Source: Patescibacteria group bacterium
Lineage (GTDB): Bacteria; Patescibacteriota; JABMPQ01; JAQVVF01
Direction: 5' to 3'
NCBI GenBank assembly: GCA_028699085.1
Contig: JAQVVF010000002.1
Location: forward strand, 132,557-196,556
Length of the DNA stretch: 64,000 nucleotides
Shown here: positions 1 through 64,000 of the stretch, one piece after another
How the letters are laid out: each line of letters starts with the position of its first letter
Position numbering within the stretch: the first letter of the stretch is position 1
The notes under the pieces: model-generated
What the model was told of the DNA's origin: nothing
What the model saw: the letters and a program-made list of their open reading frames with translations, nothing else
Database searches by the model: none
Made by a program: the position numbers and the translations under genes

Positions 1-209
1 CAAATTCTGGCTCCTTTACTTTTTCTTCAGTATTTACATTCTGAACAACTTTATTGTTCTCATTTTCAGTAGCTATATTTAGCAATTCTTGGTACTCATT
101 TGCTATTCCTTGTTCTTTTTGCTTAAAGAATGTTACCAAAAACAAATCCAAAGCTAATAAAATAGCTAGAATTAAGATAACGAATGTAATTTTTAACGCA
201 TTTCGCATA
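1..209 (-). CDS. hypothetical membrane protein, N-terminal part (CDS continues beyond window start)
   Basis: Reverse complement from ATG at 207-209 reads MRNALKITFVILILAILLALDLFLVTFFKQKEQGIANEYQELL... with no stop before the window edge; hydrophobic TM helix near the N-terminus; not in ORF track because it runs off the edge. Confidence 0.35.
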
Positions 210-289
210 AATTTAGCTTGACGAACTATTCTAATATCTTAATATGATTTTAACAAGACTTTTCTCGCACTCTCACAAAGGAGGAAGAA

Positions 290-982
290 GTGATCGAACA
301 ACCAACAATATTTGATTTAATTATTTTGGCTGGAGCTAGTGGATCAGGTAAAGGCGAAGTTGCAAAAAGAATCAAAGCAGAAATTGGAGACGAATATGTT
401 GGACATAACGAATTTGATATGCTTTATTTTGACCGAAGTGATATGCCCAAAGAAGAACGTGACAAACTTGATTTTGATGATCCTAATGATTCATTGGACT
501 GGTTCGAAGTCATTCATTTTGCAATGTGTTTAAAAGAAGGAAAAACAGCTATTCTACCAGTTTATGACTTCAATACCCATACGCGAATTGCAGAAAAATC
601 GACAACTGTCCAACCAAAAAGATTCAACTTGTTAGACAGCCACATGGGGCTCTGGCACCCAAGACTAAGAGCATTGGCTAGAAAAAAAATATTTGTCGAA
701 ACTGATCTTGATATTTGCGCTTTTCGTCGCCAAGCAAGAGACACGCTACCTATTGAAGAAGGTGGACGCGGCAGAACAAACGAATCAGTCAGAGAGCAAT
801 GGCCCAAAGTCAGAGAAGCCTACAAATTACATTTTGAACCAACAAAACGATGGGCTGACATAATCGTTCCTGGCGGAGGAGAAAACTTTCAAGGTATCGA
901 ATTTATTACGAACTGGATGAAATATCAATTGCTTATCGAAACCCAACAAAAGTCAAAAAGATCACACAAAAAGAAAAATTAG
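290..982 (+). CDS. udk: uridine kinase (P-loop kinase, Udk family)
   Basis: P-loop ILAGASGSGKGEVA; LPVYDF..HTR, DLDICAFRR, ADIIVPGGGEN align with E. coli Udk; GTG start preceded by strong SD AAAGGAGGAAG (277-287); sigma70-like TTGACG-16-TAATAT upstream. Confidence 0.8.
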   Translation: MIEQPTIFDLIILAGASGSGKGEVAKRIKAEIGDEYVGHNEFDMLYFDRSDMPKEERDKLDFDDPNDSLDWFEVIHFAMCLKEGKTAILPVYDFNTHTRIAEKSTTVQPKRFNLLDSHMGLWHPRLRALARKKIFVETDLDICAFRRQARDTLPIEEGGRGRTNESVREQWPKVREAYKLHFEPTKRWADIIVPGGGENFQGIEFITNWMKYQLLIETQQKSKRSHKKKN

Positions 983-996
983 CTCATTTATTCAAA

Positions 997-1024
997 AGTC
1001 CAAACATAGTCTGGACTTTTTTAT
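997..1024 (+). terminator. rho-independent terminator after udk
   Basis: Hairpin AGTCCA-aacatagtc-TGGACT followed by TTTTTT. Confidence 0.6.
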
Positions 1025-1065
1025 TTGAAAAACAAATTCAATAGATTAGAAAATTAATTAGAACG

Positions 1066-3483
1066 TTAAATCACAATATTTATCAATCTTCCTTTTACAA
1101 AAATTATCTTCTTTATCTTCTTGCCAGCAATAAATTTCATTATTTTTTCTCTTTTCTGAACTAATTCACTCGCTTTTTCTTCAGAAATATCATTATTCAC
1201 TTCCATAAAATCTCTGACTTTGCCATTAACTTGAATAATTAATTTAATTTTAGCTTCTTTGGTTTTATTTTCATCAAATTCTGGCCAAGTTACTTTAAAT
1301 ACACTCTCCTTATTTCCAAGCATCTCCCACATTTCTTCACAAAAATGAGGTGCTAAAGGTGACAAAATAATTATTAAAGTCTCTAAATCTTTTTTAGAAA
1401 TTTTTTCTTTTTGCTTGTCCAATAAATTCAAAAATTCCATCAACGAAGCAATAATCGTATTATAATCCAAGTTTTCAATATCATTCGTCGCCTTTTTAAT
1501 TAACTTATTTCTTTCAATTTCAAAATGTTTCTCATTGCCTAAAGAATTAAGTGTTTTCGAAACTAAAAAGAAAAGTCTGCCAAAGAAACGCTCAATTCCA
1601 ACCACTCCTTCATCTCGAAAATCGCCACCTTGCTTTAATGGTCCGATAAACATCAAATATGTCCTCAATACATCAGCGCCATATTTTTCAATATAATCAT
1701 CTGGATTTATCACGTTACCTTTTGACTTGGACATCTTTGCGCCATCTTTAATAATCAAACCATGCGCTCTAAATTTTTTGAAAGGCTCTTCAAAATCAAC
1801 CATTCCTAGATCATACAAAACCATCGTTACAAATCTAGTATAAAGCAAATGAAGCACTGCATGTTCATGTCCGCCAATATACATATCTACTGGCAACCAT
1901 TTTTTTGTGATTTCTTTATCAAAAGGCTGATCTTTTATATCAACGCTTGGATAACGTAAAAAATACCAAGATGAATCCAAAAAAGTATCTGACACGTCAG
2001 TTTCTCTTTTTGCATCGCCACCACATTTCGGACATTTTGTTTCCACAAATTTCTCATTTCGCGCAAGTGGCGATCGATCAGTCCCATCTGGCATGTAATC
2101 ATCAGTTTTTGGCAATAAAACAGGTAAATCTTTTTCAGGAACTGGCACGGTTCCACATTTTTCACAATAAGCAATTGGAATCGGCGGTCCCCAAAATCTC
2201 TGTCTAGAAATACACCAATCACGCAATTTATAATTAATCTTAAATTTTCCACCAACGAATTCAGTAATTGCTTTCTTAGCTTCAACGTTCTTCATGCCAT
2301 CAAATTTTCCAGAGTTAATCAAAATTCCATCACCCGTATAACATTTTTGTTCAGCAATTTTAACTTTTTTTTCAGGTTCTACAACCTCAACAATCTCCAA
2401 GTCATATTTTTGGGCAAATTCAAAGTCCCTTTCATCATGTGCAGGTACAGCCATAATTGCACCAGTTCCATATCCAGACAAAACATAATCAGCCACAAAA
2501 ATCGGAATTTCTTTCTTGTTTGCTCGATTCACTGCCTTAATTCCTTTCAATTCAACACCAGTTTTTTCATTTGTTCTTTCCTGATCAGTCTTTTCTTTTG
2601 CTTTCTTAATATATTCTTCAACTTCATTCCAGTTTTCAATTTTCTCTTTATTCTCTTCAATAAATTTATGCTCTGGAGATAAAACTAAATAAGTACAGCC
2701 AAATAATGTATCAGGTCTGGTCGTAAAAACAGTTAGATTTGTAATTTGAGATTTGGGATTTGATTGGTCGTTGGTCATTGGAACTTGAAAATTAATCTCA
2801 GCTCCTTCCGACTTTCCAATCCAATTCTTTTGCGCTACTTTTGTCTTTTCTGTCCAATCAATTTTATCAATATTCTTTAACAATTTTTCAGCATAATCAG
2901 TAATTTTGAAAAACCATTGGCTCATATCTTTTTTTACAACTTCTGTTTTACATCTTTCACAAAGACCTGCTTCAACTTGTTCATCAGACAAAACAGTCAT
3001 GCACGAAGGACACCAATTCACAGCTGCCTTTTTTTTGTAAGCCAATCCCTTTTTGTACATTTGCAAAAATAGCCATTGTGTCCATTTATAATAATCTGGA
3101 TCATAAGTTTCTAAGGTTTTTGACCAATCATAAGAATTACCAATCATATGCAATTGTTTGTAGAAATTATTTTGAGTCTTTTCTGCCATTTCTGCTGGAT
3201 GAATTTTATTCTTAATTGCAAAATTTTCTGAATGAATACCAAAACCATCCAATCCAATTGGTTCAAAAACATCATTACCTTTTAGTCTCTGATACCTTCC
3301 ATATATATCCGAACCAGTAAAAGCATACATATTGCCAACATGCAAACCTTCGGCAGATGGATATGGAAACATCATCAAATTATAAAAAGGCTTTGCAGAA
3401 TTTTTTACATCAACTTGATAAAGCTTTTCTTCTTCCCATTTTTTCTGCCATTTTGCTTCAATTTTCTTAAAATCATATTTCAT
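1066..3483 (-). CDS. leuS: leucyl-tRNA synthetase
   Basis: 805 aa; PYPSAEGLHVGNMYAF (HIGH region reads HVGN), KMSKSKGN, WCISRQRFWGPPIP; full-length alignment to bacterial LeuRS. Confidence 0.95.
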   Translation of the reverse strand: MKYDFKKIEAKWQKKWEEEKLYQVDVKNSAKPFYNLMMFPYPSAEGLHVGNMYAFTGSDIYGRYQRLKGNDVFEPIGLDGFGIHSENFAIKNKIHPAEMAEKTQNNFYKQLHMIGNSYDWSKTLETYDPDYYKWTQWLFLQMYKKGLAYKKKAAVNWCPSCMTVLSDEQVEAGLCERCKTEVVKKDMSQWFFKITDYAEKLLKNIDKIDWTEKTKVAQKNWIGKSEGAEINFQVPMTNDQSNPKSQITNLTVFTTRPDTLFGCTYLVLSPEHKFIEENKEKIENWNEVEEYIKKAKEKTDQERTNEKTGVELKGIKAVNRANKKEIPIFVADYVLSGYGTGAIMAVPAHDERDFEFAQKYDLEIVEVVEPEKKVKIAEQKCYTGDGILINSGKFDGMKNVEAKKAITEFVGGKFKINYKLRDWCISRQRFWGPPIPIAYCEKCGTVPVPEKDLPVLLPKTDDYMPDGTDRSPLARNEKFVETKCPKCGGDAKRETDVSDTFLDSSWYFLRYPSVDIKDQPFDKEITKKWLPVDMYIGGHEHAVLHLLYTRFVTMVLYDLGMVDFEEPFKKFRAHGLIIKDGAKMSKSKGNVINPDDYIEKYGADVLRTYLMFIGPLKQGGDFRDEGVVGIERFFGRLFFLVSKTLNSLGNEKHFEIERNKLIKKATNDIENLDYNTIIASLMEFLNLLDKQKEKISKKDLETLIIILSPLAPHFCEEMWEMLGNKESVFKVTWPEFDENKTKEAKIKLIIQVNGKVRDFMEVNNDISEEKASELVQKREKIMKFIAGKKIKKIIFVKGRLINIVI

Positions 3484-3529
3484 AGATATTCGAAAAATAA
3501 TTCGTTAAATTCGAAAATTAATTAAGATG

Positions 3530-3832
3530 TTAGTTCGGTTTTTCCGGTTTCTTAGGTTTTCTTTTATCTGGAATAATCCGCATTGATGGTGGCAGTTCTG
3601 GTTCTTTCTTTTTATTTGGAACAATTTCTAAACCCTCTTCAGGACCAATTTCTGGCCTTTCTAAATCTTCTTGATTATTATTTTCTTTGTCTCCATTTGA
3701 ATAATCAATAATCTGACCAATTTCCTCATCATCACCAAAAATATTTGTTTTTTCAACTGACATATTTTTATACAAATTAAATTTCAAATAATTTGATTGC
3801 ATTTTCGTTAGTTGCCTTTTCCACTTCTTCAA
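3530..3832 (-). CDS. hypothetical small protein with acidic N-terminus and Lys/Pro-rich C-terminal tail (true start probably Met at 3763)
   Basis: ORF overlaps tatD 3' end by 56 nt if started at 3832; internal Met (MSVEKTNIF...) at 3763 removes the overlap; C-terminus PDKRKPKKPEKPN. Confidence 0.35.
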   Translation of the reverse strand: MKKWKRQLTKMQSNYLKFNLYKNMSVEKTNIFGDDEEIGQIIDYSNGDKENNNQEDLERPEIGPEEGLEIVPNKKKEPELPPSMRIIPDKRKPKKPEKPN

Positions 3833-4544
3833 AACTCAAATTTCTAATCTCTGCAATTTTTTCAATTACATATTTCACATACATCGGCTCATTTCTCTGT
3901 CCTCGAAAAACTTGTGGAGTAAGATATGGACAATCAGTCTCAACCATCATTCTATCTAAAGGCATTTTCTTTATTACTTCTGATACTTCTTCTTTCTTTT
4001 TATATGTAATTGCGCCTGTAAAAGAAATATTGAATCCTAAATCTAAAAATTTTTGTGCCGTCTCCCAATTTTCAAGATAGCAATGAATTACTCCAGATCT
4101 TTCGGAAAAAGTAAAAGATTTTACAATCTCAAAGATATCTGAATAAGAATCACGACCATGAATAATAACTGGTAAATTTAATTTTTGCGCAATTTCTAAC
4201 TGGAATCTAAACAATTCTTTCTGATGCTCAAAAGTCTTTTCTTTTTTAAAAATAACATAATCTAAACCACATTCACCAATTGCCACAACTTTCTTCATTC
4301 TCGCCAAATCTTCAAATTTTTTCTTAAAATCATTATCAATTTTCTTTTGCTCTTCTGGAAAAATTCCAACGCTTGCAAAAATGTTTTTGTAAGAATTTGC
4401 TAAATCAATTGATTCATAAGATCCTTGCAAACTCGTTCCAATATTAATGATCTTTTCAACTCCATTATCAAATGATCTTTTAATCACGGCCTCTCTGTCA
4501 ATATTATAATGTGTTGATTCTAAATGAGCATGAGTATCTATCAT
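3777..4544 (-). CDS. tatD: TatD-family metal-dependent hydrolase
   Basis: MIDTHAHLE N-terminal HxH motif; characteristic TatD His/Glu/Asp pattern throughout; 255 aa. Confidence 0.85.
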   Translation of the reverse strand: MIDTHAHLESTHYNIDREAVIKRSFDNGVEKIINIGTSLQGSYESIDLANSYKNIFASVGIFPEEQKKIDNDFKKKFEDLARMKKVVAIGECGLDYVIFKKEKTFEHQKELFRFQLEIAQKLNLPVIIHGRDSYSDIFEIVKSFTFSERSGVIHCYLENWETAQKFLDLGFNISFTGAITYKKKEEVSEVIKKMPLDRMMVETDCPYLTPQVFRGQRNEPMYVKYVIEKIAEIRNLSFEEVEKATNENAIKLFEI

Positions 4545-4554
4545 TAAAATAAAT

Positions 4555-4875
4555 TTAATTCTTTAATCCTGTACATCGCCAATTAATTTCTGCTGTCTTT
4601 TTTTCTACATCTATCACACAAGCTGGACTGCAACCCTCTTTCTTAGTCTTCAAATCAATCCACCAAGTTCTTGTATTTTCATTACAAGAAATCTCCGCCG
4701 TCAATCCCTCTTTATTACAATCGCTTGCTTGAGCAATTTTCAAAGCATCACTTTGTTTCATTCCTGTTGAATCTTTATTCGTTCCACAACTAAAATTTGC
4801 GATGTCTGTTGATGAACAACCACTAATCATAAAGACTACAAACAACAAACTTCCTACAATAAAAATTTTTTTCAT
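4555..4875 (-). CDS. hypothetical lipoprotein
   Basis: Signal peptide MKKIFIVGSLLFVVFMISGC with lipobox; Cys-containing mature part. Confidence 0.5.
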   Translation of the reverse strand: MKKIFIVGSLLFVVFMISGCSSTDIANFSCGTNKDSTGMKQSDALKIAQASDCNKEGLTAEISCNENTRTWWIDLKTKKEGCSPACVIDVEKKTAEINWRCTGLKN

Positions 4876-4921
4876 TTTTTACTTATTACTTTTACCTTTT
4901 TATTTTTGACTTTTTATTTTT

Positions 4922-5266
4922 TTAACACGTAATATGGAAAAATCCTACTACATCTCTTCCTTCTTTTTCCAATCTATTGTATTCATCAACTGCTTTAGTC
5001 GTATCAGAAATCATAACTTCTAAATTTTTCTCTTTAAAAAATTCCTTTGTTGCATCTGGAACTTTCATTTCTCCTCCATCACCAGTACCAATTACTACAA
5101 ATTTATCTTCTTCGTCCAAATAGTCTTTTACATCGATGACTCTCAATTCATGACCCTCTTCTCGAAACCATTCCTTTGCTAAAATCTCACCAGGCTTAAT
5201 AACAATATCAGACTTATATTCTTTGCCATCAATTAACATTAAACCAAATTCATATCTTTCTATCAT
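4922..5266 (-). CDS. Mth938-like domain protein (DUF498 family)
   Basis: 114 aa; pattern ...VIGTGDGGEMKVP...GFFHITC typical of the Mth938-like fold. Confidence 0.45.
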   Translation of the reverse strand: MIERYEFGLMLIDGKEYKSDIVIKPGEILAKEWFREEGHELRVIDVKDYLDEEDKFVVIGTGDGGEMKVPDATKEFFKEKNLEVMISDTTKAVDEYNRLEKEGRDVVGFFHITC

Positions 5267-5286
5267 AATTTTTAAATTAAATTTTA

Positions 5287-6801
5287 TTATATTCTTGGAA
5301 ATAAAGCTTGAGCCTTTTTTACCTGCAAATCTAAGTCAAAACGTTTCCATTTTTTCAATTTTGCATATTCTAATTTACTTTCTTCATCCCACATTGAGAA
5401 TTGTGTCAAAATATTTTCTGCTGTCTCTGGTAAAAATGGATAAATCATCCAAGCGATATGCCTGATTATTTCGATTAAGTTACACAATACTAAAGCGCAT
5501 TTTTCATCATCTTTTCCAAACAATTCCCATGGTTTTTCAACTGATATATATTCATTAGCAAATTTTACTAAACTGAAAGTAGTTTTCAAACTCTGATCAA
5601 TTTTATTTTCTTCCATAAACTTTTCATAATTCTTCCAAGCATTAGTAACTAACCTAACCACTTCTTTATTCTCTAACACCTTTCCTTTGCATTTCTTCAA
5701 ATCCAATTTCAAATACATTGCCGTAACTCTGCTCACCAAATTTCCTAAACCATTTGCTAAATTAGCATTAAATTGTTCATCAAATTTCTCTGCCTTTACA
5801 TCGCCATCTTGTCCAAAAGGAAATTGAGAGATAATTAAAAATCTTGCTGCATCAGATCCATATTTTTTTACTAAATCATTTGGATCAATCACATTGCCAA
5901 TCGTCTTGCTCATTTTCTGGCCATTCACTGTAAAATAACCATTTGCAAAAATATGCTTTGGAACTGCCAGCTTTGCTGCTAACAACATTGCCGGCCAATA
6001 AATTGCATGAAATTTTATAATATCCTTGCCCATCAAATGTAAATCTGTTGGCCAATATTTTTTAAAATTTGCATCATTAGAGCTTCCATATCCCAAAGCA
6101 GTAATATAATTTGATAATGCATCTACCCAAACATAAATTACTTGGCTTTCGTCCCAAGGCACTTTTATTCCCCATGCTACTTTTTCTCGAGAAACTGAAA
6201 AATTTTCTAATTCCTGCTTAAATAACCCCAATACTTCGGATCTGATATTCTCTGGCTCAATTTTTATCTTATCTTTTTCAATTAACTCCTGTACTTTCTT
6301 GGCATACTTATCAAGTTTGAAAAAATAATTTTTTTCCGAAATTTTGTCAGGACAAATTTTATGATCAGGACATTTACCATCAACTAATTCTTTTTCAGTC
6401 AAAAACTTTTCACAACCAGTACAATATAATCCTTCATACGATCCTTCATAAATTGCATCTGCTTCTCTCAATTTTTCAATAAATTTCTTAGCTCCAATTT
6501 CGTGTCTTTGATCCGTTGTTCTTATAAAATCATTATTGGAAATATTCAATGCATCCCAAAGTGAAGTATATAAAGCAGAAATTTCATCACAAAATTGTTT
6601 TGGAGTTTTGCCTACTTTTTCAGCAGATTTTGCTACCTTTGCCCCATGTTCATCTGTTCCTGTTAAAAAAAATACTTCATCACCAATAAAACGATGATAT
6701 CTCGCTAAAATATCAGCTGCAATCGTTGTATAAGCATGACCAAGATGCGGCTTATCATTTACGTAATAAATTGGTGTTGTTATATAAAATTTCTTTATCA
6801 T
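5287..6801 (-). CDS. metG: methionyl-tRNA synthetase
   Basis: TTPIYYVNDKPHLGHAYTT (HLGH), KMSKTIGNVIDP, zinc knuckle CTGCEKF...CPDHKICP. Confidence 0.95.
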   Translation of the reverse strand: MIKKFYITTPIYYVNDKPHLGHAYTTIAADILARYHRFIGDEVFFLTGTDEHGAKVAKSAEKVGKTPKQFCDEISALYTSLWDALNISNNDFIRTTDQRHEIGAKKFIEKLREADAIYEGSYEGLYCTGCEKFLTEKELVDGKCPDHKICPDKISEKNYFFKLDKYAKKVQELIEKDKIKIEPENIRSEVLGLFKQELENFSVSREKVAWGIKVPWDESQVIYVWVDALSNYITALGYGSSNDANFKKYWPTDLHLMGKDIIKFHAIYWPAMLLAAKLAVPKHIFANGYFTVNGQKMSKTIGNVIDPNDLVKKYGSDAARFLIISQFPFGQDGDVKAEKFDEQFNANLANGLGNLVSRVTAMYLKLDLKKCKGKVLENKEVVRLVTNAWKNYEKFMEENKIDQSLKTTFSLVKFANEYISVEKPWELFGKDDEKCALVLCNLIEIIRHIAWMIYPFLPETAENILTQFSMWDEESKLEYAKLKKWKRFDLDLQVKKAQALFPRI

Positions 6802-6806
6802 AAATA

Positions 6807-7460
6807 TTAATTTTTTATTATCACTACAAACTCTCCTTTTTCTTTAACTTTTTCCATAATTTCAGAAACTTTTCCTCGATATACTTCTTCAAAAATTTTT
6901 GTTAATTCTCGAGCTACAAATACCTCTTTATCACCAAGTTTTTCTAAAATATCACTCAAAGTTTTCTTAATTCTAAATGGCGACTCATAAAATACTATCA
7001 ATTTTTTCTCTTCCTGTAAAGATTTGAACATTGTTTCTCTGCCTTTTTTCTTTGGCAAAAAACCCAAAAAAACAAATTCGTTAGTATTAAATCCTGAAAT
7101 TGAAATAGCGGAGATACAAGCTGAAACTCCAGGAATAATAATTACCTTAATATTATTTTTATATGCTTCGTTAACTAATACGTCTCCAGGATCAGAAATG
7201 GTCGGCGTTCCTGCATCAGAAACTAAGGCAATATTCTTGCCATTTTTTAATTCACTAATCAGCAAATCAATTTTCTGTAATTTGCTATATTGATGATAAG
7301 AAAGCAAAGATTTATTAATTTCATATCTCGCCAACAATTTTGCCGTCACTCTAGTATCTTCGCAAGCAATCAAATCAACGCTCTTCAATATTTCTAAAGC
7401 GCGCAAAGTAATATCTTTCAAATTTCCAATTGGAGTTCCAACCACATACAATATGCCCAT
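6807..7460 (-). CDS. rsmI: 16S rRNA (cytidine1402-2'-O)-methyltransferase RsmI
   Basis: MGILYVVGTPIGNLKDITLRALEIL...ACEDTR; tetrapyrrole-methylase fold typical of RsmI; 5 nt from metG start (operon). Confidence 0.85.
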   Translation of the reverse strand: MGILYVVGTPIGNLKDITLRALEILKSVDLIACEDTRVTAKLLARYEINKSLLSYHQYSKLQKIDLLISELKNGKNIALVSDAGTPTISDPGDVLVNEAYKNNIKVIIIPGVSACISAISISGFNTNEFVFLGFLPKKKGRETMFKSLQEEKKLIVFYESPFRIKKTLSDILEKLGDKEVFVARELTKIFEEVYRGKVSEIMEKVKEKGEFVVIIKN

Positions 7461-7483
7461 ACAACAAATTTAAAATTTATTAA

Positions 7484-8638
7484 TTATTCTATGTCTTTCT
7501 TTTCTGGAGGAATTTCTGTTGTTCTTTTCGTAATTTCTGTTTTTTCAACTTTCACTCCAGCTAATTTCGGTTCACAAATTTCTGTTTTCAATTTATCTTC
7601 ATCTTTTTTATCTCTTTCATCAAACATATCCTTCAAGAAAACAGAAATCAAAGTCGCAGCCGGAACAGCAACTATTGCACCAAGAACACCAGCCAATTTC
7701 ACAGCAACTAAGATTACCAAAATAATCACCAGCGGATTCAATCCAACAACCTTTTGCATTATTTTCGGAACTAAAAGATGATTTTCTAGTTGCTGAACTA
7801 AAAAATATAAAATTACTACTAACAAAGCCAGTAAAGGCGATTGCGCTGACGCAATTAATACTGCTGGAATGGCAGAAATTACCGGACCAATATATGGCAC
7901 AACTTCAAGGATACCTGCAACTAACGCTAATACCAATGCATATTTTACACCCATTAAAGATAAGCCAATATATATTACAACCCCAACTATTAATCCTAAT
8001 AATAATTGTCCTCTTAACCACTTACCAACTTGAAGCTGCATTCTGCCAACTAAATCTTCAACATATGGACGATGACGAAATGGCACGATTGACCGAATAA
8101 ATTTTTTGAAACTTCCTTCCTCAACAATAAAATAAAATGACAAAACAAAGATCATAACAATAGATAGAATTCCCCCAAATAGACTAGAAAAAAAATCGTA
8201 TACACTTGATGCCGCCCCTCCAATTTTATCTTCCAATGAAGTCAATATTTCTTTTGCTTTTTCTAAACTTTGTTCTTGAGAATAACCAGTAAATTCTGAA
8301 ACTTTTTCAAATACAGTTTGAAAATAACCCGGCAAAACTTCAACCAATTGCCGTGTCTGTTCAATTAATGGCGGAACTAAAAGATAAACAACCAATGCAA
8401 TTAGACCAAGTAAAATCAAGAAAAGGAAAAGGGAGCTAATACCACGAGGAATTCTCTTTTTTTGTAACCAATCTACTACCGGATCTAATCCTGAAGCAAT
8501 CACTAACGCCACAAAAATAAGCAACAAGATATCCTTGACTGCAAACAAAAACATCAACAACAAAACAATCAAAACTGCTCTCAAAAAAGTAGCATAGGAA
8601 ACATCAAAAACTACTTTTCGATCTAAAAATTTTTGCAT
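7484..8638 (-). CDS. AI-2E family transporter (PerM/YdiK-like) with charged C-terminal tail
   Basis: Eight predicted TM segments, LENHLLVPKIMQK motif region, Lys/Glu-rich C-terminus. Confidence 0.8.
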   Translation of the reverse strand: MQKFLDRKVVFDVSYATFLRAVLIVLLLMFLFAVKDILLLIFVALVIASGLDPVVDWLQKKRIPRGISSLFLFLILLGLIALVVYLLVPPLIEQTRQLVEVLPGYFQTVFEKVSEFTGYSQEQSLEKAKEILTSLEDKIGGAASSVYDFFSSLFGGILSIVMIFVLSFYFIVEEGSFKKFIRSIVPFRHRPYVEDLVGRMQLQVGKWLRGQLLLGLIVGVVIYIGLSLMGVKYALVLALVAGILEVVPYIGPVISAIPAVLIASAQSPLLALLVVILYFLVQQLENHLLVPKIMQKVVGLNPLVIILVILVAVKLAGVLGAIVAVPAATLISVFLKDMFDERDKKDEDKLKTEICEPKLAGVKVEKTEITKRTTEIPPEKKDIE

Positions 8639-8657
8639 ATAAATTTATATTAAAAAA

Positions 8658-9923
8658 TTACAAACTTAACAATTTCAAATACTTCTCTTTATCTTCAATC
8701 GGCCCGATCATTGATAAATTTAATTTTTCATTTACAAAAATTTCTTGGGCATTTTTTTGGACATCATCTGCTGTCACAGCATCAATCTTTTTAAACTTTT
8801 CTTCGATTGTCTCAATCTTGTTTTTCAAAACTTCTTGCATTGAAAAAAACATTGCTTTCTCATCTGAAGATTCTAAGCCAATCAAAGTCTTGCCCTTAAT
8901 AAATTCTTTGGCTTTATTTAATTCTTTTTCAGAAACTTTTATATCTCTGATCTTCTTAAATTCATCAATACAAACTTTTATTGCCTCATCTGCATTCTCA
9001 TTTCTAACTCCAGCTTGAACAGCTAAGTAACCAGAATCCGTATATTCCTCTTGTTCTGCTCGAACATAATAAGCTAGTCCTCTTTTTTCTCGAATTTCTG
9101 AAAATAATCTTGAACTCATTCCACCGCCCAAAATAACTGATAATAATAACAACGGATAACGTTTAGGAGAAAACATATCAAAAGCTCTTACTCCCAAACA
9201 CAAATGAGTTTGATCTGTTTTTTTATTAAAAACCAAAATTTCTGCTTTATCTTGCTTCTCAACAACTTTTTCTTTGTCTTTTCTTCCCCCATCAACGAAT
9301 TCATCTAAATATTTATCTGCTAAATCAATGCTCTTTTGTTCATCCATATTTCCAGCCATACAAACAACTGCGTTTTTTATTAAATAATGATTTTTAAAAT
9401 AATTAACAAAATCATCACGCTTAACTCCTAAAATAGATTCTCGATGACCAATAACTAATTCTCCTGCCGGCGCTTTTCCATATAATAATTTTTCAAATAA
9501 TTCTGGAACATATCTTGTCGGCATATCTTGATACATATTCATTTCTTCAATAATAACACCTCTCTCTTTTTCTATTTCTGCGCTATCAAATTTCGAATGA
9601 AGCAAAATATCAGAAACAAAATCAACTCCCCGTTCGATGTGTTTTGAGGCTACTTTAGCGTAATATCCAGTATATTCTTTAGATGTAAAAGCATTGTATT
9701 CTCCACCAACCTCGTCTAAATATTCAGAAATTGCCATTGCATCTGCTCTTTTTGTAGTACCTTTAAAAAACATGTGCTCTAGAAAATGAGACAATCCAGC
9801 TATTTTGTCAGTTTCATATTTTGAACCAACACAAAAAAGCACCAAAAAAGTTGTTGTATCAATATCTTTTACTGGTACATGAATAAATCTTAATCCAGAT
9901 TTTAAACTAGTTTTTTTATACAT
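8658..9923 (-). CDS. M16-family (insulinase/pitrilysin-like) zinc peptidase
   Basis: Inverted zinc motif GLSHFLEHMFFKGT (HxxEH), downstream NAFTS...T.Y; 421 aa. Confidence 0.8.
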   Translation of the reverse strand: MYKKTSLKSGLRFIHVPVKDIDTTTFLVLFCVGSKYETDKIAGLSHFLEHMFFKGTTKRADAMAISEYLDEVGGEYNAFTSKEYTGYYAKVASKHIERGVDFVSDILLHSKFDSAEIEKERGVIIEEMNMYQDMPTRYVPELFEKLLYGKAPAGELVIGHRESILGVKRDDFVNYFKNHYLIKNAVVCMAGNMDEQKSIDLADKYLDEFVDGGRKDKEKVVEKQDKAEILVFNKKTDQTHLCLGVRAFDMFSPKRYPLLLLSVILGGGMSSRLFSEIREKRGLAYYVRAEQEEYTDSGYLAVQAGVRNENADEAIKVCIDEFKKIRDIKVSEKELNKAKEFIKGKTLIGLESSDEKAMFFSMQEVLKNKIETIEEKFKKIDAVTADDVQKNAQEIFVNEKLNLSMIGPIEDKEKYLKLLSL

Positions 9924-9925
9924 AA

Positions 9926-10867
9926 TTATTTTTTATTTTCAGTTAAATTTTCAGCTAAATACAATTTATAATCAAGTGCCGCTTGTTCTTTCAATGTTTT
10001 TTCATAATCAGCAAGCAATTCTGGATATGCAGAATATCTATCTAACTTTCGCGCATTGTCTTCTCTCAAGTTCAACAAAAACCAATCTAATACTTTCTCT
10101 TTTTCTAGCATATCTTCGCTGTCTGTTCTGATACATCTATTTCTACCATTTCTCTTAGCAACATAAGCTGCAGCATCAGCATCCTTCCTAGCTTCAAGAT
10201 ATGATATTTTACTACCCTTACGAATTACTTTAACTCCCACGCTTGCAGTTAAATTTCCTAAACTTTCTGAAAGATTAACTGATCGAACATTTGCCATAAA
10301 ACGATCCAAGACCTTTTCAACATCTTTTTCTTTTACTCTAGTTAATGCAAAAACAGATTCATCTCCTTCGCCTGCTCTTCCACCAAAATCAGTTTTTCTT
10401 CTTGATGCCATAGACACTTTACCAAATTCTGCTAGGACCAAATCAGCACCTTCATGACCTAAGGTATCATTTATTCTTTTGAACTTATCCAAATCAACTG
10501 CCAAAAATATTAAAACTTCATCTGGACCATAATTATCCATGTGTTCAACCTCGATATCAAATAATCTTGCAAAGCTATTTTTTTTCCATAATCCAGTTAA
10601 TTCATCTTTTTCCCCTTTAATTCTTTCTTTTGCTATTTCCAATGCTTGTTCTTTTAAAGAAGCCATTTGCTTTTTGAATACATTATCTGGCACACCTTCA
10701 TGAGCAATAGCTGGACCAAATCTTCTATTAATCAAATCTTCATACACTCTTCTTGTTTCCCTTTCTTCAACTCCTAATTCAGCATCAACATCAGGAGTAG
10801 TAAATGTCCTTTTTTCTTCTTTTTGTTCTCCTTCTGGATCAAAAGAAGGCTCTTCACCTATTGGCAT
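9926..10867 (-). CDS. GGDEF-like (nucleotidyl cyclase palm) domain protein with degenerate signature (GEGDE) and ~120-aa charged N-terminal region
   Basis: LIFLAVDLDKFKRINDTLGHEGADLVL ... DFGGRAGEGDESVFAL aligns to the GGDEF consensus DxDxFKxxNDxxGHxxGDxxL...RxGGDEF, but the signature reads RAGEGDE. Confidence 0.55.
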   Translation of the reverse strand: MPIGEEPSFDPEGEQKEEKRTFTTPDVDAELGVEERETRRVYEDLINRRFGPAIAHEGVPDNVFKKQMASLKEQALEIAKERIKGEKDELTGLWKKNSFARLFDIEVEHMDNYGPDEVLIFLAVDLDKFKRINDTLGHEGADLVLAEFGKVSMASRRKTDFGGRAGEGDESVFALTRVKEKDVEKVLDRFMANVRSVNLSESLGNLTASVGVKVIRKGSKISYLEARKDADAAAYVAKRNGRNRCIRTDSEDMLEKEKVLDWFLLNLREDNARKLDRYSAYPELLADYEKTLKEQAALDYKLYLAENLTENKK

Positions 10868-10921
10868 ATATTTTAAAATTATATACTCAAATTATACTAA
10901 AAAATATCTGTAATGTCTAAC

Positions 10922-10949
10922 AAAAAAACCGCTCATAAATCAAGCGGTT
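10922..10949 (-). terminator. rho-independent terminator after glyS
   Basis: Minus-sense hairpin AACCGCTtgatttatgAGCGGTT followed by TTTTTTT. Confidence 0.6.
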
Positions 10950-10965
10950 TGTAAAAATATTATTA

Positions 10966-12276
10966 TTAACCTAATTTTTTTTCAAAATAATCTTTCAATC
11001 CATCAATTTCCACTCTTTCTTGTTCCATTGTATCTCTATCTCTGACAGTCACTTTCTTATCTTCCAAACTATCAAAATCAATTGTCACACAAAATGGCGT
11101 TCCAATCTCGTCTTGTCTTCGATAAAGTTTACCAATACTACCAGAATCATCATACATTGCCACAAATTTTGTTTTCAAATCATTAAAAATTTTTCTTGCA
11201 ACATCAGTAATTTCTTTCTTATTTTTCGCCAAAGGCAACACTGCAATTTTTATTGGCGCTAATTTTGGATGGAATTTTAATACAATCCTTGTATCATCTT
11301 TTACTTTTTCTTCATGGTAGGCATCGACCAAAAAAGCCAATGCTGCTCTGTCAGCACCAGCAGAAGTCTCGATAATATTCGGAACAAATTTTTTGTTCTC
11401 TTTGGTATCAAAGTATGACAAATCTTGTTTTGAAGCTTTAGCATGATTTGAAAGATCCCAATCTCCCCGATCATGGATGCCTTCAAGCTCTTTATTCTCG
11501 AAAGGAAAATCATATTCAATATCAAAAGCCGCTTTTGCATAATGAGCTAGATCTTCTTTAGCATGTTCATGAAATTTCAATTTTTCTTTATTAATTCCAA
11601 GATCAATATACCACTGCATTCTTATTTTTTTCCATTCTTCAAAATATTTTTTGTTTTCTCCTGGTTTAATAAAAAATTGTTGCTCCATTTGTTCAAACTC
11701 GCGCATTCGATAAGTAAAATTACCAGGAGTAATCTCGTTGCGGAAAGCTTTTCCAATTTGAGCAATACCAAATGGAATTTTTGGTCTCATTGAATCCAAT
11801 ACATTTTTGAAATTAACATAAATCCCTTGGCAAGTTTCAGCACGCAAATAAGTGACAGAAGCATCATTTTCTACTGGCCCAACAAAAGTCTTCATCATTA
11901 AATTAAATTTTCTTGCCTCGCTTAACTCACCACCACACTCTGGACATTTTGTTGCCGCTTGCTCTTTAATATGATCAGCGCGAAATCTTTTTTTACATTT
12001 TTTACATTCAACCAAAGGATCAGCAAATCCAGCTGTCAAATGACCAGATGCATACCAAATTTTTGGAGACATTAAAATTGAAGAATCTAAACCAACAATA
12101 TCCTCTCGATCATGGACCATTGTTTTCCACCACTCTTTCTTAATATTATTTTTTAATTCCACTCCAATCGGACCATAATCATAACATGAAGAAAATCCGC
12201 CATAAATTTCTGAAGACGGGAAAATAAATCCTCTTCTTTTTGCTAATGATACAATTTTATCCATCAAATTTTCCAT
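10966..12276 (-). CDS. glyS: glycyl-tRNA synthetase (class II, alpha2 archaeal/eukaryotic-like type)
   Basis: MENLMDKIVSLAKRRGFIFPSSEIYGGFSSCYDYGPIGVELKNN..., class II motifs, C-terminal anticodon-binding domain; 436 aa. Confidence 0.9.
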   Translation of the reverse strand: MENLMDKIVSLAKRRGFIFPSSEIYGGFSSCYDYGPIGVELKNNIKKEWWKTMVHDREDIVGLDSSILMSPKIWYASGHLTAGFADPLVECKKCKKRFRADHIKEQAATKCPECGGELSEARKFNLMMKTFVGPVENDASVTYLRAETCQGIYVNFKNVLDSMRPKIPFGIAQIGKAFRNEITPGNFTYRMREFEQMEQQFFIKPGENKKYFEEWKKIRMQWYIDLGINKEKLKFHEHAKEDLAHYAKAAFDIEYDFPFENKELEGIHDRGDWDLSNHAKASKQDLSYFDTKENKKFVPNIIETSAGADRAALAFLVDAYHEEKVKDDTRIVLKFHPKLAPIKIAVLPLAKNKKEITDVARKIFNDLKTKFVAMYDDSGSIGKLYRRQDEIGTPFCVTIDFDSLEDKKVTVRDRDTMEQERVEIDGLKDYFEKKLG

Positions 12277-12312
12277 ATAATTTTATTTAAAACTTTTCTA
12301 TTTCAGTCTATC

Positions 12313-12343
12313 AAAAAAAAACAAGACTATCAATACAGTCTTG
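12313..12343 (-). terminator. rho-independent terminator
   Basis: Minus-sense hairpin CAAGACTgtattgatAGTCTTG followed by TTTTTTTTT. Confidence 0.6.
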
Positions 12344-12345
12344 AA

Positions 12346-12549
12346 TCAATGTACAATTTTTCCATTACATTTTGGACATGCAATCTTACTATTGCCACCC
12401 AAACTCACATATCGCTCATTTCCACAATAATCACAATTTTCAACAGAAAATTGATTTTTGTTAAAATCAGCAAGTATACGATTAAGACCAAATCCTAAAA
12501 CACCAAGAATAAAGATCCAACCGACTACAAACACAAGATAACTTAACAT
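12346..12549 (-). CDS. small membrane-anchored zinc-ribbon protein (paralog 1)
   Basis: N-terminal TM helix LVFVVGWIFILGVLGFGL, then CDYCGNERYVSLGGNSKIACPKCNGK (CxxC...CPxC); paralogous to the 59-aa ORF at 13941-14120. Confidence 0.5.
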   Translation of the reverse strand: MLSYLVFVVGWIFILGVLGFGLNRILADFNKNQFSVENCDYCGNERYVSLGGNSKIACPKCNGKIVH

Positions 12550-12567
12550 AATCGTCTTCCCTCATTT

Positions 12568-13920
12568 TCAACCAAAGTTCTTCAAAATTCCTCTCGCTGC
12601 AATCACACCAGTCGCTGCTGCTCCAACAATATTTCCAGAAACACCAGCACCATCGCCGGCCATATAAAGTCCCAGCATATTTGTTGCCAAATCTGAAGTT
12701 GTTCTAATTCTTGAAGATCTGAATTTCAATTCCGGCGCATACAATAGCGTACCGCCATCATTAATCCCAGGCATTACTCTTGCCAACAATTCCAAGCCTT
12801 CAATCAAATCTGTCACAATTCTTCCAGACAAAGCCATCGCGATATCACCAGGCGTCACATCAATCAATGTCGGATTAACATTACTTCTCTTAATTCTCTC
12901 CCAAGTACTTCTACGACCTGCCTTCAAATCAGCCAATCTCTGCAAAACTGGTTTTCCACCACCCAAAGTCGCCGCAGTTCTCGCCATAGCTTCTGCATAG
13001 GCTGTTGTATTTTCTAACGGCGCATCCAATTGAACATCAACCAAAAACGCAAAATTAGAATTACCAGAATCATGTTTCGAATTCGAATGACCATTCACTC
13101 CCACAAAGCCATCATATTTTTCTGTCGCTACCTTGCCACCTGGACATGGACAAAAAGTCCTTACCAAATCATCATGAGTTGGTGTTTGCAACAAAAAGAT
13201 TGCTTCATACATTACTTCTGCAAAAGTTCTCATTATCACTTCTGGAAATTCCACTCTAACACCGATCAACACTCTTTCATAATCTTGTCCCAAATCAAAA
13301 TGTTTTGCCAATTTTTGCAACCAAGAAGCACCCGGCCTTCCCGGCGCCAACAAAACATAATCTCCCAAAATAGTTTCGCCATTCTCTAAAACGACACCAC
13401 GACATTTACGATCAACTTCATAGATCCTTTCAACAATGCATTTTGTTTCAAAAACTACTCCTTTTTCCATCAACAGATCTTGAAAACTCTTAATCACTCT
13501 TGGCAGATTATCAGAACCAACATGCCGAACCTTTCGCGGAACTAACTTGATCCCATGAACCAAAGCCTGATCAACCAACATTGCCACTTGCTTTTCATTC
13601 TTCGGGTAATAATCAGCAGGTGCACCATGCTCAGTGAACAATCCATCAACATAATCAACAACTGGCTGATATTCTGATACGGACATAAGACCCAACATTT
13701 TTTCATGGCTCAATACTGGTGACACATGAAGTTTGCCATCAGAGAAAGTTCCCGATCCACCAACTCCATACATCACATCCCCAGATGACCTCTCATGAAC
13801 CAACACTCCTCGATCAATTAAACAAATCTTCAAATTCGGTTTCGTTACAATCAACTCATATGCTGCAAACAAACCCGCAGGTCCAGCACCGACGATCACA
13901 ACATCGAACTTCTCTAACAT
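12568..13920 (-). CDS. FAD-dependent oxidoreductase (COG2509-like)
   Basis: Rossmann FDVVIVGAGPAGLFAA; GSGTFSDGKL motif; start refined to ATG at 13920 preceded by SD AAGGAGGAGAGA (the track's 13944 start is a TTG). Confidence 0.75.
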   Translation of the reverse strand: MLEKFDVVIVGAGPAGLFAAYELIVTKPNLKICLIDRGVLVHERSSGDVMYGVGGSGTFSDGKLHVSPVLSHEKMLGLMSVSEYQPVVDYVDGLFTEHGAPADYYPKNEKQVAMLVDQALVHGIKLVPRKVRHVGSDNLPRVIKSFQDLLMEKGVVFETKCIVERIYEVDRKCRGVVLENGETILGDYVLLAPGRPGASWLQKLAKHFDLGQDYERVLIGVRVEFPEVIMRTFAEVMYEAIFLLQTPTHDDLVRTFCPCPGGKVATEKYDGFVGVNGHSNSKHDSGNSNFAFLVDVQLDAPLENTTAYAEAMARTAATLGGGKPVLQRLADLKAGRRSTWERIKRSNVNPTLIDVTPGDIAMALSGRIVTDLIEGLELLARVMPGINDGGTLLYAPELKFRSSRIRTTSDLATNMLGLYMAGDGAGVSGNIVGAAATGVIAARGILKNFG

Positions 13921-13940
13921 TCTCTCCTCCTTTTTTGGAC

Positions 13941-14120
13941 TCAATCAAAAAATGGTCCGCGAGGATCCAAACATTTTGGACAAGGACACCCACCAACAAT
14001 GCCACTATTATTACAAAAATCACAATAAACATTTTTATTGGATTTTTTCCTAATTTTAGATACCATCCAAAATACCAAAAACAAAATCATCAAAATAGCA
14101 ATAACGATGTTTGCCTTCAT
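13941..14120 (-). CDS. small membrane-anchored zinc-ribbon protein (paralog 2; 59 aa, not in ORF track)
   Basis: Translated by hand: MKANIVIAILMILFLVFWMVSKIRKKSNKNVYCDFCNNSGIVGGCPCPKCLDPRGPFFD; ATG at 14120 preceded by SD GAAGGAGGAAGAA; TGA stop at 13941. Confidence 0.5.
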   Translation of the reverse strand: MKANIVIAILMILFLVFWMVSKIRKKSNKNVYCDFCNNSGIVGGCPCPKCLDPRGPFFD

Positions 14121-14132
14121 TTCTTCCTCCTT

Positions 14133-15853
<1,721 letters not shown>

Positions 15854-15858
15854 TGAGT

Positions 15859-16641
15859 TTAATAATTTAACAATTTAACATTAAGTGTTTCTACGTCACA
15901 TAATAATTTTTTCGCCTTACATTCTCGATCTAAAGTGAATCTAATAAATAGATCCAAAACTTTTTCCACTTCTAAACTCAATTTCTTTTCAATTTTCAGT
16001 CTTTCAATATTTTCAAAACTGTTATCTTCTAAAAAATTCAAGACCTTCAAACATTCAAAAGAAATTTTCAAACTCTCACGATCGATATCAAAACAATCTT
16101 TGCAAATCAAACCACCCACAAATGTGCTAAAATAATTTTCCCTATATCTTTTACCACATTTAACGCATTTTTTCAAATCCGGCAAAAATCCCAAAATTTT
16201 CAATAACTTAATCTTAAAACTGCTCAAAATTAAATTCATTTTTTTTTCAAACAGAACATCTCGATTAATTGCATCTAAAGTTAAAAGCAATAAATTATAT
16301 AATCTTGTATCTTTAAAACCTTCGTTTGTAAATCTATCAACCAATTCACATACATAATAAGCATGCGAAGTTCTATCTAAGTCAAAACATAAGTTTTTAA
16401 AATGCCAATTTTTTTCTACAGATGTCACGATATCAAAAGATTTTCCTTCAGCCAAAATTAAATCAACACTACAAAATAATTCCAAATGTCCGCCTAACTT
16501 TGAAGTTGTTTTTCTAACTCCTTTTGCCAAAGCTGCTATTTTACCCATATTCGCAGTAAAAATAGTCAGAATTTTATCTGCTTCTTTATAATTCACTCTT
16601 TTGATAATAACGCCTTTTGTTTTATATGTTGCCATAGACAA
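15859..16641 (-). CDS. recO: DNA repair protein RecO
   Basis: N-terminal OB fold (KTKGVIIKRVNYKEADKILTIFT), zinc motif CVKCGK...CKDC; 260 aa. Confidence 0.8.
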   Translation of the reverse strand: MSMATYKTKGVIIKRVNYKEADKILTIFTANMGKIAALAKGVRKTTSKLGGHLELFCSVDLILAEGKSFDIVTSVEKNWHFKNLCFDLDRTSHAYYVCELVDRFTNEGFKDTRLYNLLLLTLDAINRDVLFEKKMNLILSSFKIKLLKILGFLPDLKKCVKCGKRYRENYFSTFVGGLICKDCFDIDRESLKISFECLKVLNFLEDNSFENIERLKIEKKLSLEVEKVLDLFIRFTLDRECKAKKLLCDVETLNVKLLNY

Positions 16642-16672
16642 AAATATTATAGCACATAACTTTTAACTAAAA

Positions 16673-16702
16673 TAAAAAAACCAGCAAATTAAATTAGCTG
16701 GT
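16673..16702 (-). terminator. rho-independent terminator
   Basis: Minus-sense hairpin ACCAGCtaatttaattGCTGGT followed by TTTTTTT. Confidence 0.6.
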
Positions 16703-16707
16703 AAAGT

Positions 16708-17190
16708 TCAACCAAAACAAAATCCTTTCAAAGCTTTTTCAACAAAATCTGCAATTACCTTTTTCAAAAGAACACTATCAATTTTGGTATCCTTCGGACA
16801 CAAAGCACTGCTCAATTTCAACTGGAAAATTAATCGCAAAGCTCTATCGCCATTTTTTGGCCTTTCAAAAAACCACACCACATCTTTTGTGCCCCTGCAT
16901 GATTCACCCTGAACAATCACAACACTTTTATTGTAATATGGACAAACCACAATTGGAGAGTGAGTATTCAACACCAAATTGACAGAATATGGAAGGAGTC
17001 TGTCTGGATAAATCGAGCCCTGATCAACAATACCCAATTTTTCCAAAAGCTGTGGCAATTCAGAAACGACTTCGGGAAATTCAACAGAAAAATCACGTTT
17101 GAGACCCATTTGCTTCCTCCTGCCAAACCACGCATATAATAACAAAATAAAATAAAAAGTCAAGATCAAAAAAGATGGATCACTACCCAT
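16708..17190 (-). CDS. hypothetical protein with N-terminal TM helix
   Basis: 160 aa ORF; N-terminal hydrophobic segment FLILTFYFILLLYAWF; no recognisable motifs. Confidence 0.4.
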   Translation of the reverse strand: MGSDPSFLILTFYFILLLYAWFGRRKQMGLKRDFSVEFPEVVSELPQLLEKLGIVDQGSIYPDRLLPYSVNLVLNTHSPIVVCPYYNKSVVIVQGESCRGTKDVVWFFERPKNGDRALRLIFQLKLSSALCPKDTKIDSVLLKKVIADFVEKALKGFCFG

Positions 17191-17217
17191 CTTTTTCTGT
17201 CCAAATTATTTGTTCAG

Positions 17218-20200
17218 CTATTTCTTAACACCAATCCAACCTTCCTCTTTGCCTACCTTTGCTTCCTTGCCTAAATCAACTTCCTTTTTGCCTTCTTCTA
17301 ATTCAGTTGCTAAAGTCTCTTTCTTAATATAATCATCAAACTGGTGGCAAACTTTTTTACCCTTTTCACCCATTTCAAAACATACTTTAATCCTATCAGC
17401 AATCTGATAGTCAGCTTCCTTACGCATTGATTGAATTTGCCTTACAACTTCACGAGCCAGACCTTCTAATTCTAGCTCTTCAGTCAATTCAGTCTGCAAA
17501 GAAACTACAACATTACCATCGCCTTCAACTTCAAAGCCTTTTTCTTTAGAAATATATTTCTTCTTATTCTTTTTCTCTTTCACCTCAAAATCAATCTTCT
17601 CTACAAATTCAATATTTTTTACATTCAACTCATCTTTCAAGATATCTATCAAATCGTCCGAAATTTTTAATTTTTCATTTTGAATTTTTAATTTCGCCAA
17701 AGGTTGTCTTGCTTTCATTTGCGCTTTTGCCCTTGCAGCTAATCCTAATTTTGCAATTGTCCTTGTTAAATCCATTTCATTATTCAATTCTTCATCAATT
17801 AAATCAACGTCAGCCTTTGGATAATCACACAAGTGCACACTTCCGACTTCTGAAGGTCCGACGCTCTGACGCTCTAAATTCAAATAAATTTCCTCAGTCA
17901 CAAAAGGCACAATTGGCGCTAACAATTTTACAAAACTTATCAAAACAGTATATAGAGTTTGATAAGCCTGATTCTTGTCTTGATCATTCTCACTCTTCCA
18001 AAATCTTCTTCTTGATCTTCTTACATACCAATTAGCCAAATCATCCAAAAATTTCTCACATTTTTCCATTACACGCTGGGCATTAAATTTATCCATTTCT
18101 TTAGTGCATTCAACAATCAAAGCATTCAAAGCAGAGACAATCCACTGATCAAGTTTATTGTTCAGTTCTAATTTGCTATTTTTAGCTGGTTTAAAATTAT
18201 CAATGTTCGCATATAACACAAAGAAAGAATAAACATTCCACAACAAAATTAATTTACGCCTAATTGCTTCTGCAGGTCTATAACCAAATCTAAGATTATA
18301 AGCAGGATTCTGTACGCAATACATCCACCTCATTACATCAGCTCCCATTTTTTCAGCTGCTTCGTCAAACCAAATCGCATTACCAGAAGATTTATGCATT
18401 GGCTTACCTTTTTCATCTCTTACTTCTTCATAAGCTAGTACTTGCTTATATGGTATCTCATCTTCCAAGGTTACAGCCATGAATAATAATGAATAAAACC
18501 ATAATCTTACTTGAGCGCGCATTTCACATACAAATTCAGCTGGAAACCATTTTGCCCAATATTCTTTATCGCTAAAATATTTTAGCGTTGAGAAAGGCAC
18601 AATTCCAGCATCAAGCCAGCAATCTCCAACATCTTTAATTCTTGATACTTCTTTTTTACATTTTGGACAAACAATCGAAAGCTCATCAATCCAAGGACGA
18701 TGCAACTCTGGAACAATTTTTCCATTTTCTAAAATATTAATTTCATGAGCTTTTGCATTTTGCGCCATCACCTTCATGACATTTCTAATCTTACCTTTCT
18801 TTTCGATTACTTTTTCTAACCCAGCTAACACTCCATCATGAGTAACAATAACAACTGTTTGCCCATTATGTTTTTCTAATATTTCTCCATAAAAATCTTG
18901 GCATCTTAATAAAATATCTTTAGTGCTTTCACCAATTTCTCCAGCTTTTTTATCATTTACGCTATCGTAAACTTCTATTAACTCTTTTTTAAATAGTGAT
19001 ACTTTTTTATTAGCCCAATTACCAAAATCGTGCTCTCTTAAACGTTCATCTTCAACCAAATCTACACCGCACAATTTTGCTACCTTTTCTGCCGTTTTTT
19101 TACAACGAATATATGGAGAAGTATAAACAATATCAATGCCTCTCTCTTTCATCTGTTTCGCTAACAAAGTAGCTTCTTCTTCGCCTTTCCAATCCAAATC
19201 AGTACCAAGATCCTTACTATCAGTAATTCCCATCACATTGCCTTCGCTTCTACCATGTCTAGATAAAATTATATTAGTTGATTGCTGGTTTGATAATTCT
19301 AAAAGCTCTTTTCTTGATTGAATAGCTGTCACTTCACCACATTCACATTCATAAAAAGGCAATGGCAATCCCCAATAACGTTTACGAGAAATAACCCAAT
19401 CACCCATATTATCAAGCCAATCTTGCATTCTTTTGCCTACTGATTCAGGCAACCAACCAACCTTTTCTGCAGCTCTTTTCATCGGTTCTCTGATTTCCGA
19501 AACATCAATAAACCATTCGGAAACTGCTCTAAACACTAATTCCTCCTTGCATCTCCAACAAAATGGATAGCGATGTTTAATGTCAGCAATTTTCAAAAAA
19601 TTGCCTTTTTCTTTTAATGAAGAAAAAATTTCATTCTTAATTCCGTGAACATTTTTTTTGTTCAACCAATCAAAACCTTCTATGTAATTACCAAACTCAT
19701 CAATTGGCGCGATAATCTTCAAATCATTAGTTTTTGATAATTGATAATCTTCCTCACCACATCCAGGTGCAATATGTACAATGCCAGTACCTTCAGCATC
19801 AGAAACATCTTCCCAAGCAATAACTTTATGTTCAACGCCTGACTGAACAGGTAATTCATCAAATGGTCCTTCATAATGCAAACCTAATAAACTCTTGCCA
19901 TCAACTTCCTCCATAATTTCTGCTTCACCCAAAACTTTTGAAACCAAAGCTTTAGCCAAAATATACGTCTCACTGTCTTTCGTTGCTCTAACATATTTTA
20001 CCTTAGGATTTACAGCCAAGGCTACATTTGCTGGCAATGTCCAAGGAGTCGTTGTCCAAACCAAGAAATATTCATTAATTTCAGCTTCTTCACTTTTTCT
20101 TTTTAATTTAATATAAACTGCCTGATGAACTACTTCTTTCCAACCATCATCTGACAATTCATGCTGAGATAATGCTGTCCCACATCTTGTACACCAAGGC

Positions 20201-20736
20201 ATCACAGAATAACCTTTGTATAACCAGCCATTTCTTTTACATTTTTCTAAAAAAGTCCAGATTGCCTCAATATTATCATCAGTATATGTATAATAAGAAT
20301 TTCTCCAATCCATGAATTGACCCAATCTTTTTGATTGTTCAGTTTGAATTTCTGAATATTTCTCAATTCTTTCTTTGCATGCTTTAGAAAAATTATCCAA
20401 ACCAAATTTTTCAATTTCTTTTTTTGAATTAAAGCCTAAATCTTTTTCCACTTCAACTTCCACCCAAAGTCCCTGGCAATCAAAACCATTTTGCCATCTT
20501 TGATCAAATCCTTGCATCGCTTTATATCTCTGAAAAACATCTTTCAATGTTCTACCCCACGCATGGTGCACTCCCATTGGGTTATTAGCAGTAATTGGAC
20601 CATCAATAAAAGACCAAGGCTCTTTGCCATGATTTTTATTCTGCAATTTATAAAACATTCTATTCTCATTCCAAAAATCAAGAACATTATGCTCTAATTT
20701 CACGAAATCTTGTTTTGGGTCTACTTTTTTAAACAT
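17218..20736 (-). CDS. ileS: isoleucyl-tRNA synthetase (type 2) carrying an inserted histidine-phosphatase (PGAM-family) domain
   Basis: 1172 aa; IleRS hallmarks WVISRKRYWGLPLP, DCWLDAGIVPFS, tRNA-binding C-terminus. Between YECECGEVT and ELHRPWIDELSIVCPKCKK, aa ~472-688 encode LSRHGRSEGN...TSPYIRCKKTAE...VTHDGV (RHG catalytic motif of histidine phosphatases). HIGH region reads GVHHAW, KMSKS reads PMHKS. Confidence 0.9.
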   Translation of the reverse strand: MFKKVDPKQDFVKLEHNVLDFWNENRMFYKLQNKNHGKEPWSFIDGPITANNPMGVHHAWGRTLKDVFQRYKAMQGFDQRWQNGFDCQGLWVEVEVEKDLGFNSKKEIEKFGLDNFSKACKERIEKYSEIQTEQSKRLGQFMDWRNSYYTYTDDNIEAIWTFLEKCKRNGWLYKGYSVMPWCTRCGTALSQHELSDDGWKEVVHQAVYIKLKRKSEEAEINEYFLVWTTTPWTLPANVALAVNPKVKYVRATKDSETYILAKALVSKVLGEAEIMEEVDGKSLLGLHYEGPFDELPVQSGVEHKVIAWEDVSDAEGTGIVHIAPGCGEEDYQLSKTNDLKIIAPIDEFGNYIEGFDWLNKKNVHGIKNEIFSSLKEKGNFLKIADIKHRYPFCWRCKEELVFRAVSEWFIDVSEIREPMKRAAEKVGWLPESVGKRMQDWLDNMGDWVISRKRYWGLPLPFYECECGEVTAIQSRKELLELSNQQSTNIILSRHGRSEGNVMGITDSKDLGTDLDWKGEEEATLLAKQMKERGIDIVYTSPYIRCKKTAEKVAKLCGVDLVEDERLREHDFGNWANKKVSLFKKELIEVYDSVNDKKAGEIGESTKDILLRCQDFYGEILEKHNGQTVVIVTHDGVLAGLEKVIEKKGKIRNVMKVMAQNAKAHEINILENGKIVPELHRPWIDELSIVCPKCKKEVSRIKDVGDCWLDAGIVPFSTLKYFSDKEYWAKWFPAEFVCEMRAQVRLWFYSLLFMAVTLEDEIPYKQVLAYEEVRDEKGKPMHKSSGNAIWFDEAAEKMGADVMRWMYCVQNPAYNLRFGYRPAEAIRRKLILLWNVYSFFVLYANIDNFKPAKNSKLELNNKLDQWIVSALNALIVECTKEMDKFNAQRVMEKCEKFLDDLANWYVRRSRRRFWKSENDQDKNQAYQTLYTVLISFVKLLAPIVPFVTEEIYLNLERQSVGPSEVGSVHLCDYPKADVDLIDEELNNEMDLTRTIAKLGLAARAKAQMKARQPLAKLKIQNEKLKISDDLIDILKDELNVKNIEFVEKIDFEVKEKKNKKKYISKEKGFEVEGDGNVVVSLQTELTEELELEGLAREVVRQIQSMRKEADYQIADRIKVCFEMGEKGKKVCHQFDDYIKKETLATELEEGKKEVDLGKEAKVGKEEGWIGVKK

Positions 20737-20801
20737 ATTGACAAAAATTAATTAATATGATAAAATTTATATAGTTCTTTCAAGAGAAAAGGAGACAAGA
20801 A

Positions 20802-21056
20802 ATGAAAAAATCACTCAAAAAAATTTTTTGGATAGTAATAACAACATTTCTTTTGATAGCCTCTTTAACACATTTCTCAATTGTACTATATGCAATAATC
20901 ATGATTTTTTTACCTTCTACTAATATTCTTGCCATAGAGATTATAACAATCTTTTGCTTAATCAACGGTTTATTCTGTTTATACTTTTCCAAACTTTTTG
21001 CTTCTCATTTCCAGATCATTCCTCAAAAAAGAATAACGCACTTACTTTACCACTAA
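20802..21056 (+). CDS. hypothetical small membrane protein
   Basis: 84 aa, two hydrophobic helices; own sigma70-like promoter TTGACA-17-TAAAAT (20738-20766), SD AAAAGGAGA and a downstream terminator; lies between ileS and the PGAM gene on the opposite strand. Confidence 0.45.
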   Translation: MKKSLKKIFWIVITTFLLIASLTHFSIVLYAIIMIFLPSTNILAIEIITIFCLINGLFCLYFSKLFASHFQIIPQKRITHLLYH

Positions 21057-21066
21057 CGTGGTTTTT
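21043..21066 (+). terminator. rho-independent terminator (plus strand)
   Basis: Hairpin ACCACtaacGTGGT followed by TTTTTTT. Confidence 0.5.
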
Positions 21067-21642
21067 TTATTTAATTATAAAAGTCTGCACATCATTATAA
21101 TCAATGTCTTCCTGTCTAAAATACTCTTCGATACTGCAATCATTCAAAACCTTATAAATCGCTGCATTAATTCCACCATGACTAACAATCAAAATATTTT
21201 TATCAGAATATTCGTTCTTAATTTTTTCAACAAATTTCCTTACTCTTTCTACGATTTCTTTTCTTGACTCTCCAGTTCTTCCTAATTTAAAATTATATCT
21301 TTCTTCTCCAGGTTGCATTCGTCTATACCTACGATAATCTTCATCATTTTCTAGCAACTCTTTTTTTGTTCTATCATTCCATTCTCCATAATCATATTCC
21401 GAAACTAAAGGATCTATTACAATTTTTACATTAAACTTTTTATTCAAAATATCAGCAGTCTCACGCGCTCTCAAAACCGGCGAAGTAATAATTAAATCAA
21501 TTCTGTCTTTTATTTTCTTGGTCAATTCATTAACTTCCCTTCTTCCTTTCTCAGTTAACGGGAATTTATCTAGACTACAAGATTTAACATCTAAAGTATT
21601 CTTCTCGCTTTCTCCATGTCTAACAAAAATTAGTTTAATCAT
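21067..21642 (-). CDS. histidine phosphatase (phosphoglycerate-mutase family) protein
   Basis: MIKLIFVRHGESEKN (RHGE), TSPVLRARETA, EYDYGEWN, IVSHGG; start refined to ATG at 21642 (the track's 21654 start is a TTG); first gene downstream of the T-box leader. Confidence 0.8.
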   Translation of the reverse strand: MIKLIFVRHGESEKNTLDVKSCSLDKFPLTEKGRREVNELTKKIKDRIDLIITSPVLRARETADILNKKFNVKIVIDPLVSEYDYGEWNDRTKKELLENDEDYRRYRRMQPGEERYNFKLGRTGESRKEIVERVRKFVEKIKNEYSDKNILIVSHGGINAAIYKVLNDCSIEEYFRQEDIDYNDVQTFIIK

Positions 21643-21652
21643 AACTATTTCC

Positions 21653-21880
21653 AAAAATAAAAACCCTCATACAGAGGGCGATTAAATTCGCGGTACCACC
21701 TCAATTCAATATTAAATATTAAATATTCAATATTCTTATTTAAAAGCTATTACGGGCTTACCCGTACAGATCTAATTGCTAAAAACTTTAGCTTTCTTCT
21801 GTCAACTAATCTGGCGATAACCAGACTCAAACGTTTTTTAATTTACAGCTTTATTCTACCAGAAATACAAATTTTGTCAA
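21653..21880 (-). promoter_or_regulatory. T-box riboswitch leader (promoter, compact Stem I, Stem III, T-box antiterminator, terminator) upstream of PGAM gene / ileS
   Basis: Minus-sense 5'-TTGAGGTGGTACCGCGAATTTAATCGCCCTCTGTATGAGGGTTTTTATTTTT-3' (rc of 21653-21704). Antiterminator helices GAGG/CCTC and GCGA/TCGC with the 7-nt bulge TGGTACC. Terminator GCCCTC-tgtat-GAGGGT plus U-run. Promoter TTGACA (rc 21875-21880), 16-nt spacer, TAGAAT (rc 21853-21858). Hairpin TCTGG-uuAUCg-CCAGA (rc 21810-21825) carries AUC in its loop. Stem III ACGGGtaagCCCGT (21749-21766). Confidence 0.72.
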
Positions 21881-21912
21881 AAATTTGTTATTATTAATTT
21901 ATAATTTAATTT

Positions 21913-24162
21913 ATGATCAAAAAAATCACTCTCAACATTTTTGGCATGCATTGCGCCTCTTGCGCAGCCAACATTGAAAATGCCTTAAAAAAAGAGCCAG
22001 GCATTATTAGCATTAATATAAATTATGCTAATGAAAAAGCTCTTCTTGAAATTGACGACAGCAAAATTAATGTGCAAAAAATTCAAGAAAAAATCATCGA
22101 ACTTGGCTACAAATCTGAACAAGAAAAAATGGAACATCAAGGTCACGGCTATCATTCCCATGCTGATGTTGAAAAAAAATCAGAAATTAACAAACTAAAA
22201 AATCAATTCATCTTTTCTTTAATTCTAGGCTTGCCTCTTATTTATATCGCAATGGGCGATCTTCTTGGTCTTCCAATCCCAACATTTTTTGAAAATTATT
22301 TAATTTATATCGAATTTATTTTAGCAACTGCAGTTATTATTGTTTGTTTCAAAATTTGGATTCAAGGCTTTAAAGCATTATTCAGATTTCAGCCTGACAT
22401 GGACTCGTTAGTCTTTATCGGTACAGCAACTGCCTATTTTTATAGTTTGATAGTTTCTATTATCTCTTTAACAAACAAAAACTTTCAAATGTCTGAGCTT
22501 TATTATGAAAGTTCTGTTTTTATATTAATCTTTATTACTTTAGGAGACTATTTAGAAACAATTACAAAAGGCAAAACAAGCGATGCAATAAAAAAATTAA
22601 TCGGCTTAAGTCCAAAAGAAACAACAATTATTAAAAATAATCAAGAAATAAAAATCAAAACGCAAGATGTTGAAGTTAATGATATTATTTTAATCAGGCC
22701 TGGCGAAAAAATTCCAGTCGACGGCATTATTACCAAAGGCTTTTCAACAATTGATGAAAAAGCAATCACTGGAGAAAGCATTCCTGTTGAGAAAAAACAA
22801 GGCGACAAAATTATCGCTGGAACAATTAACAAAGCTGGCAGTTTTCAATTTCAAGCTACAAAAGTTGGTAATGATACAATGCTTTCTCAAATTATTCGAA
22901 TCGTTGAACAAGCTATGGGTTCAAAAGCACCAATCCAAGAGCTTGCTGACAAAGTTTCCTTCTATTTCGTACCAGTTGTTATTATAGTCGCAATTATTGC
23001 ATTAATTATTTGGCTAATTGCCGGACACACTTTAGCTTTTTCTATAACCATTTTTGTTGCTGTATTAATTGTTGCCTGTCCTTGCGCATTAGGCTTAGCA
23101 ACTCCAGTTGCAGTTATGATGGGAACAGGCCTTGCAGCTTCCAATGGAATTTTAATTAGATCTGGAAAAGCATTAGAGATTGCCAACAAAATAAATATGA
23201 TCGTTTTCGATAAAACTGGGACTCTAACTTTAGGAAAATTAAAAGTTCAAAATATTATCCAAAATCCAAAGCATGATTTTTCAATAGAACAAATTACAAA
23301 AATTGCTAGTTCAATTGCTCAGTTTTCCAACCATCCAATTTCCAAAGCAATTATTGATTACGCAAGATCAAAGCAAATTAAGTTAGATGAATTTAATAAT
23401 TTTAAAGAAATTCAAGGCAAAGGTGTTATTGCCTTTTGTCCAACTCATGACCTGCCAGCTCTAGTTGGCAATACAAAAATGCTCGCTGATCAAGGTCTGG
23501 ATACAACATGGGCAGATTCAATTAATAAAAAATATGCTCACAAAGGAATTGTTGTCTTTGTCGGTCACCATGATAAAGAAGTAATGGGTGCAATAATAAT
23601 TGCCGATGAAATTCGAAAAGAAACTCCTGACGTAATTTCAAAATTTAAAAAAATGGGAATTAAAATCGCCATGATCACTGGCGATAATAAAGAAACGGCA
23701 AATAATATTGCCCAACAAATTGGTATTGATGAAATTTCTGCGGAAATTTTGCCACAAGACAAATTGCAAGAAATCAAAAATTTGCAACAACAAGGAAATG
23801 TTGTTGCTATGGTTGGAGATGGTATTAATGATGCCCCAGCCTTAGCTCAAGCTAATCTAGGAATTGCTTTGGGCTCTGGCACAGATGTTGCAATTGAAAC
23901 TGGCGAAATTATTTTAATTAAAAATGATTTAAGAGACGTATTAAAAGCAATTGATCTAAGTAGTTATACCCTAAAAAAAATAAAACAAGGATTATTTTGG
24001 GCCTTTATCTATAATATCATTGGCATTCCGATCGCAGCCGGAATTTTATACCCATTTACAGGTTGGCTTTTGAGTCCAATGATTGCAGCAGCTGCCATGG
24101 CTTTTTCATCTGTCAGTGTTGTCTTAAATGCCTTATTAATGAAAGGTTATAAAAATAAATAG
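21913..24162 (+). CDS. copA: heavy-metal (Cu+) translocating P1B-type ATPase
   Basis: N-terminal HMA domain GMHCASCAANIE; CPC motif in TM6 (ACPCALGLATP); DKTGTLT; GDGINDAP; 749 aa; no SD, with TATAAT about 8 nt upstream of the ATG (possibly leaderless). Confidence 0.9.
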   Translation: MIKKITLNIFGMHCASCAANIENALKKEPGIISININYANEKALLEIDDSKINVQKIQEKIIELGYKSEQEKMEHQGHGYHSHADVEKKSEINKLKNQFIFSLILGLPLIYIAMGDLLGLPIPTFFENYLIYIEFILATAVIIVCFKIWIQGFKALFRFQPDMDSLVFIGTATAYFYSLIVSIISLTNKNFQMSELYYESSVFILIFITLGDYLETITKGKTSDAIKKLIGLSPKETTIIKNNQEIKIKTQDVEVNDIILIRPGEKIPVDGIITKGFSTIDEKAITGESIPVEKKQGDKIIAGTINKAGSFQFQATKVGNDTMLSQIIRIVEQAMGSKAPIQELADKVSFYFVPVVIIVAIIALIIWLIAGHTLAFSITIFVAVLIVACPCALGLATPVAVMMGTGLAASNGILIRSGKALEIANKINMIVFDKTGTLTLGKLKVQNIIQNPKHDFSIEQITKIASSIAQFSNHPISKAIIDYARSKQIKLDEFNNFKEIQGKGVIAFCPTHDLPALVGNTKMLADQGLDTTWADSINKKYAHKGIVVFVGHHDKEVMGAIIIADEIRKETPDVISKFKKMGIKIAMITGDNKETANNIAQQIGIDEISAEILPQDKLQEIKNLQQQGNVVAMVGDGINDAPALAQANLGIALGSGTDVAIETGEIILIKNDLRDVLKAIDLSSYTLKKIKQGLFWAFIYNIIGIPIAAGILYPFTGWLLSPMIAAAAMAFSSVSVVLNALLMKGYKNK

Positions 24163-24168
24163 ATCATT

Positions 24169-24684
24169 ATGCAAAAAACATTAGATATCGAAATTGAAAA
24201 AGCAATTCGTTTGATTTCAAAATATTTTCCAATATCAAACGAAAACACCAGAAAACCAGTTTTATTTCATGACATCAGAGTTGGAACATACTTATATGAA
24301 AAAAATTATTCTCGCGAAATTATCCTAGCTGGATTTTTACACGACACAATCGAATTCTCTAATATTGATGAACAAATGTTAACAAAAGAATTCGGAGAAA
24401 ATGTAACAAAAATTGTTTTAGCCAGCACTAAAAACAAAGCCTTAAAAAAAGACCAGATAAATGAAGAATTAATAAAACGTTGCGCCGAAAATGGCAAAGA
24501 TGCACTTATTATAAAAACAGCCGATACTATTGATAGTTTTAAATATTATTCAAAAATAAATAATACTGATCAACTTCAAAATCATTGCCTTGTAACTGCA
24601 AATTTGATTTTTAAGTATTTACCGAATAATATTGAAGACCCAATTTTTGACGAACTAAAAAAATGGCAAGAAAAAAATAAATAA
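24169..24684 (+). CDS. HD-domain protein, RelA/SpoT-type (p)ppGpp hydrolase-like (small alarmone hydrolase-like)
   Basis: FHDIRVGTYL...ILAGFLHDTIEFSNID...FGENVTKIVLASTKN matches the Rel/SpoT HD hydrolase pattern (H...HD...ED/E...); 171 aa; 6 nt after copA. Confidence 0.55.
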   Translation: MQKTLDIEIEKAIRLISKYFPISNENTRKPVLFHDIRVGTYLYEKNYSREIILAGFLHDTIEFSNIDEQMLTKEFGENVTKIVLASTKNKALKKDQINEELIKRCAENGKDALIIKTADTIDSFKYYSKINNTDQLQNHCLVTANLIFKYLPNNIEDPIFDELKKWQEKNK

Positions 24685-24716
24685 AAAACGCTACCAAGTA
24701 GCGCAAAGAAATAGTT

Positions 24717-25115
24717 TTATTTATTTTTATCTATTTCCTCAAAGGACACTTCTCCATTGTCATCAATGTGAGCAAGAAAAAACCAACTAGTCAGCCCCTC
24801 AATCTTCCTGATATCATCAATAATTCTTCTTATCTCTCCAATCTGAAATTCCCTATCAGCATCTTCAGAACAACCACACATAATCCTTCCTCCATATGCG
24901 AGACAATCAGTATGCTGAACAAATATTGCACGACTAATTCCCAAACGGCTAACAGCAAATTCAAGATCAGTTAAAACACGAAAGTTATCTTTTGTTCCAC
25001 CAATCAATGTAAATGAATAATGATTAGGTGGCACATCAAAAGATCTCAAAAAATTTTCCAAAGGTTCATTCAATCGGCCATCAACGCAACGAAATACTGC
25101 CCACTTTCCTGCCAT
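24717..25115 (-). CDS. minimal beta-carbonic-anhydrase-like protein
   Basis: Start refined to MAGKW (ATG 25115, SD GGAGGA 8 nt upstream). CVDGR (CxDxR) and HTDC (HxxC) lie ~60 aa apart as in beta-CA zinc sites, but the Gly after Cys is replaced; only 133 aa. Confidence 0.35.
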   Translation of the reverse strand: MAGKWAVFRCVDGRLNEPLENFLRSFDVPPNHYSFTLIGGTKDNFRVLTDLEFAVSRLGISRAIFVQHTDCLAYGGRIMCGCSEDADREFQIGEIRRIIDDIRKIEGLTSWFFLAHIDDNGEVSFEEIDKNK

Positions 25116-25176
25116 TTCCGCCATCCTCCCTCTATCACGACAAGATAAAAAATAACATATTAACAATAACTGTCAA

Positions 25177-25205
25177 TAAAAAAACCGTTAAACATTTTCA
25201 CGGTT
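25177..25205 (-). terminator. rho-independent terminator after PD40 gene
   Basis: Minus-sense hairpin AACCGTgaaaatgtttaACGGTT followed by TTTTTTT. Confidence 0.6.
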
Positions 25206-25243
25206 TTTATTTCGAAATTTTTATAACAACTAAATTAACATCT

Positions 25244-27871
25244 CTACTTTGCTAGATATGCAATCCATAACTCTCCATCTTTGATATAAACCAACCTTTC
25301 ATTATCAACTGACAATTTTAAATAACTATATTTTCCAGACTTTTCAATTAATCTTTTATTCTCACTTCCATCGTTGTTAACAACAGAAATACCCATATCA
25401 TCAGCAAAAAAAATTCTACTAGAATCAGCACTCCAATCAAAAGTAGTTATACTTTTTTCTGCTAAAGTTTTTTTATCCGATCCATCTGGCTTTATAATAG
25501 ACAAATTATTATCTTGTCTAAAAGCAATATATAAACTATTTGGAGACCATTTGTAATCGTAAGATACAGGCTTAACTCCAAATTTTGTTGAAAAACATGG
25601 CAACAATCCTTCAGCTATCAGTCCACTCTCAACGTCTAAAACATTACCAGAATCTTGAACAACCATTTTTGTACTATCAGGCGACCATAAAACAAAACTT
25701 TCTGGATCAAAACCGCCATCTCTACCAAAAACATTATTTCCTCCTAACCTTTTATTTTCAACTACTTTTTCATTTTCTATTCTCAATAACCAAACATCTT
25801 TATCTCCTTTTAATAAAGCAATATATTTTTTATCCGGCGACCATCTGATCCAATTCGTTGAACTCTTTATATCTCCCTCATAAATTATCTTCGGATCAAC
25901 TTCGCCTTTTTTATATAAATATATTCTATTATTCGAATCCAATGCAACAACTTCTTTTCCATCATTAGAGATATCCCAACCAAACCAGTTTTTATTCCAA
26001 TTACTAATTTCTTTTTTATCAACCAAATTTCCATCTTTATCCATCCAAATAATATCTAAATTATTATTCATCAGATTATCATAGACTACAGTTCCATCAT
26101 CAAACCACCTTGTTTTATAACTGCTGCTCAAAGAATAAATTTCATCACCAATCTTTTTAGATTCCTTATTTTCAAGGTTAGTCAAACTATAATAAATCGA
26201 GGGCGAAGTAACGCCCTCATTATTTTTACTAAATACTTCTGATAATATACTTTTACCATTTGGTGAAAAAGTCTGGCCTTTTAGATATTCTTCTTCAGCC
26301 GTAGTCGTAATTTGATCTTCAGATTTAACAGAGATATCTTCATTGCTACTAACTTGAGCTTCTTCTTTTTTCGGCTTATCTGTAAAATTTATCAACCAAA
26401 CTTCATTTCCTGATATATAAGACAATTTTTGGCCATCTGTTGACCATGTAACATTAGAATAGTCTTTATCTTCTTTAGAAACCTGTCGCAAAGAAGTTCC
26501 ATCGGATCCAACCATCCATAATTTTCGATCATTAACATAAATAATTTTTTCTCCATCCGGAGACCAAGTACCAAAAATATTTAATAATCCGCCATCATTA
26601 ACATCTCCTTCTCTATGCAACAACTCAATCCTTTTTGATCCATCTAAATTCATTACATACAAATCAAAAATTGCATGATTTGGATCAGAGTTTATATTAT
26701 CTTTATAATATTCATAAACTAAAACTTTATCTGAAGTTGGAGATAAAACACTTTTCATGCGCGTAAAAGAATCTTCGTCATTAGAAATCAAAGTTTTTTC
26801 TGGATCAATTGAATAAACATTGCTAGAAACATTATCCAGTAGAAATTTATCATTTGCAGACCATATCATATCAACAGAAACATTCGAATTTTCAGGAATA
26901 TAAGTCACTCCCAATCTTTTAAAATCAGCTAAATTCTCTACCTTAGAATCAATTACTCCAACTTCAAAATTATCAAATTTTTGATATACATCTTTATTTT
27001 CTAATCTTTTCAAAAAAGCAATATGATTACCATCATGAGACCATCGCGGATTCAAAAAAACAATTTTATCATTATTCTTTTCTTTTCCTAGACTTCTCGA
27101 CTGTCCTGTTTGCAAATCCTTGATAACGACCTCCCCGCTATTTTTTATTAAAACTATTTTTCTTCCATCAGAAGCAAGATCATAACTAACAGCTTTATCC
27201 AGATCAATACTCGTTAGATTATCGCCACTAAAATTTGTTTTTATTATTTTTCTTTCATTATTAAAAATATCAATTGCAGTTTTACCAATAATTTTCAAAT
27301 CATTTGCCGATGCATGATAAAAAAAATTAGCTAAATCTTTTCTTTCCTTATTTTCCAAAATAAACAATTTTCCTTTCCAAGGATAATTAACATCATTTTC
27401 TTTAGACAAACTCTTATCTTCATCCAAGAAAACTAATCTTGAAGAATCAGCAGACCATGATGAACTCAACAAATTCTTTTTTTCATCATCAGTATCAGAA
27501 ATTTTTTCTTCAGACGAAATTATAAAATTATCCCAATCTAATCGCGCAGCACCAATTGGAATATCCTTTTTAATAACCACTTTATCTTCCAAAACATTAT
27601 AACTCTTTGAAAATGGCCAGAAAGTATACAATTTAGCAACCACAAAATATCCTGCTAACATAACTAAAATAATAACTGGCAATACTAACCAAATTCTTCC
27701 GCCTTTCTTTTGTTTTTTAATTTTCTTAATCTTTTTTGGCTTGATTCTAATTGGTTTAGCTGGTTTTGTCTGTTTCTTTACTTTCTTTTTTAAACTCAAA
27801 ATTGGCTTTTTCTTTAAAGTCTTTTTAGTAATTGTTTTTTTGGATATTTTTTTTACCTTTTTTAACGCCAT
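25244..27871 (-). CDS. membrane-anchored TolB-like PD40 beta-propeller repeat protein
   Basis: Lys-rich N-terminus plus TM (WLVLPVIILVMLAGYFVVA); multiple PD40-type repeats (WSPDGEKIIYV, WSTDGQKLSYI, WSPDKKYIALL, WSPDSTKMVV, WSPNSLYIAF, WSADSSRIFF); 875 aa. Confidence 0.7.
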   Translation of the reverse strand: MALKKVKKISKKTITKKTLKKKPILSLKKKVKKQTKPAKPIRIKPKKIKKIKKQKKGGRIWLVLPVIILVMLAGYFVVAKLYTFWPFSKSYNVLEDKVVIKKDIPIGAARLDWDNFIISSEEKISDTDDEKKNLLSSSWSADSSRLVFLDEDKSLSKENDVNYPWKGKLFILENKERKDLANFFYHASANDLKIIGKTAIDIFNNERKIIKTNFSGDNLTSIDLDKAVSYDLASDGRKIVLIKNSGEVVIKDLQTGQSRSLGKEKNNDKIVFLNPRWSHDGNHIAFLKRLENKDVYQKFDNFEVGVIDSKVENLADFKRLGVTYIPENSNVSVDMIWSANDKFLLDNVSSNVYSIDPEKTLISNDEDSFTRMKSVLSPTSDKVLVYEYYKDNINSDPNHAIFDLYVMNLDGSKRIELLHREGDVNDGGLLNIFGTWSPDGEKIIYVNDRKLWMVGSDGTSLRQVSKEDKDYSNVTWSTDGQKLSYISGNEVWLINFTDKPKKEEAQVSSNEDISVKSEDQITTTAEEEYLKGQTFSPNGKSILSEVFSKNNEGVTSPSIYYSLTNLENKESKKIGDEIYSLSSSYKTRWFDDGTVVYDNLMNNNLDIIWMDKDGNLVDKKEISNWNKNWFGWDISNDGKEVVALDSNNRIYLYKKGEVDPKIIYEGDIKSSTNWIRWSPDKKYIALLKGDKDVWLLRIENEKVVENKRLGGNNVFGRDGGFDPESFVLWSPDSTKMVVQDSGNVLDVESGLIAEGLLPCFSTKFGVKPVSYDYKWSPNSLYIAFRQDNNLSIIKPDGSDKKTLAEKSITTFDWSADSSRIFFADDMGISVVNNDGSENKRLIEKSGKYSYLKLSVDNERLVYIKDGELWIAYLAK

Positions 27872-27935
27872 AATATTTGAAAATTTACAAATTATATGTT
27901 ATTTTTGATGCAACATAACAGCCAAGGAGAACAGA

Positions 27936-28268
27936 ATGGACTTGCAAACAGAATTTGATAAATTAGTTAAAGACTGGAAAGTTCATTGCGAAAAAAATTG
28001 TTTTAGTTCTATTATGAGTATTTTTTATGATTGCGAAGCAGTCAGAAAAATTATTGCGCTTGGATATTCAGCACTGCCTCTCATCCAAGAAGAACTTTCT
28101 GTAAAACACACAATCCCTTACGGCTTTCTCTGGCGACATGTAGTCTACAGCATTGTTCCTGAACTAGAAATCCCAGAAGAAATGCGAGGAAAAGTCAACG
28201 AAATTGAAGCCTTTACATTGCAATGGCTAAACAATAATATCCATCGATTTGCACACCCCACTCCTTAA
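27936..28268 (+). CDS. hypothetical protein
   Basis: 110 aa ORF with SD AAGGAGAACAGA before the ATG; no recognisable domain; terminator follows. Confidence 0.4.
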   Translation: MDLQTEFDKLVKDWKVHCEKNCFSSIMSIFYDCEAVRKIIALGYSALPLIQEELSVKHTIPYGFLWRHVVYSIVPELEIPEEMRGKVNEIEAFTLQWLNNNIHRFAHPTP

Positions 28269-28282
28269 AAAGGAGTTTTTTA
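28260..28282 (+). terminator. rho-independent terminator (bidirectional context)
   Basis: ACTCCTTaaaAAGGAGT followed by TTTTTT; overlaps the stop codon of 27936-28268. Confidence 0.6.
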
Positions 28283-28666
28283 TTTAATTTTTATGACATT
28301 TCCATTCATATCCATCTCCACAAAATGATGTGTTTTACCGGAAATAAAACTCTTACATTGATTTTCTGGTTGATTATCAAGAGCAACTCTTGGATTATGA
28401 ACAATGTCAACTGACCAATCAGCAATTATTTCTTCTGCTAAACAAGGACCAGACGATAAATCAATTTCCTGATTTGCTTTTTGAGCAAATAATTCTTTGG
28501 CCTTTAATTCTGCAATATCTTTCTGTAATTTTTGTTCCGTATTCAAAACCTCAACTCCCAAAGATTGATTAACAGTATTTTGAATATCGTTCTTACAACC
28601 AGCACCTAAAAAAACAAACATTCCAAAAAATAATATCAAAAACTTTTTCATAGTTTTCTCCGTCAT
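28280..28666 (-). CDS. hypothetical lipoprotein
   Basis: MKKFLILFFGMFVFLGAGC lipobox (LGAGC); small secreted protein. Confidence 0.45.
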   Translation of the reverse strand: MTEKTMKKFLILFFGMFVFLGAGCKNDIQNTVNQSLGVEVLNTEQKLQKDIAELKAKELFAQKANQEIDLSSGPCLAEEIIADWSVDIVHNPRVALDNQPENQCKSFISGKTHHFVEMDMNGNVIKIK

Positions 28667-28747
28667 CCTGAACCGCTATGAATGATCCCATAATTATTGC
28701 TAAATTTCGAGATTCTTCGCGTAGCTACAGAATGACAATAAGTAATG

Positions 28748-29893
28748 TTATTTTCCTACAATTTCTTCATAAACTCCTAATGTTTCTCTCGCACATTTCT
28801 CCCATGAAAATTTCTTTACATTTTCATAGCCTTTTTTAATCAAACTATTTCTCAATTCCTGATCTGTCAAAGCCTTTCGCATTGCTTTTGATAATGCATC
28901 AGTATCATAAGGATCAACTAATATCGCTCCATCATCTGCAACTTCTGGCATTGATGTAATATTTGAAGTAATTACTGGTGTTCCAACTTTTTGGGCTTCC
29001 AAAATAGATAATCCAAAACCTTCATAGAAAGATGGAAAAACAAAAAGTGAAGCATTCCTCATTAACAAAGCCTTATCGCTTGATATAATGTATCCTGTAA
29101 AAATAACTTTTTTTGTTAAACCAAATTGTCTGATTGCTCTAAACACATCATCATTATCCCATCCCTTTTTGCCAGAAATAACTAATTGAAAATCATCATA
29201 AGCACTTGTTCCTCGCAAACGATCAAAAGCCTGAATCACTCCCATTACATTTTTCCTTGGCTGAATCGTCCCAACAAATAAAACATATTTTTTTTCTATT
29301 CCAAATTTATTTTTCAAATAGTCTTTTCTTGATTCCGCTGATTGACGTTCATCAATTTTGATATCAACTCCATTATATACAACTGTAACTCTCTCTTCCG
29401 GAATCTGCATAAATTTCACTAAATCCTGTTTTGTATAATTTGAAACGGAAATCACTCTTTTTGCTTTTTTAACACTTTGTGGAACTACAATTCTAGTTGA
29501 AAAAATTTGACCAGGAAACCAAGATTTGTTTTGATAAATCGCCATATCATGAATTGTTACAACCGAATTTTTTGAATAAGCTAATGGAACTGTGCAGGCT
29601 GGAGAATGAAAAACATCAAGCTTTTCACGAGTAACATAGGCAGCTACCAAAAAATGAGAATATGCAATTGGCAAAAAGGTTTTATACTCTATAAAAGGAA
29701 AAAATTTTATTTCCGAATTTCTTTTTTTAAAATGACCAGCATCTCCTACTCTGCGATCAAAAAACAATACATATTTATTTTTTGTATCAATTCTTAATAA
29801 ATTCTCAATCAAATTATAAGTATAATGGCCAACGCCAGCTGCTTCACCTCGTTCTGGATCTAAAATTGTACGACAATCAATTCCAATTTTCAT
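28748..29893 (-). CDS. glycosyltransferase family 4 (GT-B fold)
   Basis: MKIGIDCRTI N-terminus, EGFGLSILEA and GTPVITSN motifs typical of GT4; 381 aa. Confidence 0.8.
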   Translation of the reverse strand: MKIGIDCRTILDPERGEAAGVGHYTYNLIENLLRIDTKNKYVLFFDRRVGDAGHFKKRNSEIKFFPFIEYKTFLPIAYSHFLVAAYVTREKLDVFHSPACTVPLAYSKNSVVTIHDMAIYQNKSWFPGQIFSTRIVVPQSVKKAKRVISVSNYTKQDLVKFMQIPEERVTVVYNGVDIKIDERQSAESRKDYLKNKFGIEKKYVLFVGTIQPRKNVMGVIQAFDRLRGTSAYDDFQLVISGKKGWDNDDVFRAIRQFGLTKKVIFTGYIISSDKALLMRNASLFVFPSFYEGFGLSILEAQKVGTPVITSNITSMPEVADDGAILVDPYDTDALSKAMRKALTDQELRNSLIKKGYENVKKFSWEKCARETLGVYEEIVGK

Positions 29894-29987
29894 AAATGAA
29901 AAATTTAAATCTCAAAATGCAAAATGACAATTTAAAATATAAAATTTTTTATTTTACATTGTCATTTTCAATTTTGATTTTTGCATT

Positions 29988-30713
29988 TTAAACTATCACG
30001 TAAGTCTTATAAAACTCATCGTCTTTCTTAACAAATTGCACTTCAAAATCCAAATCCATCTTTTTTACATCAGCCATAATTTTCTTAAATTCCTGATCAC
30101 TAATTTCGTATTTATTCTTGAACAATTCTGCCCTTCCAGTTGCTTTAAACTGAAAAACTCTCCATTTATAAATATATTTTGGTAAAATATTAGCTAATTT
30201 TATTATACAATCTTTGTTCAATTGTGTCACGACTGTCGAAATCACAATCTTTAATTTTCGGTATTCCTCCAACCATTCTAAAATCTCCAAAACTTTTTCA
30301 AACACACCTCGTTTACGAATTATCATATTAGTATCCTCATCACATCCATCAATTGGTAAATTAATCTGATCCAAAAATTTTGCCAACATTTCCAGCTTTT
30401 CCTTTGTTAATAATAATCCGTTAGTATGCAAAATTGTATAAAATCCTTGCTTTTTAGCATATTGAATCAAATCTATAATATCTTTTCTTGTCAAAGGCTC
30501 TCCTCCAGTAAAAACGATTTTTTCCACTCCTTGCATTTTGAATTGATCAATCATTTTCCTAGCTTGATTAGTATTCAAATCATCGACTCTCTGTTCTGGA
30601 CCAAAACAAAATTCACATTTTAAATTGCATTTGCTTGTCACATTCCAAACAATAATTTTTTTGTCTATTTTTTTCATTTGCTTAAAATTAGCATTAAAAT
30701 AATCAAATTTCAA
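29988..30713 (-). CDS. small radical SAM enzyme (QueE / NrdG / PflA-activase-like)
   Basis: CNLKCEFC (CxxxCxxC), FTGGEPL, LHTNG; 241 aa with no auxiliary domains; exact subfamily not assignable from sequence alone. Confidence 0.7.
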   Translation of the reverse strand: MKFDYFNANFKQMKKIDKKIIVWNVTSKCNLKCEFCFGPEQRVDDLNTNQARKMIDQFKMQGVEKIVFTGGEPLTRKDIIDLIQYAKKQGFYTILHTNGLLLTKEKLEMLAKFLDQINLPIDGCDEDTNMIIRKRGVFEKVLEILEWLEEYRKLKIVISTVVTQLNKDCIIKLANILPKYIYKWRVFQFKATGRAELFKNKYEISDQEFKKIMADVKKMDLDFEVQFVKKDDEFYKTYVIV

Positions 30714-30775
30714 GCCTCTACAAATAAAAACAGACCTTCTGTCAAGTCTGCTTTTTATATAAATTTTATTGAATA

Positions 30776-32383
30776 TTACATCTTCGTCTTCTTTTCAATT
30801 CCCATCAAATTCATTGTCTCTCCCAAAACAGTTCTCGTTGCTTCAACCAATCCTATTCTTACTTTCGTTAATTCCTCATCTTCAGTCAAAACTCTGCACT
30901 TTTCATAAAAATTGTGGAATTTATCTGCAATCGCAATTGCAAAAAAAGGTAATCTTTGCACTTCATAGCTCTTTGCAACTTCAAAAACCACTTCTGGAAA
31001 TTTTAATAACATCTTAACCAACTCAAATTCTGCCTTTCTTTCTTCGTCTGCCGAAGTTTCAGAGAAAACGGATATTTTTTCAGTTTTCACTTCTGTTTTT
31101 TCTAAAATACTTGAAAGTCTAGCATAAGCATATTGAACATAATAAACGGGATTTTTCTTTGATTGTTCTTTTGCCAAATCCAAATTAAAATCCATATGTG
31201 TTTCAACTGCCTTCATCAAAAAGAAAAATCTTGTCGCATCTAATCCAACTTCAGAAACAAGCCAGTCTAAATTTACCACTGTTCCCGCTCTCTTTGACAT
31301 TTTTACTTCTTTCCCGCCAGATATTAATCTAACGAGTTGCGTAATCACAATTTTCAAATCTCCACCTCGATCCATGGCCTTAATTGCTGCCTGCATTCTA
31401 CCCATATAGCCATGATGATCTGCTCCCCAAACATCAACTAATTTATCAAAACCTCGATCAAATTTGTTCCAATGATAAATAATATCTGAGAAAAAATAAG
31501 TTTGCTCGCCAGTATTTCGAATTAATACTCTATCTTTATCATCGCCAAATTTCGTTGTCTTCATCCAAAGAGCATCATCTTTTTTATAAGTTAAGCCCAT
31601 TGTTTCTAACCACTTGATCAATTTCTCTCGAGCTCCCAATGTATATAAACCTTGCTCTGACATCCAGACATCATAATGAATTCCTAAATCTTTTTCAATA
31701 AATTTACGATTAGCTAATTGAATTTTTTCCGCTAATTGAAAACCAGCATCACCCAATTGAGTTGTTTTCCAATATTCTGCTGATCCACTTAATTCTTCAA
31801 TCAATTTCTTTACAAAATCAGTTTTGTATGGATTTTCTTTTCCATGCAAAATTTCACCTAAAGTTTTGATTTGTTTAGAATCTTTAGCATCATTAATATA
31901 AAATTCTCGAGTCACATCAAATCCAGCTTTTTTTAAAACATTAGACAGAACATCTCCATAAAAAGCGCCTCTACCATGACCAACATGTAATTTACCAGTT
32001 GGATTAGCTGAAATAAATTCTACATTTATTTTATTTCTCTTTTCAATTCTTCCTTGTCCATATTTTTCTTTTACTTCCAAAATAGTATTTAACTCATTAA
32101 TTAAATATTTTTCCGATAATTTAAAATTAATAAATCCAGGCTTTACAAAAGTTATTTCTTTATAATCTTCGCTTAATTTTTTAATATCTAATTTTTTTAC
32201 AATTTCTTCTGCAACAATCATTGGATTTTTCTTCTCAATCTTTGCTAAAACCATTGCCACACTACTTGAATAATCACCAAACTCTTCATTTTGTGGCTGT
32301 AAAATAACAATTTCTTTTGGCAAAGAAAAACCAGCCTCTTTGATAGCCGCTTCTAAATTTTTTCTAATCTTATCCTTAATCAT
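30776..32383 (-). CDS. argS: arginyl-tRNA synthetase
   Basis: ISANPTGKLHVGHGRGA (HVGH), C-terminal DALR anticodon-binding region YYVQYAYARLSSIL; 535 aa. Confidence 0.95.
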   Translation of the reverse strand: MIKDKIRKNLEAAIKEAGFSLPKEIVILQPQNEEFGDYSSSVAMVLAKIEKKNPMIVAEEIVKKLDIKKLSEDYKEITFVKPGFINFKLSEKYLINELNTILEVKEKYGQGRIEKRNKINVEFISANPTGKLHVGHGRGAFYGDVLSNVLKKAGFDVTREFYINDAKDSKQIKTLGEILHGKENPYKTDFVKKLIEELSGSAEYWKTTQLGDAGFQLAEKIQLANRKFIEKDLGIHYDVWMSEQGLYTLGAREKLIKWLETMGLTYKKDDALWMKTTKFGDDKDRVLIRNTGEQTYFFSDIIYHWNKFDRGFDKLVDVWGADHHGYMGRMQAAIKAMDRGGDLKIVITQLVRLISGGKEVKMSKRAGTVVNLDWLVSEVGLDATRFFFLMKAVETHMDFNLDLAKEQSKKNPVYYVQYAYARLSSILEKTEVKTEKISVFSETSADEERKAEFELVKMLLKFPEVVFEVAKSYEVQRLPFFAIAIADKFHNFYEKCRVLTEDEELTKVRIGLVEATRTVLGETMNLMGIEKKTKM

Positions 32384-32400
32384 AATATTCTATTAGCAAT

Positions 32401-32847
32401 TTAAATTATCATCTCTGCCCTCTCAATCATTTCAATTTCATTTTCCATCCAATCTAATCTGTTTTTCAAAACCATCTTCTTCGCTTCATTAATTTCTACC
32501 CACAAAACTTCATCGTGTTCTTTGATAAAATCATTTTGCTCTCCATTAATCACAGTAAATAAAAAATAGTTAGTTACTTTTTTTATTGTCGTATCATTTC
32601 TTTCAAATTCCGAATTCAAAAAACCTAAATAACTTTCTAATTTAATTCTGTAACCTGTTTCTTCAATTACTTCTCTTACTGCCGTCTGTTCTAAAGTCTC
32701 ACCATTTTCCACTGTTCCTTTCGGTAGATGATAAGTATCAGTATTATTTCTATGAAGTAAGATGATCTCAATTTTATTATCTAATTTCCTATAAACAATT
32801 CCTCCGCTAGAAACATGAAAAGGAATCTCTCTTGAACCCTTCAACAT
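32401..32847 (-). CDS. NUDIX hydrolase
   Basis: Nudix box GTVENGETLEQTAVREVIEETG. Confidence 0.8.
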   Translation of the reverse strand: MLKGSREIPFHVSSGGIVYRKLDNKIEIILLHRNNTDTYHLPKGTVENGETLEQTAVREVIEETGYRIKLESYLGFLNSEFERNDTTIKKVTNYFLFTVINGEQNDFIKEHDEVLWVEINEAKKMVLKNRLDWMENEIEMIERAEMII

Positions 32848-32993
32848 AACTAAAAACCTAATAAATAAATAACTAGTTTATTAAATTATAGCAAGATTTT
32901 TCAAAAATGAAAGCCAAAAAACAAAAACCTTGACCAATTAACATTTTTATGTAATACTATAAAATCTGTAGCTCCCCAAAGAAGGAGGAAGAG

Positions 32994-33830
32994 TTGATAG
33001 ACGAAAAACACGTTCTTTCACAAGTTCAAACACTTTTTAATGGCAAAGTGAAATATCTTCATCTTGGCTGTCCAAATGATTTTCATCCCAAAAGCAATGG
33101 ATTCAAAGATAGAATGAATCAAGTGCTTGCAATTCTTGGACATCACGAAAATACACTGATTGCTCCAAGAGTTCAATTCACCAATATTATTGCAACCCAG
33201 CAACCCGGTGCCTTTGTTTTCGAAGAAGACAATGGACTCTGGCGAACTTCTGCAGGAGCCGATGGAGTACTTATTCATAATACTGCTCCTGTTGCCATCT
33301 TTAATGCCGATTGTCACGTTGGAATTCTCTATCATCACAAAACCCATCGTTTTGCTTTGATTCATCTTGGCCTAAAATGCTTTTACCGCGAAGATGGATC
33401 ACCGAACATCATCACTCAAGCGATCACTTCTCTTGACGTTTCTGCTCGTGAACTCGAATTCTGGGCTGGAGCAGGAATCGGTCCATGCTGTAATGGCTAT
33501 GACCACTCAGATCCTAAAAACGCTGAATTGGGCAAAAAGCTGAATCAAAAATTTGGTTATGAGGATTTGCCTGTCGTTGGTTACAGATATAAAGATAAAT
33601 ATTGTCATATAACTGGATTTGTCACCAATGGACCAAGAATCGGTCAAATTTCTTATGACAACGGAAGCATGATCTCTAGAATTGGAATTAATCATCCTGG
33701 CATGATGGTAGAACTTGATCCAGGCTGTACTAGCTGTCAAGGACGTGAACAATTTCCTGATCGTCCACAATTTTGGTCAAATGTCCGCGGACACAAAGAA
33801 AGAAACCTCTTCCTTTGCTGGCTCGCCTGA
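32994..33830 (+). CDS. YfiH/PgeF (DUF152, LACC1-like purine nucleoside enzyme) family protein
   Basis: NADCHV (ADC motif), IHLGLK, GIGPCCNGYD (GPxIxxCCYEV-like) align with DUF152 conserved Cys/His; TTG start with strong SD GAAGGAGGAAGAG; apparently higher GC than neighbours. Confidence 0.5.
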   Translation: MIDEKHVLSQVQTLFNGKVKYLHLGCPNDFHPKSNGFKDRMNQVLAILGHHENTLIAPRVQFTNIIATQQPGAFVFEEDNGLWRTSAGADGVLIHNTAPVAIFNADCHVGILYHHKTHRFALIHLGLKCFYREDGSPNIITQAITSLDVSARELEFWAGAGIGPCCNGYDHSDPKNAELGKKLNQKFGYEDLPVVGYRYKDKYCHITGFVTNGPRIGQISYDNGSMISRIGINHPGMMVELDPGCTSCQGREQFPDRPQFWSNVRGHKERNLFLCWLA

Positions 33831-33840
33831 TCTTTCAATA

Positions 33841-33865
33841 CGCTAGTTATCTAGCGTTTTTTATT
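33841..33865 (+). terminator. rho-independent terminator
   Basis: ACGCTAGttatCTAGCGT followed by TTTTTTA. Confidence 0.65.
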
Positions 33866-34010
33866 TGGATTTACATTTTATACCCAATAGGTCCGACCTT
33901 TTACTTTAAAACACAATCATTTCTTTCTAATTAAGATTTTATTAATCCAAATTACAACAACTTTTTAAAAGGTCAAACCTCCTCAGATATTTCATTTGGA
34001 TTTACATTTT
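33864..34010 (+). repeat. 17-nt direct repeat ATTTGGATTTACATTTT (33864-33880 and 33994-34010) with a partial inverted copy between them (TAATCCAAAT ~33946)
   Basis: Exact 17-nt copies 130 bp apart in the smpB upstream region. Confidence 0.5.
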
Positions 34011-34091
34011 TTAACATATATAATATAGTTAGTAATAATTTTAATTTTGAATTGTAATTTTTCATTTTGATTTTTGCATTTTAAATTTACT

Positions 34092-34556
34092 ATGATTTTA
34101 GCCACTAATAAAAAAGCCTATCATGACTATAATATTCTTGAAAAATTAGAGGCTGGCTTAAAATTAGAAGGACAAGAAGTAAAATCTGCCAAACAAAAAA
34201 ATATTAGCTTAAAAGGCGCTTATGTTACAATTAACTATTCCAGTAGAAATCATAGCCCAGAAGCTTGGCTTTTAAATGCCCATATTTCACCTTATAAATA
34301 TGCTGGCAAACTAAAATCTTACGAGCCAACTAGATCTAGAAAGTTGCTTCTAAATAAAAATGAAATATTAAGACTTATTGGCTTAAAAAAGCAAAAGGGC
34401 TTGACATTTATCCCTATTTCAGTTTATACTAAAAAGGGATTAGTGAAACTTTTACTTGGCATTTGCCGCGGCAAGAAATTATACGACAAACGACAAGATA
34501 TCAAAAAAAGAGAAAGTCAAAGAGAAACCCAACGTCTTTTCCGTTCGAAATCGTAG
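34092..34556 (+). CDS. smpB: SsrA-binding protein SmpB
   Basis: ILATNKKAYHDYNILEKLEAGLKLEGQEVKS...RKLLLNKNEILRL...KGLTFIPISVYTKKGLVKLLLGICRGKKLYDKRQDIKKRESQRE; start refined to ATG 34092 (the track's 34074 start is a TTG). Confidence 0.9.
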   Translation: MILATNKKAYHDYNILEKLEAGLKLEGQEVKSAKQKNISLKGAYVTINYSSRNHSPEAWLLNAHISPYKYAGKLKSYEPTRSRKLLLNKNEILRLIGLKKQKGLTFIPISVYTKKGLVKLLLGICRGKKLYDKRQDIKKRESQRETQRLFRSKS

Positions 34557-34595
34557 ACGCATAGGTTTGGAAATTGGAATTTGTATTTTGTTTGG

Positions 34596-35142
34596 TTATT
34601 GATTATTGGTTATTTCTTTCCACGGGGGGTGTCAAGCTTCGCTAAAGAGCGTAGTTTAAAAAATTCATGTAGAGTCGCAAGATACTCTCTAAACTTCTTG
34701 CATATTATAAGTGCAAACTTATTATCAAAGGTTTCTGAAAAAGTAAAAGCTTTTGCTCAATCTTTTTCATTTCAACCTTCAACTGTAATCGCTTAATACC
34801 CGATTACCATCCATCCCGCTAGATTCGTGTGTGGGAATTGGGTGTCATTTTACGAACGTAGATTATCTCTCGCCTTAGAGATAATTGAAAATTATAATGG
34901 CTTTGAGTAATAAATATTTTTTTGGTTTAAAGTTTATTATTCGAGACAACCAAAACCAGATAAACTTGTAAAAGTTTTTTAAGCAAACTTTTTACACATG
35001 GGTGCAATTCCCATCACCTCCACCATCTGAACAAAATAATCAATAATCAATTTCCAAATAATATTCAATAATCAATAACCAAATTTCAAACTTTTTAATT
35101 ATTGATAATTGGTTATTTACTGATTATTGATTATTGGTTATT
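34596..35142 (+). repeat. exact 19-nt direct repeat TTATTGATTATTGGTTATT flanking ssrA (34596-34614 and 35124-35142) plus inverted partial copies (35035-35050, 35067-35084, 35097-35118)
   Basis: Read directly from the sequence; family of TTATTGATTATTGG-like units on both strands around the tmRNA gene. Confidence 0.55.
34625..35025 (+). ncRNA. ssrA: tmRNA (ssrA), one-piece
   Basis: 5' acceptor strand GGGGGTG pairs with 3' CACCTCC (G3:U70) followed by encoded ACCA; T-arm ATGGGTGCAATTCCCAT resembles GGTTCGAnTCC; lies directly downstream of smpB. Candidate tag frame GCT(34749) TTT GCT CAA TCT TTT TCA TTT CAA CCT TCA ACT GTA ATC GCT TAA (34794-34796) gives (A)FAQSFSFQPSTVIA, preceded by an A-rich stretch as in E. 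coli. Confidence 0.8.
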
Positions 35143-35168
35143 AGCCAATATTAGAAGAAATTTTATTA

Positions 35169-35729
35169 ATTAAACCCAAACGTATAAAATATAGATCACA
35201 TTACAAAAGATTCAATCCAAGAAAATTTAAAAGAACTTGGGTTAATGAAGAAATTAGATTACCGCAAGTTGCAGTAATTGATGAAACTGGCAAAAGTCTA
35301 GGAATTCTACCAACTTACAAAGCTATTTCACTAGCAAGAGAAAGAGGCTTTGATCTTGTAGAAGTAGCGCCAGATGTTCATCCTCCAGTCTGTAAATTTT
35401 TAGATTTTGGTAAATATAAATACCAGAAAGAAAAGCAAGAACAGCAACAAAAGAAAAAAGCTAAAAAAGTTGAAATCAAAGGTGTTCGAATCTCACCAAG
35501 AATTTCTGATAATGATCTAGAATTTAAAGCTAAACAAGCTGATAAATTTCTAAGTGATGGCGACAAAGTCAGAATCGAAATAGTCATCAAGGGACGCGAA
35601 AATGCTCACATGGACTTAGTTAATGCAACACTACACCGATTTGTTGATACCATGAAAACTAAGATTAAAGTTGAGCAACAGCCAAAGAGACAAAGACTAG
35701 GTATGGCTATGGTTGTTGCAAAAGCTTAA
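35169..35729 (+). CDS. infC: translation initiation factor IF-3 with non-AUG start (AUU 35169; alternative in-frame AUA 35148 / AUU 35160)
   Basis: Hand translation: (M)KPKRIKYRSHYKRFNPRKFKRTWVNEEIRLPQVAVIDETGKSLGILPTYKAISLARERGFDLVEVAPDVHPPVCKFLDFGKYKYQKEK...RENAHMDLVNATLHRFVDTMKTKIKVEQQPKRQRLGMAMVVAKA aligns with E. coli IF3; the frame opens after TAG at 35142 with no in-frame ATG near the N-terminus; followed by rpmI-rplT. Confidence 0.8.
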   Translation: MKPKRIKYRSHYKRFNPRKFKRTWVNEEIRLPQVAVIDETGKSLGILPTYKAISLARERGFDLVEVAPDVHPPVCKFLDFGKYKYQKEKQEQQQKKKAKKVEIKGVRISPRISDNDLEFKAKQADKFLSDGDKVRIEIVIKGRENAHMDLVNATLHRFVDTMKTKIKVEQQPKRQRLGMAMVVAKA

Positions 35730-35814
35730 AAACCTTGCCAAAAAGCAAGCATTGTGATAACCTACGAAAGACAAGGTGTTTTATTTTTATTATTTTAGAA
35801 TATTATTCAAACAG

Positions 35815-36012
35815 ATGCCTAAACTAAAAACTCATAAATCTACATCAAAAAGATTTTGGAAAACTGGAACAAACAAATTCGCTCAAAGAACTCCAAATCA
35901 AGATCACTTTAATGCAAGAGAAAAAGGTACTGATTCTCGTGCTAAAAAATCTGATAAACTAGTTTTTGCTGGCAATATCAGCCACATCAAAAAATCATTA
36001 CCTTACGTATAA
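35815..36012 (+). CDS. rpmI: 50S ribosomal protein L35
   Basis: MPKLKTHKSTSKRFWKTGTNKFAQRT...; the track ORF carries a spurious N-terminal extension from 35776. Confidence 0.9.
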   Translation: MPKLKTHKSTSKRFWKTGTNKFAQRTPNQDHFNAREKGTDSRAKKSDKLVFAGNISHIKKSLPYV

Positions 36013-36049
36013 ATAAATTTTTAATTTTTAATTTTTTATATTTTAAACA

Positions 36050-36394
36050 ATGCCAAGAGTTAAAAGAGGAACAATAGCTAACAAAAGACGCAAAAAGATT
36101 CTAAAACGCACTAAAGGATATATTACTGGCCGATCAAAAAAATATCGAGCTGCTAAAGAAGCTTATCTTCATGCACAACGATATGCTTTTCGTGACCGCA
36201 AAAAAAAGAAAGCTGATTTTAGACAAGTTTGGATTATCAGACTTAATGCAGCTTTAAAACAATATGATCTATCTTACAGTAAATTTATCTTTGCTTTAAA
36301 GAAACACAAAATTGAATTAGACCGCAAAGTCCTAGCTGATTTAGCTGTTAATCATACTGAAACATTCAAAAAAATTGTTGAAACTGTAAAATAA
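36050..36394 (+). CDS. rplT: 50S ribosomal protein L20
   Basis: MPRVKRGTIANKRRKKILKRTKGYITGRSKKYRAAKEAYLHAQRYAFRDRKKKK... Confidence 0.95.
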   Translation: MPRVKRGTIANKRRKKILKRTKGYITGRSKKYRAAKEAYLHAQRYAFRDRKKKKADFRQVWIIRLNAALKQYDLSYSKFIFALKKHKIELDRKVLADLAVNHTETFKKIVETVK

Positions 36395-36412
36395 TAGACT
36401 TATTAAAAAATT

Positions 36413-36513
36413 AAAGGGGTAAAAAAATATTTTTTATGAATGATGCATGTCCAAAGTTCCGCTTTAGTGGAACAAGTTACAGAATGAATAAAAAATAATT
36501 TTTTACCCCTTTT
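36413..36513 (+). repeat. long-range inverted repeat (AAAGGGGTAAAAAA / TTTTTTACCCCTTT) enclosing a 20-codon mini-ORF and an inner hairpin
   Basis: Arms 36413-36426 and 36500-36513; inner ATG 36436...TAA 36498 encodes MNDACPKFRFSGTSYRMNKK; inner hairpin GTTCCgctttagtGGAAC (36456-36473). Confidence 0.4.
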
Positions 36514-36528
36514 AAAATAAGCAAAATT

Positions 36529-37476
36529 ATGACAATTGAACAAATTTACAAATTATCAATCGAGCTTGGTATAAAAGCAGATCTTCGAAACAAAGAAGAT
36601 ATTAAACGAGTTTTATCCGATGCCAAAAAAGAATATCAGGATTTACCAAAATCTGAAAAAGAATATTTTGATAAAGACAAATTTTTTAATCCATATTCGG
36701 ATACTAGAATTCAAATTGACAAACCAAATAAAAAAATTAAGAAAATTTTAACAGGAATTGATATAGATAGCGCTGAAATATTGTTAGCAGATAAACTAAA
36801 GGTAGATTTAATCATCGCTCATCATCCTGTTGGCAAATCACTTGCTGATGGACTAGAAGATGTCATGAAAATGCAAGCTGATATTTTAGCCGACTATGGT
36901 GTTCCAATCAATATTGCTGAAAAACTAATTGAAAAAAGAATTACTGAAGTATCTCAAAAAGTTAAACCAGCTAATCATTATCAATCAGTTGATACTGCTA
37001 AACTTCTAAATATTGGTCTTATGAACACCCATACAGTTTGCGATAATTTGGCAGCAAAATTCTTAAAAGAATTCTTCGAAAAAGAAAAACCTTATAATGT
37101 CGAAGAAGCTTTGCATTGTTTATTGAAAATTCCTGAATATAAACAAGCCAAAAAAATGGGCTTTGGACCATTTGTCATTGTCGGCAGTCCAAAACATCGC
37201 TTAGGAAAAATTGCAATTACAGAAATAACTGGCGGTACTGAAGGATCTAAGCAAATTTATGAAAAGATGGCCCAAGTTGGCATAGGTACAACTATAGCCA
37301 TGCATTTATCCGAAGAACATCGACAAGAAGCTGAAAAAGCAAATATAAATGTCATTGTTGCTGGACATATCTCATCAGATTCGCTAGGTATGAATTTATT
37401 CTTAGACAAACTAGAACAAAAAGGCATTGAAATAATTCCTTGTTCTGGCCTAATCAGAGTCAAAAGAAAAAAATAA
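36529..37476 (+). CDS. Nif3-like dinuclear metal-centre protein (GTP cyclohydrolase I type 2 homolog family)
   Basis: LIIAHHPVG and C-terminal VIVAGHISSDSLG His-rich metal-site motifs typical of the NIF3/YqfO family; 315 aa. Confidence 0.5.
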   Translation: MTIEQIYKLSIELGIKADLRNKEDIKRVLSDAKKEYQDLPKSEKEYFDKDKFFNPYSDTRIQIDKPNKKIKKILTGIDIDSAEILLADKLKVDLIIAHHPVGKSLADGLEDVMKMQADILADYGVPINIAEKLIEKRITEVSQKVKPANHYQSVDTAKLLNIGLMNTHTVCDNLAAKFLKEFFEKEKPYNVEEALHCLLKIPEYKQAKKMGFGPFVIVGSPKHRLGKIAITEITGGTEGSKQIYEKMAQVGIGTTIAMHLSEEHRQEAEKANINVIVAGHISSDSLGMNLFLDKLEQKGIEIIPCSGLIRVKRKK

Positions 37477-37502
37477 TTTATTGCTTACAATTGTCACCTA
37501 AA

Positions 37503-37576
37503 TAAAAAAGACGGAATAATTCGTCTTTTTTTTGTTATTTAGTTATTTACCTGCCTGCCAAAAGGCAGGTAATTTT
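37503..37576. terminator. bidirectional terminator region (two hairpins)
   Basis: GACGGAATaaTTCGTC followed by TTTTTTTT (plus strand; A-run upstream serves the minus strand), and TTACCTGCCtgccaaaaGGCAGGTAA followed by TTTT; lies between convergent genes 36529-37476 and 37583-39070. Confidence 0.55.
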
Positions 37577-37582
37577 GTTATT

Positions 37583-39070
37583 CTAGATATGCGCCTTGCA
37601 CCATGTTACCTTTTTCGCCCATTTCTTTTTCAATGATTTATAATACTTATATTTCTTAGAACCTTCATTATATTTATTCATTAATTTCTTATATTTTGCC
37701 ACATTATCTTTATATACCTGCAGAGATGCTTTTGAACAAAATTTATAGCTCAAGGCTTTGCCTGCATTCAAACGGCCATTTCCATATTCAAATTTACTAT
37801 AATTAGTCATTCCTTTATATGCTGTTCTCTTAATTGCTTTTTTAACCTGAGAAAATGATTTTCCTTTTGAAAATAATAAAGCTGCTACTCCGGCTACATG
37901 CGGAGTTGCCATTGATGTTCCTTGATATAATTGCAGAGAAAACTTTTTATAACTCGTAGTTGGATCAGTATAAGTTTGTTGCAAAATACCATCAAGATAG
38001 CCATCACTATTAAGATCAGCATAAGTATCTCCTCCGGGTGCCATAATATCTAGATGATCGCCATAATTTGAATAATAAGTTCTGATATCAGCGTAATCAG
38101 TTGCACCAACAGAAAAAGATTCCTTATAAGCAGCTGGATAAGCTAACGATGAATCGCCTGTTGTATCAATCCCATCGCCATACGGCCAAGGCCTTTTTCC
38201 ATTGCCAGCAGCAACTGTTACTAATATTCCTTGATCAGTTGCTGTTTGAATTGCTTCTTCAACAACTGCAACAGGGTATTGAAATTCTAAACTCATTGTT
38301 ATTACATTCGCACCGTGATTAATCGCCCAATAAATTCCATCTGCAACATTAGAAGATAATGTACTGCCGTTTGAATAAAAAACATCAACTGGAATTATTG
38401 AAATATTTGGCGCAACTCCAGCAACACCTTTTGAATTATTAGTGCTTTGCGCAATTGTTCCAGCAACATGTGTTCCATGCCCATAATCATCATTGGCATG
38501 ATAACTAACAGTACCATAATAATCAATTGCATTATTATATGGATAAACAAATTTAGTATCCGCTAAATCAGGAGCTTTTGCATACTGACCATATTTTTCA
38601 TATGCTACGCCAGTATCAATAATCGCTACCTTTACGCCGCTTTTTCCTTTTGTTTTTCCCCAAACTTTTTCCATATTTAAATGGTTGTCATCAAAATTCC
38701 ATTGTACTGGATAATAAGGATCATTTGGCGTCCAAGATAATTTTCCTTCGTAATTTGGATGCGCATATTTTACGTTAGAATCATTTCTAAGCAAGACCAA
38801 AAGTTCTTCAACTGATCTATTAGCTGGAACCTGCAAAACAGTATAACCATTGCCTTTCTTTTTAACAATAATTCCATAATTAGCACTCAAGCTTTCTGTA
38901 ACATTTTTAAAAGAATTTTTTTTAAATTTAACCACAACCTCGTCAGGTTTATAACCTAAAACACTTTCTTGACTTTTCACTGGCTTTGAATCATAAAGAC
39001 CGACCAAAAAAGTAATCAAAATAACGATGCACAAAGTTCCTAAGACGCCTGTCCTTTTCAAAATATTCAT
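37583..39070 (-). CDS. secreted S8 subtilisin-like serine protease with Lys-rich C-terminal tail
   Basis: Catalytic triad regions VAIIDTGV (Asp), HGTHVAGTIA (His), GTSMATPHVAGVAALL (Ser); N-terminal signal/TM; C-terminus YKKLMNKYNEGSKKYKYYKSLKKKWAKK. Confidence 0.85.
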   Translation of the reverse strand: MNILKRTGVLGTLCIVILITFLVGLYDSKPVKSQESVLGYKPDEVVVKFKKNSFKNVTESLSANYGIIVKKKGNGYTVLQVPANRSVEELLVLLRNDSNVKYAHPNYEGKLSWTPNDPYYPVQWNFDDNHLNMEKVWGKTKGKSGVKVAIIDTGVAYEKYGQYAKAPDLADTKFVYPYNNAIDYYGTVSYHANDDYGHGTHVAGTIAQSTNNSKGVAGVAPNISIIPVDVFYSNGSTLSSNVADGIYWAINHGANVITMSLEFQYPVAVVEEAIQTATDQGILVTVAAGNGKRPWPYGDGIDTTGDSSLAYPAAYKESFSVGATDYADIRTYYSNYGDHLDIMAPGGDTYADLNSDGYLDGILQQTYTDPTTSYKKFSLQLYQGTSMATPHVAGVAALLFSKGKSFSQVKKAIKRTAYKGMTNYSKFEYGNGRLNAGKALSYKFCSKASLQVYKDNVAKYKKLMNKYNEGSKKYKYYKSLKKKWAKKVTWCKAHI

Positions 39071-39107
39071 ATTGTTTTTTTATTTTTAAAAAATTTAATA
39101 TTTTTAT

Positions 39108-41885
39108 TTAGAATCTTCCAACAACAAATTCTTTGCTATCCAGCGTAAAATTATTACTAATAACAGGTACAGAACTTTGTCCTTTATAACTCCAAGCCTT
39201 AATCGCTGAACTTCCAGACGAAGCAGTAACAATTTCATCATATCCATCATTGTTAATATCTCCGATAGCTAACCTTATATTACTATTATAATTGCCGTAC
39301 GGTAAAAAACCAGAGCTTTTATATTTTTTTTTGCCTTTTTTTGTGAATATCTTTATCTCTTTGTTTGCAGAGCTTGGAATAGCTACAATTTCATCCTTGC
39401 CATCAAAATCTAAATCTCCGCTATCTAATCTAACTCCATTTTTGCTCGAATAAGCTTTCCAGCCTTTGGTCTTAAAAGTTTTTACAAAATCATTTCCTGA
39501 TAATTTATAAGTATAAACTTTAGCTGTATCTTTTTCTTGGCCAACAATAATTTCATCATAATTATCTCCATCTAAATCGCCAACAGCCACAGAAACGCCA
39601 ACTGCCTTTTTAAATGGCTTGAATCCTTTTTTCTTGAATTTAGATTTCCCAGCTTTGTTAAAAACTTTGACTCTCGATTTGCATGGAGATCCTTGACTTG
39701 CAATTATTTCATCATTTCCATCCATATTTAAATCTCCTGAAGCAACATTAATTCCACAATTAGAATTAGAACTTCCAAAAGGATAAAATTCTTTATATAA
39801 TTTAATACCATTTTTATCAGTCACATAAATTACCGACCTTTGTCCTTTTTTTGCACCAACAATTATTTCATCTAATCCATCTTTGTTTACATCTCCAGTT
39901 GTTGCATAATTATTAGATTTAACGCTCACTAAAGAATTATTTTTTGGTACAATCACAACGGGTACGCCAGATGAATAATTGCCTGCGGTATCATAAGTAT
40001 ATATTTTATAATAATATTTTTTATTTTGATTTAAGTTATCATCAGTAAAGCTAGTTTTCTTTTTTTTCATTACTTTCTTGCCATTGGAATAGCTCGTTGG
40101 AAAAGACTTCTTTTTTCTCATTATCTTCACTTTTTTAAAATCCCATGCAGTTGGATTTTTCCATTTAAAATAAATACTTCCATTTTTTACTATCTGTCTT
40201 AAATTAGAAATATTATCAGGAGCAGAATCAATTACTGTAAAAGCATTTGTTGCTGAAGTTGTCTTACCATTTGAAGTCACAGAAATATCATAAGTCCCAG
40301 CTGAAATATGCTTTGGAACTGTTGCTGTTATTGTTGTACCATTTACAACATTTACATTAGTCATTGCTGTTGAACCAATAGCCATCGTCGCGCCAGCAAC
40401 AAAATTAGTTCCAGTTATTGTTATATTTTCATTGCTAGAATTATCCGCTGAAGATACTGATAAAGATTTAACTGTTGGAAATGTGAATGCATTAGCAGCA
40501 TTCAAAAGTCCATGGCCATATTCTGTATCATATCCGGAAGTGCCTAAATCAGTAGCAGAATTATCAACTATTGATCTTATATTATTTGCTGGAACATTAT
40601 TTGCCATCAATAATGCCGCTGTTCCCGCAACATGCGGTGTTGCTTGCGATGTCCCATTAATTGGCCAAGTTGTAAAAGATCCATAACCTGTATAATAATC
40701 AGGCTCAAAAAATGATGCAAAACTTTGCTGAACAACTCCATCTCCAGAGCATAATCTTGTATCTGCAACTCCATAAGCCAACCAAACTGCAGTCACACAA
40801 TCTGATAAAGTAGCATAATTGCTCAATCCCCATCCATAAAAACCATTATAATAGCCTTCATCAGTCTGACCTCCAGGAGCAACTAAATCCAAACCAGTAC
40901 CATAATTTGAAAAAGTAGATCGCAAATTGTTATGATATCTTGTTGAACCAACTGAAATTACTTGAGACAATCTTGCAGGATAATCCAATTCCGGATCTCC
41001 AATACCATCTCCCCCGCCATTGCCTGCAGCAGCAACCATTATTACTCCAGAATTGGAAGCATCAGTTACAGCATCCGCAATAGTTTGAGAATAGCTTGTT
41101 CCTCCTAAACTCATATTAATTATTTTCGCTCCATTATTTTTTGCGTATGTAATTCCAGATGCAATCCAATCATTTTGTCCACTGCCCTCGCTATTCAAAA
41201 CTTTTACTGGCATTATTGTTGAATTAAAAGCAACCCCTGATCCAGCAACACTATTATCAGTACTTTCTGCAATCGTACTCGCAACATGAGTTCCATGACC
41301 TTGATCATCATTTGGATGCGCATCATTATTCACAAAATCATAGCCAGTTGCAAATGCCGGATAACTGCCAGTGAAATCAGTTGCCTTAGAATAAATATCC
41401 CAATTTTCATATGCAACTCCAGTATCAACAACTGCAACAATAATTGAGGGATCTCCTCCATACAACGGCGTCGTTGTATCATAATCCCAAGCACTGCTCA
41501 ATCCAATCGTTGCAAAATGCCATTGATTAGTATAAAGCGGATCATTTGGAGTAAATGACGCATGATAAATATAATTCGGCTCTGCATATTCTACTTCTGG
41601 TCTTAATTTTTTATTATTATAATATTCAACTGCCTGATCAACAGTCGCAGTTGTCGGCAATTCCAAAACTGTAAAATTGGCAGATTCATCAGTTCGAACA
41701 ACAGTTGAATTAAAACCATTTGCTATTTTTCCAATAGTTTCCGCAGTTGTCGCCACATTTTGTTTTAACTTTACAATAATTTGATTAGGCACATATTCAT
41801 CTGTTGCCAAAGAAAAATTAGAAGCAAAAAAAACACCAGATATTATCAATACAGAAGATAATAATAATTTCATTGTTTTTTTCAT
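39108..41885 (-). CDS. secreted S8 subtilisin-like protease fused to IPT/TIG-like and FG-GAP (integrin-alpha-like) repeat domains
   Basis: VAVVDTGVAYEN, HGTHVASTIA, GTSQATPHVAGTAALL; TIG-like ITITGTNFVAGATM...; repeated DxDGxDEI(I/V) FG-GAP motifs (DGLDEIIVG, NMDGNDEIIAS, DLDGDNYDEIIVG, DFDGKDEIVAI, NNDGYDEIVTA); 925 aa. Confidence 0.85.
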   Translation of the reverse strand: MKKTMKLLLSSVLIISGVFFASNFSLATDEYVPNQIIVKLKQNVATTAETIGKIANGFNSTVVRTDESANFTVLELPTTATVDQAVEYYNNKKLRPEVEYAEPNYIYHASFTPNDPLYTNQWHFATIGLSSAWDYDTTTPLYGGDPSIIVAVVDTGVAYENWDIYSKATDFTGSYPAFATGYDFVNNDAHPNDDQGHGTHVASTIAESTDNSVAGSGVAFNSTIMPVKVLNSEGSGQNDWIASGITYAKNNGAKIINMSLGGTSYSQTIADAVTDASNSGVIMVAAAGNGGGDGIGDPELDYPARLSQVISVGSTRYHNNLRSTFSNYGTGLDLVAPGGQTDEGYYNGFYGWGLSNYATLSDCVTAVWLAYGVADTRLCSGDGVVQQSFASFFEPDYYTGYGSFTTWPINGTSQATPHVAGTAALLMANNVPANNIRSIVDNSATDLGTSGYDTEYGHGLLNAANAFTFPTVKSLSVSSADNSSNENITITGTNFVAGATMAIGSTAMTNVNVVNGTTITATVPKHISAGTYDISVTSNGKTTSATNAFTVIDSAPDNISNLRQIVKNGSIYFKWKNPTAWDFKKVKIMRKKKSFPTSYSNGKKVMKKKKTSFTDDNLNQNKKYYYKIYTYDTAGNYSSGVPVVIVPKNNSLVSVKSNNYATTGDVNKDGLDEIIVGAKKGQRSVIYVTDKNGIKLYKEFYPFGSSNSNCGINVASGDLNMDGNDEIIASQGSPCKSRVKVFNKAGKSKFKKKGFKPFKKAVGVSVAVGDLDGDNYDEIIVGQEKDTAKVYTYKLSGNDFVKTFKTKGWKAYSSKNGVRLDSGDLDFDGKDEIVAIPSSANKEIKIFTKKGKKKYKSSGFLPYGNYNSNIRLAIGDINNDGYDEIVTASSGSSAIKAWSYKGQSSVPVISNNFTLDSKEFVVGRF

Positions 41886-41968
41886 ATATTTTAAATAATT
41901 AGCAATTTAACAATAAAATATAACTAATCTAACTTATCTAACCAATCTAACTTATTAACTCGTTTTTA

Positions 41969-42442
41969 TTAATATAATCCAGCTTCATGCAAAGTTGAAA
42001 TATAAGTTTCCAAATATCCTTTTAAAGTCACAACACCATTATTTTTCTTTACAACCTGAAAAACAACTGCCTGCGGATAGACACTACAAGTCGGGACCTT
42101 TCTAGCAATAATCACGCCTCTTTTTTTTGCCTTAACAGTAGTAAAATAGCTATTCCATTGATCTTCTGTCAAAATCTTTTTCTGTAATACTAAATAATCA
42201 GTTTGCTTAATTTCTGTTTTCAAAATACTTTTTGGATAATAATGACCTTCTGACATAAAAGTACCAATCAAATATCCAGTTGATCTTGAATTTGCATAAT
42301 TATCAACTAATCTGCTATAGCGAGCTTGATTCAAATAATCGCCAATTCCGTTCAGATGATTTTTGAAAGTCCTTGCATCAGCATAATTTGTTGTAACAAA
42401 AAACAAACAAAACATAATGCTTGAGAAAACAATTTTTTTCAT
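41969..42442 (-). CDS. hypothetical secreted protein
   Basis: Signal peptide MKKIVFSSIMFCLFFVTTNYADA; no recognisable domain. Confidence 0.4.
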   Translation of the reverse strand: MKKIVFSSIMFCLFFVTTNYADARTFKNHLNGIGDYLNQARYSRLVDNYANSRSTGYLIGTFMSEGHYYPKSILKTEIKQTDYLVLQKKILTEDQWNSYFTTVKAKKRGVIIARKVPTCSVYPQAVVFQVVKKNNGVVTLKGYLETYISTLHEAGLY

Positions 42443-42544
42443 TTTTTTAATTTATTTTTTATACCCTTTTATCTTTTATTTATTATAACATTAATAAGAT
42501 AAAAGTTATCAACAAAAATATTAACCTTATAAAGAATATTTCAT

Positions 42545-45500
42545 CTACAATTGAAACGCATCCTTATCCGCAATCACAAATTTTGCTTTAGAAAGCGAAG
42601 TAAAATGATAGATTGGCGCAAAGTTTTGATTGCTACCTTTCTTGGTTTTAGCAATCGATGTTGGTCTTAGATAATAGTTTCTGATTTTGAATTTTAGGAT
42701 ATTCTTTTCTTTGTTTTGGTAAATAGTGAAAGGTCCGCGCCATTTGTTATCTCTATCTTTGATAAAAAGACGGAGATTCTTTTCTTTAAGTTTGTTTTTC
42801 TTTAGCTTTTTTGTTTTGTAGTGGAAAGTGATTTTGAAAGTAGTTTTACGGATATTCTTGATGTTTGATTTTAGAATAAGGTAAGAAGGATAAAGTTTTT
42901 TCTTGATAAAATGACGGGAAGAATATTTTTTGTTTTTGCGAATTAATGTTAGATAAAGACCAGTAGAATTAGATGGCTTTTCATAGAAATAGACTTTGAT
43001 GTCTTGTCCTAGATCTTGATATGTTCTCAACAAATTAGTTTGCTCTAAATTTAATGTTTGATTAAAATCAGTTGCCATAGAATTCAAGGCTGTAAAAGTT
43101 GTTGCTTCAGGTTGGCTGATCATTGTATTGCCAGCTAGATCTTTCGCATTTCTGACTGATATGTATCCAGAAGTGTTAGTATAGGAGCTATCCAAAACAA
43201 TATTTCCAGTCCATGTCTTTCCTGAATATGATGTTTGGACTACTCCATAGTTTTCAGTTCTCAATCCTGTAATTTCAACAACTGGCAATGCTGTTGTTAA
43301 CATGTTTTCTGAAAATACAATTGTTACTGTGACTAAACCAGCTTGAGCTGGATTTGGAGTATACGAAATTGAAGAAATAGTCGGTAGAATGCTTTCAACT
43401 TGAAATGTCGAAGCAGTCAGATCAGGCAACATTGTATTTCCAGCAATATCTTTAGCGCCTGTTACAGAAATCGTTGCTGTTGCATCTTCATTGTCAGGAT
43501 TTAAAGTAAAAGTGCCGTACCAAATAGCAGAGCCATAAATATTCTGGCTGACTGTGTAAGAATTGGTTAAGCCATTTATCGTTACTGTCGGTGTGACAGT
43601 TGTATCCATGGCTTGCGAAAAGTAAAGAATGACTCCTACTGTTCCAGGAATAGCTGGATTAGGATTAACAATGATTGAAGTAAGATATGGCGCAATAGTG
43701 TTGACTTCAAAAGTGCCAGCTGACAAATCAGCTAACATTGTATTGCCAGCTAGATCTTTTGCATCTGCAACCGAAATTACTGCAGTCTCAATTTCATCAT
43801 CATCAAGCAAAGCAAAAGTGCCAGTCCACAAATTACCATAGCTAGTTTGAGCTACAAGATATGGACTGCTAACCAAGCCTGTGATATTGACTGTTGGTGA
43901 GACAGTTGTATCCATTGTTTCCGAGAATACCAAGCTAACTGTTACATTTCCAGGCTTGGCTGGATTTGGAACAGCTATCGCTGATGTGACTGTTGGTTTT
44001 GTTTCATCAAGAATGATTGTACTGGAAATGCCAGTGCTTTCTGAAAGCAACTTGTCTCTGTATTTGACATAGACTGTCTTTGTCCCATCTCCTGACGATA
44101 ATGTAAAGTTCTTTGATGTAGCATAAGTTTCCCAACTAGCGCCAACAAAAGTCGCGCTTTCTGAAACCATCATCTGATATGCATCAGACGATGCTGATAA
44201 ATTCAAAGTAACAGCTGTTGTATTTGTATAACTTGCTCCAGAATTAATTGCAATTGACGTGGAAGTCGGGGCGGAGCCGAAGATGTGATAAACTACACTA
44301 GAATAAAATGGCGGGATAGAAGTACTACTATAGCCAACCATATGAACATTATCATCATTATCTAAAGCTAAGCTGGGATATTGACCAAAATAACTTATCT
44401 CATTTACTGCCTGCACAACCCATGAATTTTCTTTATAGGCAAAATTTAAAAAATTAGTTGCACTGTTATAGTAGGAGATATTTGGAATGTTTGAACTATT
44501 TAATTTTAAGGTAATGTAACTGCCATAGCTAGCATTAGCATCAACAAATTCTGTATGCCAGCCATCAATATTTTTGTAAGCATATTTCACTTTAAAATTA
44601 GTAGCATCATAATACGCAATATGCGGATAATTGGAACTGTCTAAATCAAGAGAGTTATATTCACCAACACTGCCACTAGAATCAGCAATTTCTGTATGCC
44701 AACCAGTGCCATCTTTGTAAGCATACATTAAATTAGTATTAGTATAATCATAATAGCTGACACAAGGATAATTATTAGAATTGATCTTAATTGAAGATTG
44801 CATGTTATAACCATAATAACCGCCAATACTACCAATAGTTTCTGTATGCCAGCCAGCCCCATCTTTATAAGCATGTTTGACTTGACCTGAAGTACTATAA
44901 TAATAACTGATGTGCGGATAGTTATTCTGATCTATTGCAATCGAGCTAAAATACCCAGTATCATTTACTGAATCAACTGTTTCTAAATGCCAGCCTGAAG
45001 CATCTTGATAAGCATATTTAAGATCATTAACACCTGTATAATGATAACTAATATGCGCGTAATTATTCTGATCTATTGCAATATCTGTCCCGTATGGAGT
45101 ACTAGAAGTATTATCCAACAAAGTTGTATTCCATCGATCATCATCCATATATCCATAACCAACAAAACTCATTCCAGAAGAACTAATACGCACCTCGTCG
45201 TTATTATCAATAATAACTTTGTTAGCATAGTTAAAATATTTAAGCTGATTGCTATTCCAAGCTCCGTTATAGTATGCGCGATAGATATTTGAGCTATATG
45301 TATACCCTATTTGCGGTAAATCAGTGGAAGTCAAATCAATTGACGTCCTACTCGAATTGCAATTAGTATTTACAATCGTTGGATTCCAAGCCCCACTATC
45401 TTTATACGTGTACTTTAAATCTGCATTAGTATTATCATAATAGCTAATATGCGGTCGATTACTATTGTCAGTCACAATAGAAGTATATTGACCAATATTA

Positions 45501-46366
45501 GCGCTACTAGAATCAACTGTTTCTGTTGCCCAAACCCCGCTATCTTTTAAAGCATATTTAAGATCATAATTTGTGCCATCATAATAGCTAATATGAGGTC
45601 GATTTAATAAATCAATTGCAATTGAGCTAAGTGTCCCAACAGAGCCCACAGAATCAACAGTCTCTTTGTGCCAACCATTGATATCTTGATAGGCATATTC
45701 AAGATCATAATTTGTATTATCATAATAGCTAATATGAGCATAGTTAAGATTATCTAGAACTATAGAAGGATGATAGGCGTTAACCGTATTATCAAGAGTC
45801 TGAGTATGCCAGCCATTAATATCTTTATAGGCATACATTAAATAGTATTGATAAGAAAGAGGTATATAATATTTAGTATAAGCAATATGCGGATAACCAT
45901 TGCTGTCAATAGCAATCGAATTATACCTAACATTAGCATTATCAAGATCAACAATCTCACTATGCCAGCCAGATATATCTTGATATGCATAATGAAGATA
46001 ATAGCTCGTTGTATCTATATAGCTGATGTGCGGATAACCATTGCTATCAAGATCCAAAGAATGGCCATAAGTATCACTAATAACATCATAGCTTGCATCA
46101 GGATCAATTGTTTCAAAATATAGCTGGCCATTAACATCTAAAGTTCCATACTTTATTTTTTTTAAATAATAATCATAGCAAGCAATGCTATAACGATCAT
46201 TGCTTTTATTAATCTTCAAAACCGGATTATAACAAACATTACTTGTCCCATCAACCTTCTCCATCGTCAACGCCATCGCCTTATTACAATCCAAACCAAA
46301 AAAGACAGCAAATAGGCTTATGCTGATAAGACAAAAAAATGAAAAAATTATGATTTTTTTAATCAT
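42545..46366 (-). CDS. giant repeat-rich cell-surface protein (N-terminal anchor, >=12 tandem ~45-aa repeats, four ~95-aa Ig-like repeats, Lys-rich tail)
   Basis: Repeats of form S(I)AID.NNYPHISYYD.TNYDLKYAYKD..GWHTETVDS; central SESATFVGASWETY...GDGTKTVYVKYRD; four repeats each ending AKDLAGNTM; basic C-terminus. Confidence 0.7.
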   Translation of the reverse strand: MIKKIIIFSFFCLISISLFAVFFGLDCNKAMALTMEKVDGTSNVCYNPVLKINKSNDRYSIACYDYYLKKIKYGTLDVNGQLYFETIDPDASYDVISDTYGHSLDLDSNGYPHISYIDTTSYYLHYAYQDISGWHSEIVDLDNANVRYNSIAIDSNGYPHIAYTKYYIPLSYQYYLMYAYKDINGWHTQTLDNTVNAYHPSIVLDNLNYAHISYYDNTNYDLEYAYQDINGWHKETVDSVGSVGTLSSIAIDLLNRPHISYYDGTNYDLKYALKDSGVWATETVDSSSANIGQYTSIVTDNSNRPHISYYDNTNADLKYTYKDSGAWNPTIVNTNCNSSRTSIDLTSTDLPQIGYTYSSNIYRAYYNGAWNSNQLKYFNYANKVIIDNNDEVRISSSGMSFVGYGYMDDDRWNTTLLDNTSSTPYGTDIAIDQNNYAHISYHYTGVNDLKYAYQDASGWHLETVDSVNDTGYFSSIAIDQNNYPHISYYYSTSGQVKHAYKDGAGWHTETIGSIGGYYGYNMQSSIKINSNNYPCVSYYDYTNTNLMYAYKDGTGWHTEIADSSGSVGEYNSLDLDSSNYPHIAYYDATNFKVKYAYKNIDGWHTEFVDANASYGSYITLKLNSSNIPNISYYNSATNFLNFAYKENSWVVQAVNEISYFGQYPSLALDNDDNVHMVGYSSTSIPPFYSSVVYHIFGSAPTSTSIAINSGASYTNTTAVTLNLSASSDAYQMMVSESATFVGASWETYATSKNFTLSSGDGTKTVYVKYRDKLLSESTGISSTIILDETKPTVTSAIAVPNPAKPGNVTVSLVFSETMDTTVSPTVNITGLVSSPYLVAQTSYGNLWTGTFALLDDDEIETAVISVADAKDLAGNTMLADLSAGTFEVNTIAPYLTSIIVNPNPAIPGTVGVILYFSQAMDTTVTPTVTINGLTNSYTVSQNIYGSAIWYGTFTLNPDNEDATATISVTGAKDIAGNTMLPDLTASTFQVESILPTISSISYTPNPAQAGLVTVTIVFSENMLTTALPVVEITGLRTENYGVVQTSYSGKTWTGNIVLDSSYTNTSGYISVRNAKDLAGNTMISQPEATTFTALNSMATDFNQTLNLEQTNLLRTYQDLGQDIKVYFYEKPSNSTGLYLTLIRKNKKYSSRHFIKKKLYPSYLILKSNIKNIRKTTFKITFHYKTKKLKKNKLKEKNLRLFIKDRDNKWRGPFTIYQNKEKNILKFKIRNYYLRPTSIAKTKKGSNQNFAPIYHFTSLSKAKFVIADKDAFQL

Positions 46367-46520
46367 CTTGCTTTTTGTTTTTTTATTCGTCCAAAATATT
46401 ACAAATCATGCCTACAAAAACATAGAGGTTGACTTGTTCCCTATTTGTTTTATTATACCATTTTTTTAACAAAAGATATCAACAAAAAAAGCTAACATTA
46501 TTTGTTAGCTCTATAAACTA

Positions 46521-46616
46521 GGAGGCTCAGCCTTTTACTTAAACGATATAGTCATTTTCTTAAATTAGTCACAATTTAAAACATTGCGCTTTCTTTTTAA
46601 TAAAAGGCTGAGCCTC
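46521..46616 (+). repeat. 16-nt perfect inverted repeat GAGGCTCAGCCTTTTA / TAAAAGGCTGAGCCTC separated by 63 nt
   Basis: Arms 46522-46537 and 46601-46616; lies in the intergenic region between the M23 peptidase gene end and the giant surface protein gene start. Confidence 0.5.
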
Positions 46617-46726
46617 TTGTTGAGCTTTCTTGCTTAAAAGTTATTATCAACATAATAAAAAAGACTAACCTATAAAGATTAGCCATAAAGTGCATTCGTT
46701 TTTTTACTTTTTAATTTTTTATTTTT

Positions 46727-48523
46727 TTATGGTTGCCAAACATAACATTCAATTCCTTCATTTCGATAACCTAAATTAGAAATTGCATTATCTCTTTCAT
46801 CACGACTTATCGTATACAAATGGTCAGTAGTCGCATTATTATATAGTCTAAACAAAGGCTTAGATCCAGATATTTCTTGTCTTGCGCAAAAACCAATATC
46901 GCCTTTTTGTTCATAATTATTAGCAGAATCTCTTTCATCTGTTGAAATTGTATAAAAATGATCTCTCGGATTTTCTCTTTTTAATTTCCACAATTTGACT
47001 AATCTGCCATCAACTCGCTCTCGATAGGTTTTAAATTGTTCACCTTCAAATCTATAGCCATCAACTCCATCATTTTCTAGTCTTAATAAATGCGCTATAT
47101 CTCCATTACTATTATAGTAATATCTAAAAACTTGTTGCTTGCAATGCGCTCCGTCATCAATTAATCCATTGCAATCATTATCTTTTAGATCACAATTTTC
47201 AAGACTTCGACCACTTGGAACACAATCAGTCAAACTCGCCCAAAGACATGTTGGTCCGCAAGTCCTCGTTGCTCTGCCAACTCTGCACTCTCCTATATTA
47301 TATTGGCATTCAAATTCTTCAACTTGGTTTGGCGCGCACACTCCTTGCTCCTCACAAACATTCCAACTCTGCCAAAGACAATTTATCCCACATTCCCGCC
47401 TCATTCTGCCACAATGCCCGCATGGCTCAACTTGGAATTGTAATGACTCACATTCAAGTCCAACTAACAATCCGCATTGACTCCATTCAGTCCAGCGCAA
47501 TCTATCGTTGCAATGCCTGATCTGTTCACCGCAAAAATCGCATAGCTTTTTTTCAATCTGTCCAAGCTGGCATTCTGCAATATTTCTGACAATAATTCTA
47601 AAATGCATTTCTGCCCAATCATTCAAAAATCCAGCAGACTTATGCCAAATTCTAAAATACACTTTATATTCATGATTTAATTCAACATTATTTCTTGCTT
47701 TTACTTTGAATCTAAACCAAGCAATTTCATTAGAAGCAACTCTAGCAGTTGTCTGGCTAGTTACTCGTTCACAATTATTTCCCAGCCAAGAGTTATGACA
47801 CAACAGACTTTCTGTTATATCGCCATCGCGATTTACAGATCTTAATTCAACATAATTATTATTTTCTCTATCATTGCTCCAAAAATTTGATCCAGTATTT
47901 TTAAAAGCAACAATAAATTCTTTTTCCTCACCTTGATCAAATTCAATCAAGCCATCAGGACTTTGCCGATAATATTCGCAAGAATATCTAGGCTGACCAA
48001 AATTTCCAGAAGTTAAAATAATGCCATTAAAAATATTATGCCCTTCAATTGGCGATGGTTCGACTGACACGCCATTTTGAAATAAACAAAAATGCAAATG
48101 CGATCCAGTAGAAAAAGGCATGCCTGGAGTATTATCACATTTTCCAATTACATCGCCATGCAGAACTCTTTGACCAAAAGCAACAGCAGGCTGTTCCAAT
48201 AAATGCGCATACAAAGTTTGGGTATTGTTGGCATGATTAATTTTTACCATCCAACCATAGCCGTCATTAAAAAATGCTTGAGATACAACTCCATCAGCAA
48301 CTGCCAGAATATCTTGCCCCATATCATCAAAATCGATTGCATTTGCATCAACACAAAAATGGCTCAACCCGACATGATAACCCTCGCCATAATAATTACC
48401 ACTGCCACCAATTTGCCAACGCTGTCCTGCTCTCCACGGCGCATATAATTCAATAGGAGCAGCAAAAGAATTAAAACTAAACAATGAAGCAACAAAACAA
48501 AAAAGCAAATTCTTAATGTTCAT
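46727..48523 (-). CDS. secreted M23 (LytM-type) metallopeptidase with Cys-rich middle region and C-terminal YTIS..ERD repeats
   Basis: HVGLSHFCVDANAID and TGSHLHF (M23 HxxxD / HxH); >30 Cys in the middle region; C-terminal duplicated DHFYTISTDERD / DHLYTISRDERD; start refined to MNIKNLLF (48523); apparently higher GC than surroundings. Confidence 0.7.
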   Translation of the reverse strand: MNIKNLLFCFVASLFSFNSFAAPIELYAPWRAGQRWQIGGSGNYYGEGYHVGLSHFCVDANAIDFDDMGQDILAVADGVVSQAFFNDGYGWMVKINHANNTQTLYAHLLEQPAVAFGQRVLHGDVIGKCDNTPGMPFSTGSHLHFCLFQNGVSVEPSPIEGHNIFNGIILTSGNFGQPRYSCEYYRQSPDGLIEFDQGEEKEFIVAFKNTGSNFWSNDRENNNYVELRSVNRDGDITESLLCHNSWLGNNCERVTSQTTARVASNEIAWFRFKVKARNNVELNHEYKVYFRIWHKSAGFLNDWAEMHFRIIVRNIAECQLGQIEKKLCDFCGEQIRHCNDRLRWTEWSQCGLLVGLECESLQFQVEPCGHCGRMRRECGINCLWQSWNVCEEQGVCAPNQVEEFECQYNIGECRVGRATRTCGPTCLWASLTDCVPSGRSLENCDLKDNDCNGLIDDGAHCKQQVFRYYYNSNGDIAHLLRLENDGVDGYRFEGEQFKTYRERVDGRLVKLWKLKRENPRDHFYTISTDERDSANNYEQKGDIGFCARQEISGSKPLFRLYNNATTDHLYTISRDERDNAISNLGYRNEGIECYVWQP

Positions 48524-49175
48524 TTTCTTCCTCCTGAAATTCAAAGCTCTCCATCATCTCTTCAAACTCTGATAAAAATACTGTATCTCTTTCTAATACA
48601 GTTGCAGAAAAAAAATAAATCTTATCATTCCTTGCAAAATAATAATCCTCAATATATCCAGACATCCATTCGCCTTGATAATCTTCAGGAATTTCTCTGC
48701 AATCAAATAATATTCTCAAACTCTCATTGCTTATTTCATAATCTAACAGTACTCCTCTAAAATTAGGTCGCTTCGAAATTGCAAAATTCCACAAATCAAG
48801 ATTATCAGAATTATCATAATTTAAACCTTCCACTAAAATCTCATTTTCTTTTGGATGGTACAATTCATCAAAATCAAAATTGCCCATCATCAAAACAAGT
48901 CCAGAATCTATTTCACCTGTTTCCAAAAAATTCCAAGTATTTGGATATAACATTCTAAAACCCAATTCATAATTTTGATAATCAATCTTGCGTGAATCTC
49001 TAGGCTTTTTTTCATCAAAGTTATCATCATTAGAATTTGACTCTTCTTCTTTTACCTCGCTTGTATCATTGCTTCTTAATTCAATCTCTGGAATCATTCC
49101 GATATTATCATTGCTATCTACACAACCAAAAAACAAAAAACTTAGCCAAATAAAAAACCCTCCCTTTATTTTCAT
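48513..49175 (-). CDS. hypothetical acidic lipoprotein
   Basis: MKIKGGFFIWLSFLFFGC lipobox; Asp/Glu-rich mature protein. Confidence 0.4.
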   Translation of the reverse strand: MKIKGGFFIWLSFLFFGCVDSNDNIGMIPEIELRSNDTSEVKEEESNSNDDNFDEKKPRDSRKIDYQNYELGFRMLYPNTWNFLETGEIDSGLVLMMGNFDFDELYHPKENEILVEGLNYDNSDNLDLWNFAISKRPNFRGVLLDYEISNESLRILFDCREIPEDYQGEWMSGYIEDYYFARNDKIYFFSATVLERDTVFLSEFEEMMESFEFQEEENEH

Positions 49176-49285
49176 TCTTGCCTCCTTTGTTCGCCAAAGC
49201 TAAAGCTTTGGCAAACTATTGTGAAAAGATCAAGAATTTTCCCTCCAAACATATTATAATACATTTGAATAAATATTTAATATTT

Positions 49286-49909
49286 ATGATCAAAATTTCA
49301 AAACATTTTTTTATAATTCTAGTTTTAATTTTATCAACTTATCTTTTGATAAATACGCCAACTATAATTAATCAAACAGATTTAAATTTTAAAAAACAAA
49401 AAAAGATTAAACAAGCAACAAAGATTCTTAATCATAAGTCATACAATAACAACACCTTAATCATTCCAAATTTAGGAATTTCTGCGCCAATAAAATTTAT
49501 TAAAAAACCTGCCCGCAATGCTACGCATAGCGTTGCAGGCGGGCAAAATGAAGAAATAATTTTGGAAAATTTGAAAAAGGGGATTGTCCATTTTCCCTTA
49601 ACCTCCAAACCAAACAAAATCGGCAATTCAGTTTATATCGGTCATTCTTCAAATTCTTTATGGAACAGGGGAGATTATGATTCAGTTTTTTTAAATCTAA
49701 ACCAAATAAAAAAAGACAATCTCATCTTTATTGCCTATAATAATAAATTATATAAATATAAAACTTTCCAAAAATTCTACATCAGCCCTTCTGATCTTTC
49801 AATCTTCAATCAAACAAATAATAAAATCATTACTCTTTTAACTTGCTGGCCACCTAACACTACATTCTCTCGTCTCGCAGTCCAGGCAAAACAAATAAAA
49901 TATAAGTAA
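49286..49909 (+). CDS. sortase-family transpeptidase (N-terminal TM anchor)
   Basis: Catalytic His in YIGHSS, Cys in TLLTCWPP (TLxTC), Arg in SRLAV; start refined to MIKISKHFFIILVLIL at 49286 (the track's extension from 49178 covers a TATAAT promoter-like region). Confidence 0.7.
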   Translation: MIKISKHFFIILVLILSTYLLINTPTIINQTDLNFKKQKKIKQATKILNHKSYNNNTLIIPNLGISAPIKFIKKPARNATHSVAGGQNEEIILENLKKGIVHFPLTSKPNKIGNSVYIGHSSNSLWNRGDYDSVFLNLNQIKKDNLIFIAYNNKLYKYKTFQKFYISPSDLSIFNQTNNKIITLLTCWPPNTTFSRLAVQAKQIKYK

Positions 49910-50009
49910 TTTAACAAAAAAAACAAAAAGTGATATTATTAACTATCCCATCTAGTTAGATCTTTTTAAAAAAACAGCCCCCCAAAACCTCAAACAAGGA
50001 GGAGAAAAA

Positions 50010-50300
50010 ATGGCAACAAAAAAGATTTTGTCCAAATTGTTTATTAGCATGATTGCTCTCTTCATTCTGTTTCCATCAATTTCTTTTGCCAAAGGCAGTG
50101 TTTCAGCAACTTTGACTGTCACTGCAACTGTTGTAAAACCAACAACCTTGCAAATTTCCAAAGTTACTACCAAAGGAGTAGTATCAGACAAAACCTCAAC
50201 AGTGACTTATAACGCCGTTTCTGATGTAGAACCAATTATTGAAGTCAAAAAAGAAATCATCAAAGGGCAATTTGTCGAAATTGTGACTATAACTTTCTAG
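50010..50300 (+). CDS. small secreted beta-rich protein, paralog 1 of 3
   Basis: SD AAGGAGGAGAAAAA; signal peptide cleavage ~SFA/KG; mature ~68 aa; C-terminus KKEIIKGQFVEIVTITF. Confidence 0.6.
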   Translation: MATKKILSKLFISMIALFILFPSISFAKGSVSATLTVTATVVKPTTLQISKVTTKGVVSDKTSTVTYNAVSDVEPIIEVKKEIIKGQFVEIVTITF

Positions 50301-50330
50301 AAATTCCGCAGAAAAAAGGAGAATAAAATA

Positions 50331-50618
50331 ATGACAAAAAAAAGATTGCTTGAATTGCTCATCGCAACATTTGCCTTCCTCATTTTCTTGCCAACAGCTT
50401 CTTTTGCCCAAGGCAGTGGTTCAGGAACAATGATTGTCACTGCAACTCCCGTAAAACCAACAACTTTGCATCTCTCCAAAGCTACTGTCAAAAGAATCGT
50501 CTCCGACAAAACTGTATCAATTAGTTACAATGCCATTTCTGATCTATCGCCAGTAATTGAAGTAAAAAAAGAAATCATCAAAGGACAGTTTGTCGAAATT
50601 GTGACTGTAACTTTCTAG
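50331..50618 (+). CDS. small secreted beta-rich protein, paralog 2 of 3
   Basis: SD AAAAGGAGAATAAAATA; ~65% identity to paralog 1 with identical C-terminal block VIEVKKEIIKGQFVEIVTVTF. Confidence 0.6.
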   Translation: MTKKRLLELLIATFAFLIFLPTASFAQGSGSGTMIVTATPVKPTTLHLSKATVKRIVSDKTVSISYNAISDLSPVIEVKKEIIKGQFVEIVTVTF

Positions 50619-50646
50619 AAATTCCATAGAAAAAAGGAGAAAAAAA

Positions 50647-50940
50647 ATGGCAACAAAAAAAATATTGTCAGGATTATTCTTTGCAATTATCGCCTTCCTC
50701 ATCTTTTTGCCAGCAACTTCTTTTGCCAAAGGCAGTGCTTCAGGAACAATGATCGTCAGTGTCACTGGCGCAGCAAAACCAAAAACATTACAAATCTCCA
50801 AAGCTACTGTCAAAAACATGGCTTCTGATGAAACAATAGAAATCAGATATAATCCAGTATCAGATATAAAACCGCTAATCGAAATCACAAAAAAAATCAT
50901 CAGAGATCAATTTGTTGAAACCATTACTATAATTTTCTGA
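50647..50940 (+). CDS. small secreted beta-rich protein, paralog 3 of 3
   Basis: SD AAAAAGGAGAAAAAAA; most divergent paralog (LIEITKKIIRDQFVETITIIF); followed by a terminator. Confidence 0.6.
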   Translation: MATKKILSGLFFAIIAFLIFLPATSFAKGSASGTMIVSVTGAAKPKTLQISKATVKNMASDETIEIRYNPVSDIKPLIEITKKIIRDQFVETITIIF

Positions 50941-50961
50941 AATTCCTGCTTTTTAAAAATC

Positions 50962-50990
50962 AAAAACCCCACTTTAATGGGGCTTTTTTT
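50962..50990. terminator. bidirectional rho-independent terminator
   Basis: AAAAA-CCCCActttaaTGGGG-CTTTTTTT. Confidence 0.65.
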
Positions 50991-52359
50991 ATTTCTCTAT
51001 TTTTTTAACTTCAGCTCTCGCTTTTTTACCTGCATCAATTATATTTTTTGTTTTTTCTTTTTTATTTGAAACTTTGGCACTATTTTCATTAAATTTTTTC
51101 TTCATCACTTCCTTATAATCTTTTGTTTCTTTCCATAATTTAAAAGGAATAGTATAGCTTACTGCTTTTCCATATTTCAAAGAATAAGCAATTTGTTTTG
51201 TATTATATCCGCCATAAATATAAGCATTTTTCAAATTAATCCATTTCCAAGTATATGCTTTTGGCAAATATTTTGCTCGATCTTTTTTGGTCTTAAAATA
51301 ATTTTTCTTTAAGTTTTTTGTTAATTCAGCAACTAAAACTTTTTGTTCTGCTTTAGTAATCTTTTTCTTCCCGTATGGTCCAATTTTAATATTAGTATAC
51401 CAACCCCAAGCTGGTTTTGGTTGCATATCTTTTTTCAGCAAACCAAAATGATCTTCATATAATCCACGATAATCGTAGTTTCTAATATTATAAAGTAAAA
51501 TTGTTTCTACGTATTTGCGTCTTAATATTTCTGGAATTGCATTTTCAAAATATTCTTTTTGCATTTGATCTGTAATTCCTGTACCGCCAGTTGAAGCGCC
51601 CATTTCTGTGATCCAGATCTTATGATTTTTTTTATACTTTTTCATTATCAAGCTTGCTCGATCTAAATCAGATAACAATGCATTCAAGCTTCTGCCTTCT
51701 AAAAAATATTGATTAGCATAATACAAATGGATGCCTAATCCATCAAAATAGTTTCCATATTTTTGATACATTTGTTCGATAAAATGTGGATTTGGCCAAG
51801 ATAATCCGCCTGTAATTACTATCGCATCTGGATCAACCATTTTTATAACAGTATAAGCAGGTTTCAAAATCATTCCATAAGCTTTTGGATTATTAGGAGT
51901 CAAATAAGTAGGTGAGTCAGGTTCATTCCAAACTTCCCAAACATCCACATAATCTTTATAACGATCCGCAACTAGCGCCACAAATTCACGCCAGATTACT
52001 TCATTTGGTACACGAAAATCATCATGATCTTTATTATATGCCAACATACCGACTACTTTGATGTTTTGTTTTTTATAATCCTCCATTATCAAATCATAAC
52101 GATTTAGCCATGCATCAATATCATTGCCCCATAAAGATTCCATCTGAAAATGCTCTCGAACAATCTTAGTTTTGCTATCTTTTAATCTAATATCATAATC
52201 ATCATCCAAGCCATCATTATCTCCGCCTAAAACCCAATGCACATTCAAACCTACCTTGTCTTTATAAGGAATAGGATTTACCTTAGCTAAGCCAAAACCT
52301 GGCAAAAACACGCTTGCTAGAAATAGCACTAAAGTTGTCAAAATAAGGCTCTTTTTCAT
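50989..52359 (-). CDS. secreted clan GH-A glycoside hydrolase (GH5/GH39-like) with Lys-rich C-terminal tail
   Basis: Signal peptide; WEVWNEPD (acid/base NEP) and IWITEMG (nucleophile TE); C-terminal ~70 aa Lys-rich. Confidence 0.7.
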   Translation of the reverse strand: MKKSLILTTLVLFLASVFLPGFGLAKVNPIPYKDKVGLNVHWVLGGDNDGLDDDYDIRLKDSKTKIVREHFQMESLWGNDIDAWLNRYDLIMEDYKKQNIKVVGMLAYNKDHDDFRVPNEVIWREFVALVADRYKDYVDVWEVWNEPDSPTYLTPNNPKAYGMILKPAYTVIKMVDPDAIVITGGLSWPNPHFIEQMYQKYGNYFDGLGIHLYYANQYFLEGRSLNALLSDLDRASLIMKKYKKNHKIWITEMGASTGGTGITDQMQKEYFENAIPEILRRKYVETILLYNIRNYDYRGLYEDHFGLLKKDMQPKPAWGWYTNIKIGPYGKKKITKAEQKVLVAELTKNLKKNYFKTKKDRAKYLPKAYTWKWINLKNAYIYGGYNTKQIAYSLKYGKAVSYTIPFKLWKETKDYKEVMKKKFNENSAKVSNKKEKTKNIIDAGKKARAEVKKIEK

Positions 52360-52460
52360 AATGTCTAAGTATATAACATAATAATGATTTTGTCAAATTC
52401 TGATACTAAAAAAAATACTTAAAATTGACATCTTTTTTTCTTTAAAATACGCTAAATTAT

Positions 52461-52811
52461 TCACTTCAAATCATTATCACAAATACTCGACAATAAGATT
52501 GCTTGATCATGAAAAGCCTGCAGAGCCACTTGATATGCTTTTTTGCCTTTTTTAGTTAATGAATAAACTTTCTTTTTCTTTTTACCAATCGCTACTTCAT
52601 TCTTTTCAACATACTTGCCTCTTAATAATAGATTTAAAGTTGGATATATTGTCCCAAAAGATGGGGAACAATAACCAAAAGAATTGCGAAAAACTAAAGA
52701 AGCAAGTTCATATCCATAACATTCTTTATCATACAGTGCTGACAAAATAAAAAATTTCGTAATTGATTTTTTAATTAAATCGTCCCAATATTTTTTTGTT
52801 TCCAGTTTCAT
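52461..52811 (-). CDS. PadR-family transcriptional regulator
   Basis: CYGYELASLV...GTIYPTLNLLLRGKYVEKNE winged-helix signature. Confidence 0.75.
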   Translation of the reverse strand: MKLETKKYWDDLIKKSITKFFILSALYDKECYGYELASLVFRNSFGYCSPSFGTIYPTLNLLLRGKYVEKNEVAIGKKKKKVYSLTKKGKKAYQVALQAFHDQAILLSSICDNDLK

Positions 52812-53290
52812 ATTTTATATAGTTATCCAATATATTGTCTATCGATATATATTATATAATAATTAAATTAATTTATTAAATAATTATCCACAAAAATAAA
52901 ATGGGGAATAGGATTTTTTTTAAAAACCAACTCAAATATCAATTATTATTTATAATAATCAATAAAAAATATTAATATTATTCTCTTTTCTCGCTTCTGA
53001 CTTCTCTATAGATAAAACTGCTACTTTGATTTTCTCATAAATATAAAATCACTAAAATCATAAAATTTTTGAATTTTGAAATTAGATATTAATAAATTGA
53101 ATGGAAATTAAGAATTAGAAATTAAAAATTAACGTTTTATTTAACAAAAAACTTTTTTATTCAAAAAATAAATAAAAATTGCAATGGGGAAGTGCAGGGG
53201 ATTTGTTTTTTTCGCTCTACTCTTCTCTATTCCCTATTTTTAATACTTTATTTTAATTTTTTTATACAAAATGCTATACTATATCTAACA

Positions 53291-54127
53291 ATGAAAAAAT
53301 ATCTAATTATTTTTGGCTTGATAATTGTCTTTGCAACAGTTATGTATACCTCCTACTCCCAAAAAAAGCCAAACAAAACAAATTCACAAAAAGCAAGCGG
53401 TGCCTTAATTAAACATCTAAAAATTGATCCGGAAATTATTGATCGTGAAACAAGAGTGCCAATTATTCTCTATCATTATGTTAGAGACATCGCTCCTCAA
53501 CCAGACAATTTAGGCTGGGGTCTTTCTGTCCCTCCATCTACCTTCCAACAACAAATGGATTATTTAGTCAAAGAAAATTATACAACCATTACTCCAAATA
53601 ATCTTTATCAATATCTAAAGTATGGAACACCATTGCCACCAAAACCAATTATGCTCACTTTTGATGATGGCTATTTAGATTTTTTTGAAGAAGTCTTTCC
53701 TGTCCTTCGCGATAATCATTTGACTGCCACCAACTTTATTATTTCCAATTTTCTTGGACGAGAACAATATCTTGATTGGTATCACTTAAAATATATGGTA
53801 GCATCTGGCAGAGTTTTTGTTGGAGGACATACCTTGAATCACATGAAATTAACCGAAGTTAATTCAGAACAGCTAGATCAAGAAATTGCAATTAACAAAG
53901 CATCTTTAGAAGAAGGATTAGATACAAAAATTGACTATTTCGCCTATCCTTATGGTAGCTATGATGATAATGTTTTAAATGCGCTCAAAAAAAATAAATA
54001 CAAAGCTGCTTTTACAACTGAAAATGGCAATATCCATAAAACCAGCCAATTATTAAAATTGCCAAGAATCAAAGTCGGAGGCGGAGATACTGTCCAAACC
54101 TTTGCTGAAAAAATTAAAACTGAATAA
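53291..54127 (+). CDS. polysaccharide deacetylase (NodB-homology, CE4)
   Basis: MLTFDDGYLDF (TFDDG), GGHTLNHMKL, FAYPYGSYD; N-terminal TM; start refined to MKKYLIIF (53291). Confidence 0.8.
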   Translation: MKKYLIIFGLIIVFATVMYTSYSQKKPNKTNSQKASGALIKHLKIDPEIIDRETRVPIILYHYVRDIAPQPDNLGWGLSVPPSTFQQQMDYLVKENYTTITPNNLYQYLKYGTPLPPKPIMLTFDDGYLDFFEEVFPVLRDNHLTATNFIISNFLGREQYLDWYHLKYMVASGRVFVGGHTLNHMKLTEVNSEQLDQEIAINKASLEEGLDTKIDYFAYPYGSYDDNVLNALKKNKYKAAFTTENGNIHKTSQLLKLPRIKVGGGDTVQTFAEKIKTE

Positions 54128-54182
54128 TTAGCCAAATTAAAAATACCGAATTAAATCGGTATTTTTTAATCCAAATTTTATC

Positions 54183-54557
54183 TTATTTTTTCATATAATC
54201 TTGTATTGCTTGATGCAACACAGATGCCGCAAAATTAGAACATAATAATTTTTGTGCTGGCATTCCTCCCAATGCTTTGACAACATCAATATCAGTTATC
54301 TTTAAAGCTTCGTCAACCGTTTTATTCATTGCCAAACTAGTTAACATCGAACTTGCAGCCATACTCGCCACGCAACCTAAAGTTTGAAATTTAATATCTT
54401 TAATAATATTATTTTCGATTCTAAGAGTTAATTTGATTGTATCGCCACAAAGCGATTTTTTATTTGCTGACATGGCAAAAGCATTATAGCCTTTCACTTC
54501 ACCAACATTTCTAGGATGTTCAAAATGATCCAAAACTAATTTCGTATATTTTTCCAT
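54183..54557 (-). CDS. Fe-S cluster assembly scaffold, NifU-N/IscU/SufU-like
   Basis: HPRNVGEVKGY...CGDTIKL...GCVASMAASSML...LCSNFAASVLHQAI: three conserved Cys in IscU-like context. Confidence 0.75.
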   Translation of the reverse strand: MEKYTKLVLDHFEHPRNVGEVKGYNAFAMSANKKSLCGDTIKLTLRIENNIIKDIKFQTLGCVASMAASSMLTSLAMNKTVDEALKITDIDVVKALGGMPAQKLLCSNFAASVLHQAIQDYMKK

Positions 54558-54575
54558 AACACAAATTATTTACAC

Positions 54576-54603
54576 GAAGGCGAGAAATCGATTTCTCGCC
54601 TTC
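54576..54603. other. 28-nt perfect palindrome GAAGGCGAGAAATCGATTTCTCGCCTTC
   Basis: 12-bp stem / 4-nt loop hairpin between the ABC-F gene and the IscU-like gene; no adjacent U-run. Confidence 0.5.
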
Positions 54604-54614
54604 GCTTTAAAAAC

Positions 54615-56339
54615 TCATAATTTAAAATTTCTCGCTTTTTTCGCTGCATCTTCCCTAGCCTTTTCCGCATAAGCAAAAGGACTTTCTTTAACTTCAGCAA
54701 TTGAAGTCAAACCTTTCTGCTTTGTCAAAACTAAATTCCTTGGTTTTACAGTTGAACCAACTTTTTTTCCAACATCCAATGACAAAGCTTTCATTAAATC
54801 AACATCATGAGTTGAAATAACTAAAGCTCCAGGAAAATTCTGCATTGCTTTAGTAATTCTTGCTTGTAATTGTCGATCCATGTGATTTGTCGGCTCATCT
54901 AAAACTAGAACATCAACATTTTCAACAGAGCTTACAGCCAAAAACCAAAGCAATCTTTGTTCTCCGCCAGAGAATGTACTTAACTTTCTTTTTAACCACG
55001 AAGCCTCAAATTTCTTTCCGCCACCGAAACTTAAATCTCTCGCTTCTTGCGAAAATCTTCCAGGTTGAACATTGCTATGAGGATCAACACTTTCTTTTAC
55101 CCAAGAAAAAAAGTCATCTAATGTTCCAGATGCAATCTCTTCTGGCCAAAACTGCGGCATATATGCAAAATTTATACCCTTTAACTTGTCAAAGCTTTGC
55201 AGATTCTTACCACGTCCTTCAACCAAAGCTTCCATTAATTTTGTTTTTCCTGTCCCATTTTCGCCAGATAAAAATACTACTTCGCCAGCTTGAACAGAAG
55301 GAAATTTAACTTTTTTTAAAGGAGAATTAGGAACAGTCAACCATTCTGGAGCACTGATTACTGATTCGCCATGTGTCCATTTCTTTTTCCTCCATTCTAT
55401 ATCTCCAGAAATAACAGAAAAATTTTTCCTTGATCGATCTTTCAAATATTTTTCATAAGTTGTTGTCGATTGTCTGACTTCTCTTCCTTTTTCATCAGCT
55501 GCTGCTTCAATCACACCATCAGATCCTGCACCTCGAAGAAACCAATCAACATGACTAATACTAGCAATTGATGTGCCTGCTTTTTTATAAACATCAAACA
55601 ATGCAGTCAATTTTGCAATACTTACCATATCTAAATGGTTTGTTGGCTCATCCAATAGCAAAACATCTGGCTCTGATGCTAGAACAGTCAGCAAAACAAC
55701 TTTTGTTCTTTCTCCGCCAGATAGTTGATTAACTTTGCGATCTAAAAATTCCTCCATATTAAATAAGGAAGCAACCTTTGAAATCAATTCTTCAATTCTT
55801 CGATGTGCTTCTTCATTTGCTGTATTTTGTTCAAAAAGATCAACGTCTTCCCAATTAATCGGTAATTGCTTTTTAAAATATTCTGCCGACTGAGCTAAAA
55901 CATCTCTAGCTTTCATATCGCCAATTTGTCCCAATATTTCTTCCTGATTCAACCTCGCAATTCTTAATTTTTCTCTAGAACGTTCAGATTTTCCATAGAT
56001 CATTCCTCCTGCGCCACCTTTTGTTTCAAAATCAGCATTTCTAATTTCCATTAAAGCATCAAAGATAGTTGTTTTACCAGAACCATTCGGACCAATAACA
56101 ACAACACTCTTGCCTGCTTCTAAAGCAAGTCGATCTACTTTCATTGCTGGATCACAACGATTTATTTCAGAATTAACTGCTCCAACCATAGCACCCAAAC
56201 TCCTCGTTTTTTCAACATTTCCTTTGCCACCTGGCTCTTTATCAACGATATGCAAATCCAAAGCTCTTTTTAATTCTGGATTTATTTCACCCTCCAAATA
56301 TTGTTCCATTCCTTCCATTTCTCTTGATGCTAATACCAT
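54615..56339 (-). CDS. ABC-F family ATPase (tandem ABC domains, no TM domain; EttA/Uup-like)
   Basis: Walker A GPNGSGKTT and GENGTGKTK; signatures LSGGERTKV and FSGGEQRLL; D-loops LLLDEPTNHLD and LVLDEPTNHMD; ~75-aa N-terminal extension. Confidence 0.85.
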   Translation of the reverse strand: MVLASREMEGMEQYLEGEINPELKRALDLHIVDKEPGGKGNVEKTRSLGAMVGAVNSEINRCDPAMKVDRLALEAGKSVVVIGPNGSGKTTIFDALMEIRNADFETKGGAGGMIYGKSERSREKLRIARLNQEEILGQIGDMKARDVLAQSAEYFKKQLPINWEDVDLFEQNTANEEAHRRIEELISKVASLFNMEEFLDRKVNQLSGGERTKVVLLTVLASEPDVLLLDEPTNHLDMVSIAKLTALFDVYKKAGTSIASISHVDWFLRGAGSDGVIEAAADEKGREVRQSTTTYEKYLKDRSRKNFSVISGDIEWRKKKWTHGESVISAPEWLTVPNSPLKKVKFPSVQAGEVVFLSGENGTGKTKLMEALVEGRGKNLQSFDKLKGINFAYMPQFWPEEIASGTLDDFFSWVKESVDPHSNVQPGRFSQEARDLSFGGGKKFEASWLKRKLSTFSGGEQRLLWFLAVSSVENVDVLVLDEPTNHMDRQLQARITKAMQNFPGALVISTHDVDLMKALSLDVGKKVGSTVKPRNLVLTKQKGLTSIAEVKESPFAYAEKAREDAAKKARNFKL

Positions 56340-56356
56340 AAAATTATTCTTAATAA

Positions 56357-58264
56357 TTATTTTAATCTTGTAATAATTAATGAATGAGCTGCTTCATCAG
56401 GCCCCAGCTCATCATCATTATACGATCCAAGATTTTCATCTTCTTCATCTTGCTCAATTAAATCATAGCTAGTAGAATAATTACGTTTTCCTTTTCTAAA
56501 TTCATATTCTATCAAACCCTCTGCACGCAAAGACTTCAAAGCTTCAGTCAATCCATTTGAGTCGAATCCTTGATTTTGTCCACCAAAATAAATATATTGG
56601 TTTACAGGTCCAAGGATATATTTTCCTCCAACTGTCAAAAAATTTATTGCCTTTGTAATATCTTTACTAAAACCATTACGGTCCATTCTATTCCATCCGT
56701 GCATAGTTACTGAAGTCAAAGCTAAAATACGATCCTGTGGATCCAACCCAGACATATCATAGGGGAAAAAACCATGTACCGGAACTGCTTTCTGAGTATG
56801 CTGGACAAAAAAACGATCTCTAACCATTGCTTCCTCAAAAGAACGTAAATATGCAAACAAGCTCTTTTCATTCAAAGGTATCTTATCTTCTTGTATTTTA
56901 TCATATAAAGATTTTAATTTTGGCCAAAATTCCTTCCCATAAATCAACATATTTTCTGTCTGCCTCATTATCGTTTCTAAAAACTTTCTAGTTCGCAAGT
57001 TAACTGGGTAGCCAGGAACGAATACTCCAAAAGCGCCATCCGACATTAATCCTGTTGACCTTGCTTCAGCAATATCTGAATCATATAAAGGATCTTGAAA
57101 ATTATTTGGATCAACAAAGGCAATCATATCATAATAAAAGTTCTCTAAATAATTCATTCCATTTGTAACTAATTGCGCAGATTTACCTCTTGGCAATTCC
57201 TCAAGCCAATATTCAACTTGTTCTATCATTCTATCCAAATCTGGAACCTTATCTTTTAAACGTTCTCTTGGAAAATTAGACAAGTATTTCTTCCAACGTA
57301 TTATGAAATCATCCCATTTTTCTGGCTGATCCTTGTAACTCATAATTTCTTGTTTACACTGAAAAAAATCTCTCAATCCTTTTTTCCCTTCATCATAATC
57401 AAAATCATTTTCAAAATCATCAATCGCCCAAGTACCATTTATCAATTTTTTAATTTTTGCCCTCAGTTCCCACACTCTAACTTCAAAAGATTTTTCCTCA
57501 GCTGCTTCTAAAGTCCTCTGAAATTCCAAAGAAGCAACAATATCTCCCATCAATTCTATTCCTTTATTAACCATCAAACAATATGGACTACCGTATTCTG
57601 GCGTTGCCATACCATGCATTCTTTTAAGCGCCGAAAAATCTTCATCGTATAGCGATGAAAGCCAATTCTTTGTAATGTCTTTTTTATCATTGCCTGTATT
57701 TTTTTCTATCGCCAACCTCAATATCGGAGGCATAATCTCATCAGCATATTCATATTCAATTATAGTTACACCTTCTTTGTCACAAGCTTGATATGGATCA
57801 CCAATTACCGCAATCTTTGCACCTTTTGGCCAAACTTCGCTTTTTGGTAAATCAAACAACTCTGGGTACATCCAAGCAGGTCGAGATTTTACTTTCTTTG
57901 CTGATTCACTTGCATCTTGCAACCATTCTTCTTCATATCTAGATGGAATACGTAATGAAGTTAGTTCTTTATTATTGCCAGAAAAACGATAAACGCCTTT
58001 CTCATCTTCCAGATTTAATACTAAATAATATCTTTTATCACTATCTTCTGATTCATTTTCGCAATCCAGTTCTTTAGCATATATCAAACCATTATAATCT
58101 CTCAAATCTGCCTCTTTTGTCCCTACGTACTTATATCCCCATTTTCTAAAATCACTTGAATTGTTTTGAACTATTCTTTCGATATCAACCTCATCTAAAA
58201 AATCATTGCGCTTAAAATCTCCAGTTAACTGAGCTGGTAATTCTTCTTCAAAATTTTCTCGCAT
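56357..58264 (-). CDS. large cytoplasmic protein of unknown function (635 aa)
   Basis: Uninterrupted ORF, no signal peptide or TM, no recognised motifs; acidic C-terminus; 11 nt after znuB-like and 17 nt before the ABC-F gene; apparently elevated GC. Confidence 0.5.
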   Translation of the reverse strand: MRENFEEELPAQLTGDFKRNDFLDEVDIERIVQNNSSDFRKWGYKYVGTKEADLRDYNGLIYAKELDCENESEDSDKRYYLVLNLEDEKGVYRFSGNNKELTSLRIPSRYEEEWLQDASESAKKVKSRPAWMYPELFDLPKSEVWPKGAKIAVIGDPYQACDKEGVTIIEYEYADEIMPPILRLAIEKNTGNDKKDITKNWLSSLYDEDFSALKRMHGMATPEYGSPYCLMVNKGIELMGDIVASLEFQRTLEAAEEKSFEVRVWELRAKIKKLINGTWAIDDFENDFDYDEGKKGLRDFFQCKQEIMSYKDQPEKWDDFIIRWKKYLSNFPRERLKDKVPDLDRMIEQVEYWLEELPRGKSAQLVTNGMNYLENFYYDMIAFVDPNNFQDPLYDSDIAEARSTGLMSDGAFGVFVPGYPVNLRTRKFLETIMRQTENMLIYGKEFWPKLKSLYDKIQEDKIPLNEKSLFAYLRSFEEAMVRDRFFVQHTQKAVPVHGFFPYDMSGLDPQDRILALTSVTMHGWNRMDRNGFSKDITKAINFLTVGGKYILGPVNQYIYFGGQNQGFDSNGLTEALKSLRAEGLIEYEFRKGKRNYSTSYDLIEQDEEDENLGSYNDDELGPDEAAHSLIITRLK

Positions 58265-58275
58265 AATTTCTTAAT

Positions 58276-59097
58276 TTATTTATTATATCCCTTCAAAATA
58301 AACACTCTATAAAAAGATACTACCAAAATAAAAATTACTGTCCCACACAAAACAATCACTGCTCCACTTGGCAAATCAAAAACATAAGATAAAATCAAAC
58401 CAGACAAAACAGTAATTTCTCCAATTATAATACTTAAAATAATTAACGATTTAAATGACTTAGAAACAATTTTTGCTGTTGAAGCTGGAATTATCAATAA
58501 AGCAGAAACTAATATGATTCCTAAAATTTTTACTCCCAAAACAATTGCGATTGCCAAAAAAACATTAAATAATATTTCAAACAACGAGACATTAATTCCT
58601 GCTAAATAAGCGCCTTCTTTATCAAAAGCAACTAAAGATAATTTTTTATAAAATATAGCTAAAAATATTATTACCACAACAGAAATACTCGCCATCAAAA
58701 TCAAATCATTTATACTAACTGCTAAAATATTACCAAACATAAAACTAATCAAATCAGGCTGATAACCTGATTTAAAGCTCATTAATACAACGCCCAAAGC
58801 TAGACTCGCAGTAAACAAAATTCCAATTATTGCATCAACTGACAGCTTAGTCTTTTTTTCTAAAACATAAATTAATAAAGCAATAATTACACTATAAAAT
58901 ATTGCAATGACCAATGGGTTTAAAGATGCTAAAAGACCAATTGCAATTCCAGCTAATGATGCATGTGCAATTCCATCACCTAAGAAAGACATTCTTTTTA
59001 AGACTGCAAAAACTCCCAAAAATGCCAAAAGCACTGCTAGAATGATTCCAGCAATCAACGCCCTTTGCATAAATGGAAATTGTAGAATTTCGATCAT
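58276..59097 (-). CDS. znuB: metal (Zn/Mn) ABC transporter permease, ABC-3 family
   Basis: 8 TM segments, ZnuB/MntB-like conserved loop; adjacent to the ZnuC-like and ZnuA-like genes. Confidence 0.8.
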   Translation of the reverse strand: MIEILQFPFMQRALIAGIILAVLLAFLGVFAVLKRMSFLGDGIAHASLAGIAIGLLASLNPLVIAIFYSVIIALLIYVLEKKTKLSVDAIIGILFTASLALGVVLMSFKSGYQPDLISFMFGNILAVSINDLILMASISVVVIIFLAIFYKKLSLVAFDKEGAYLAGINVSLFEILFNVFLAIAIVLGVKILGIILVSALLIIPASTAKIVSKSFKSLIILSIIIGEITVLSGLILSYVFDLPSGAVIVLCGTVIFILVVSFYRVFILKGYNK

Positions 59098-59150
59098 TTT
59101 TAATTTTTACTTGCAACTTTTACCTTTTTACTTTTGACTTTTTACTTTTT

Positions 59151-59879
59151 TTAATGTTGATGTATCGCCACGTCTTCTCCATATAATCTCTTTACCATCT
59201 CCGCATCCAAAATAGTTTTCGGATCTCCATAACAAACCAATTTTCTATCCAAACAAATTACGCGATGCGCGTATTTTGCAACTACGTCTAATTCATGCGA
59301 GATCATGACTATTGTTATTTTATACTTTTCATTCAAATAATCTAACAAATCATAAAAACTTTTTTCACCGCCAATATCAATACCAGAAGCTGGCTCATCT
59401 AAAAATAAAATTTGTGGATCATTCAAAATTGCTCGAGCAATCAACACTCTTTGCAATTGTCCACCAGATAAATGACCTAATAATTTCTTCTTTTTATCAA
59501 CCATATCAACTTCTTTCAATTTTTCATCAATTTTGGAAACTGGAGTTCCCTTTCTTAAAGAAAATTTCAAAAATTCATCAATTGTAATTGGAAAAGTTTT
59601 ATCAAAAATAAATCTCTGTGGCACATAGCCAAGAGTTTTTTTCTGATCCCAAATACTTTTGCCAAAAATTTCTATTTTTCCAATTGAAGGATTAGCCAAA
59701 CCAAGCATTGATCTTAGCAAAGTTGTTTTTCCACTACCGTTAGGTCCAATTATTGACACAAAACAACCTTTGCTAATCTCTAAATTAATTCCGGAAAGTG
59801 CAACAAAAGAATCATACCTTACAGTAAGATCAGAAACCTTAATTGCAATAATTTCGCTATGCGGACAAGTTCTTGTCAT
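59151..59879 (-). CDS. znuC: metal ABC transporter ATP-binding protein
   Basis: GPNGSGKTTLL, LSGGQLQRVLIARAI, LFLDEPASGID. Confidence 0.85.
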   Translation of the reverse strand: MTRTCPHSEIIAIKVSDLTVRYDSFVALSGINLEISKGCFVSIIGPNGSGKTTLLRSMLGLANPSIGKIEIFGKSIWDQKKTLGYVPQRFIFDKTFPITIDEFLKFSLRKGTPVSKIDEKLKEVDMVDKKKKLLGHLSGGQLQRVLIARAILNDPQILFLDEPASGIDIGGEKSFYDLLDYLNEKYKITIVMISHELDVVAKYAHRVICLDRKLVCYGDPKTILDAEMVKRLYGEDVAIHQH

Positions 59880-59881
59880 TT

Positions 59882-60292
59882 TTATTTTTTACAATTTTCA
59901 CACCAACTCTCTTCCCAAGCATATGGAAGCAAATCTTTAAGTTTTAAAACTTTTTCATTCTTAACTATGATTTCAGTTTCTATATTATCTTTATGAACTT
60001 GATGAATCAATTCTCTGCATCGTCCGCAAGGATACATGATAGTATCATGACCATAAGCCACCAGTTTTTTGATTCTATATTCTCCATTTGTAATCATATT
60101 AGCGATTGCTGCTGATTCAGCACAAAAACCCAATCCACAAACAAGATCAATGCAAACTCCAACATAAACGTTACCTTTATCAGTAACTAAGGCACATCCA
60201 ACATCTCCAGCAATCATATCGTTAGCAACTTTTTTTGTGTTTATAACTGATTTTGCTTTTTCAATCAATTCTTTATTAGAAATTTCTTGCAT
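59882..60292 (-). CDS. cdd: cytidine deaminase (zinc-dependent CDA fold)
   Basis: CAESAAI (C/H-A-E) and PCGRCRE (PCxxC) zinc-binding motifs; 136 aa. Confidence 0.85.
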   Translation of the reverse strand: MQEISNKELIEKAKSVINTKKVANDMIAGDVGCALVTDKGNVYVGVCIDLVCGLGFCAESAAIANMITNGEYRIKKLVAYGHDTIMYPCGRCRELIHQVHKDNIETEIIVKNEKVLKLKDLLPYAWEESWCENCKK

Positions 60293-60324
60293 AAGATATT
60301 TTTTACTTTATAACTTTAAAAACT

Positions 60325-61212
60325 TTATGAACTCAACGCTTCTCTCATTATTTTAGCATTTCCTTCCATATTTTCAATATAACTATTTCCATAATAATTT
60401 CCTTCTGCATCAAGAATATATAATTGCAAACCAACATCATTCACAAAAGGCTTGATTGTTTCATTCGAAAATTCTGGCTCTGAAAAAATTGCTTTAACAT
60501 TTTCTTTCTTTACGGTATTGCTTAAATCCTGCAAATATTTCGGAGTTGGTTCGGATCCTGGAAATGGCTCAAATGTTGCCACAATATCTAAATCAAATTC
60601 ATCAGCAAAATATTCCCATGCATCATGGAAAGTCACTAATTTCCTAAAATTTATGTTTTTAAGATCACTATCGATATTTTTTTTTGCTTCATCAAGCTTT
60701 GCTAGATATTGATCCAAATTATCTTTATAATATTGAGAATTTACTGGATCAATTTTTTCTAATTCTTGCTCTATTGTTTTAGAAATTTCTTTAGCATTAT
60801 CAATTGATAACCAATAGTGAGGATCCTTGTTTCCATATTCAGGCAATCCTTCATCACCTTCAGCTGTTCTCAAATCAATGTTTTTATCAACAGTTACAAC
60901 ATTCACATTACCAACTGTTTTTTTAACAGAACTTGCCCAATTATCAATTCCGTAGCCTATCATAAAAATATCAGAAACATTTTGTAATTCTTTAGTTTTA
61001 GCAGTCGTTAATTCAAAAGTATGTGGACTAGCTCCAACTGATAGAATTTGGATAACGTCAATTTTGTCTCCAGCAATATTTTTTGTAATATCAAAAAGCG
61101 GAAAAATTGTTACTGCCACTCTTAGTTTTCCATTGCTTTCTTTTTTACATCCAGCACCAATCAAAACAAAAAAACAAATTAAAAGAATACAGACTAGATA
61201 TACTTTTTTCAT
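60325..61212 (-). CDS. znuA: metal ABC transporter substrate-binding lipoprotein (ZnuA/TroA family)
   Basis: Lipobox LIGAGC; cluster 9 SBP pattern; first gene of the cluster on the minus strand. Confidence 0.8.
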   Translation of the reverse strand: MKKVYLVCILLICFFVLIGAGCKKESNGKLRVAVTIFPLFDITKNIAGDKIDVIQILSVGASPHTFELTTAKTKELQNVSDIFMIGYGIDNWASSVKKTVGNVNVVTVDKNIDLRTAEGDEGLPEYGNKDPHYWLSIDNAKEISKTIEQELEKIDPVNSQYYKDNLDQYLAKLDEAKKNIDSDLKNINFRKLVTFHDAWEYFADEFDLDIVATFEPFPGSEPTPKYLQDLSNTVKKENVKAIFSEPEFSNETIKPFVNDVGLQLYILDAEGNYYGNSYIENMEGNAKIMREALSS

Positions 61213-61355
61213 ACTTTTTTAGAAATTATCATATAAATTATAACATAAAATTACTACAAAGGACTTATCAACATAAATTTAGGAATAAATAAAGAAGCAT
61301 GCTATACTAAAAAATAATATATTAAATTAATATATTTAATAAATAAGAAAAAACT

Positions 61356-62519
61356 ATGAAAAAAATGCTTGTCATGGGCATGTTCGTCATTGGAGCGACT
61401 TTTTTATTTCTTGCGCCACCCCCAAACGCTTATGCCTTTGATATTACAACGGATAGCATTACTTCAAATGATAGCTCAAATCCAGGAACAGTCGTTGATA
61501 CCCCAACATACACCCAAACAGGCGTAACTGCTGATTCATTAAGTGTTACTTATAACCAGCCAGGTGCTACTTATACTGGCGTTTTTACATTATCTGGCAC
61601 TACAGACGATCTAACAAATGCACCAGTTTTAGTTATCAGCGGAGGAAAAATTCAAAGCTATGCTTGGGATTCCACAACTCACAAAGCAACAGTAGTTTGG
61701 ATTGGCGATGAATATGAAGTAACAACTCAACGCCAAAAAGTTACAGCTTCAGCAATTGTTTTTGTCAGACCAGCTTTAACTAATCCGACCAAAACAAATT
61801 TCAAATCAGTTGAACCACCTACTGCAATGGCTGGCGGATATATTTCAACAGGCATCAAAAATTGGACTATCAACACACCAAGTGCAGTTGGAAATTTTGG
61901 ATTTGGTTTATCAATGACCGGGATCTCTGGAAGCAAAAGCTATTTCAAAATGTATGTTCCAAAAAACATGCTAAGCCTTTTCACCTCAATGGGAAAATTG
62001 ACTGTTTTAAGAAAACATTTAGCAATCTTTATGAATGATTATCAATCATTCATAAAAAAGACTAAAACAGCTGATGGCGGAGCAATTTTCAACTTAGAAA
62101 CAACTTTCTCGGCTGGAAATACAGAAGCAACAGCTCTAACTACCACTTTAGCAAAAGTTACAAAATCAGCACCAGTAATTTCCAAGCCACAAAAAAATAT
62201 TTCTACAGTCACAAAAACAATCACAGTCCAAAAAAAGAAAAAGTTAAGCACTGCTTTCAAAAAAGGAAATTTAAATCTTGGTCAGACTGCAAAAATATAT
62301 GGCTGGTTAAGAAGCATGGAAAAAGGCAAAACAATCAAAATCTATTATAAGAAAAAAGGAACAACGACATATAAATATCTAACAGCAGTAAAGACAGTAA
62401 ATCTAAAAGGCTATTATTCATATGAATTCACCACAACAAAAACTGGAACTTACAATTACAAGGTTAAAAATGCAAAAGGCACGATCATCAGCAAAAAAGC
62501 AGTTCTGATTACACAATAG
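61356..62519 (+). CDS. hypothetical secreted Thr-rich protein with Lys-rich C-terminal region
   Basis: Signal peptide MKKMLVMGMFVIGATFLFLAPPPNAYA; Thr/Ser-rich beta-rich body; last ~100 aa Lys-rich. Confidence 0.5.
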   Translation: MKKMLVMGMFVIGATFLFLAPPPNAYAFDITTDSITSNDSSNPGTVVDTPTYTQTGVTADSLSVTYNQPGATYTGVFTLSGTTDDLTNAPVLVISGGKIQSYAWDSTTHKATVVWIGDEYEVTTQRQKVTASAIVFVRPALTNPTKTNFKSVEPPTAMAGGYISTGIKNWTINTPSAVGNFGFGLSMTGISGSKSYFKMYVPKNMLSLFTSMGKLTVLRKHLAIFMNDYQSFIKKTKTADGGAIFNLETTFSAGNTEATALTTTLAKVTKSAPVISKPQKNISTVTKTITVQKKKKLSTAFKKGNLNLGQTAKIYGWLRSMEKGKTIKIYYKKKGTTTYKYLTAVKTVNLKGYYSYEFTTTKTGTYNYKVKNAKGTIISKKAVLITQ

Positions 62520-62530
62520 ACTGATCAATA

Positions 62531-62562
62531 AATCACCTCTTTAAAACAGAGGTGATTTTTTA
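62531..62562. terminator. bidirectional rho-independent terminator
   Basis: AATCACCTCTttaaaacAGAGGTGATT followed by TTTTT. Confidence 0.65.
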
Positions 62563-63507
62563 TTTCATCAGAAAATTAAACAAATATCCAATTATAATTA
62601 TTCCTAAAGCAACAATTCCAAAGAAAATCAACAATAATTTCATTTTTAATACTCTCTTAATAATCAAGGCTTCTGGTAAAGAAAGTCCTGCTACAGACAT
62701 CATAAAAGCCAAAGCTGTCCCTAAAGGAACGCCATTCAATGTTACTGCATAGATAATCGGCACAACTGTTGAACACCCAGCATAAATCGGAACACCAATC
62801 AAAACTGCAATTGGCACTGCAAAAAATCCTAATCCATTCAACATTTTTTCAAAAAAATCAGCCGGAACATAACCGTGAATTGTTGCGCCTGCAACCATAC
62901 CTAAAACAACATACCAAAACATTTTTTTAAAAGTTTTCAATCCTTCTTTCCAAGAATATTCCAATTTTCCTTTCATCGTCTTTGGAAGATACTCTTCTTC
63001 CCTCTTGCCATTATTATTATTAATAATTATTTGATCATCTAGCTTTAATTTTCCTAATATTAAACCAGCAACAACACCCAGCAACATTCCAGTTACTACA
63101 TAAATAATCGCAATTTTCCATCCAAACGTTCCACCCATCAAAACAAAAACAACCTCATTCACTAATGGCGATGTAATTAAAAAAGAAAAAGCTACACCAG
63201 TTGGAATCCCTGCTTTCAAAAAACCAATAAAAAGTGGTATTGATGAACAAGAGCAAAAAGGAGTTACAGCGCCAAACATTGATGCCACTAAATTTGCAAT
63301 TCCAAATTTTCCTTTCGATAATGTAGTTCTTATTTTTCTTTCAGAAAAATATGTTTTTATAAAAGAGATAACAAAAACCACAACGATAATTAAAAACAAA
63401 ATCTTAATAGTGTCATAAATAAAAAAATTTAGACTTTCGGAAAGCTTGCTTCCCTCTTCCAAGCGTAGAATATTATTTGTAATTAAGTCCGCTAAATACT
63501 TAAACAT
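62560..63507 (-). CDS. ArsP/DUF318-family permease (TPFCSCS motif)
   Basis: Multi-TM protein with VTPFCSCSSIPLF (ArsP-type paired-Cys motif) and a second AGCS site. Confidence 0.6.
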   Translation of the reverse strand: MFKYLADLITNNILRLEEGSKLSESLNFFIYDTIKILFLIIVVVFVISFIKTYFSERKIRTTLSKGKFGIANLVASMFGAVTPFCSCSSIPLFIGFLKAGIPTGVAFSFLITSPLVNEVVFVLMGGTFGWKIAIIYVVTGMLLGVVAGLILGKLKLDDQIIINNNNGKREEEYLPKTMKGKLEYSWKEGLKTFKKMFWYVVLGMVAGATIHGYVPADFFEKMLNGLGFFAVPIAVLIGVPIYAGCSTVVPIIYAVTLNGVPLGTALAFMMSVAGLSLPEALIIKRVLKMKLLLIFFGIVALGIIIIGYLFNFLMK

Positions 63508-63518
63508 TTATTTTAAAA

Positions 63519-63704
63519 TTATTTTTTTTGACAAGAACAAGAACATCCACAATCATCACTCTTAAACAGATTTTTTAATGAAAACTTCTCTTTTGTATTT
63601 TCAGATCCGCATTTTGAGCACTTAAATTTCTTTGTTTCTTTATCTTTAATGCTTGCCTTAACTTCAAATATATTTCCACAAGAATTACATTTATAATTTG
63701 CCAT
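63519..63704 (-). CDS. small Cys-rich zinc-ribbon protein (FmdB-like N-terminus, CGCSCSC tail)
   Basis: YKCNSCGNIFE...CSKCGS (two CxxC) plus C-terminal DDCGCSCSCQKK; lies between arsR-like and ArsP-like genes. Confidence 0.5.
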   Translation of the reverse strand: MANYKCNSCGNIFEVKASIKDKETKKFKCSKCGSENTKEKFSLKNLFKSDDCGCSCSCQKK

Positions 63705-63713
63705 AATATTATT

Positions 63714-64000
63714 TTATTTATTTAATGATTCTAATAATTTATTCAGATCATCAATTGTTTTTTTATTTAATTTATAATAAACATTTTTTCCTATTTTTCT
63801 AAAAGTTACTAAGCCATTATCGCTCAATACTTTCAAATGATGTGAAACTAGATTTTGCGCTAAATTCAATTTTTCATAAATTTTACAAACGCAAAGTTCT
63901 TTATTGCTCAACAATTGCAAAATCTTCAATCTATTCTGATCACTAATTGCAAAAAGACGCCCATGACAACATGAACAATTTTTCTTCTTATTTTCACAAT
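63714..64000 (-). CDS. arsR: ArsR/SmtB-family metalloregulator (CDS continues beyond the window end)
   Basis: ELCVCKI metal-binding CVC in the HTH helix. The reading frame continues upstream without a stop to the window edge (...CENKKKNCSCCHGRLFAISDQNRLKILQLLSNKELCVC...), so the track's 71-aa TTG-start ORF is a truncation. Confidence 0.7.
   Translation of the reverse strand, partial: CENKKKNCSCCHGRLFAISDQNRLKILQLLSNKELCVCKIYEKLNLAQNLVSHHLKVLSDNGLVTFRKIGKNVYYKLNKKTIDDLNKLLESLNK

Follow-up and report, generated by a model that had tools for sequence, protein, structure and literature searches.

The DNA analyzed here (the window, 64,000 nucleotides) comes from an NCBI Patescibacteria (CPR) MAG, a species-level relative of which is a single 654-kb contig, and holds a cluster of eleven consecutive genes with predicted N-terminal export signals (37583-52359; A-G, H1-H3 and I). 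Export signals, called by a simple hydrophobicity heuristic, are predicted for all eleven genes of the cluster and, by the same rule, for ~7 of the 43 other genes of the window; with proportions so different, the clustering of export-signal genes is not due to chance. A first-pass annotation, made from the letters and their open reading frames, had placed the boundaries exactly (the first subtilase gene stops at 37583, and the glycoside hydrolase gene starts at 52359), and had recognized a dense concentration of exported hydrolases and surface proteins in an organism, taken to be a CPR epibiont, with an otherwise minimal gene set; the source is indeed a CPR bacterium, and the flanks hold housekeeping genes. 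Its count of nine consecutive signal-peptide genes must be raised to eleven, H1-H3 having been overlooked. The catalytic motifs of all five enzymes (A, B, E, G and I) are intact.

Two of these enzymes, A (495 aa; 37583..39070, minus strand) and B (925 aa; 39108..41885, minus strand), can be assigned by sequence to the S8 subtilases: they match Pfam Peptidase_S8 (PF00082) with 188 and 176 bits, respectively (cut-off 21.8), have their triads in the proper order (D152/H198/S386 and D154/H197/S413) within DTG, HGTH and GTSxATP motifs (at 152/198/384 in A and 154/197/411 in B), and carry Fervidolysin_NPro-like propeptides typical of a zymogen form (42 and 57 bits; cut-off 21). Their nearest solved relatives are thermitase and the subtilisins. 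Protein A opens with a hydrophobic anchor or signal and, since an AXA site is not visible, may be a signal-anchor protein; it closes with a basic 55-aa tail (net charge +15). In protein B, signal peptide, propeptide and catalytic domain are followed by an IPT/TIG domain, a basic FN3-like segment and an FG-GAP propeller of five repeats ~53 aa apart, with basic modules of net charge +15 and +13; Pfam thus agrees with the earlier description of one subtilase and another fused to TIG and FG-GAP domains. The layout of B resembles that of the Gram-positive cell-envelope proteinases (lactocepin PrtP, streptococcal ScpA/C5a peptidase), in which S8 domain and propeptide likewise precede Ig-/FN3-like and other beta domains, and these would similarly keep its catalytic domain off the wall. 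Unlike those enzymes, B lacks an LPXTG sorting signal and ends in a basic FG-GAP propeller, and neither a PA domain nor the A/B domains are detected in it. The neighboring gene C (41969..42442, minus strand) encodes a conserved protein of 157 aa (pI 9.6), predicted to be secreted, that matches no family in Pfam, NCBIfam or PHROGs and in relatives invariably lies between subtilase B and a slot of variable content.

In the window that slot is filled by D (1273 aa; 42545..46366, minus strand), a surface protein with a signal peptide, an acidic head (pI 4.6) of ~13 beta-propeller blades of 47-50 aa (aa 33-700; 44267..46270, minus strand), a stalk formed by one Ig-like domain and three ~100-aa Ig-like repeats (aa 701-1090; 43097..44266, minus strand), and a basic C-terminal domain. 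The two kinds of repeat that had been noticed in it are real: the blades are spaced at 141-150 nt and the three Ig-like units at ~306 nt. The head is 54-69% identical to the protein P0003; conservation of the stalk is 90-96%, and stalk and C-terminal domain taken together are 86-96% identical. The ratio dN/dS is 0.37 for the head, 0.13-0.15 for the rest of D and 0.05 for the flanking genes; as every value is <1, positive selection is not demonstrated. Upstream of D lies a promoter-like site (46452..46482, minus strand; TTGATA, a 19-nt spacer and TGgTATAAT, an extended -10 element), and a 78% similar copy is found upstream of C (42474-42518).

An exact-sequence look-up of D and P0003 matched no contig; the loci of relatives were reached by way of P0002, P0004, P0172 and P0175. 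Where the window has a BNR-like propeller with Ig stalk and basic domain, L001 and L002 have the D-type protein as two tandem copies, L003 a DUF5122/Rax2 propeller protein that shows no similarity to D by BLAST, L012 a propeller of YNCE/lactonase type, and L015 yet another propeller (Ycf48-like by eye) with CHB_HEX_C-like repeats. The position of D is therefore an exchange slot, occupied in relatives by unrelated propeller proteins or by duplicates. D is part of no long pair of near-identical repeats, and neither diversity-generating retroelement (DGR) nor phase-variation repeats were found. D was also considered as a DGR target, and this was rejected: there is no reverse transcriptase domain among the 30 proteins scanned (the cluster and its immediate flanks) and no template/variable pair.

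The cluster's most unusual feature is the C-terminal domain of D (the K domain; aa 1095-1273, 42548..43084, minus strand), a strongly basic domain previously undescribed in the databases, with a net charge of +30 and a pI of 10.3. It comprises ~175 aa and is predicted to be an all-beta sandwich (AF2 model with pLDDT 82 and pTM 0.80). It has no match in Pfam, NCBIfam, PHROG or the PDB; a profile search of PDB sequences together with a Pfam scan of each member of its alignment returned noise only; Foldseek comparison yielded at best E 0.17 with a TM of 0.2 against the PDB and, against BFVD, generic tail-fibre sandwiches only (best E 0.06, TMq 0.31, and <=0.41 in the top five). Searched exhaustively with HMMER, 1.84 billion representatives yielded 18 proteins below 1e-10, with the domain C-terminal in 18 of 18; the N-terminal parts of those inspected are mutually unrelated (beta-helix, SGNH lipase, FG-GAP, propellers). 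At least three copies occur in the source MAG and at least five in another Patescibacteria MAG, and by the measure of these searches the K domain does not occur outside this lineage, where genomes carry several copies. Its HMM matches every slot protein: strongly in the window, L001 and L002; in L003 and L012 at an internal location and weakly (E 2e-7 to 1e-4) in sequence of high compositional bias; and in L015 with a match truncated where the contig stops. When metagenomes were scanned with the K-domain alignment, eight short contigs were returned, none of which (0/8) has another gene of the cluster; K-domain genes elsewhere are therefore not tied to it. Known wall anchors (SLH, CWB2, LysM, SH3b, choline-binding) have no Pfam or NCBIfam match in the cluster's proteins, and in D none even at E up to 10. 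The charge of the K domain, its position and its sharing by several proteins suggest that it probably holds surface proteins on the cell. Other basic modules of the cluster are those of A and B, already mentioned, and the tail of I (see below). Lysine-rich sequence is common in a genome of 32% GC, an observation that counts against anchoring arguments built on charge, and the weak, internal matches in L003 and L012 likewise speak against an anchoring role.

Next to the slot, genes E and F form a pair. E (598 aa; 46727..48523, minus strand) is an M23 metalloendopeptidase composed, in order, of a signal peptide, the M23 domain, a 150-aa unassigned region, a Cys-rich module and DUF5648. Its zinc ligands are present (H55FCVD59 and H142LH144), it matches Pfam Peptidase_M23 (PF01551) with 73 bits (cut-off 28.7) and DUF5648 (PF18885) with 88 bits (cut-off 25; aa 494-603 of a 605-aa form), and its relatives in the PDB include M23 peptidases, LytM, LasA and ShyA. 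The earlier identification of an M23 hydrolase thus holds; the accompanying module of >30 cysteines does not, E having 29 in all, 20 of them in the module (aa 318-461). The complete architecture is found only in this lineage, in 6 clusters. On the 3' side of E, two terminator-like hairpins (46684-46663 and 46512-46488, minus strand; 46488..46684 overall) flank a 95-nt hairpin at 46522-46616. F (220 aa; 48513..49175, minus strand), directly upstream of E with an 11-nt overlap, is an acidic lipoprotein (lipobox LFFG|C, mature pI 4.1). It is the fastest-diverging of the cluster's conserved members and adjoins E in all five genomes, the two genes overlapping in the window, L012 and L015. It has no family match in Pfam, NCBIfam or PHROGs, and no inhibitor-like homology.

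Elsewhere DUF5648 serves as a glycan or target-cell recognition module: in the toxins BSAP-2 and BSAP-3 it is the part that binds the receptor (10.1101/2025.01.06.631476), and it is used likewise in an enterococcal prophage GH25 endolysin (10.1101/2025.01.06.631476; 10.64898/2026.04.26.720912). The targeted M23 bacteriolysins lysostaphin and zoocin A share with E the combination of an intact M23 domain and a separate C-terminal recognition domain. E differs from bacteriolysins and DUF5648 toxins alike in the 150-aa region and 20-Cys module interposed between its domains, and in the restriction of its full architecture to this lineage.

Gene G (207 aa; 49286..49909, plus strand; the true start is probably the ATG at 49286) is divergent from F-E and encodes a sortase with a predicted, uncleaved N-terminal membrane anchor. 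A sortase had been proposed here, and both the Pfam Sortase match (PF04203, 68 bits; cut-off 26.6) and the catalytic residues (H120, TLLTC187, R196) agree. G stays below the NCBIfam cut-offs of the described classes A-F (best scores 34-52 bits, class F 13.8, against cut-offs of 140-166); its nearest solved structures are class D enzymes (E 1e-6). No sortase substrate (LPXTG-type motif, hydrophobic segment and basic tail) occurs among the cluster proteins, the window's ORFs or 15 fetched loci, a result that counts against the favored reading given below. Beyond G come H1-H3 (50010..50940, plus strand), three tandem paralogues of 95-97 aa with a 318-nt period and predicted signal peptides. They are an orphan family (six proteins in 5.8 billion by profile search), present in one sublineage only and without a match in Pfam, NCBIfam or PHROGs; homology to anything characterized is not detectable for them, for C or for F. 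The AF2 model of H1 is too poor for use (pLDDT 54), so that a role as pilin-like or donor-strand subunits is only a guess. A predicted bidirectional, terminator-like hairpin (50962..50987) separates H3 from I (456 aa; 50989..52359, minus strand), a glycoside hydrolase with a signal peptide. The call of a clan GH-A enzyme is upheld by a match to Pfam Glyco_hydro_cc (27.6 bits; cut-off 21) and by intact catalytic motifs (NEP at 145, ITEMG at 250 with TE251). The nearest solved relative is PslG, the exopolysaccharide hydrolase of Pseudomonas aeruginosa (E 2e-9 over aa 112-318); sequence similarity is low, and I differs in having a basic tail of 131 aa (net +26) and no adjoining polysaccharide-synthesis operon.

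The first-pass annotation had called this segment an island. If that term implies acquired or dispensable DNA, it does not fit. In four related genomes the cluster is bordered by NIF3/L20 and NifU/ABC genes; L003, L012 and L001/L002 retain the order ...NifU-(x)-PDA-GH-sortase-F-E-slot-C-B-A-NIF3-L20, and L015 retains sortase-F-E-slot, that is, down to 55% identity of E (82% in L003, 75% in L012). GC content is 0.32-0.34 in the cluster and 0.28-0.35 around it, no tRNA was found, and Pfam scans of the cluster and immediate flanks revealed no mobility domain. Horizontal acquisition of the whole as a genomic island with exoenzymes could appeal to the GC skew of D, ~0 as against -0.2 to -0.35 in other minus-strand genes, and to the variation among relatives of the slot contents and the H trio. 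However, the amino-acid composition of D (rich in Ser/Thr/Asn/Tyr, poor in Lys/Glu) accounts for its skew, and the behavior of a variable insert is limited to these two positions, D slot and H trio, within a cluster that keeps its chromosomal context; acquisition is therefore very improbable, and gene order and composition indicate that the cluster is vertically inherited.

The interpretation that we consider the most probable, if by no means assured, is that a narrow Patescibacteria lineage draws much of its exported cell-surface machinery from this vertically inherited chromosomal locus. The best reading of its function, by analogy with the cwp/S-layer cassette of Clostridioides difficile, is that it builds and remodels the cell surface. 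All eleven products would leave the cytoplasm by way of Sec-type signals. D would be a modular surface protein, its acidic propeller head raised on the conserved Ig-like stalk with the basic beta-sandwich at the end; the K domain, common to several otherwise unrelated exported proteins, would bind them to an anionic envelope without covalent linkage, in the fashion of CWB2 or SLH domains, while the exchange slot would bring in another type of propeller, or two copies, in close relatives. Subtilases A and B, which have basic modules as well, would remain at the surface, and would either process surface proteins or, for an amino-acid auxotroph, break down external protein, or do both. F and E would work as a lipoprotein and a peptidoglycan endopeptidase directed by DUF5648 to cell-wall glycan, with F perhaps restraining or positioning E; I would trim polysaccharide, and G would act on substrates encoded elsewhere.

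The cwp locus (slpA, cwp66, cwp84) is likewise a chromosomal cluster of exported surface proteins that includes a protease. One of its large surface proteins varies as a cassette among conserved neighbors; it has two parts, the inner one conserved and the exposed one variable, and many other exported proteins of the genome carry the same inner domain (10.1101/2025.04.02.646754). The same combination of a conserved inner domain common to several exported proteins of one genome with variable outer domains is found here, and the logic of bipartite anchor and surface domain, with swappable S-layer cassettes, has been described (10.1101/2025.04.02.646754; 10.1101/2024.05.28.596244). The differences are that CWB2, SLH and other known anchors are absent, the shared domain being a new basic beta-sandwich; that the proteases are S8 subtilases instead of a C1 cysteine protease; and that the cluster is without secA2.

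The analogy can be taken further, with D as the organism's S-layer protein forming a putative lattice, the locus as an S-layer cassette and the subtilases as maturation proteases, as Cwp84 is for SlpA. D does have a promoter-like site of its own, with protease genes following, and is bipartite, with an anchor-like domain common to other exported proteins; slpA varies as a cassette inside the conserved cwp locus (10.1101/2025.04.02.646754), and new classes of S-layer protein have been predicted in Patescibacteria, along with a propeller-based S-layer in Dehalococcoides (10.1101/2024.05.28.596244). Nevertheless, the very different propeller folds in the slots of relatives would each need a lattice of their own, the presence of at least three K-domain proteins in the genome means that D need not be the lattice protein, and there is no SLH or CWB2 domain; on balance we regard this version as unlikely. 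Slightly less doubtful, and still only a tentative proposition, is that the cluster is a toolkit for attaching to or attacking a host, as the first-pass annotation had expected of an epibiont: D would bind a host receptor, E would cut host peptidoglycan after DUF5648 has docked on host glycan, the subtilases and glycanase would digest the host envelope, and F would shield the producer from E. The D head is swapped or duplicated among close relatives and evolves fastest; E combines catalytic and targeting domains in the manner of bacteriolysins and endolysins, with a targeting domain that BSAP-2 and BSAP-3 use for receptor binding (10.1101/2025.01.06.631476), in an architecture confined to the lineage; and F, always beside E, diverges quickly. 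In the CPR predator Vampirococcus lugosii the same roles have been proposed for giant surface proteins and secreted DD-endopeptidases; it has another reduced genome, with secreted peptidoglycan hydrolases and large propeller/integrin/fibronectin surface proteins, the secretome of which is interpreted as serving host recognition and attack (PMC8080830). V. lugosii belongs to another CPR lineage, however; no single conserved cluster of its genes is reported, and neither a shared basic domain nor an exchange slot is described. Attachment to or attack on a host by the cluster's products is plausible; against it stand a MAG with no known host, M23 enzymes, subtilases and glycanases that would equally serve the cell's own envelope, the failure to find inhibitor-like homology in F, and an E that lacks a basic module, a lack that does not itself establish release. 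The proposal overlaps with the favored reading of a locus that builds and remodels the surface, the sole difference being whose surface is targeted.

A bolder reading, which we put forward as speculative, is that the K domain is a new envelope anchor defining a swappable surface repertoire; that the D slot beside the subtilases is a hot spot for new propeller heads setting host or partner specificity; that F is dedicated to E as a factor for immunity or positioning; and that the orphan H trio are new small surface subunits. Little is known, beyond type IV pili, of how ultrasmall CPR bacteria hold and feed from other cells; the literature on Patescibacteria sortases and surface proteins yielded only a passing mention of host fimbriae, and no usable account of secreted S8 and M23 enzymes in Patescibacteria was found. 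As candidates the locus provides a compact and conserved group: an exchangeable propeller surface protein, a lineage-specific basic domain shared by many exported proteins, two surface subtilases, and a glycan-targeted M23 lysin with its lipoprotein. The basic domain, a candidate anchor, would be of use as a sequence tag for finding the lineage's surface proteome; if it is an anchor, it joins the small list of bacterial wall-anchoring modules and could be exploited for surface display or to capture uncultivated cells by affinity. Otherwise it amounts to an unremarkable set of exoenzymes that had been annotated before; generic names for the genes of the cluster had been assigned by PGAP.

Eleven consecutive genes occupy positions 37583-52359 of the window. 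Six are transcribed on the minus strand, in the order F-E-D-C-B-A: a lipoprotein (F, 48513-49175), an M23 endopeptidase (E, 46727-48523), a 1273-aa surface protein (D, 42545-46366), a secreted 157-aa protein (C, 41969-42442) and two S8 subtilases (B, 39108-41885, and A, 37583-39070). A plus-strand group transcribed divergently from F comprises a sortase (G, in an ORF that opens at 49178 with its likely start at ATG 49286) and three small paralogues (H1, 50010-50300; H2, 50331-50618; H3, 50647-50940), the last of which converges with a minus-strand glycoside hydrolase (I, 50989-52359). In NCBI all the proteins belong to a single MAG, 'Patescibacteria group bacterium' (accessions MDD3887524-534, with locus tags PHN19_020xx, on a contig of 200.5 kb), and have generic names: S8 family peptidase, Ig-like domain-containing protein, peptidoglycan DD-metalloendopeptidase, glycosyl hydrolase and hypothetical protein. 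Pfam assigns Peptidase_S8 and a fervidolysin-type prodomain to both subtilases, with IPT/TIG and FG-GAP in addition in B, Peptidase_M23 and DUF5648 to E, Sortase to G and Glyco_hydro_cc to I. The catalytic motifs of all five enzymes are intact: the triads DTG / HGTH / GTSxATP in A and B, HxxxD and HxH in E, His, TLLTC and Arg in G, and the GH-A motifs NEP and TE in I. C, F and H1-3 have no match in Pfam, NCBIfam or PHROGs, and D has none there except a sub-threshold 'tandem large repeat'. None of the enzymes is unusual, and all had been annotated before; the novelty lies in a previously undescribed basic domain that modular surface proteins share, in the exchange slot next to the subtilases and in the H trio, an orphan family.

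A heuristic rule for export signals asks for Lys/Arg and, after it, a hydrophobic core of 10 residues, all among the N-terminal 35. All eleven genes pass it, as do ~7 of the 43 other genes of the window, polytopic membrane proteins not counted; an unbroken run of eleven is thus far from chance. The lipobox of F (LFFG|C) is conserved in relatives, G is predicted to retain its signal as an uncleaved membrane anchor, D has a signal peptide with AMA|LT as its likely cleavage site, and the N-terminal signal of A shows no obvious site. The first-pass annotation had described nine signal-peptide genes in a row and an E module of >30 Cys. The run stands but numbers eleven, the H trio having been overlooked, and E has 29 Cys in the whole protein, 20 of them in the module (aa 318-461). 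With these minor corrections, the observation of the cluster is confirmed.

Contigs carrying related loci were found through homologues of D and E. In L003, the 654-kb contig of a GTDB species representative (E 82% identical), the order is ABC3-ABC-NifU-PDA-PadR-GH-sortase-F-E-slot-C-B-A-NIF3-L20, the slot being the position of D. The same order, minus PadR, is found in L012 (258-kb contig, E 75%), and two JGI contigs, L001 and L002, jointly cover it with conserved genes 83-97% identical; L015 (E 55%) retains sortase-F-E-slot. The shared order marks the cluster as a stable chromosomal feature of the lineage rather than an acquired island. Its GC content, 0.32-0.34, is like that of the remainder of the window; no tRNA was found, and Pfam scans of the cluster and its immediate flanks disclose no mobility domain. 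The flanking genes are housekeeping: SmpB, tmRNA, L20 and NIF3 on one side, PadR, polysaccharide deacetylase, NifU and ABC transporters on the other, with several aminoacyl-tRNA synthetases further out. The conserved cluster genes are somewhat less conserved than these flanks (68-82% identity with L003, 89% for I, vs 82-95% for housekeeping neighbours). Across the genes of 34074-52359, synonymous divergence from L001/L002 ranges from 0 in SmpB through 0.12 in subtilase A to 1.1 in NIF3, a gene-to-gene spread that suggests frequent recombination among strains of the population. The PadR regulator (52461-52811, minus strand) lies upstream of I. Just beyond the cluster, a polysaccharide deacetylase with N-terminal hydrophobic segments (53192-54127, plus strand) also adjoins it in L003 and L012, so the envelope-related neighbourhood may reach past 52359.

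Two positions within this stable order are variable. Only the window and L002 have the H trio; in L003 and L012 the genes for hydrolase and sortase are immediate neighbours. A profile of the six H sequences finds no further match among 5.8 billion proteins. The other variable position is the D slot. L001 and L002 have two tandem D-type genes there (262-aa and 949-aa ORFs in L001 are one gene broken by an assembly gap). In L003 the occupant is an 833-aa protein that has DUF5122/Rax2-type propellers and shows no similarity to D by BLAST; in L012-L014 it is an 859-aa protein with a YNCE/lactonase-type propeller, and in L015 another propeller type with chitobiase-C-like repeats (judged by eye rather than by family scan).

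D itself is built of ~13 blades of 47-50 aa (aa 33-700; DNA repeat spacing 141-150 nt), one Ig-like domain followed by three ~100-aa Ig-like repeats (aa 701-1090), and a C-terminal domain of ~175 aa, here called the K domain. Its homologue P0003 is 75% identical overall, but 54-69% in the propeller half and 86-96% in the remainder. In comparison with L002 the propeller has a dN/dS of 0.37, the stalk 0.13 and the C-terminal domain 0.15; NIF3, L20 and I are at about 0.05. The propeller evolves faster; all these ratios are below 1, and positive selection is not proven. D contains no DGR-type repeats.

The K domain is rare. When aa 1080-1273 were searched exhaustively with HMMER against 1.84 billion representative proteins, only 18 proteins came in below 1e-10, and in every one the domain is C-terminal. 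The N-terminal parts of the ten that were inspected are mutually unrelated; partners include a right-handed beta-helix, an SGNH/GDSL lipase, FG-GAP, several propeller types and chitobiase-C repeats. Two of the proteins, MDD3887927 and MDD3888022, have accession numbers in the range expected for the MAG of the window, and five come from another Patescibacteria MAG. Inside the slot proteins of L003 and L012 lies a diverged but still recognisable copy, which the HMM detects at E 2e-7 and 1e-4 when filters are off, in sequence of high compositional bias; in the slot protein of L015 the domain begins at the contig end. AlphaFold2, given a 10-sequence alignment, predicts a confident all-beta sandwich (pLDDT 82, pTM 0.80) with no significant Foldseek match in PDB or BFVD; searches of Pfam and PDB with sequence profiles were also negative. 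The K domain has a net charge of +30 (pI 10.3) and the remainder of D is acidic. A and I also have strongly basic C-terminal ends (+15 and +26), and the C-terminal third of B contains strongly basic modules (+15 and +13). These basic modules suggest that the cluster products may be held electrostatically on an anionic envelope, with the K domain as the candidate dedicated anchor of a modular surface protein family, although Lys-rich sequence is common at 32% GC.

E consists of an M23 domain, a 150-aa unassigned region, three Cys-rich repeats with a terminal DNDCNG motif, and DUF5648, an architecture found in full in only six protein clusters, all of this lineage. The toxins BSAP-2 and BSAP-3, which target O-antigen, use DUF5648 as their receptor-binding domain (10.1101/2025.01.06.631476), and in an endolysin of an enterococcal prophage it is a putative wall-binding domain (10.64898/2026.04.26.720912); by its layout E would be a targeted lysin. 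The lipoprotein F is acidic (mature pI 4.1), and its gene immediately precedes E in 5/5 genomes; the overlap with the start of E measures 11 nt in both the window and L012, and 1 nt in L015. F is the fastest-diverging conserved member of the cluster (48% identity in L012 vs 75% for E); one may guess that it is a partner or immunity factor of E. G has the full set of catalytic residues, but its score does not reach the threshold of any NCBIfam sortase class, and neither the window nor any of the fetched loci encodes an LPXTG-type substrate. The solved structure most similar to I is PslG.

The closest working analogy is with the Clostridioides difficile cwp locus and its S-layer cassette, a conserved cluster of exported wall proteins, protease included, in which one bipartite surface protein varies as a cassette while its anchor domain recurs on many surface proteins (10.1101/2025.04.02.646754). 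The anchor domains that define such proteins, CWB2 and SLH, are not present here, so the analogy is functional and does not assign a family. Patescibacteria are predicted to have new classes of S-layer protein (10.1101/2024.05.28.596244), and D may be an S-layer protein, an adhesin or both. The first-pass annotation had proposed attachment to, or attack on, a host cell, as has been proposed for Vampirococcus (PMC8080830). That interpretation has partial support: the changeable D head and E as a targeted lysin fit it, but no observation distinguishes a target on a host from the organism's own envelope.

Transcription units can be proposed from consensus matches only. Hairpins resembling terminators are present after E (46684-46663 and 46512-46488, minus strand), in the H3-I interval (50962-50987) and in the interval that separates A from NIF3 (37547-37572); an extended -10 element precedes D, TGgTATAAT (46460-46452, minus strand), and a near-consensus promoter precedes I (52396-52368, minus strand). 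A 45-nt promoter-like direct repeat, 78% identical, flanks D at 42474-42518 (before C) and 46444-46488, reading TTGTTGATAnCTTTT ... TATAAT on the minus strand. The two copies may act as separate promoters for D and C, or may provide sites for recombination that exchanges the slot. Between the E terminator and the D promoter is a 95-nt hairpin (46522-46616) with a perfect 16-bp stem, GAGGCTCAGCCTTTTA / TAAAAGGCTGAGCCTC (RNA fold -37 kcal/mol, z -6.1). It occupies the same place in L012-L014 and is missing in L003 and in the closer relative L002; it is single-copy in the window, matches no Rfam family, and could be a small RNA, a processing site or a mobile-element relic.

Elsewhere in the window, direct and inverted repeats of the type ATTGGTTATTGATTATTG lie on either side of the tmRNA gene (34625-35025), at 34573-34614 and 35035-35142. 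An A/T-rich ~55-nt repeat recurs at 4869-4923, 14687-14741 and 59097-59151 (copies 78-87% identical), two of the three copies lying in short intergenic spacers between minus-strand genes. A 635-aa ORF between two ABC genes (56357-58264, minus strand), with neither signal peptide nor Pfam match, is missing in L003 and L012. The 1172-aa isoleucyl-tRNA synthetase (17218-20736, minus strand) has a complete histidine-phosphatase domain (His_Phos_1, aa 489-670, E 1e-32) as an insertion within its catalytic domain.

What the first reader, a model, noticed from the sequence alone, without database searches (positions are those of the whole stretch)
49286..50990. Sortase followed by three tandem paralogous ~95-aa secreted proteins lacking any LPXTG-type sorting signal
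The three genes each have strong SDs and AxA-type signal peptides, and a single terminator closes the operon. Their mature ~68-aa products are beta-rich, Thr/Val-rich, and end in a conserved block VIEVKKEIIKGQFVEIVT(I/V)TF. They are co-oriented directly behind a sortase, yet none has an LPXTG/hydrophobic/basic C-terminal sorting signal. They may be non-canonical sortase substrates, minor pilin-like or cell-wall-associated subunits, or an unrelated secreted family whose paralog expansion hints at antigenic or functional diversification.
Basis: seen in the sequence. Interest (0 to 1): 0.55.

Follow-up and report, generated by a model that had tools for sequence, protein, structure and literature searches.

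The report
Orphan secreted mini-protein trio beside sortase
Three tandem genes for small secreted beta-type proteins really do sit behind a sortase in this Patescibacteria genome, but they are a recent, lineage-specific insertion with no relatives elsewhere and no sign of being sortase substrates, so the pairing looks incidental.

Summary
A true sortase (49286-49909) is followed by three tandem paralogs (50010-50300, 50331-50618, 50647-50940). Each has a Shine-Dalgarno site and a 26-27-aa signal peptide ending in SFA, and one shared hairpin terminator follows. The genes are real: dN/dS against the orthologous trio of a second lineage is 0.16-0.38.

The suggested link to sortase is not supported. 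None of the three has a pentapeptide, membrane-spanning or basic C-terminal tail. Four related lineages (sortase 71-78% identical; the three longer loci also share the flanking gene order) have the sortase followed directly by the convergent downstream gene, with no cassette. The sortase tree points to a single gain. A promoter-like site lies between the sortase and gene 1.

The family has exactly six members (two lineages, three paralogs each) among 5.8 billion protein clusters. It matches nothing in Pfam, NCBIfam, PHROGs or PDB, and AlphaFold2 gives low confidence (pLDDT 53-54).

Best reading: a taxonomically restricted family of about 7-kDa secreted proteins rich in Thr, Val and Ile, probably envelope-associated, inserted into a cell-envelope gene neighbourhood. 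Function is unresolved. Interest is low to moderate.

The parts
49286..49909 (+). Sortase gene (207 aa): N-terminal membrane anchor plus catalytic domain with His120, Cys187 (TLLTCWPP) and Arg196
   Evidence: Pfam PF04203 E 4.5e-19. It scores below every NCBIfam class cut-off. The closest solved structures are class D and C sortases 2ln7 and 4d70. The catalytic residues are invariant in the alignment of 7 relatives.
49911..49939 (+). Promoter-like site (TTAACA, 17 nt, TATTAT preceded by TG) just after the sortase stop codon. Possibly the cassette's own promoter.
   Evidence: Consensus scan, 10 of 12 matches plus TG. Both hexamers and the TG are conserved in L001. This is only a consensus match in AT-rich DNA: 32 sites were found against 19 expected in the 4.2-kb scan.
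50010..50300 (+). Paralog 1 (96 aa): signal peptide 50010-50090 (27 aa, ...SFA|KGS), mature 69 aa
   Evidence: ORF and translation. AGGAGG lies 7 nt upstream. dN/dS 0.16 against ortholog P0002. GenBank MDD3887531.1, 'hypothetical protein'.
50331..50618 (+). Paralog 2 (95 aa): signal peptide 50331-50408 (26 aa, ...SFA|QGS), mature 69 aa
   Evidence: dN/dS 0.38 against P0003. GenBank MDD3887532.1.
50647..50940 (+). Paralog 3 (97 aa): signal peptide 50647-50727 (27 aa, ...SFA|KGS), mature 70 aa. The most divergent copy.
   Evidence: dN/dS 0.28 against P0005. GenBank MDD3887533.1.
50073..50815 (.). DNA-level tandem repeat (period 318, about 80% identity) underlying the three genes and their spacers
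   Evidence: Tandem Repeats Finder score 914. The unit alignment shows that the stop codon, GAAATTCC and the SD spacer were duplicated along with the genes.
50962..50987 (.). Bidirectional intrinsic-terminator-like hairpin, shared by the cassette and the convergent glycosyl-hydrolase gene (50989-52359, minus strand)
   Evidence: Terminator scan found it on both strands. It is identical in L001.

Best explanation
The three genes encode a taxonomically restricted (orphan) family of small Sec-exported proteins.

Processing and product:
- Each precursor is cleaved by signal peptidase I after S-F-A.
- This releases a 68-70-aa protein of about 7 kDa. It is mildly basic (pI 8.3-9.5), lacks cysteine and is rich in Thr, Val and Ile.
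- It has a conserved N-terminal strand-like segment (TxTVTATxxKPTTLxxSK) and a conserved C-terminal beta-hairpin (IEVKKEIIKGQFVEIVTxTF).

Origin and relation to the sortase:
- The cassette arose or arrived, and triplicated, in the common ancestor of two sampled Patescibacteria lineages.
- It was inserted between a pre-existing stand-alone housekeeping sortase and a convergent glycosyl-hydrolase gene, inside a conserved cell-envelope gene block.
- It probably has its own promoter.
- The products are not sortase donor substrates, and the adjacency is positional rather than mechanistic.

Inferred only:
- The three paralogs are kept as distinct orthologs under purifying selection. Their N-terminal segment and C-terminal hairpin are well conserved, the middle less so.
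- I therefore infer that they act together outside the membrane, held non-covalently in or on the envelope, most plausibly by beta-sheet-mediated association with each other or with wall or surface components.
For: Shown:
- The ORFs, SD sites, signal peptides and terminator are present.
- Purifying selection acts in the + frame.
- There is no sorting signal.
- The family has exactly six proteins in two syntenic lineages. This comes from word-indexed searches of 5.8 billion clusters and an exhaustive HMMER profile scan of 1.84 billion representatives.
- Nothing was found in Pfam, NCBIfam, PHROGs or PDB, nor in pattern scans of genome, viral or metagenome contigs.
- Sortase orthologs at 71-78% identity lack the cassette. 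Those on the longer contigs sit in the same M23-peptidase / 218-aa protein / sortase / glycosyl hydrolase / polysaccharide-deacetylase / NifU / ABC block, with PadR also called in L004. Only 35-94 nt separate the sortase from the convergent gene.
- In the sortase NJ tree the cassette-free lineages are paraphyletic to the two cassette-bearing ones, which implies one gain.
- The promoter-like site after the sortase stop is conserved in L001.
- Thr+Val+Ile makes up 36-49% of the mature proteins, against a 20% background.
- A C-terminal hairpin is predicted at pLDDT about 70.
- More than half of CPR genomes encode a sortase family (PMC6744442), so a sortase neighbour is unremarkable in this group.

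Inferred: the cleavage site, extracellular retention and co-assembly.
Against: - There is no terminator between the sortase and gene 1, so read-through co-transcription is possible.
- In AT-rich DNA a promoter-like match is weak evidence: 32 sites were found against 19 expected.
- Only about six lineages of this clade are sampled, so 'orphan' partly reflects sparse sampling.
- No fold could be predicted (pLDDT 53-54), so the association mechanism is conjecture.
- Absence of a C-terminal sorting signal does not exclude a role as the amine-acceptor partner in a sortase reaction.
Confidence: 0.6

Rival explanations
1. Non-canonical partners of the adjacent sortase. One version is that they act as nucleophile acceptors, through the new N-terminal amine of K/Q-G-S or an invariant lysine such as the K of (V/A)KP(T/K)TL, to which the sortase ligates an LPXTG-type protein encoded elsewhere. 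The other is that they are cleaved at the internal xPxTx-like KPTTL / KPKTL motif.
For: - The genes are co-oriented, with only 100 nt and no terminator between the sortase and gene 1.
- K15-P16-x-T18-L19 is invariant in all six proteins.
- The sortase looks catalytically intact.
- No conventional substrate lies in the 64-kb window.
Against: - The sortase is conserved in four related lineages that have no such genes, so it has other substrates.
- KPTTL sits near the N-terminus and is not followed by a membrane anchor or basic tail, which sortase donor substrates need.
- The first motif position is K, which to my knowledge is not seen in described sortase motifs.
- The cassette is a late insertion with a promoter-like site of its own.
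Confidence: 0.1
2. Secreted antagonistic or host-directed effectors. These would be Sec-dependent, beta-structured, mildly cationic peptides analogous in format to lactococcin 972 or LCI. They would be diversified by duplication and used by an epibiotic Patescibacterium against hosts or competitors.
For: - The format fits my recollection of lactococcin 972 (a precursor of roughly 90 aa, Sec signal, mature peptide of roughly 66 aa, beta-rich, cationic). Here the precursors are 95-97 aa, the mature proteins 68-70 aa, pI 8.3-9.5, with no Cys.
- The genes are in tandem, with mosaic exchange between copies.
- The family is lineage-specific, as is common for effectors.
Against: - There is no match to lactococcin-972 or LCI families in Pfam or NCBIfam, and none to any PDB chain even at E<=10.
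- No immunity or ABC genes lie in the cassette.
- Purifying selection (dN/dS 0.16-0.38) and 1:1 orthology of all three copies fit conserved structural roles better than an arms race.
Confidence: 0.15
3. Subunits of a small self-assembling surface polymer, such as a functional-amyloid or strand-complementation fibre or sheet. The three paralogs would serve as major and minor subunits.
For: - The content of beta-branched residues is extreme.
- The N-terminal strand and C-terminal hairpin are conserved and the middle is more variable. Invariant positions number 11 of 27, 4 of 19 and 11 of 22.
- The monomer does not fold confidently in AlphaFold2, as can happen for folds completed only in an oligomer.
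- CPR bacteria are now known to build sortase-independent donor-strand-exchange pili (bioRxiv 10.64898/2026.03.03.709456).
Against: - At 68 aa the proteins are about half the size of the truncated Ig-like pilin domains I recall from chaperone-usher systems.
- No chaperone-like or anchor gene is adjacent.
- There is no internal repeat of the curli or Fap type.
- There is no oligomer prediction and no imaging data.
Confidence: 0.15
4. Not genes at all: chance ORFs in a tandem DNA repeat.
For: Long ORFs also exist on the opposite strand of the same repeat (79, 70 and 118 aa).
Against: - Third-codon-position excess and dN/dS of 0.16-0.38 apply in the + frame.
- SD sites, signal peptides and reading frames are conserved in both lineages.
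Confidence: 0.01

Closest known systems
Sortase substrates carrying a cell-wall sorting signal (LPXTG-type surface proteins and pilins of Gram-positive bacteria)
   Same: They have an N-terminal Sec signal peptide and are encoded next to and co-oriented with a sortase. The organism is monoderm-like.
   Different: They have no pentapeptide motif, no C-terminal hydrophobic segment and no basic tail. They are far smaller than known pilins and have no Cna-type domain, pilin motif or E-box. The sortase is conserved in relatives without them.
Lactococcin 972 / LCI-type Sec-dependent beta-structured small secreted peptides
   Same: The overall format matches: a precursor of about 95 aa, a Sec signal of about 26 aa, a cysteine-free, beta-prone, mildly cationic mature product of about 68 aa.
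   Different: There is no detectable sequence or profile similarity in Pfam, NCBIfam or PDB. No adjacent immunity or ABC genes are present. The composition is Thr/Val/Ile-rich, which is not how I recall those peptides.
Pam pili of CPR bacteria (PamA/PamB; donor-strand exchange, chaperone-assisted; bioRxiv 10.64898/2026.03.03.709456)
   Same: They are CPR-specific, Sec-exported, beta-structured surface proteins assembled without sortase. Several paralogous subunits are encoded side by side.
   Different: Pam pilins are 38-55 kDa two-domain proteins with Ig-like folds and paired cysteines. They are encoded with membrane-anchored chaperones (PamC/D) and an anchor (PamR). Here the products are 7 kDa, cysteine-free and have no such partners nearby.
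Short chaplins of Streptomyces (small secreted amyloid-forming proteins that co-exist with sortase-anchored long chaplins)
   Same: They are several paralogous small (about 5-7 kDa) secreted hydrophobic beta-prone proteins without sorting signals, in an organism that also has a sortase.
   Different: There is no chaplin-domain hit in Pfam and no cysteines. No long paralog with a sorting signal was found in the window or the family. This is an analogy recalled from knowledge, not a tested relationship.

Membership tests
Sortase (enzyme, PF04203) | Sortase catalytic domain scoring above the family threshold | tested here: met
   PF04203 at 68.9 bits against a cut-off of 26.6, E 4.5e-19. Sortase structures 2ln7 and 4d70 are the best PDB matches.
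Sortase (enzyme, PF04203) | Catalytic His, Cys (TLxTC) and Arg, plus an N-terminal membrane anchor | tested here: met
   H120, C187 (TLLTCWPP) and R196 are invariant in 7 relatives. A hydrophobic N-terminus, FFIILVLILSTYLLI, is present.
Sortase classes A-F | Score above an NCBIfam class-specific cut-off | tested here: not met
   The best hits are SrtD-type at 51.5 bits (cut-off 140), class C at 49.8 (160) and class E at 34 (160). The class is unassigned, a CPR-type sortase.
Sortase donor substrate (cell-wall sorting signal) | N-terminal secretion signal | tested here: met
   KK n-region, hydrophobic core and SFA cleavage motif in all six proteins. Judged by eye; no SignalP was available.
Sortase donor substrate (cell-wall sorting signal) | C-terminal LPXTG-like pentapeptide | tested here: not met
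   A relaxed motif scan of all ORFs found nothing real in the window. The three proteins end in ...VEIVTITF...VTVTF and ...TIIF.
Sortase donor substrate (cell-wall sorting signal) | A hydrophobic membrane-spanning segment followed by a basic tail after the motif | tested here: not met
   No C-terminal hydrophobic stretch or K/R tail is present. The proteins end directly after the beta-hairpin.
Sortase-assembled Gram-positive pilins | CnaA/CnaB-type Ig domains, the YPKN pilin-motif lysine and an E-box | tested here: not met
   There is no Pfam domain at E<=1. The mature length of 68-70 aa is too short, and no YPK or E-box motif appears in the alignment.
Lactococcin 972 family bacteriocins | A match to the family profile or to the solved structure's sequence | tested here: not met
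   No such hit in Pfam or NCBIfam at E<=1. The profile search against all PDB chains at E<=10 returned nothing.
Lactococcin 972 family bacteriocins | Adjacent immunity or ABC-transporter genes | tested here: not met
   The cassette holds only the three paralogs, between the sortase and a convergent glycosyl hydrolase.
Donor-strand-exchange pilins (chaperone-usher or CPR Pam type) | An incomplete Ig-like fold with an acceptor groove | tested here: inconclusive
   The AlphaFold2 models have low confidence (pLDDT 54 and 53). Foldseek against PDB gave nothing at E<=0.001.
Donor-strand-exchange pilins (chaperone-usher or CPR Pam type) | A dedicated chaperone or anchor gene in the same operon | tested here: not met
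   The neighbours are a sortase, a glycosyl hydrolase, a lipoprotein-like 220-aa protein and an M23 peptidase. No chaperone-like gene is present.
Chaplins / known functional amyloids | A chaplin, curlin or Fap repeat profile match | tested here: not met
   No such Pfam hit at E<=1. There is no internal repeat within a protein.

The most novel reading that the evidence does not exclude
The three 7-kDa proteins are the subunits of a previously unknown, very small-subunit surface assembly of a Patescibacterium, held together by beta-strand association. Alternatively, they are dedicated amine-acceptor partners through which the adjacent sortase couples surface proteins. Either would be a new kind of envelope component, gained recently in one CPR lineage.
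Probability: 0.1. Interest if true: 0.6.

Novelty: new member of a known kind. Interest (0 to 1): 0.22.

Why it matters
If the reading is right, this is an ordinary case. CPR genomes are full of lineage-specific small secreted proteins, and this trio happens to have landed next to a common housekeeping sortase. The practical lesson is that gene adjacency to a sortase in CPR genomes should not be read as a substrate relationship without a sorting signal or conserved co-occurrence.

The locus has modest value as a clean, datable example. An orphan secreted-protein gene was gained, triplicated and then homogenised by gene conversion between two conserved convergent genes. That could serve studies of gene birth and surface diversification in ultrasmall symbiotic bacteria. 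It would matter more only if the proteins proved to form a new surface structure or to use the sortase in an unconventional way.

Tried and rejected
- Family assignment by Pfam, NCBIfam and PHROGs gave only noise-level hits at E 0.02-0.3 (Lir1, SecM_small, FlaF and others), which I rejected.
- The exhaustive profile search of 1.84 billion representatives returned three hits besides the family's own cluster. These were a titin-like protein with 15 near-identical Ig repeats and two leucine-rich-repeat proteins. Their scores are sums of many weak matches over repeats (15, 7 and 3 stretches), so I rejected them as artefacts.
- A profile search against PDB sequences at E<=10 gave zero hits.
- AlphaFold2 on the full-length and mature alignments gave pLDDT 54 and 53. 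Foldseek of the mature model against PDB gave only hairpin-sized matches at E>3, which are meaningless.
- Pattern scans of GTDB genomes, IMG/VR and JGI metagenome contigs found no tblastn-confirmed relatives.
- An HMM search of six-frame translations of the window and all fetched loci found no extra copy and no remnant in the cassette-free relatives. The short intergenic regions of those relatives show no trace either.
- A foreign-origin signal from base composition was not seen. The cassette GC of 0.33-0.38 lies within the range of neighbouring genes.
- A search for conventional sortase substrates in the 64-kb window found none. The sortase's true substrates must lie elsewhere in the genome.
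- Literature on CPR sortases gave only general statements. The CPR Pam pilus preprint describes an unrelated, much larger pilin system.
Full report
**What is there**

The window is AT-rich (32% GC). Its proteins are deposited as a 'Patescibacteria group bacterium' MAG.

At 49286-49909 (+) lies a 207-aa protein.
- It has an N-terminal hydrophobic anchor and a sortase domain (Pfam PF04203, E 4.5e-19, 68.9 bits against a cut-off of 26.6).
- It scores below every NCBIfam class-specific threshold.
- It is most similar to class D and C sortase structures.
- His120, Cys187 (in TLLTCWPP) and Arg196 are invariant among seven relatives.

After a 100-nt gap come three ORFs of 96, 95 and 97 aa at 50010-50300, 50331-50618 and 50647-50940.
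- They are 57-64% identical to each other.
- They lie on a DNA tandem repeat of period 318. The repeat also duplicated the stop codon, a GAAATTCC box and the Shine-Dalgarno spacer.
- Each has a GGAG(G) box 7-9 nt before the ATG.
- Each has a typical signal peptide: MxTKK, a hydrophobic core, then S-F-A before K/Q-G-S.
- A hairpin with T-runs on both strands at 50962-50987 ends both the cassette and the convergent glycosyl-hydrolase gene.

- The quoted C-terminal block applies to copies 1 and 2 only.
- The cleavage motif is SxA.
- Co-transcription with the sortase is not shown.

**Are they genes?**

A second lineage (JGI metagenome contigs L001-L003) carries the same three genes in the same order. 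Comparing each gene with its positional ortholog gives 12/6/28, 9/9/19 and 12/14/25 differences at codon positions 1/2/3. The dN/dS values are 0.16, 0.38 and 0.28, and the sortase gives 0.17. The + frame is therefore under purifying selection. The long antisense ORFs are by-products.

**What the products look like**

The mature proteins have these properties:
- 68-70 aa and 7.2-7.7 kDa
- pI 8.3-9.5
- no Cys or Trp
- 36-49% Thr+Val+Ile, against 20% ± 4% for the window's larger ORFs

Invariant positions cluster in two places. One is an N-terminal segment, T-x-x-V-x-x-T...K-P-x-T-L-x-x-S-K-x-T-x-K. The other is a C-terminal segment, P-x-I-E-x-x-K-x-I-I-x-x-Q-F-x-E-x-x-T-x-x-F.

AlphaFold2 with the only available alignment (six sequences) gave pLDDT 54 for the full length and 53 for the mature part. 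Only the C-terminal hairpin reached about 70. Foldseek on that model found nothing meaningful. So 'beta-rich' is plausible but not established as a fold.

**Relatives**

The family is tiny.
- Two word-indexed searches of 5.8 billion protein clusters returned exactly six proteins: the three in this window and the three in the JGI lineage.
- An exhaustive HMMER profile scan of 1.84 billion representatives returned the family's own cluster and three repeat-protein artefacts.
- Pfam, NCBIfam, PHROGs and a PDB profile search gave nothing.
- Pattern scans of GTDB genomes, IMG/VR and JGI contigs gave nothing.

**The key comparative result**

Sortase orthologs at 78%, 75%, 73% and 71% identity (P0008-P0011) were located on their contigs.

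The three loci with enough flank (L004, L005, L008) keep the window's downstream gene order. The two that reach upstream (L004, L005) also keep the upstream part. The order is:
- a large surface protein
- M23 peptidase with DUF5648
- a protein of about 218 aa
- the sortase
- a convergent glycosyl hydrolase
- PadR (called only in L004)
- polysaccharide deacetylase
- NifU
- an ABC ATPase

In all four lineages, including the short L012 contig, the sortase stop is followed within 35-94 nt by the end of the convergent gene. There is no trace of the small genes. A distant sortase (38% identical, L010/L011) is likewise solitary.

In an NJ tree rooted on that distant sortase, the cassette-free lineages are paraphyletic to the pair (window, JGI). 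A single gain in their common ancestor is therefore the parsimonious history. The triplication predates their split, because the orthology is 1:1:1.

One of the cassette-free relatives sits on a 654-kb contig. Its proteins are in the searched collections, and no family member was found there.

**Consequences for the sortase idea**

- The proteins lack all three parts of a C-terminal sorting signal.
- The sortase existed and persists without them.
- Sortases are present in more than half of CPR genomes (PMC6744442), so having one as a neighbour is not special.
- A promoter-like site with an extended -10 (TTAACA, 17 nt, TG-n-TATTAT) lies immediately after the sortase stop and is conserved in the JGI lineage. 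Such matches are common in AT-rich DNA, so this is only suggestive.

What cannot be excluded is a role as an acceptor nucleophile, or use of the invariant internal KP(T/K)TL. I rate this low, because that motif lacks the membrane anchor that holds donor substrates at the enzyme.

**Most likely function**

I commit to the following. The genes form a lineage-specific family of Sec-exported proteins. They are processed by signal peptidase I, are about 7 kDa and beta-prone, and are released to the outside of the membrane. They act on or in the cell envelope. All three paralogs are needed, since each is retained under purifying selection. They are independent of the sortase.

- Shown: the genes, the export signals, the selection, the restricted distribution and the late insertion.
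- Inferred: the cleavage site, the location, and beta-sheet-mediated association with each other or with envelope components.

Alternatives are a small-subunit surface polymer, secreted antagonistic or host-directed peptides in the format of lactococcin 972, and a non-canonical sortase partner. None has positive evidence beyond format.

**Comparison with known systems**

- The enzyme is an ordinary, class-unassigned, CPR-type sortase.
- The small proteins fail the membership tests for sortase substrates, Gram-positive pilins, lactococcin-972-type bacteriocins and chaplins.
- They lack the size and partner genes of donor-strand-exchange pilins, including the recently described CPR Pam pili. Those have 38-55-kDa subunits and membrane-anchored chaperones.

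**Verdict**

The sortase-substrate interpretation is not supported. The 'unrelated secreted family' option is favoured. This is an orphan small-protein family of unknown function in a sparsely sampled CPR clade, a common kind of thing, and of low to moderate interest.

Noticed in passing
window 49508-49543: The sortase gene carries an in-frame 36-nt G+C-rich insertion in a 32% GC genome. It adds 12 residues (PARNATHSVAGG) that are absent from all six other sortase relatives. As single-stranded DNA the region folds into a strong hairpin (-15.9 kcal/mol, z -4.7). It occurs only once in the window. Its origin is unexplained; a palindromic mini-element, a template switch or an assembly artefact are possibilities.
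   Followed up: partly
window 50010-50646 compared with L001 8001-8630: There is mosaic, concerted evolution between paralogs 1 and 2. Over alignment columns 61-150, window gene 1 is 90-93% identical to gene 2 of the other lineage but only 77-82% identical to its own ortholog. The C-terminal block of genes 1 and 2 within the window is 95% identical at the DNA level, higher than ortholog identity. This indicates gene conversion between the tandem copies.
   Followed up: partly
window 42545-49175 and 50989-54127; L004, L005, L008: A cell-envelope gene block is conserved around the sortase across the clade. It comprises a giant secreted protein with YDLKYAY..GWH repeats (1273 aa, no Pfam hit recorded for its JGI orthologs), an M23 peptidase fused to a Cys-rich region and DUF5648, a lipoprotein-like 220-aa protein, the sortase, a Glyco_hydro_cc-like hydrolase, PadR and a polysaccharide deacetylase. 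The giant protein differs greatly in size and content between lineages (833-1287 aa).
   Followed up: no
window 49952-50191, 50297-50509, 50544-50900 (minus strand): Long antisense ORFs (79, 70 and 118 aa) run across each of the three small genes. The codon-position pattern of substitutions supports only the + frame, so these are by-products of the repeat's composition.
   Followed up: yes
window 34625-35025 (+): A tmRNA gene is the only Rfam family found at gathering threshold in the window (104.7 bits).
   Followed up: no
window 52600-53200: A very AT-rich stretch (18-23% GC) lies between the PadR-like gene and the polysaccharide-deacetylase gene. In relative L004 a 107-aa ORF is called at the corresponding place.
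   Followed up: no
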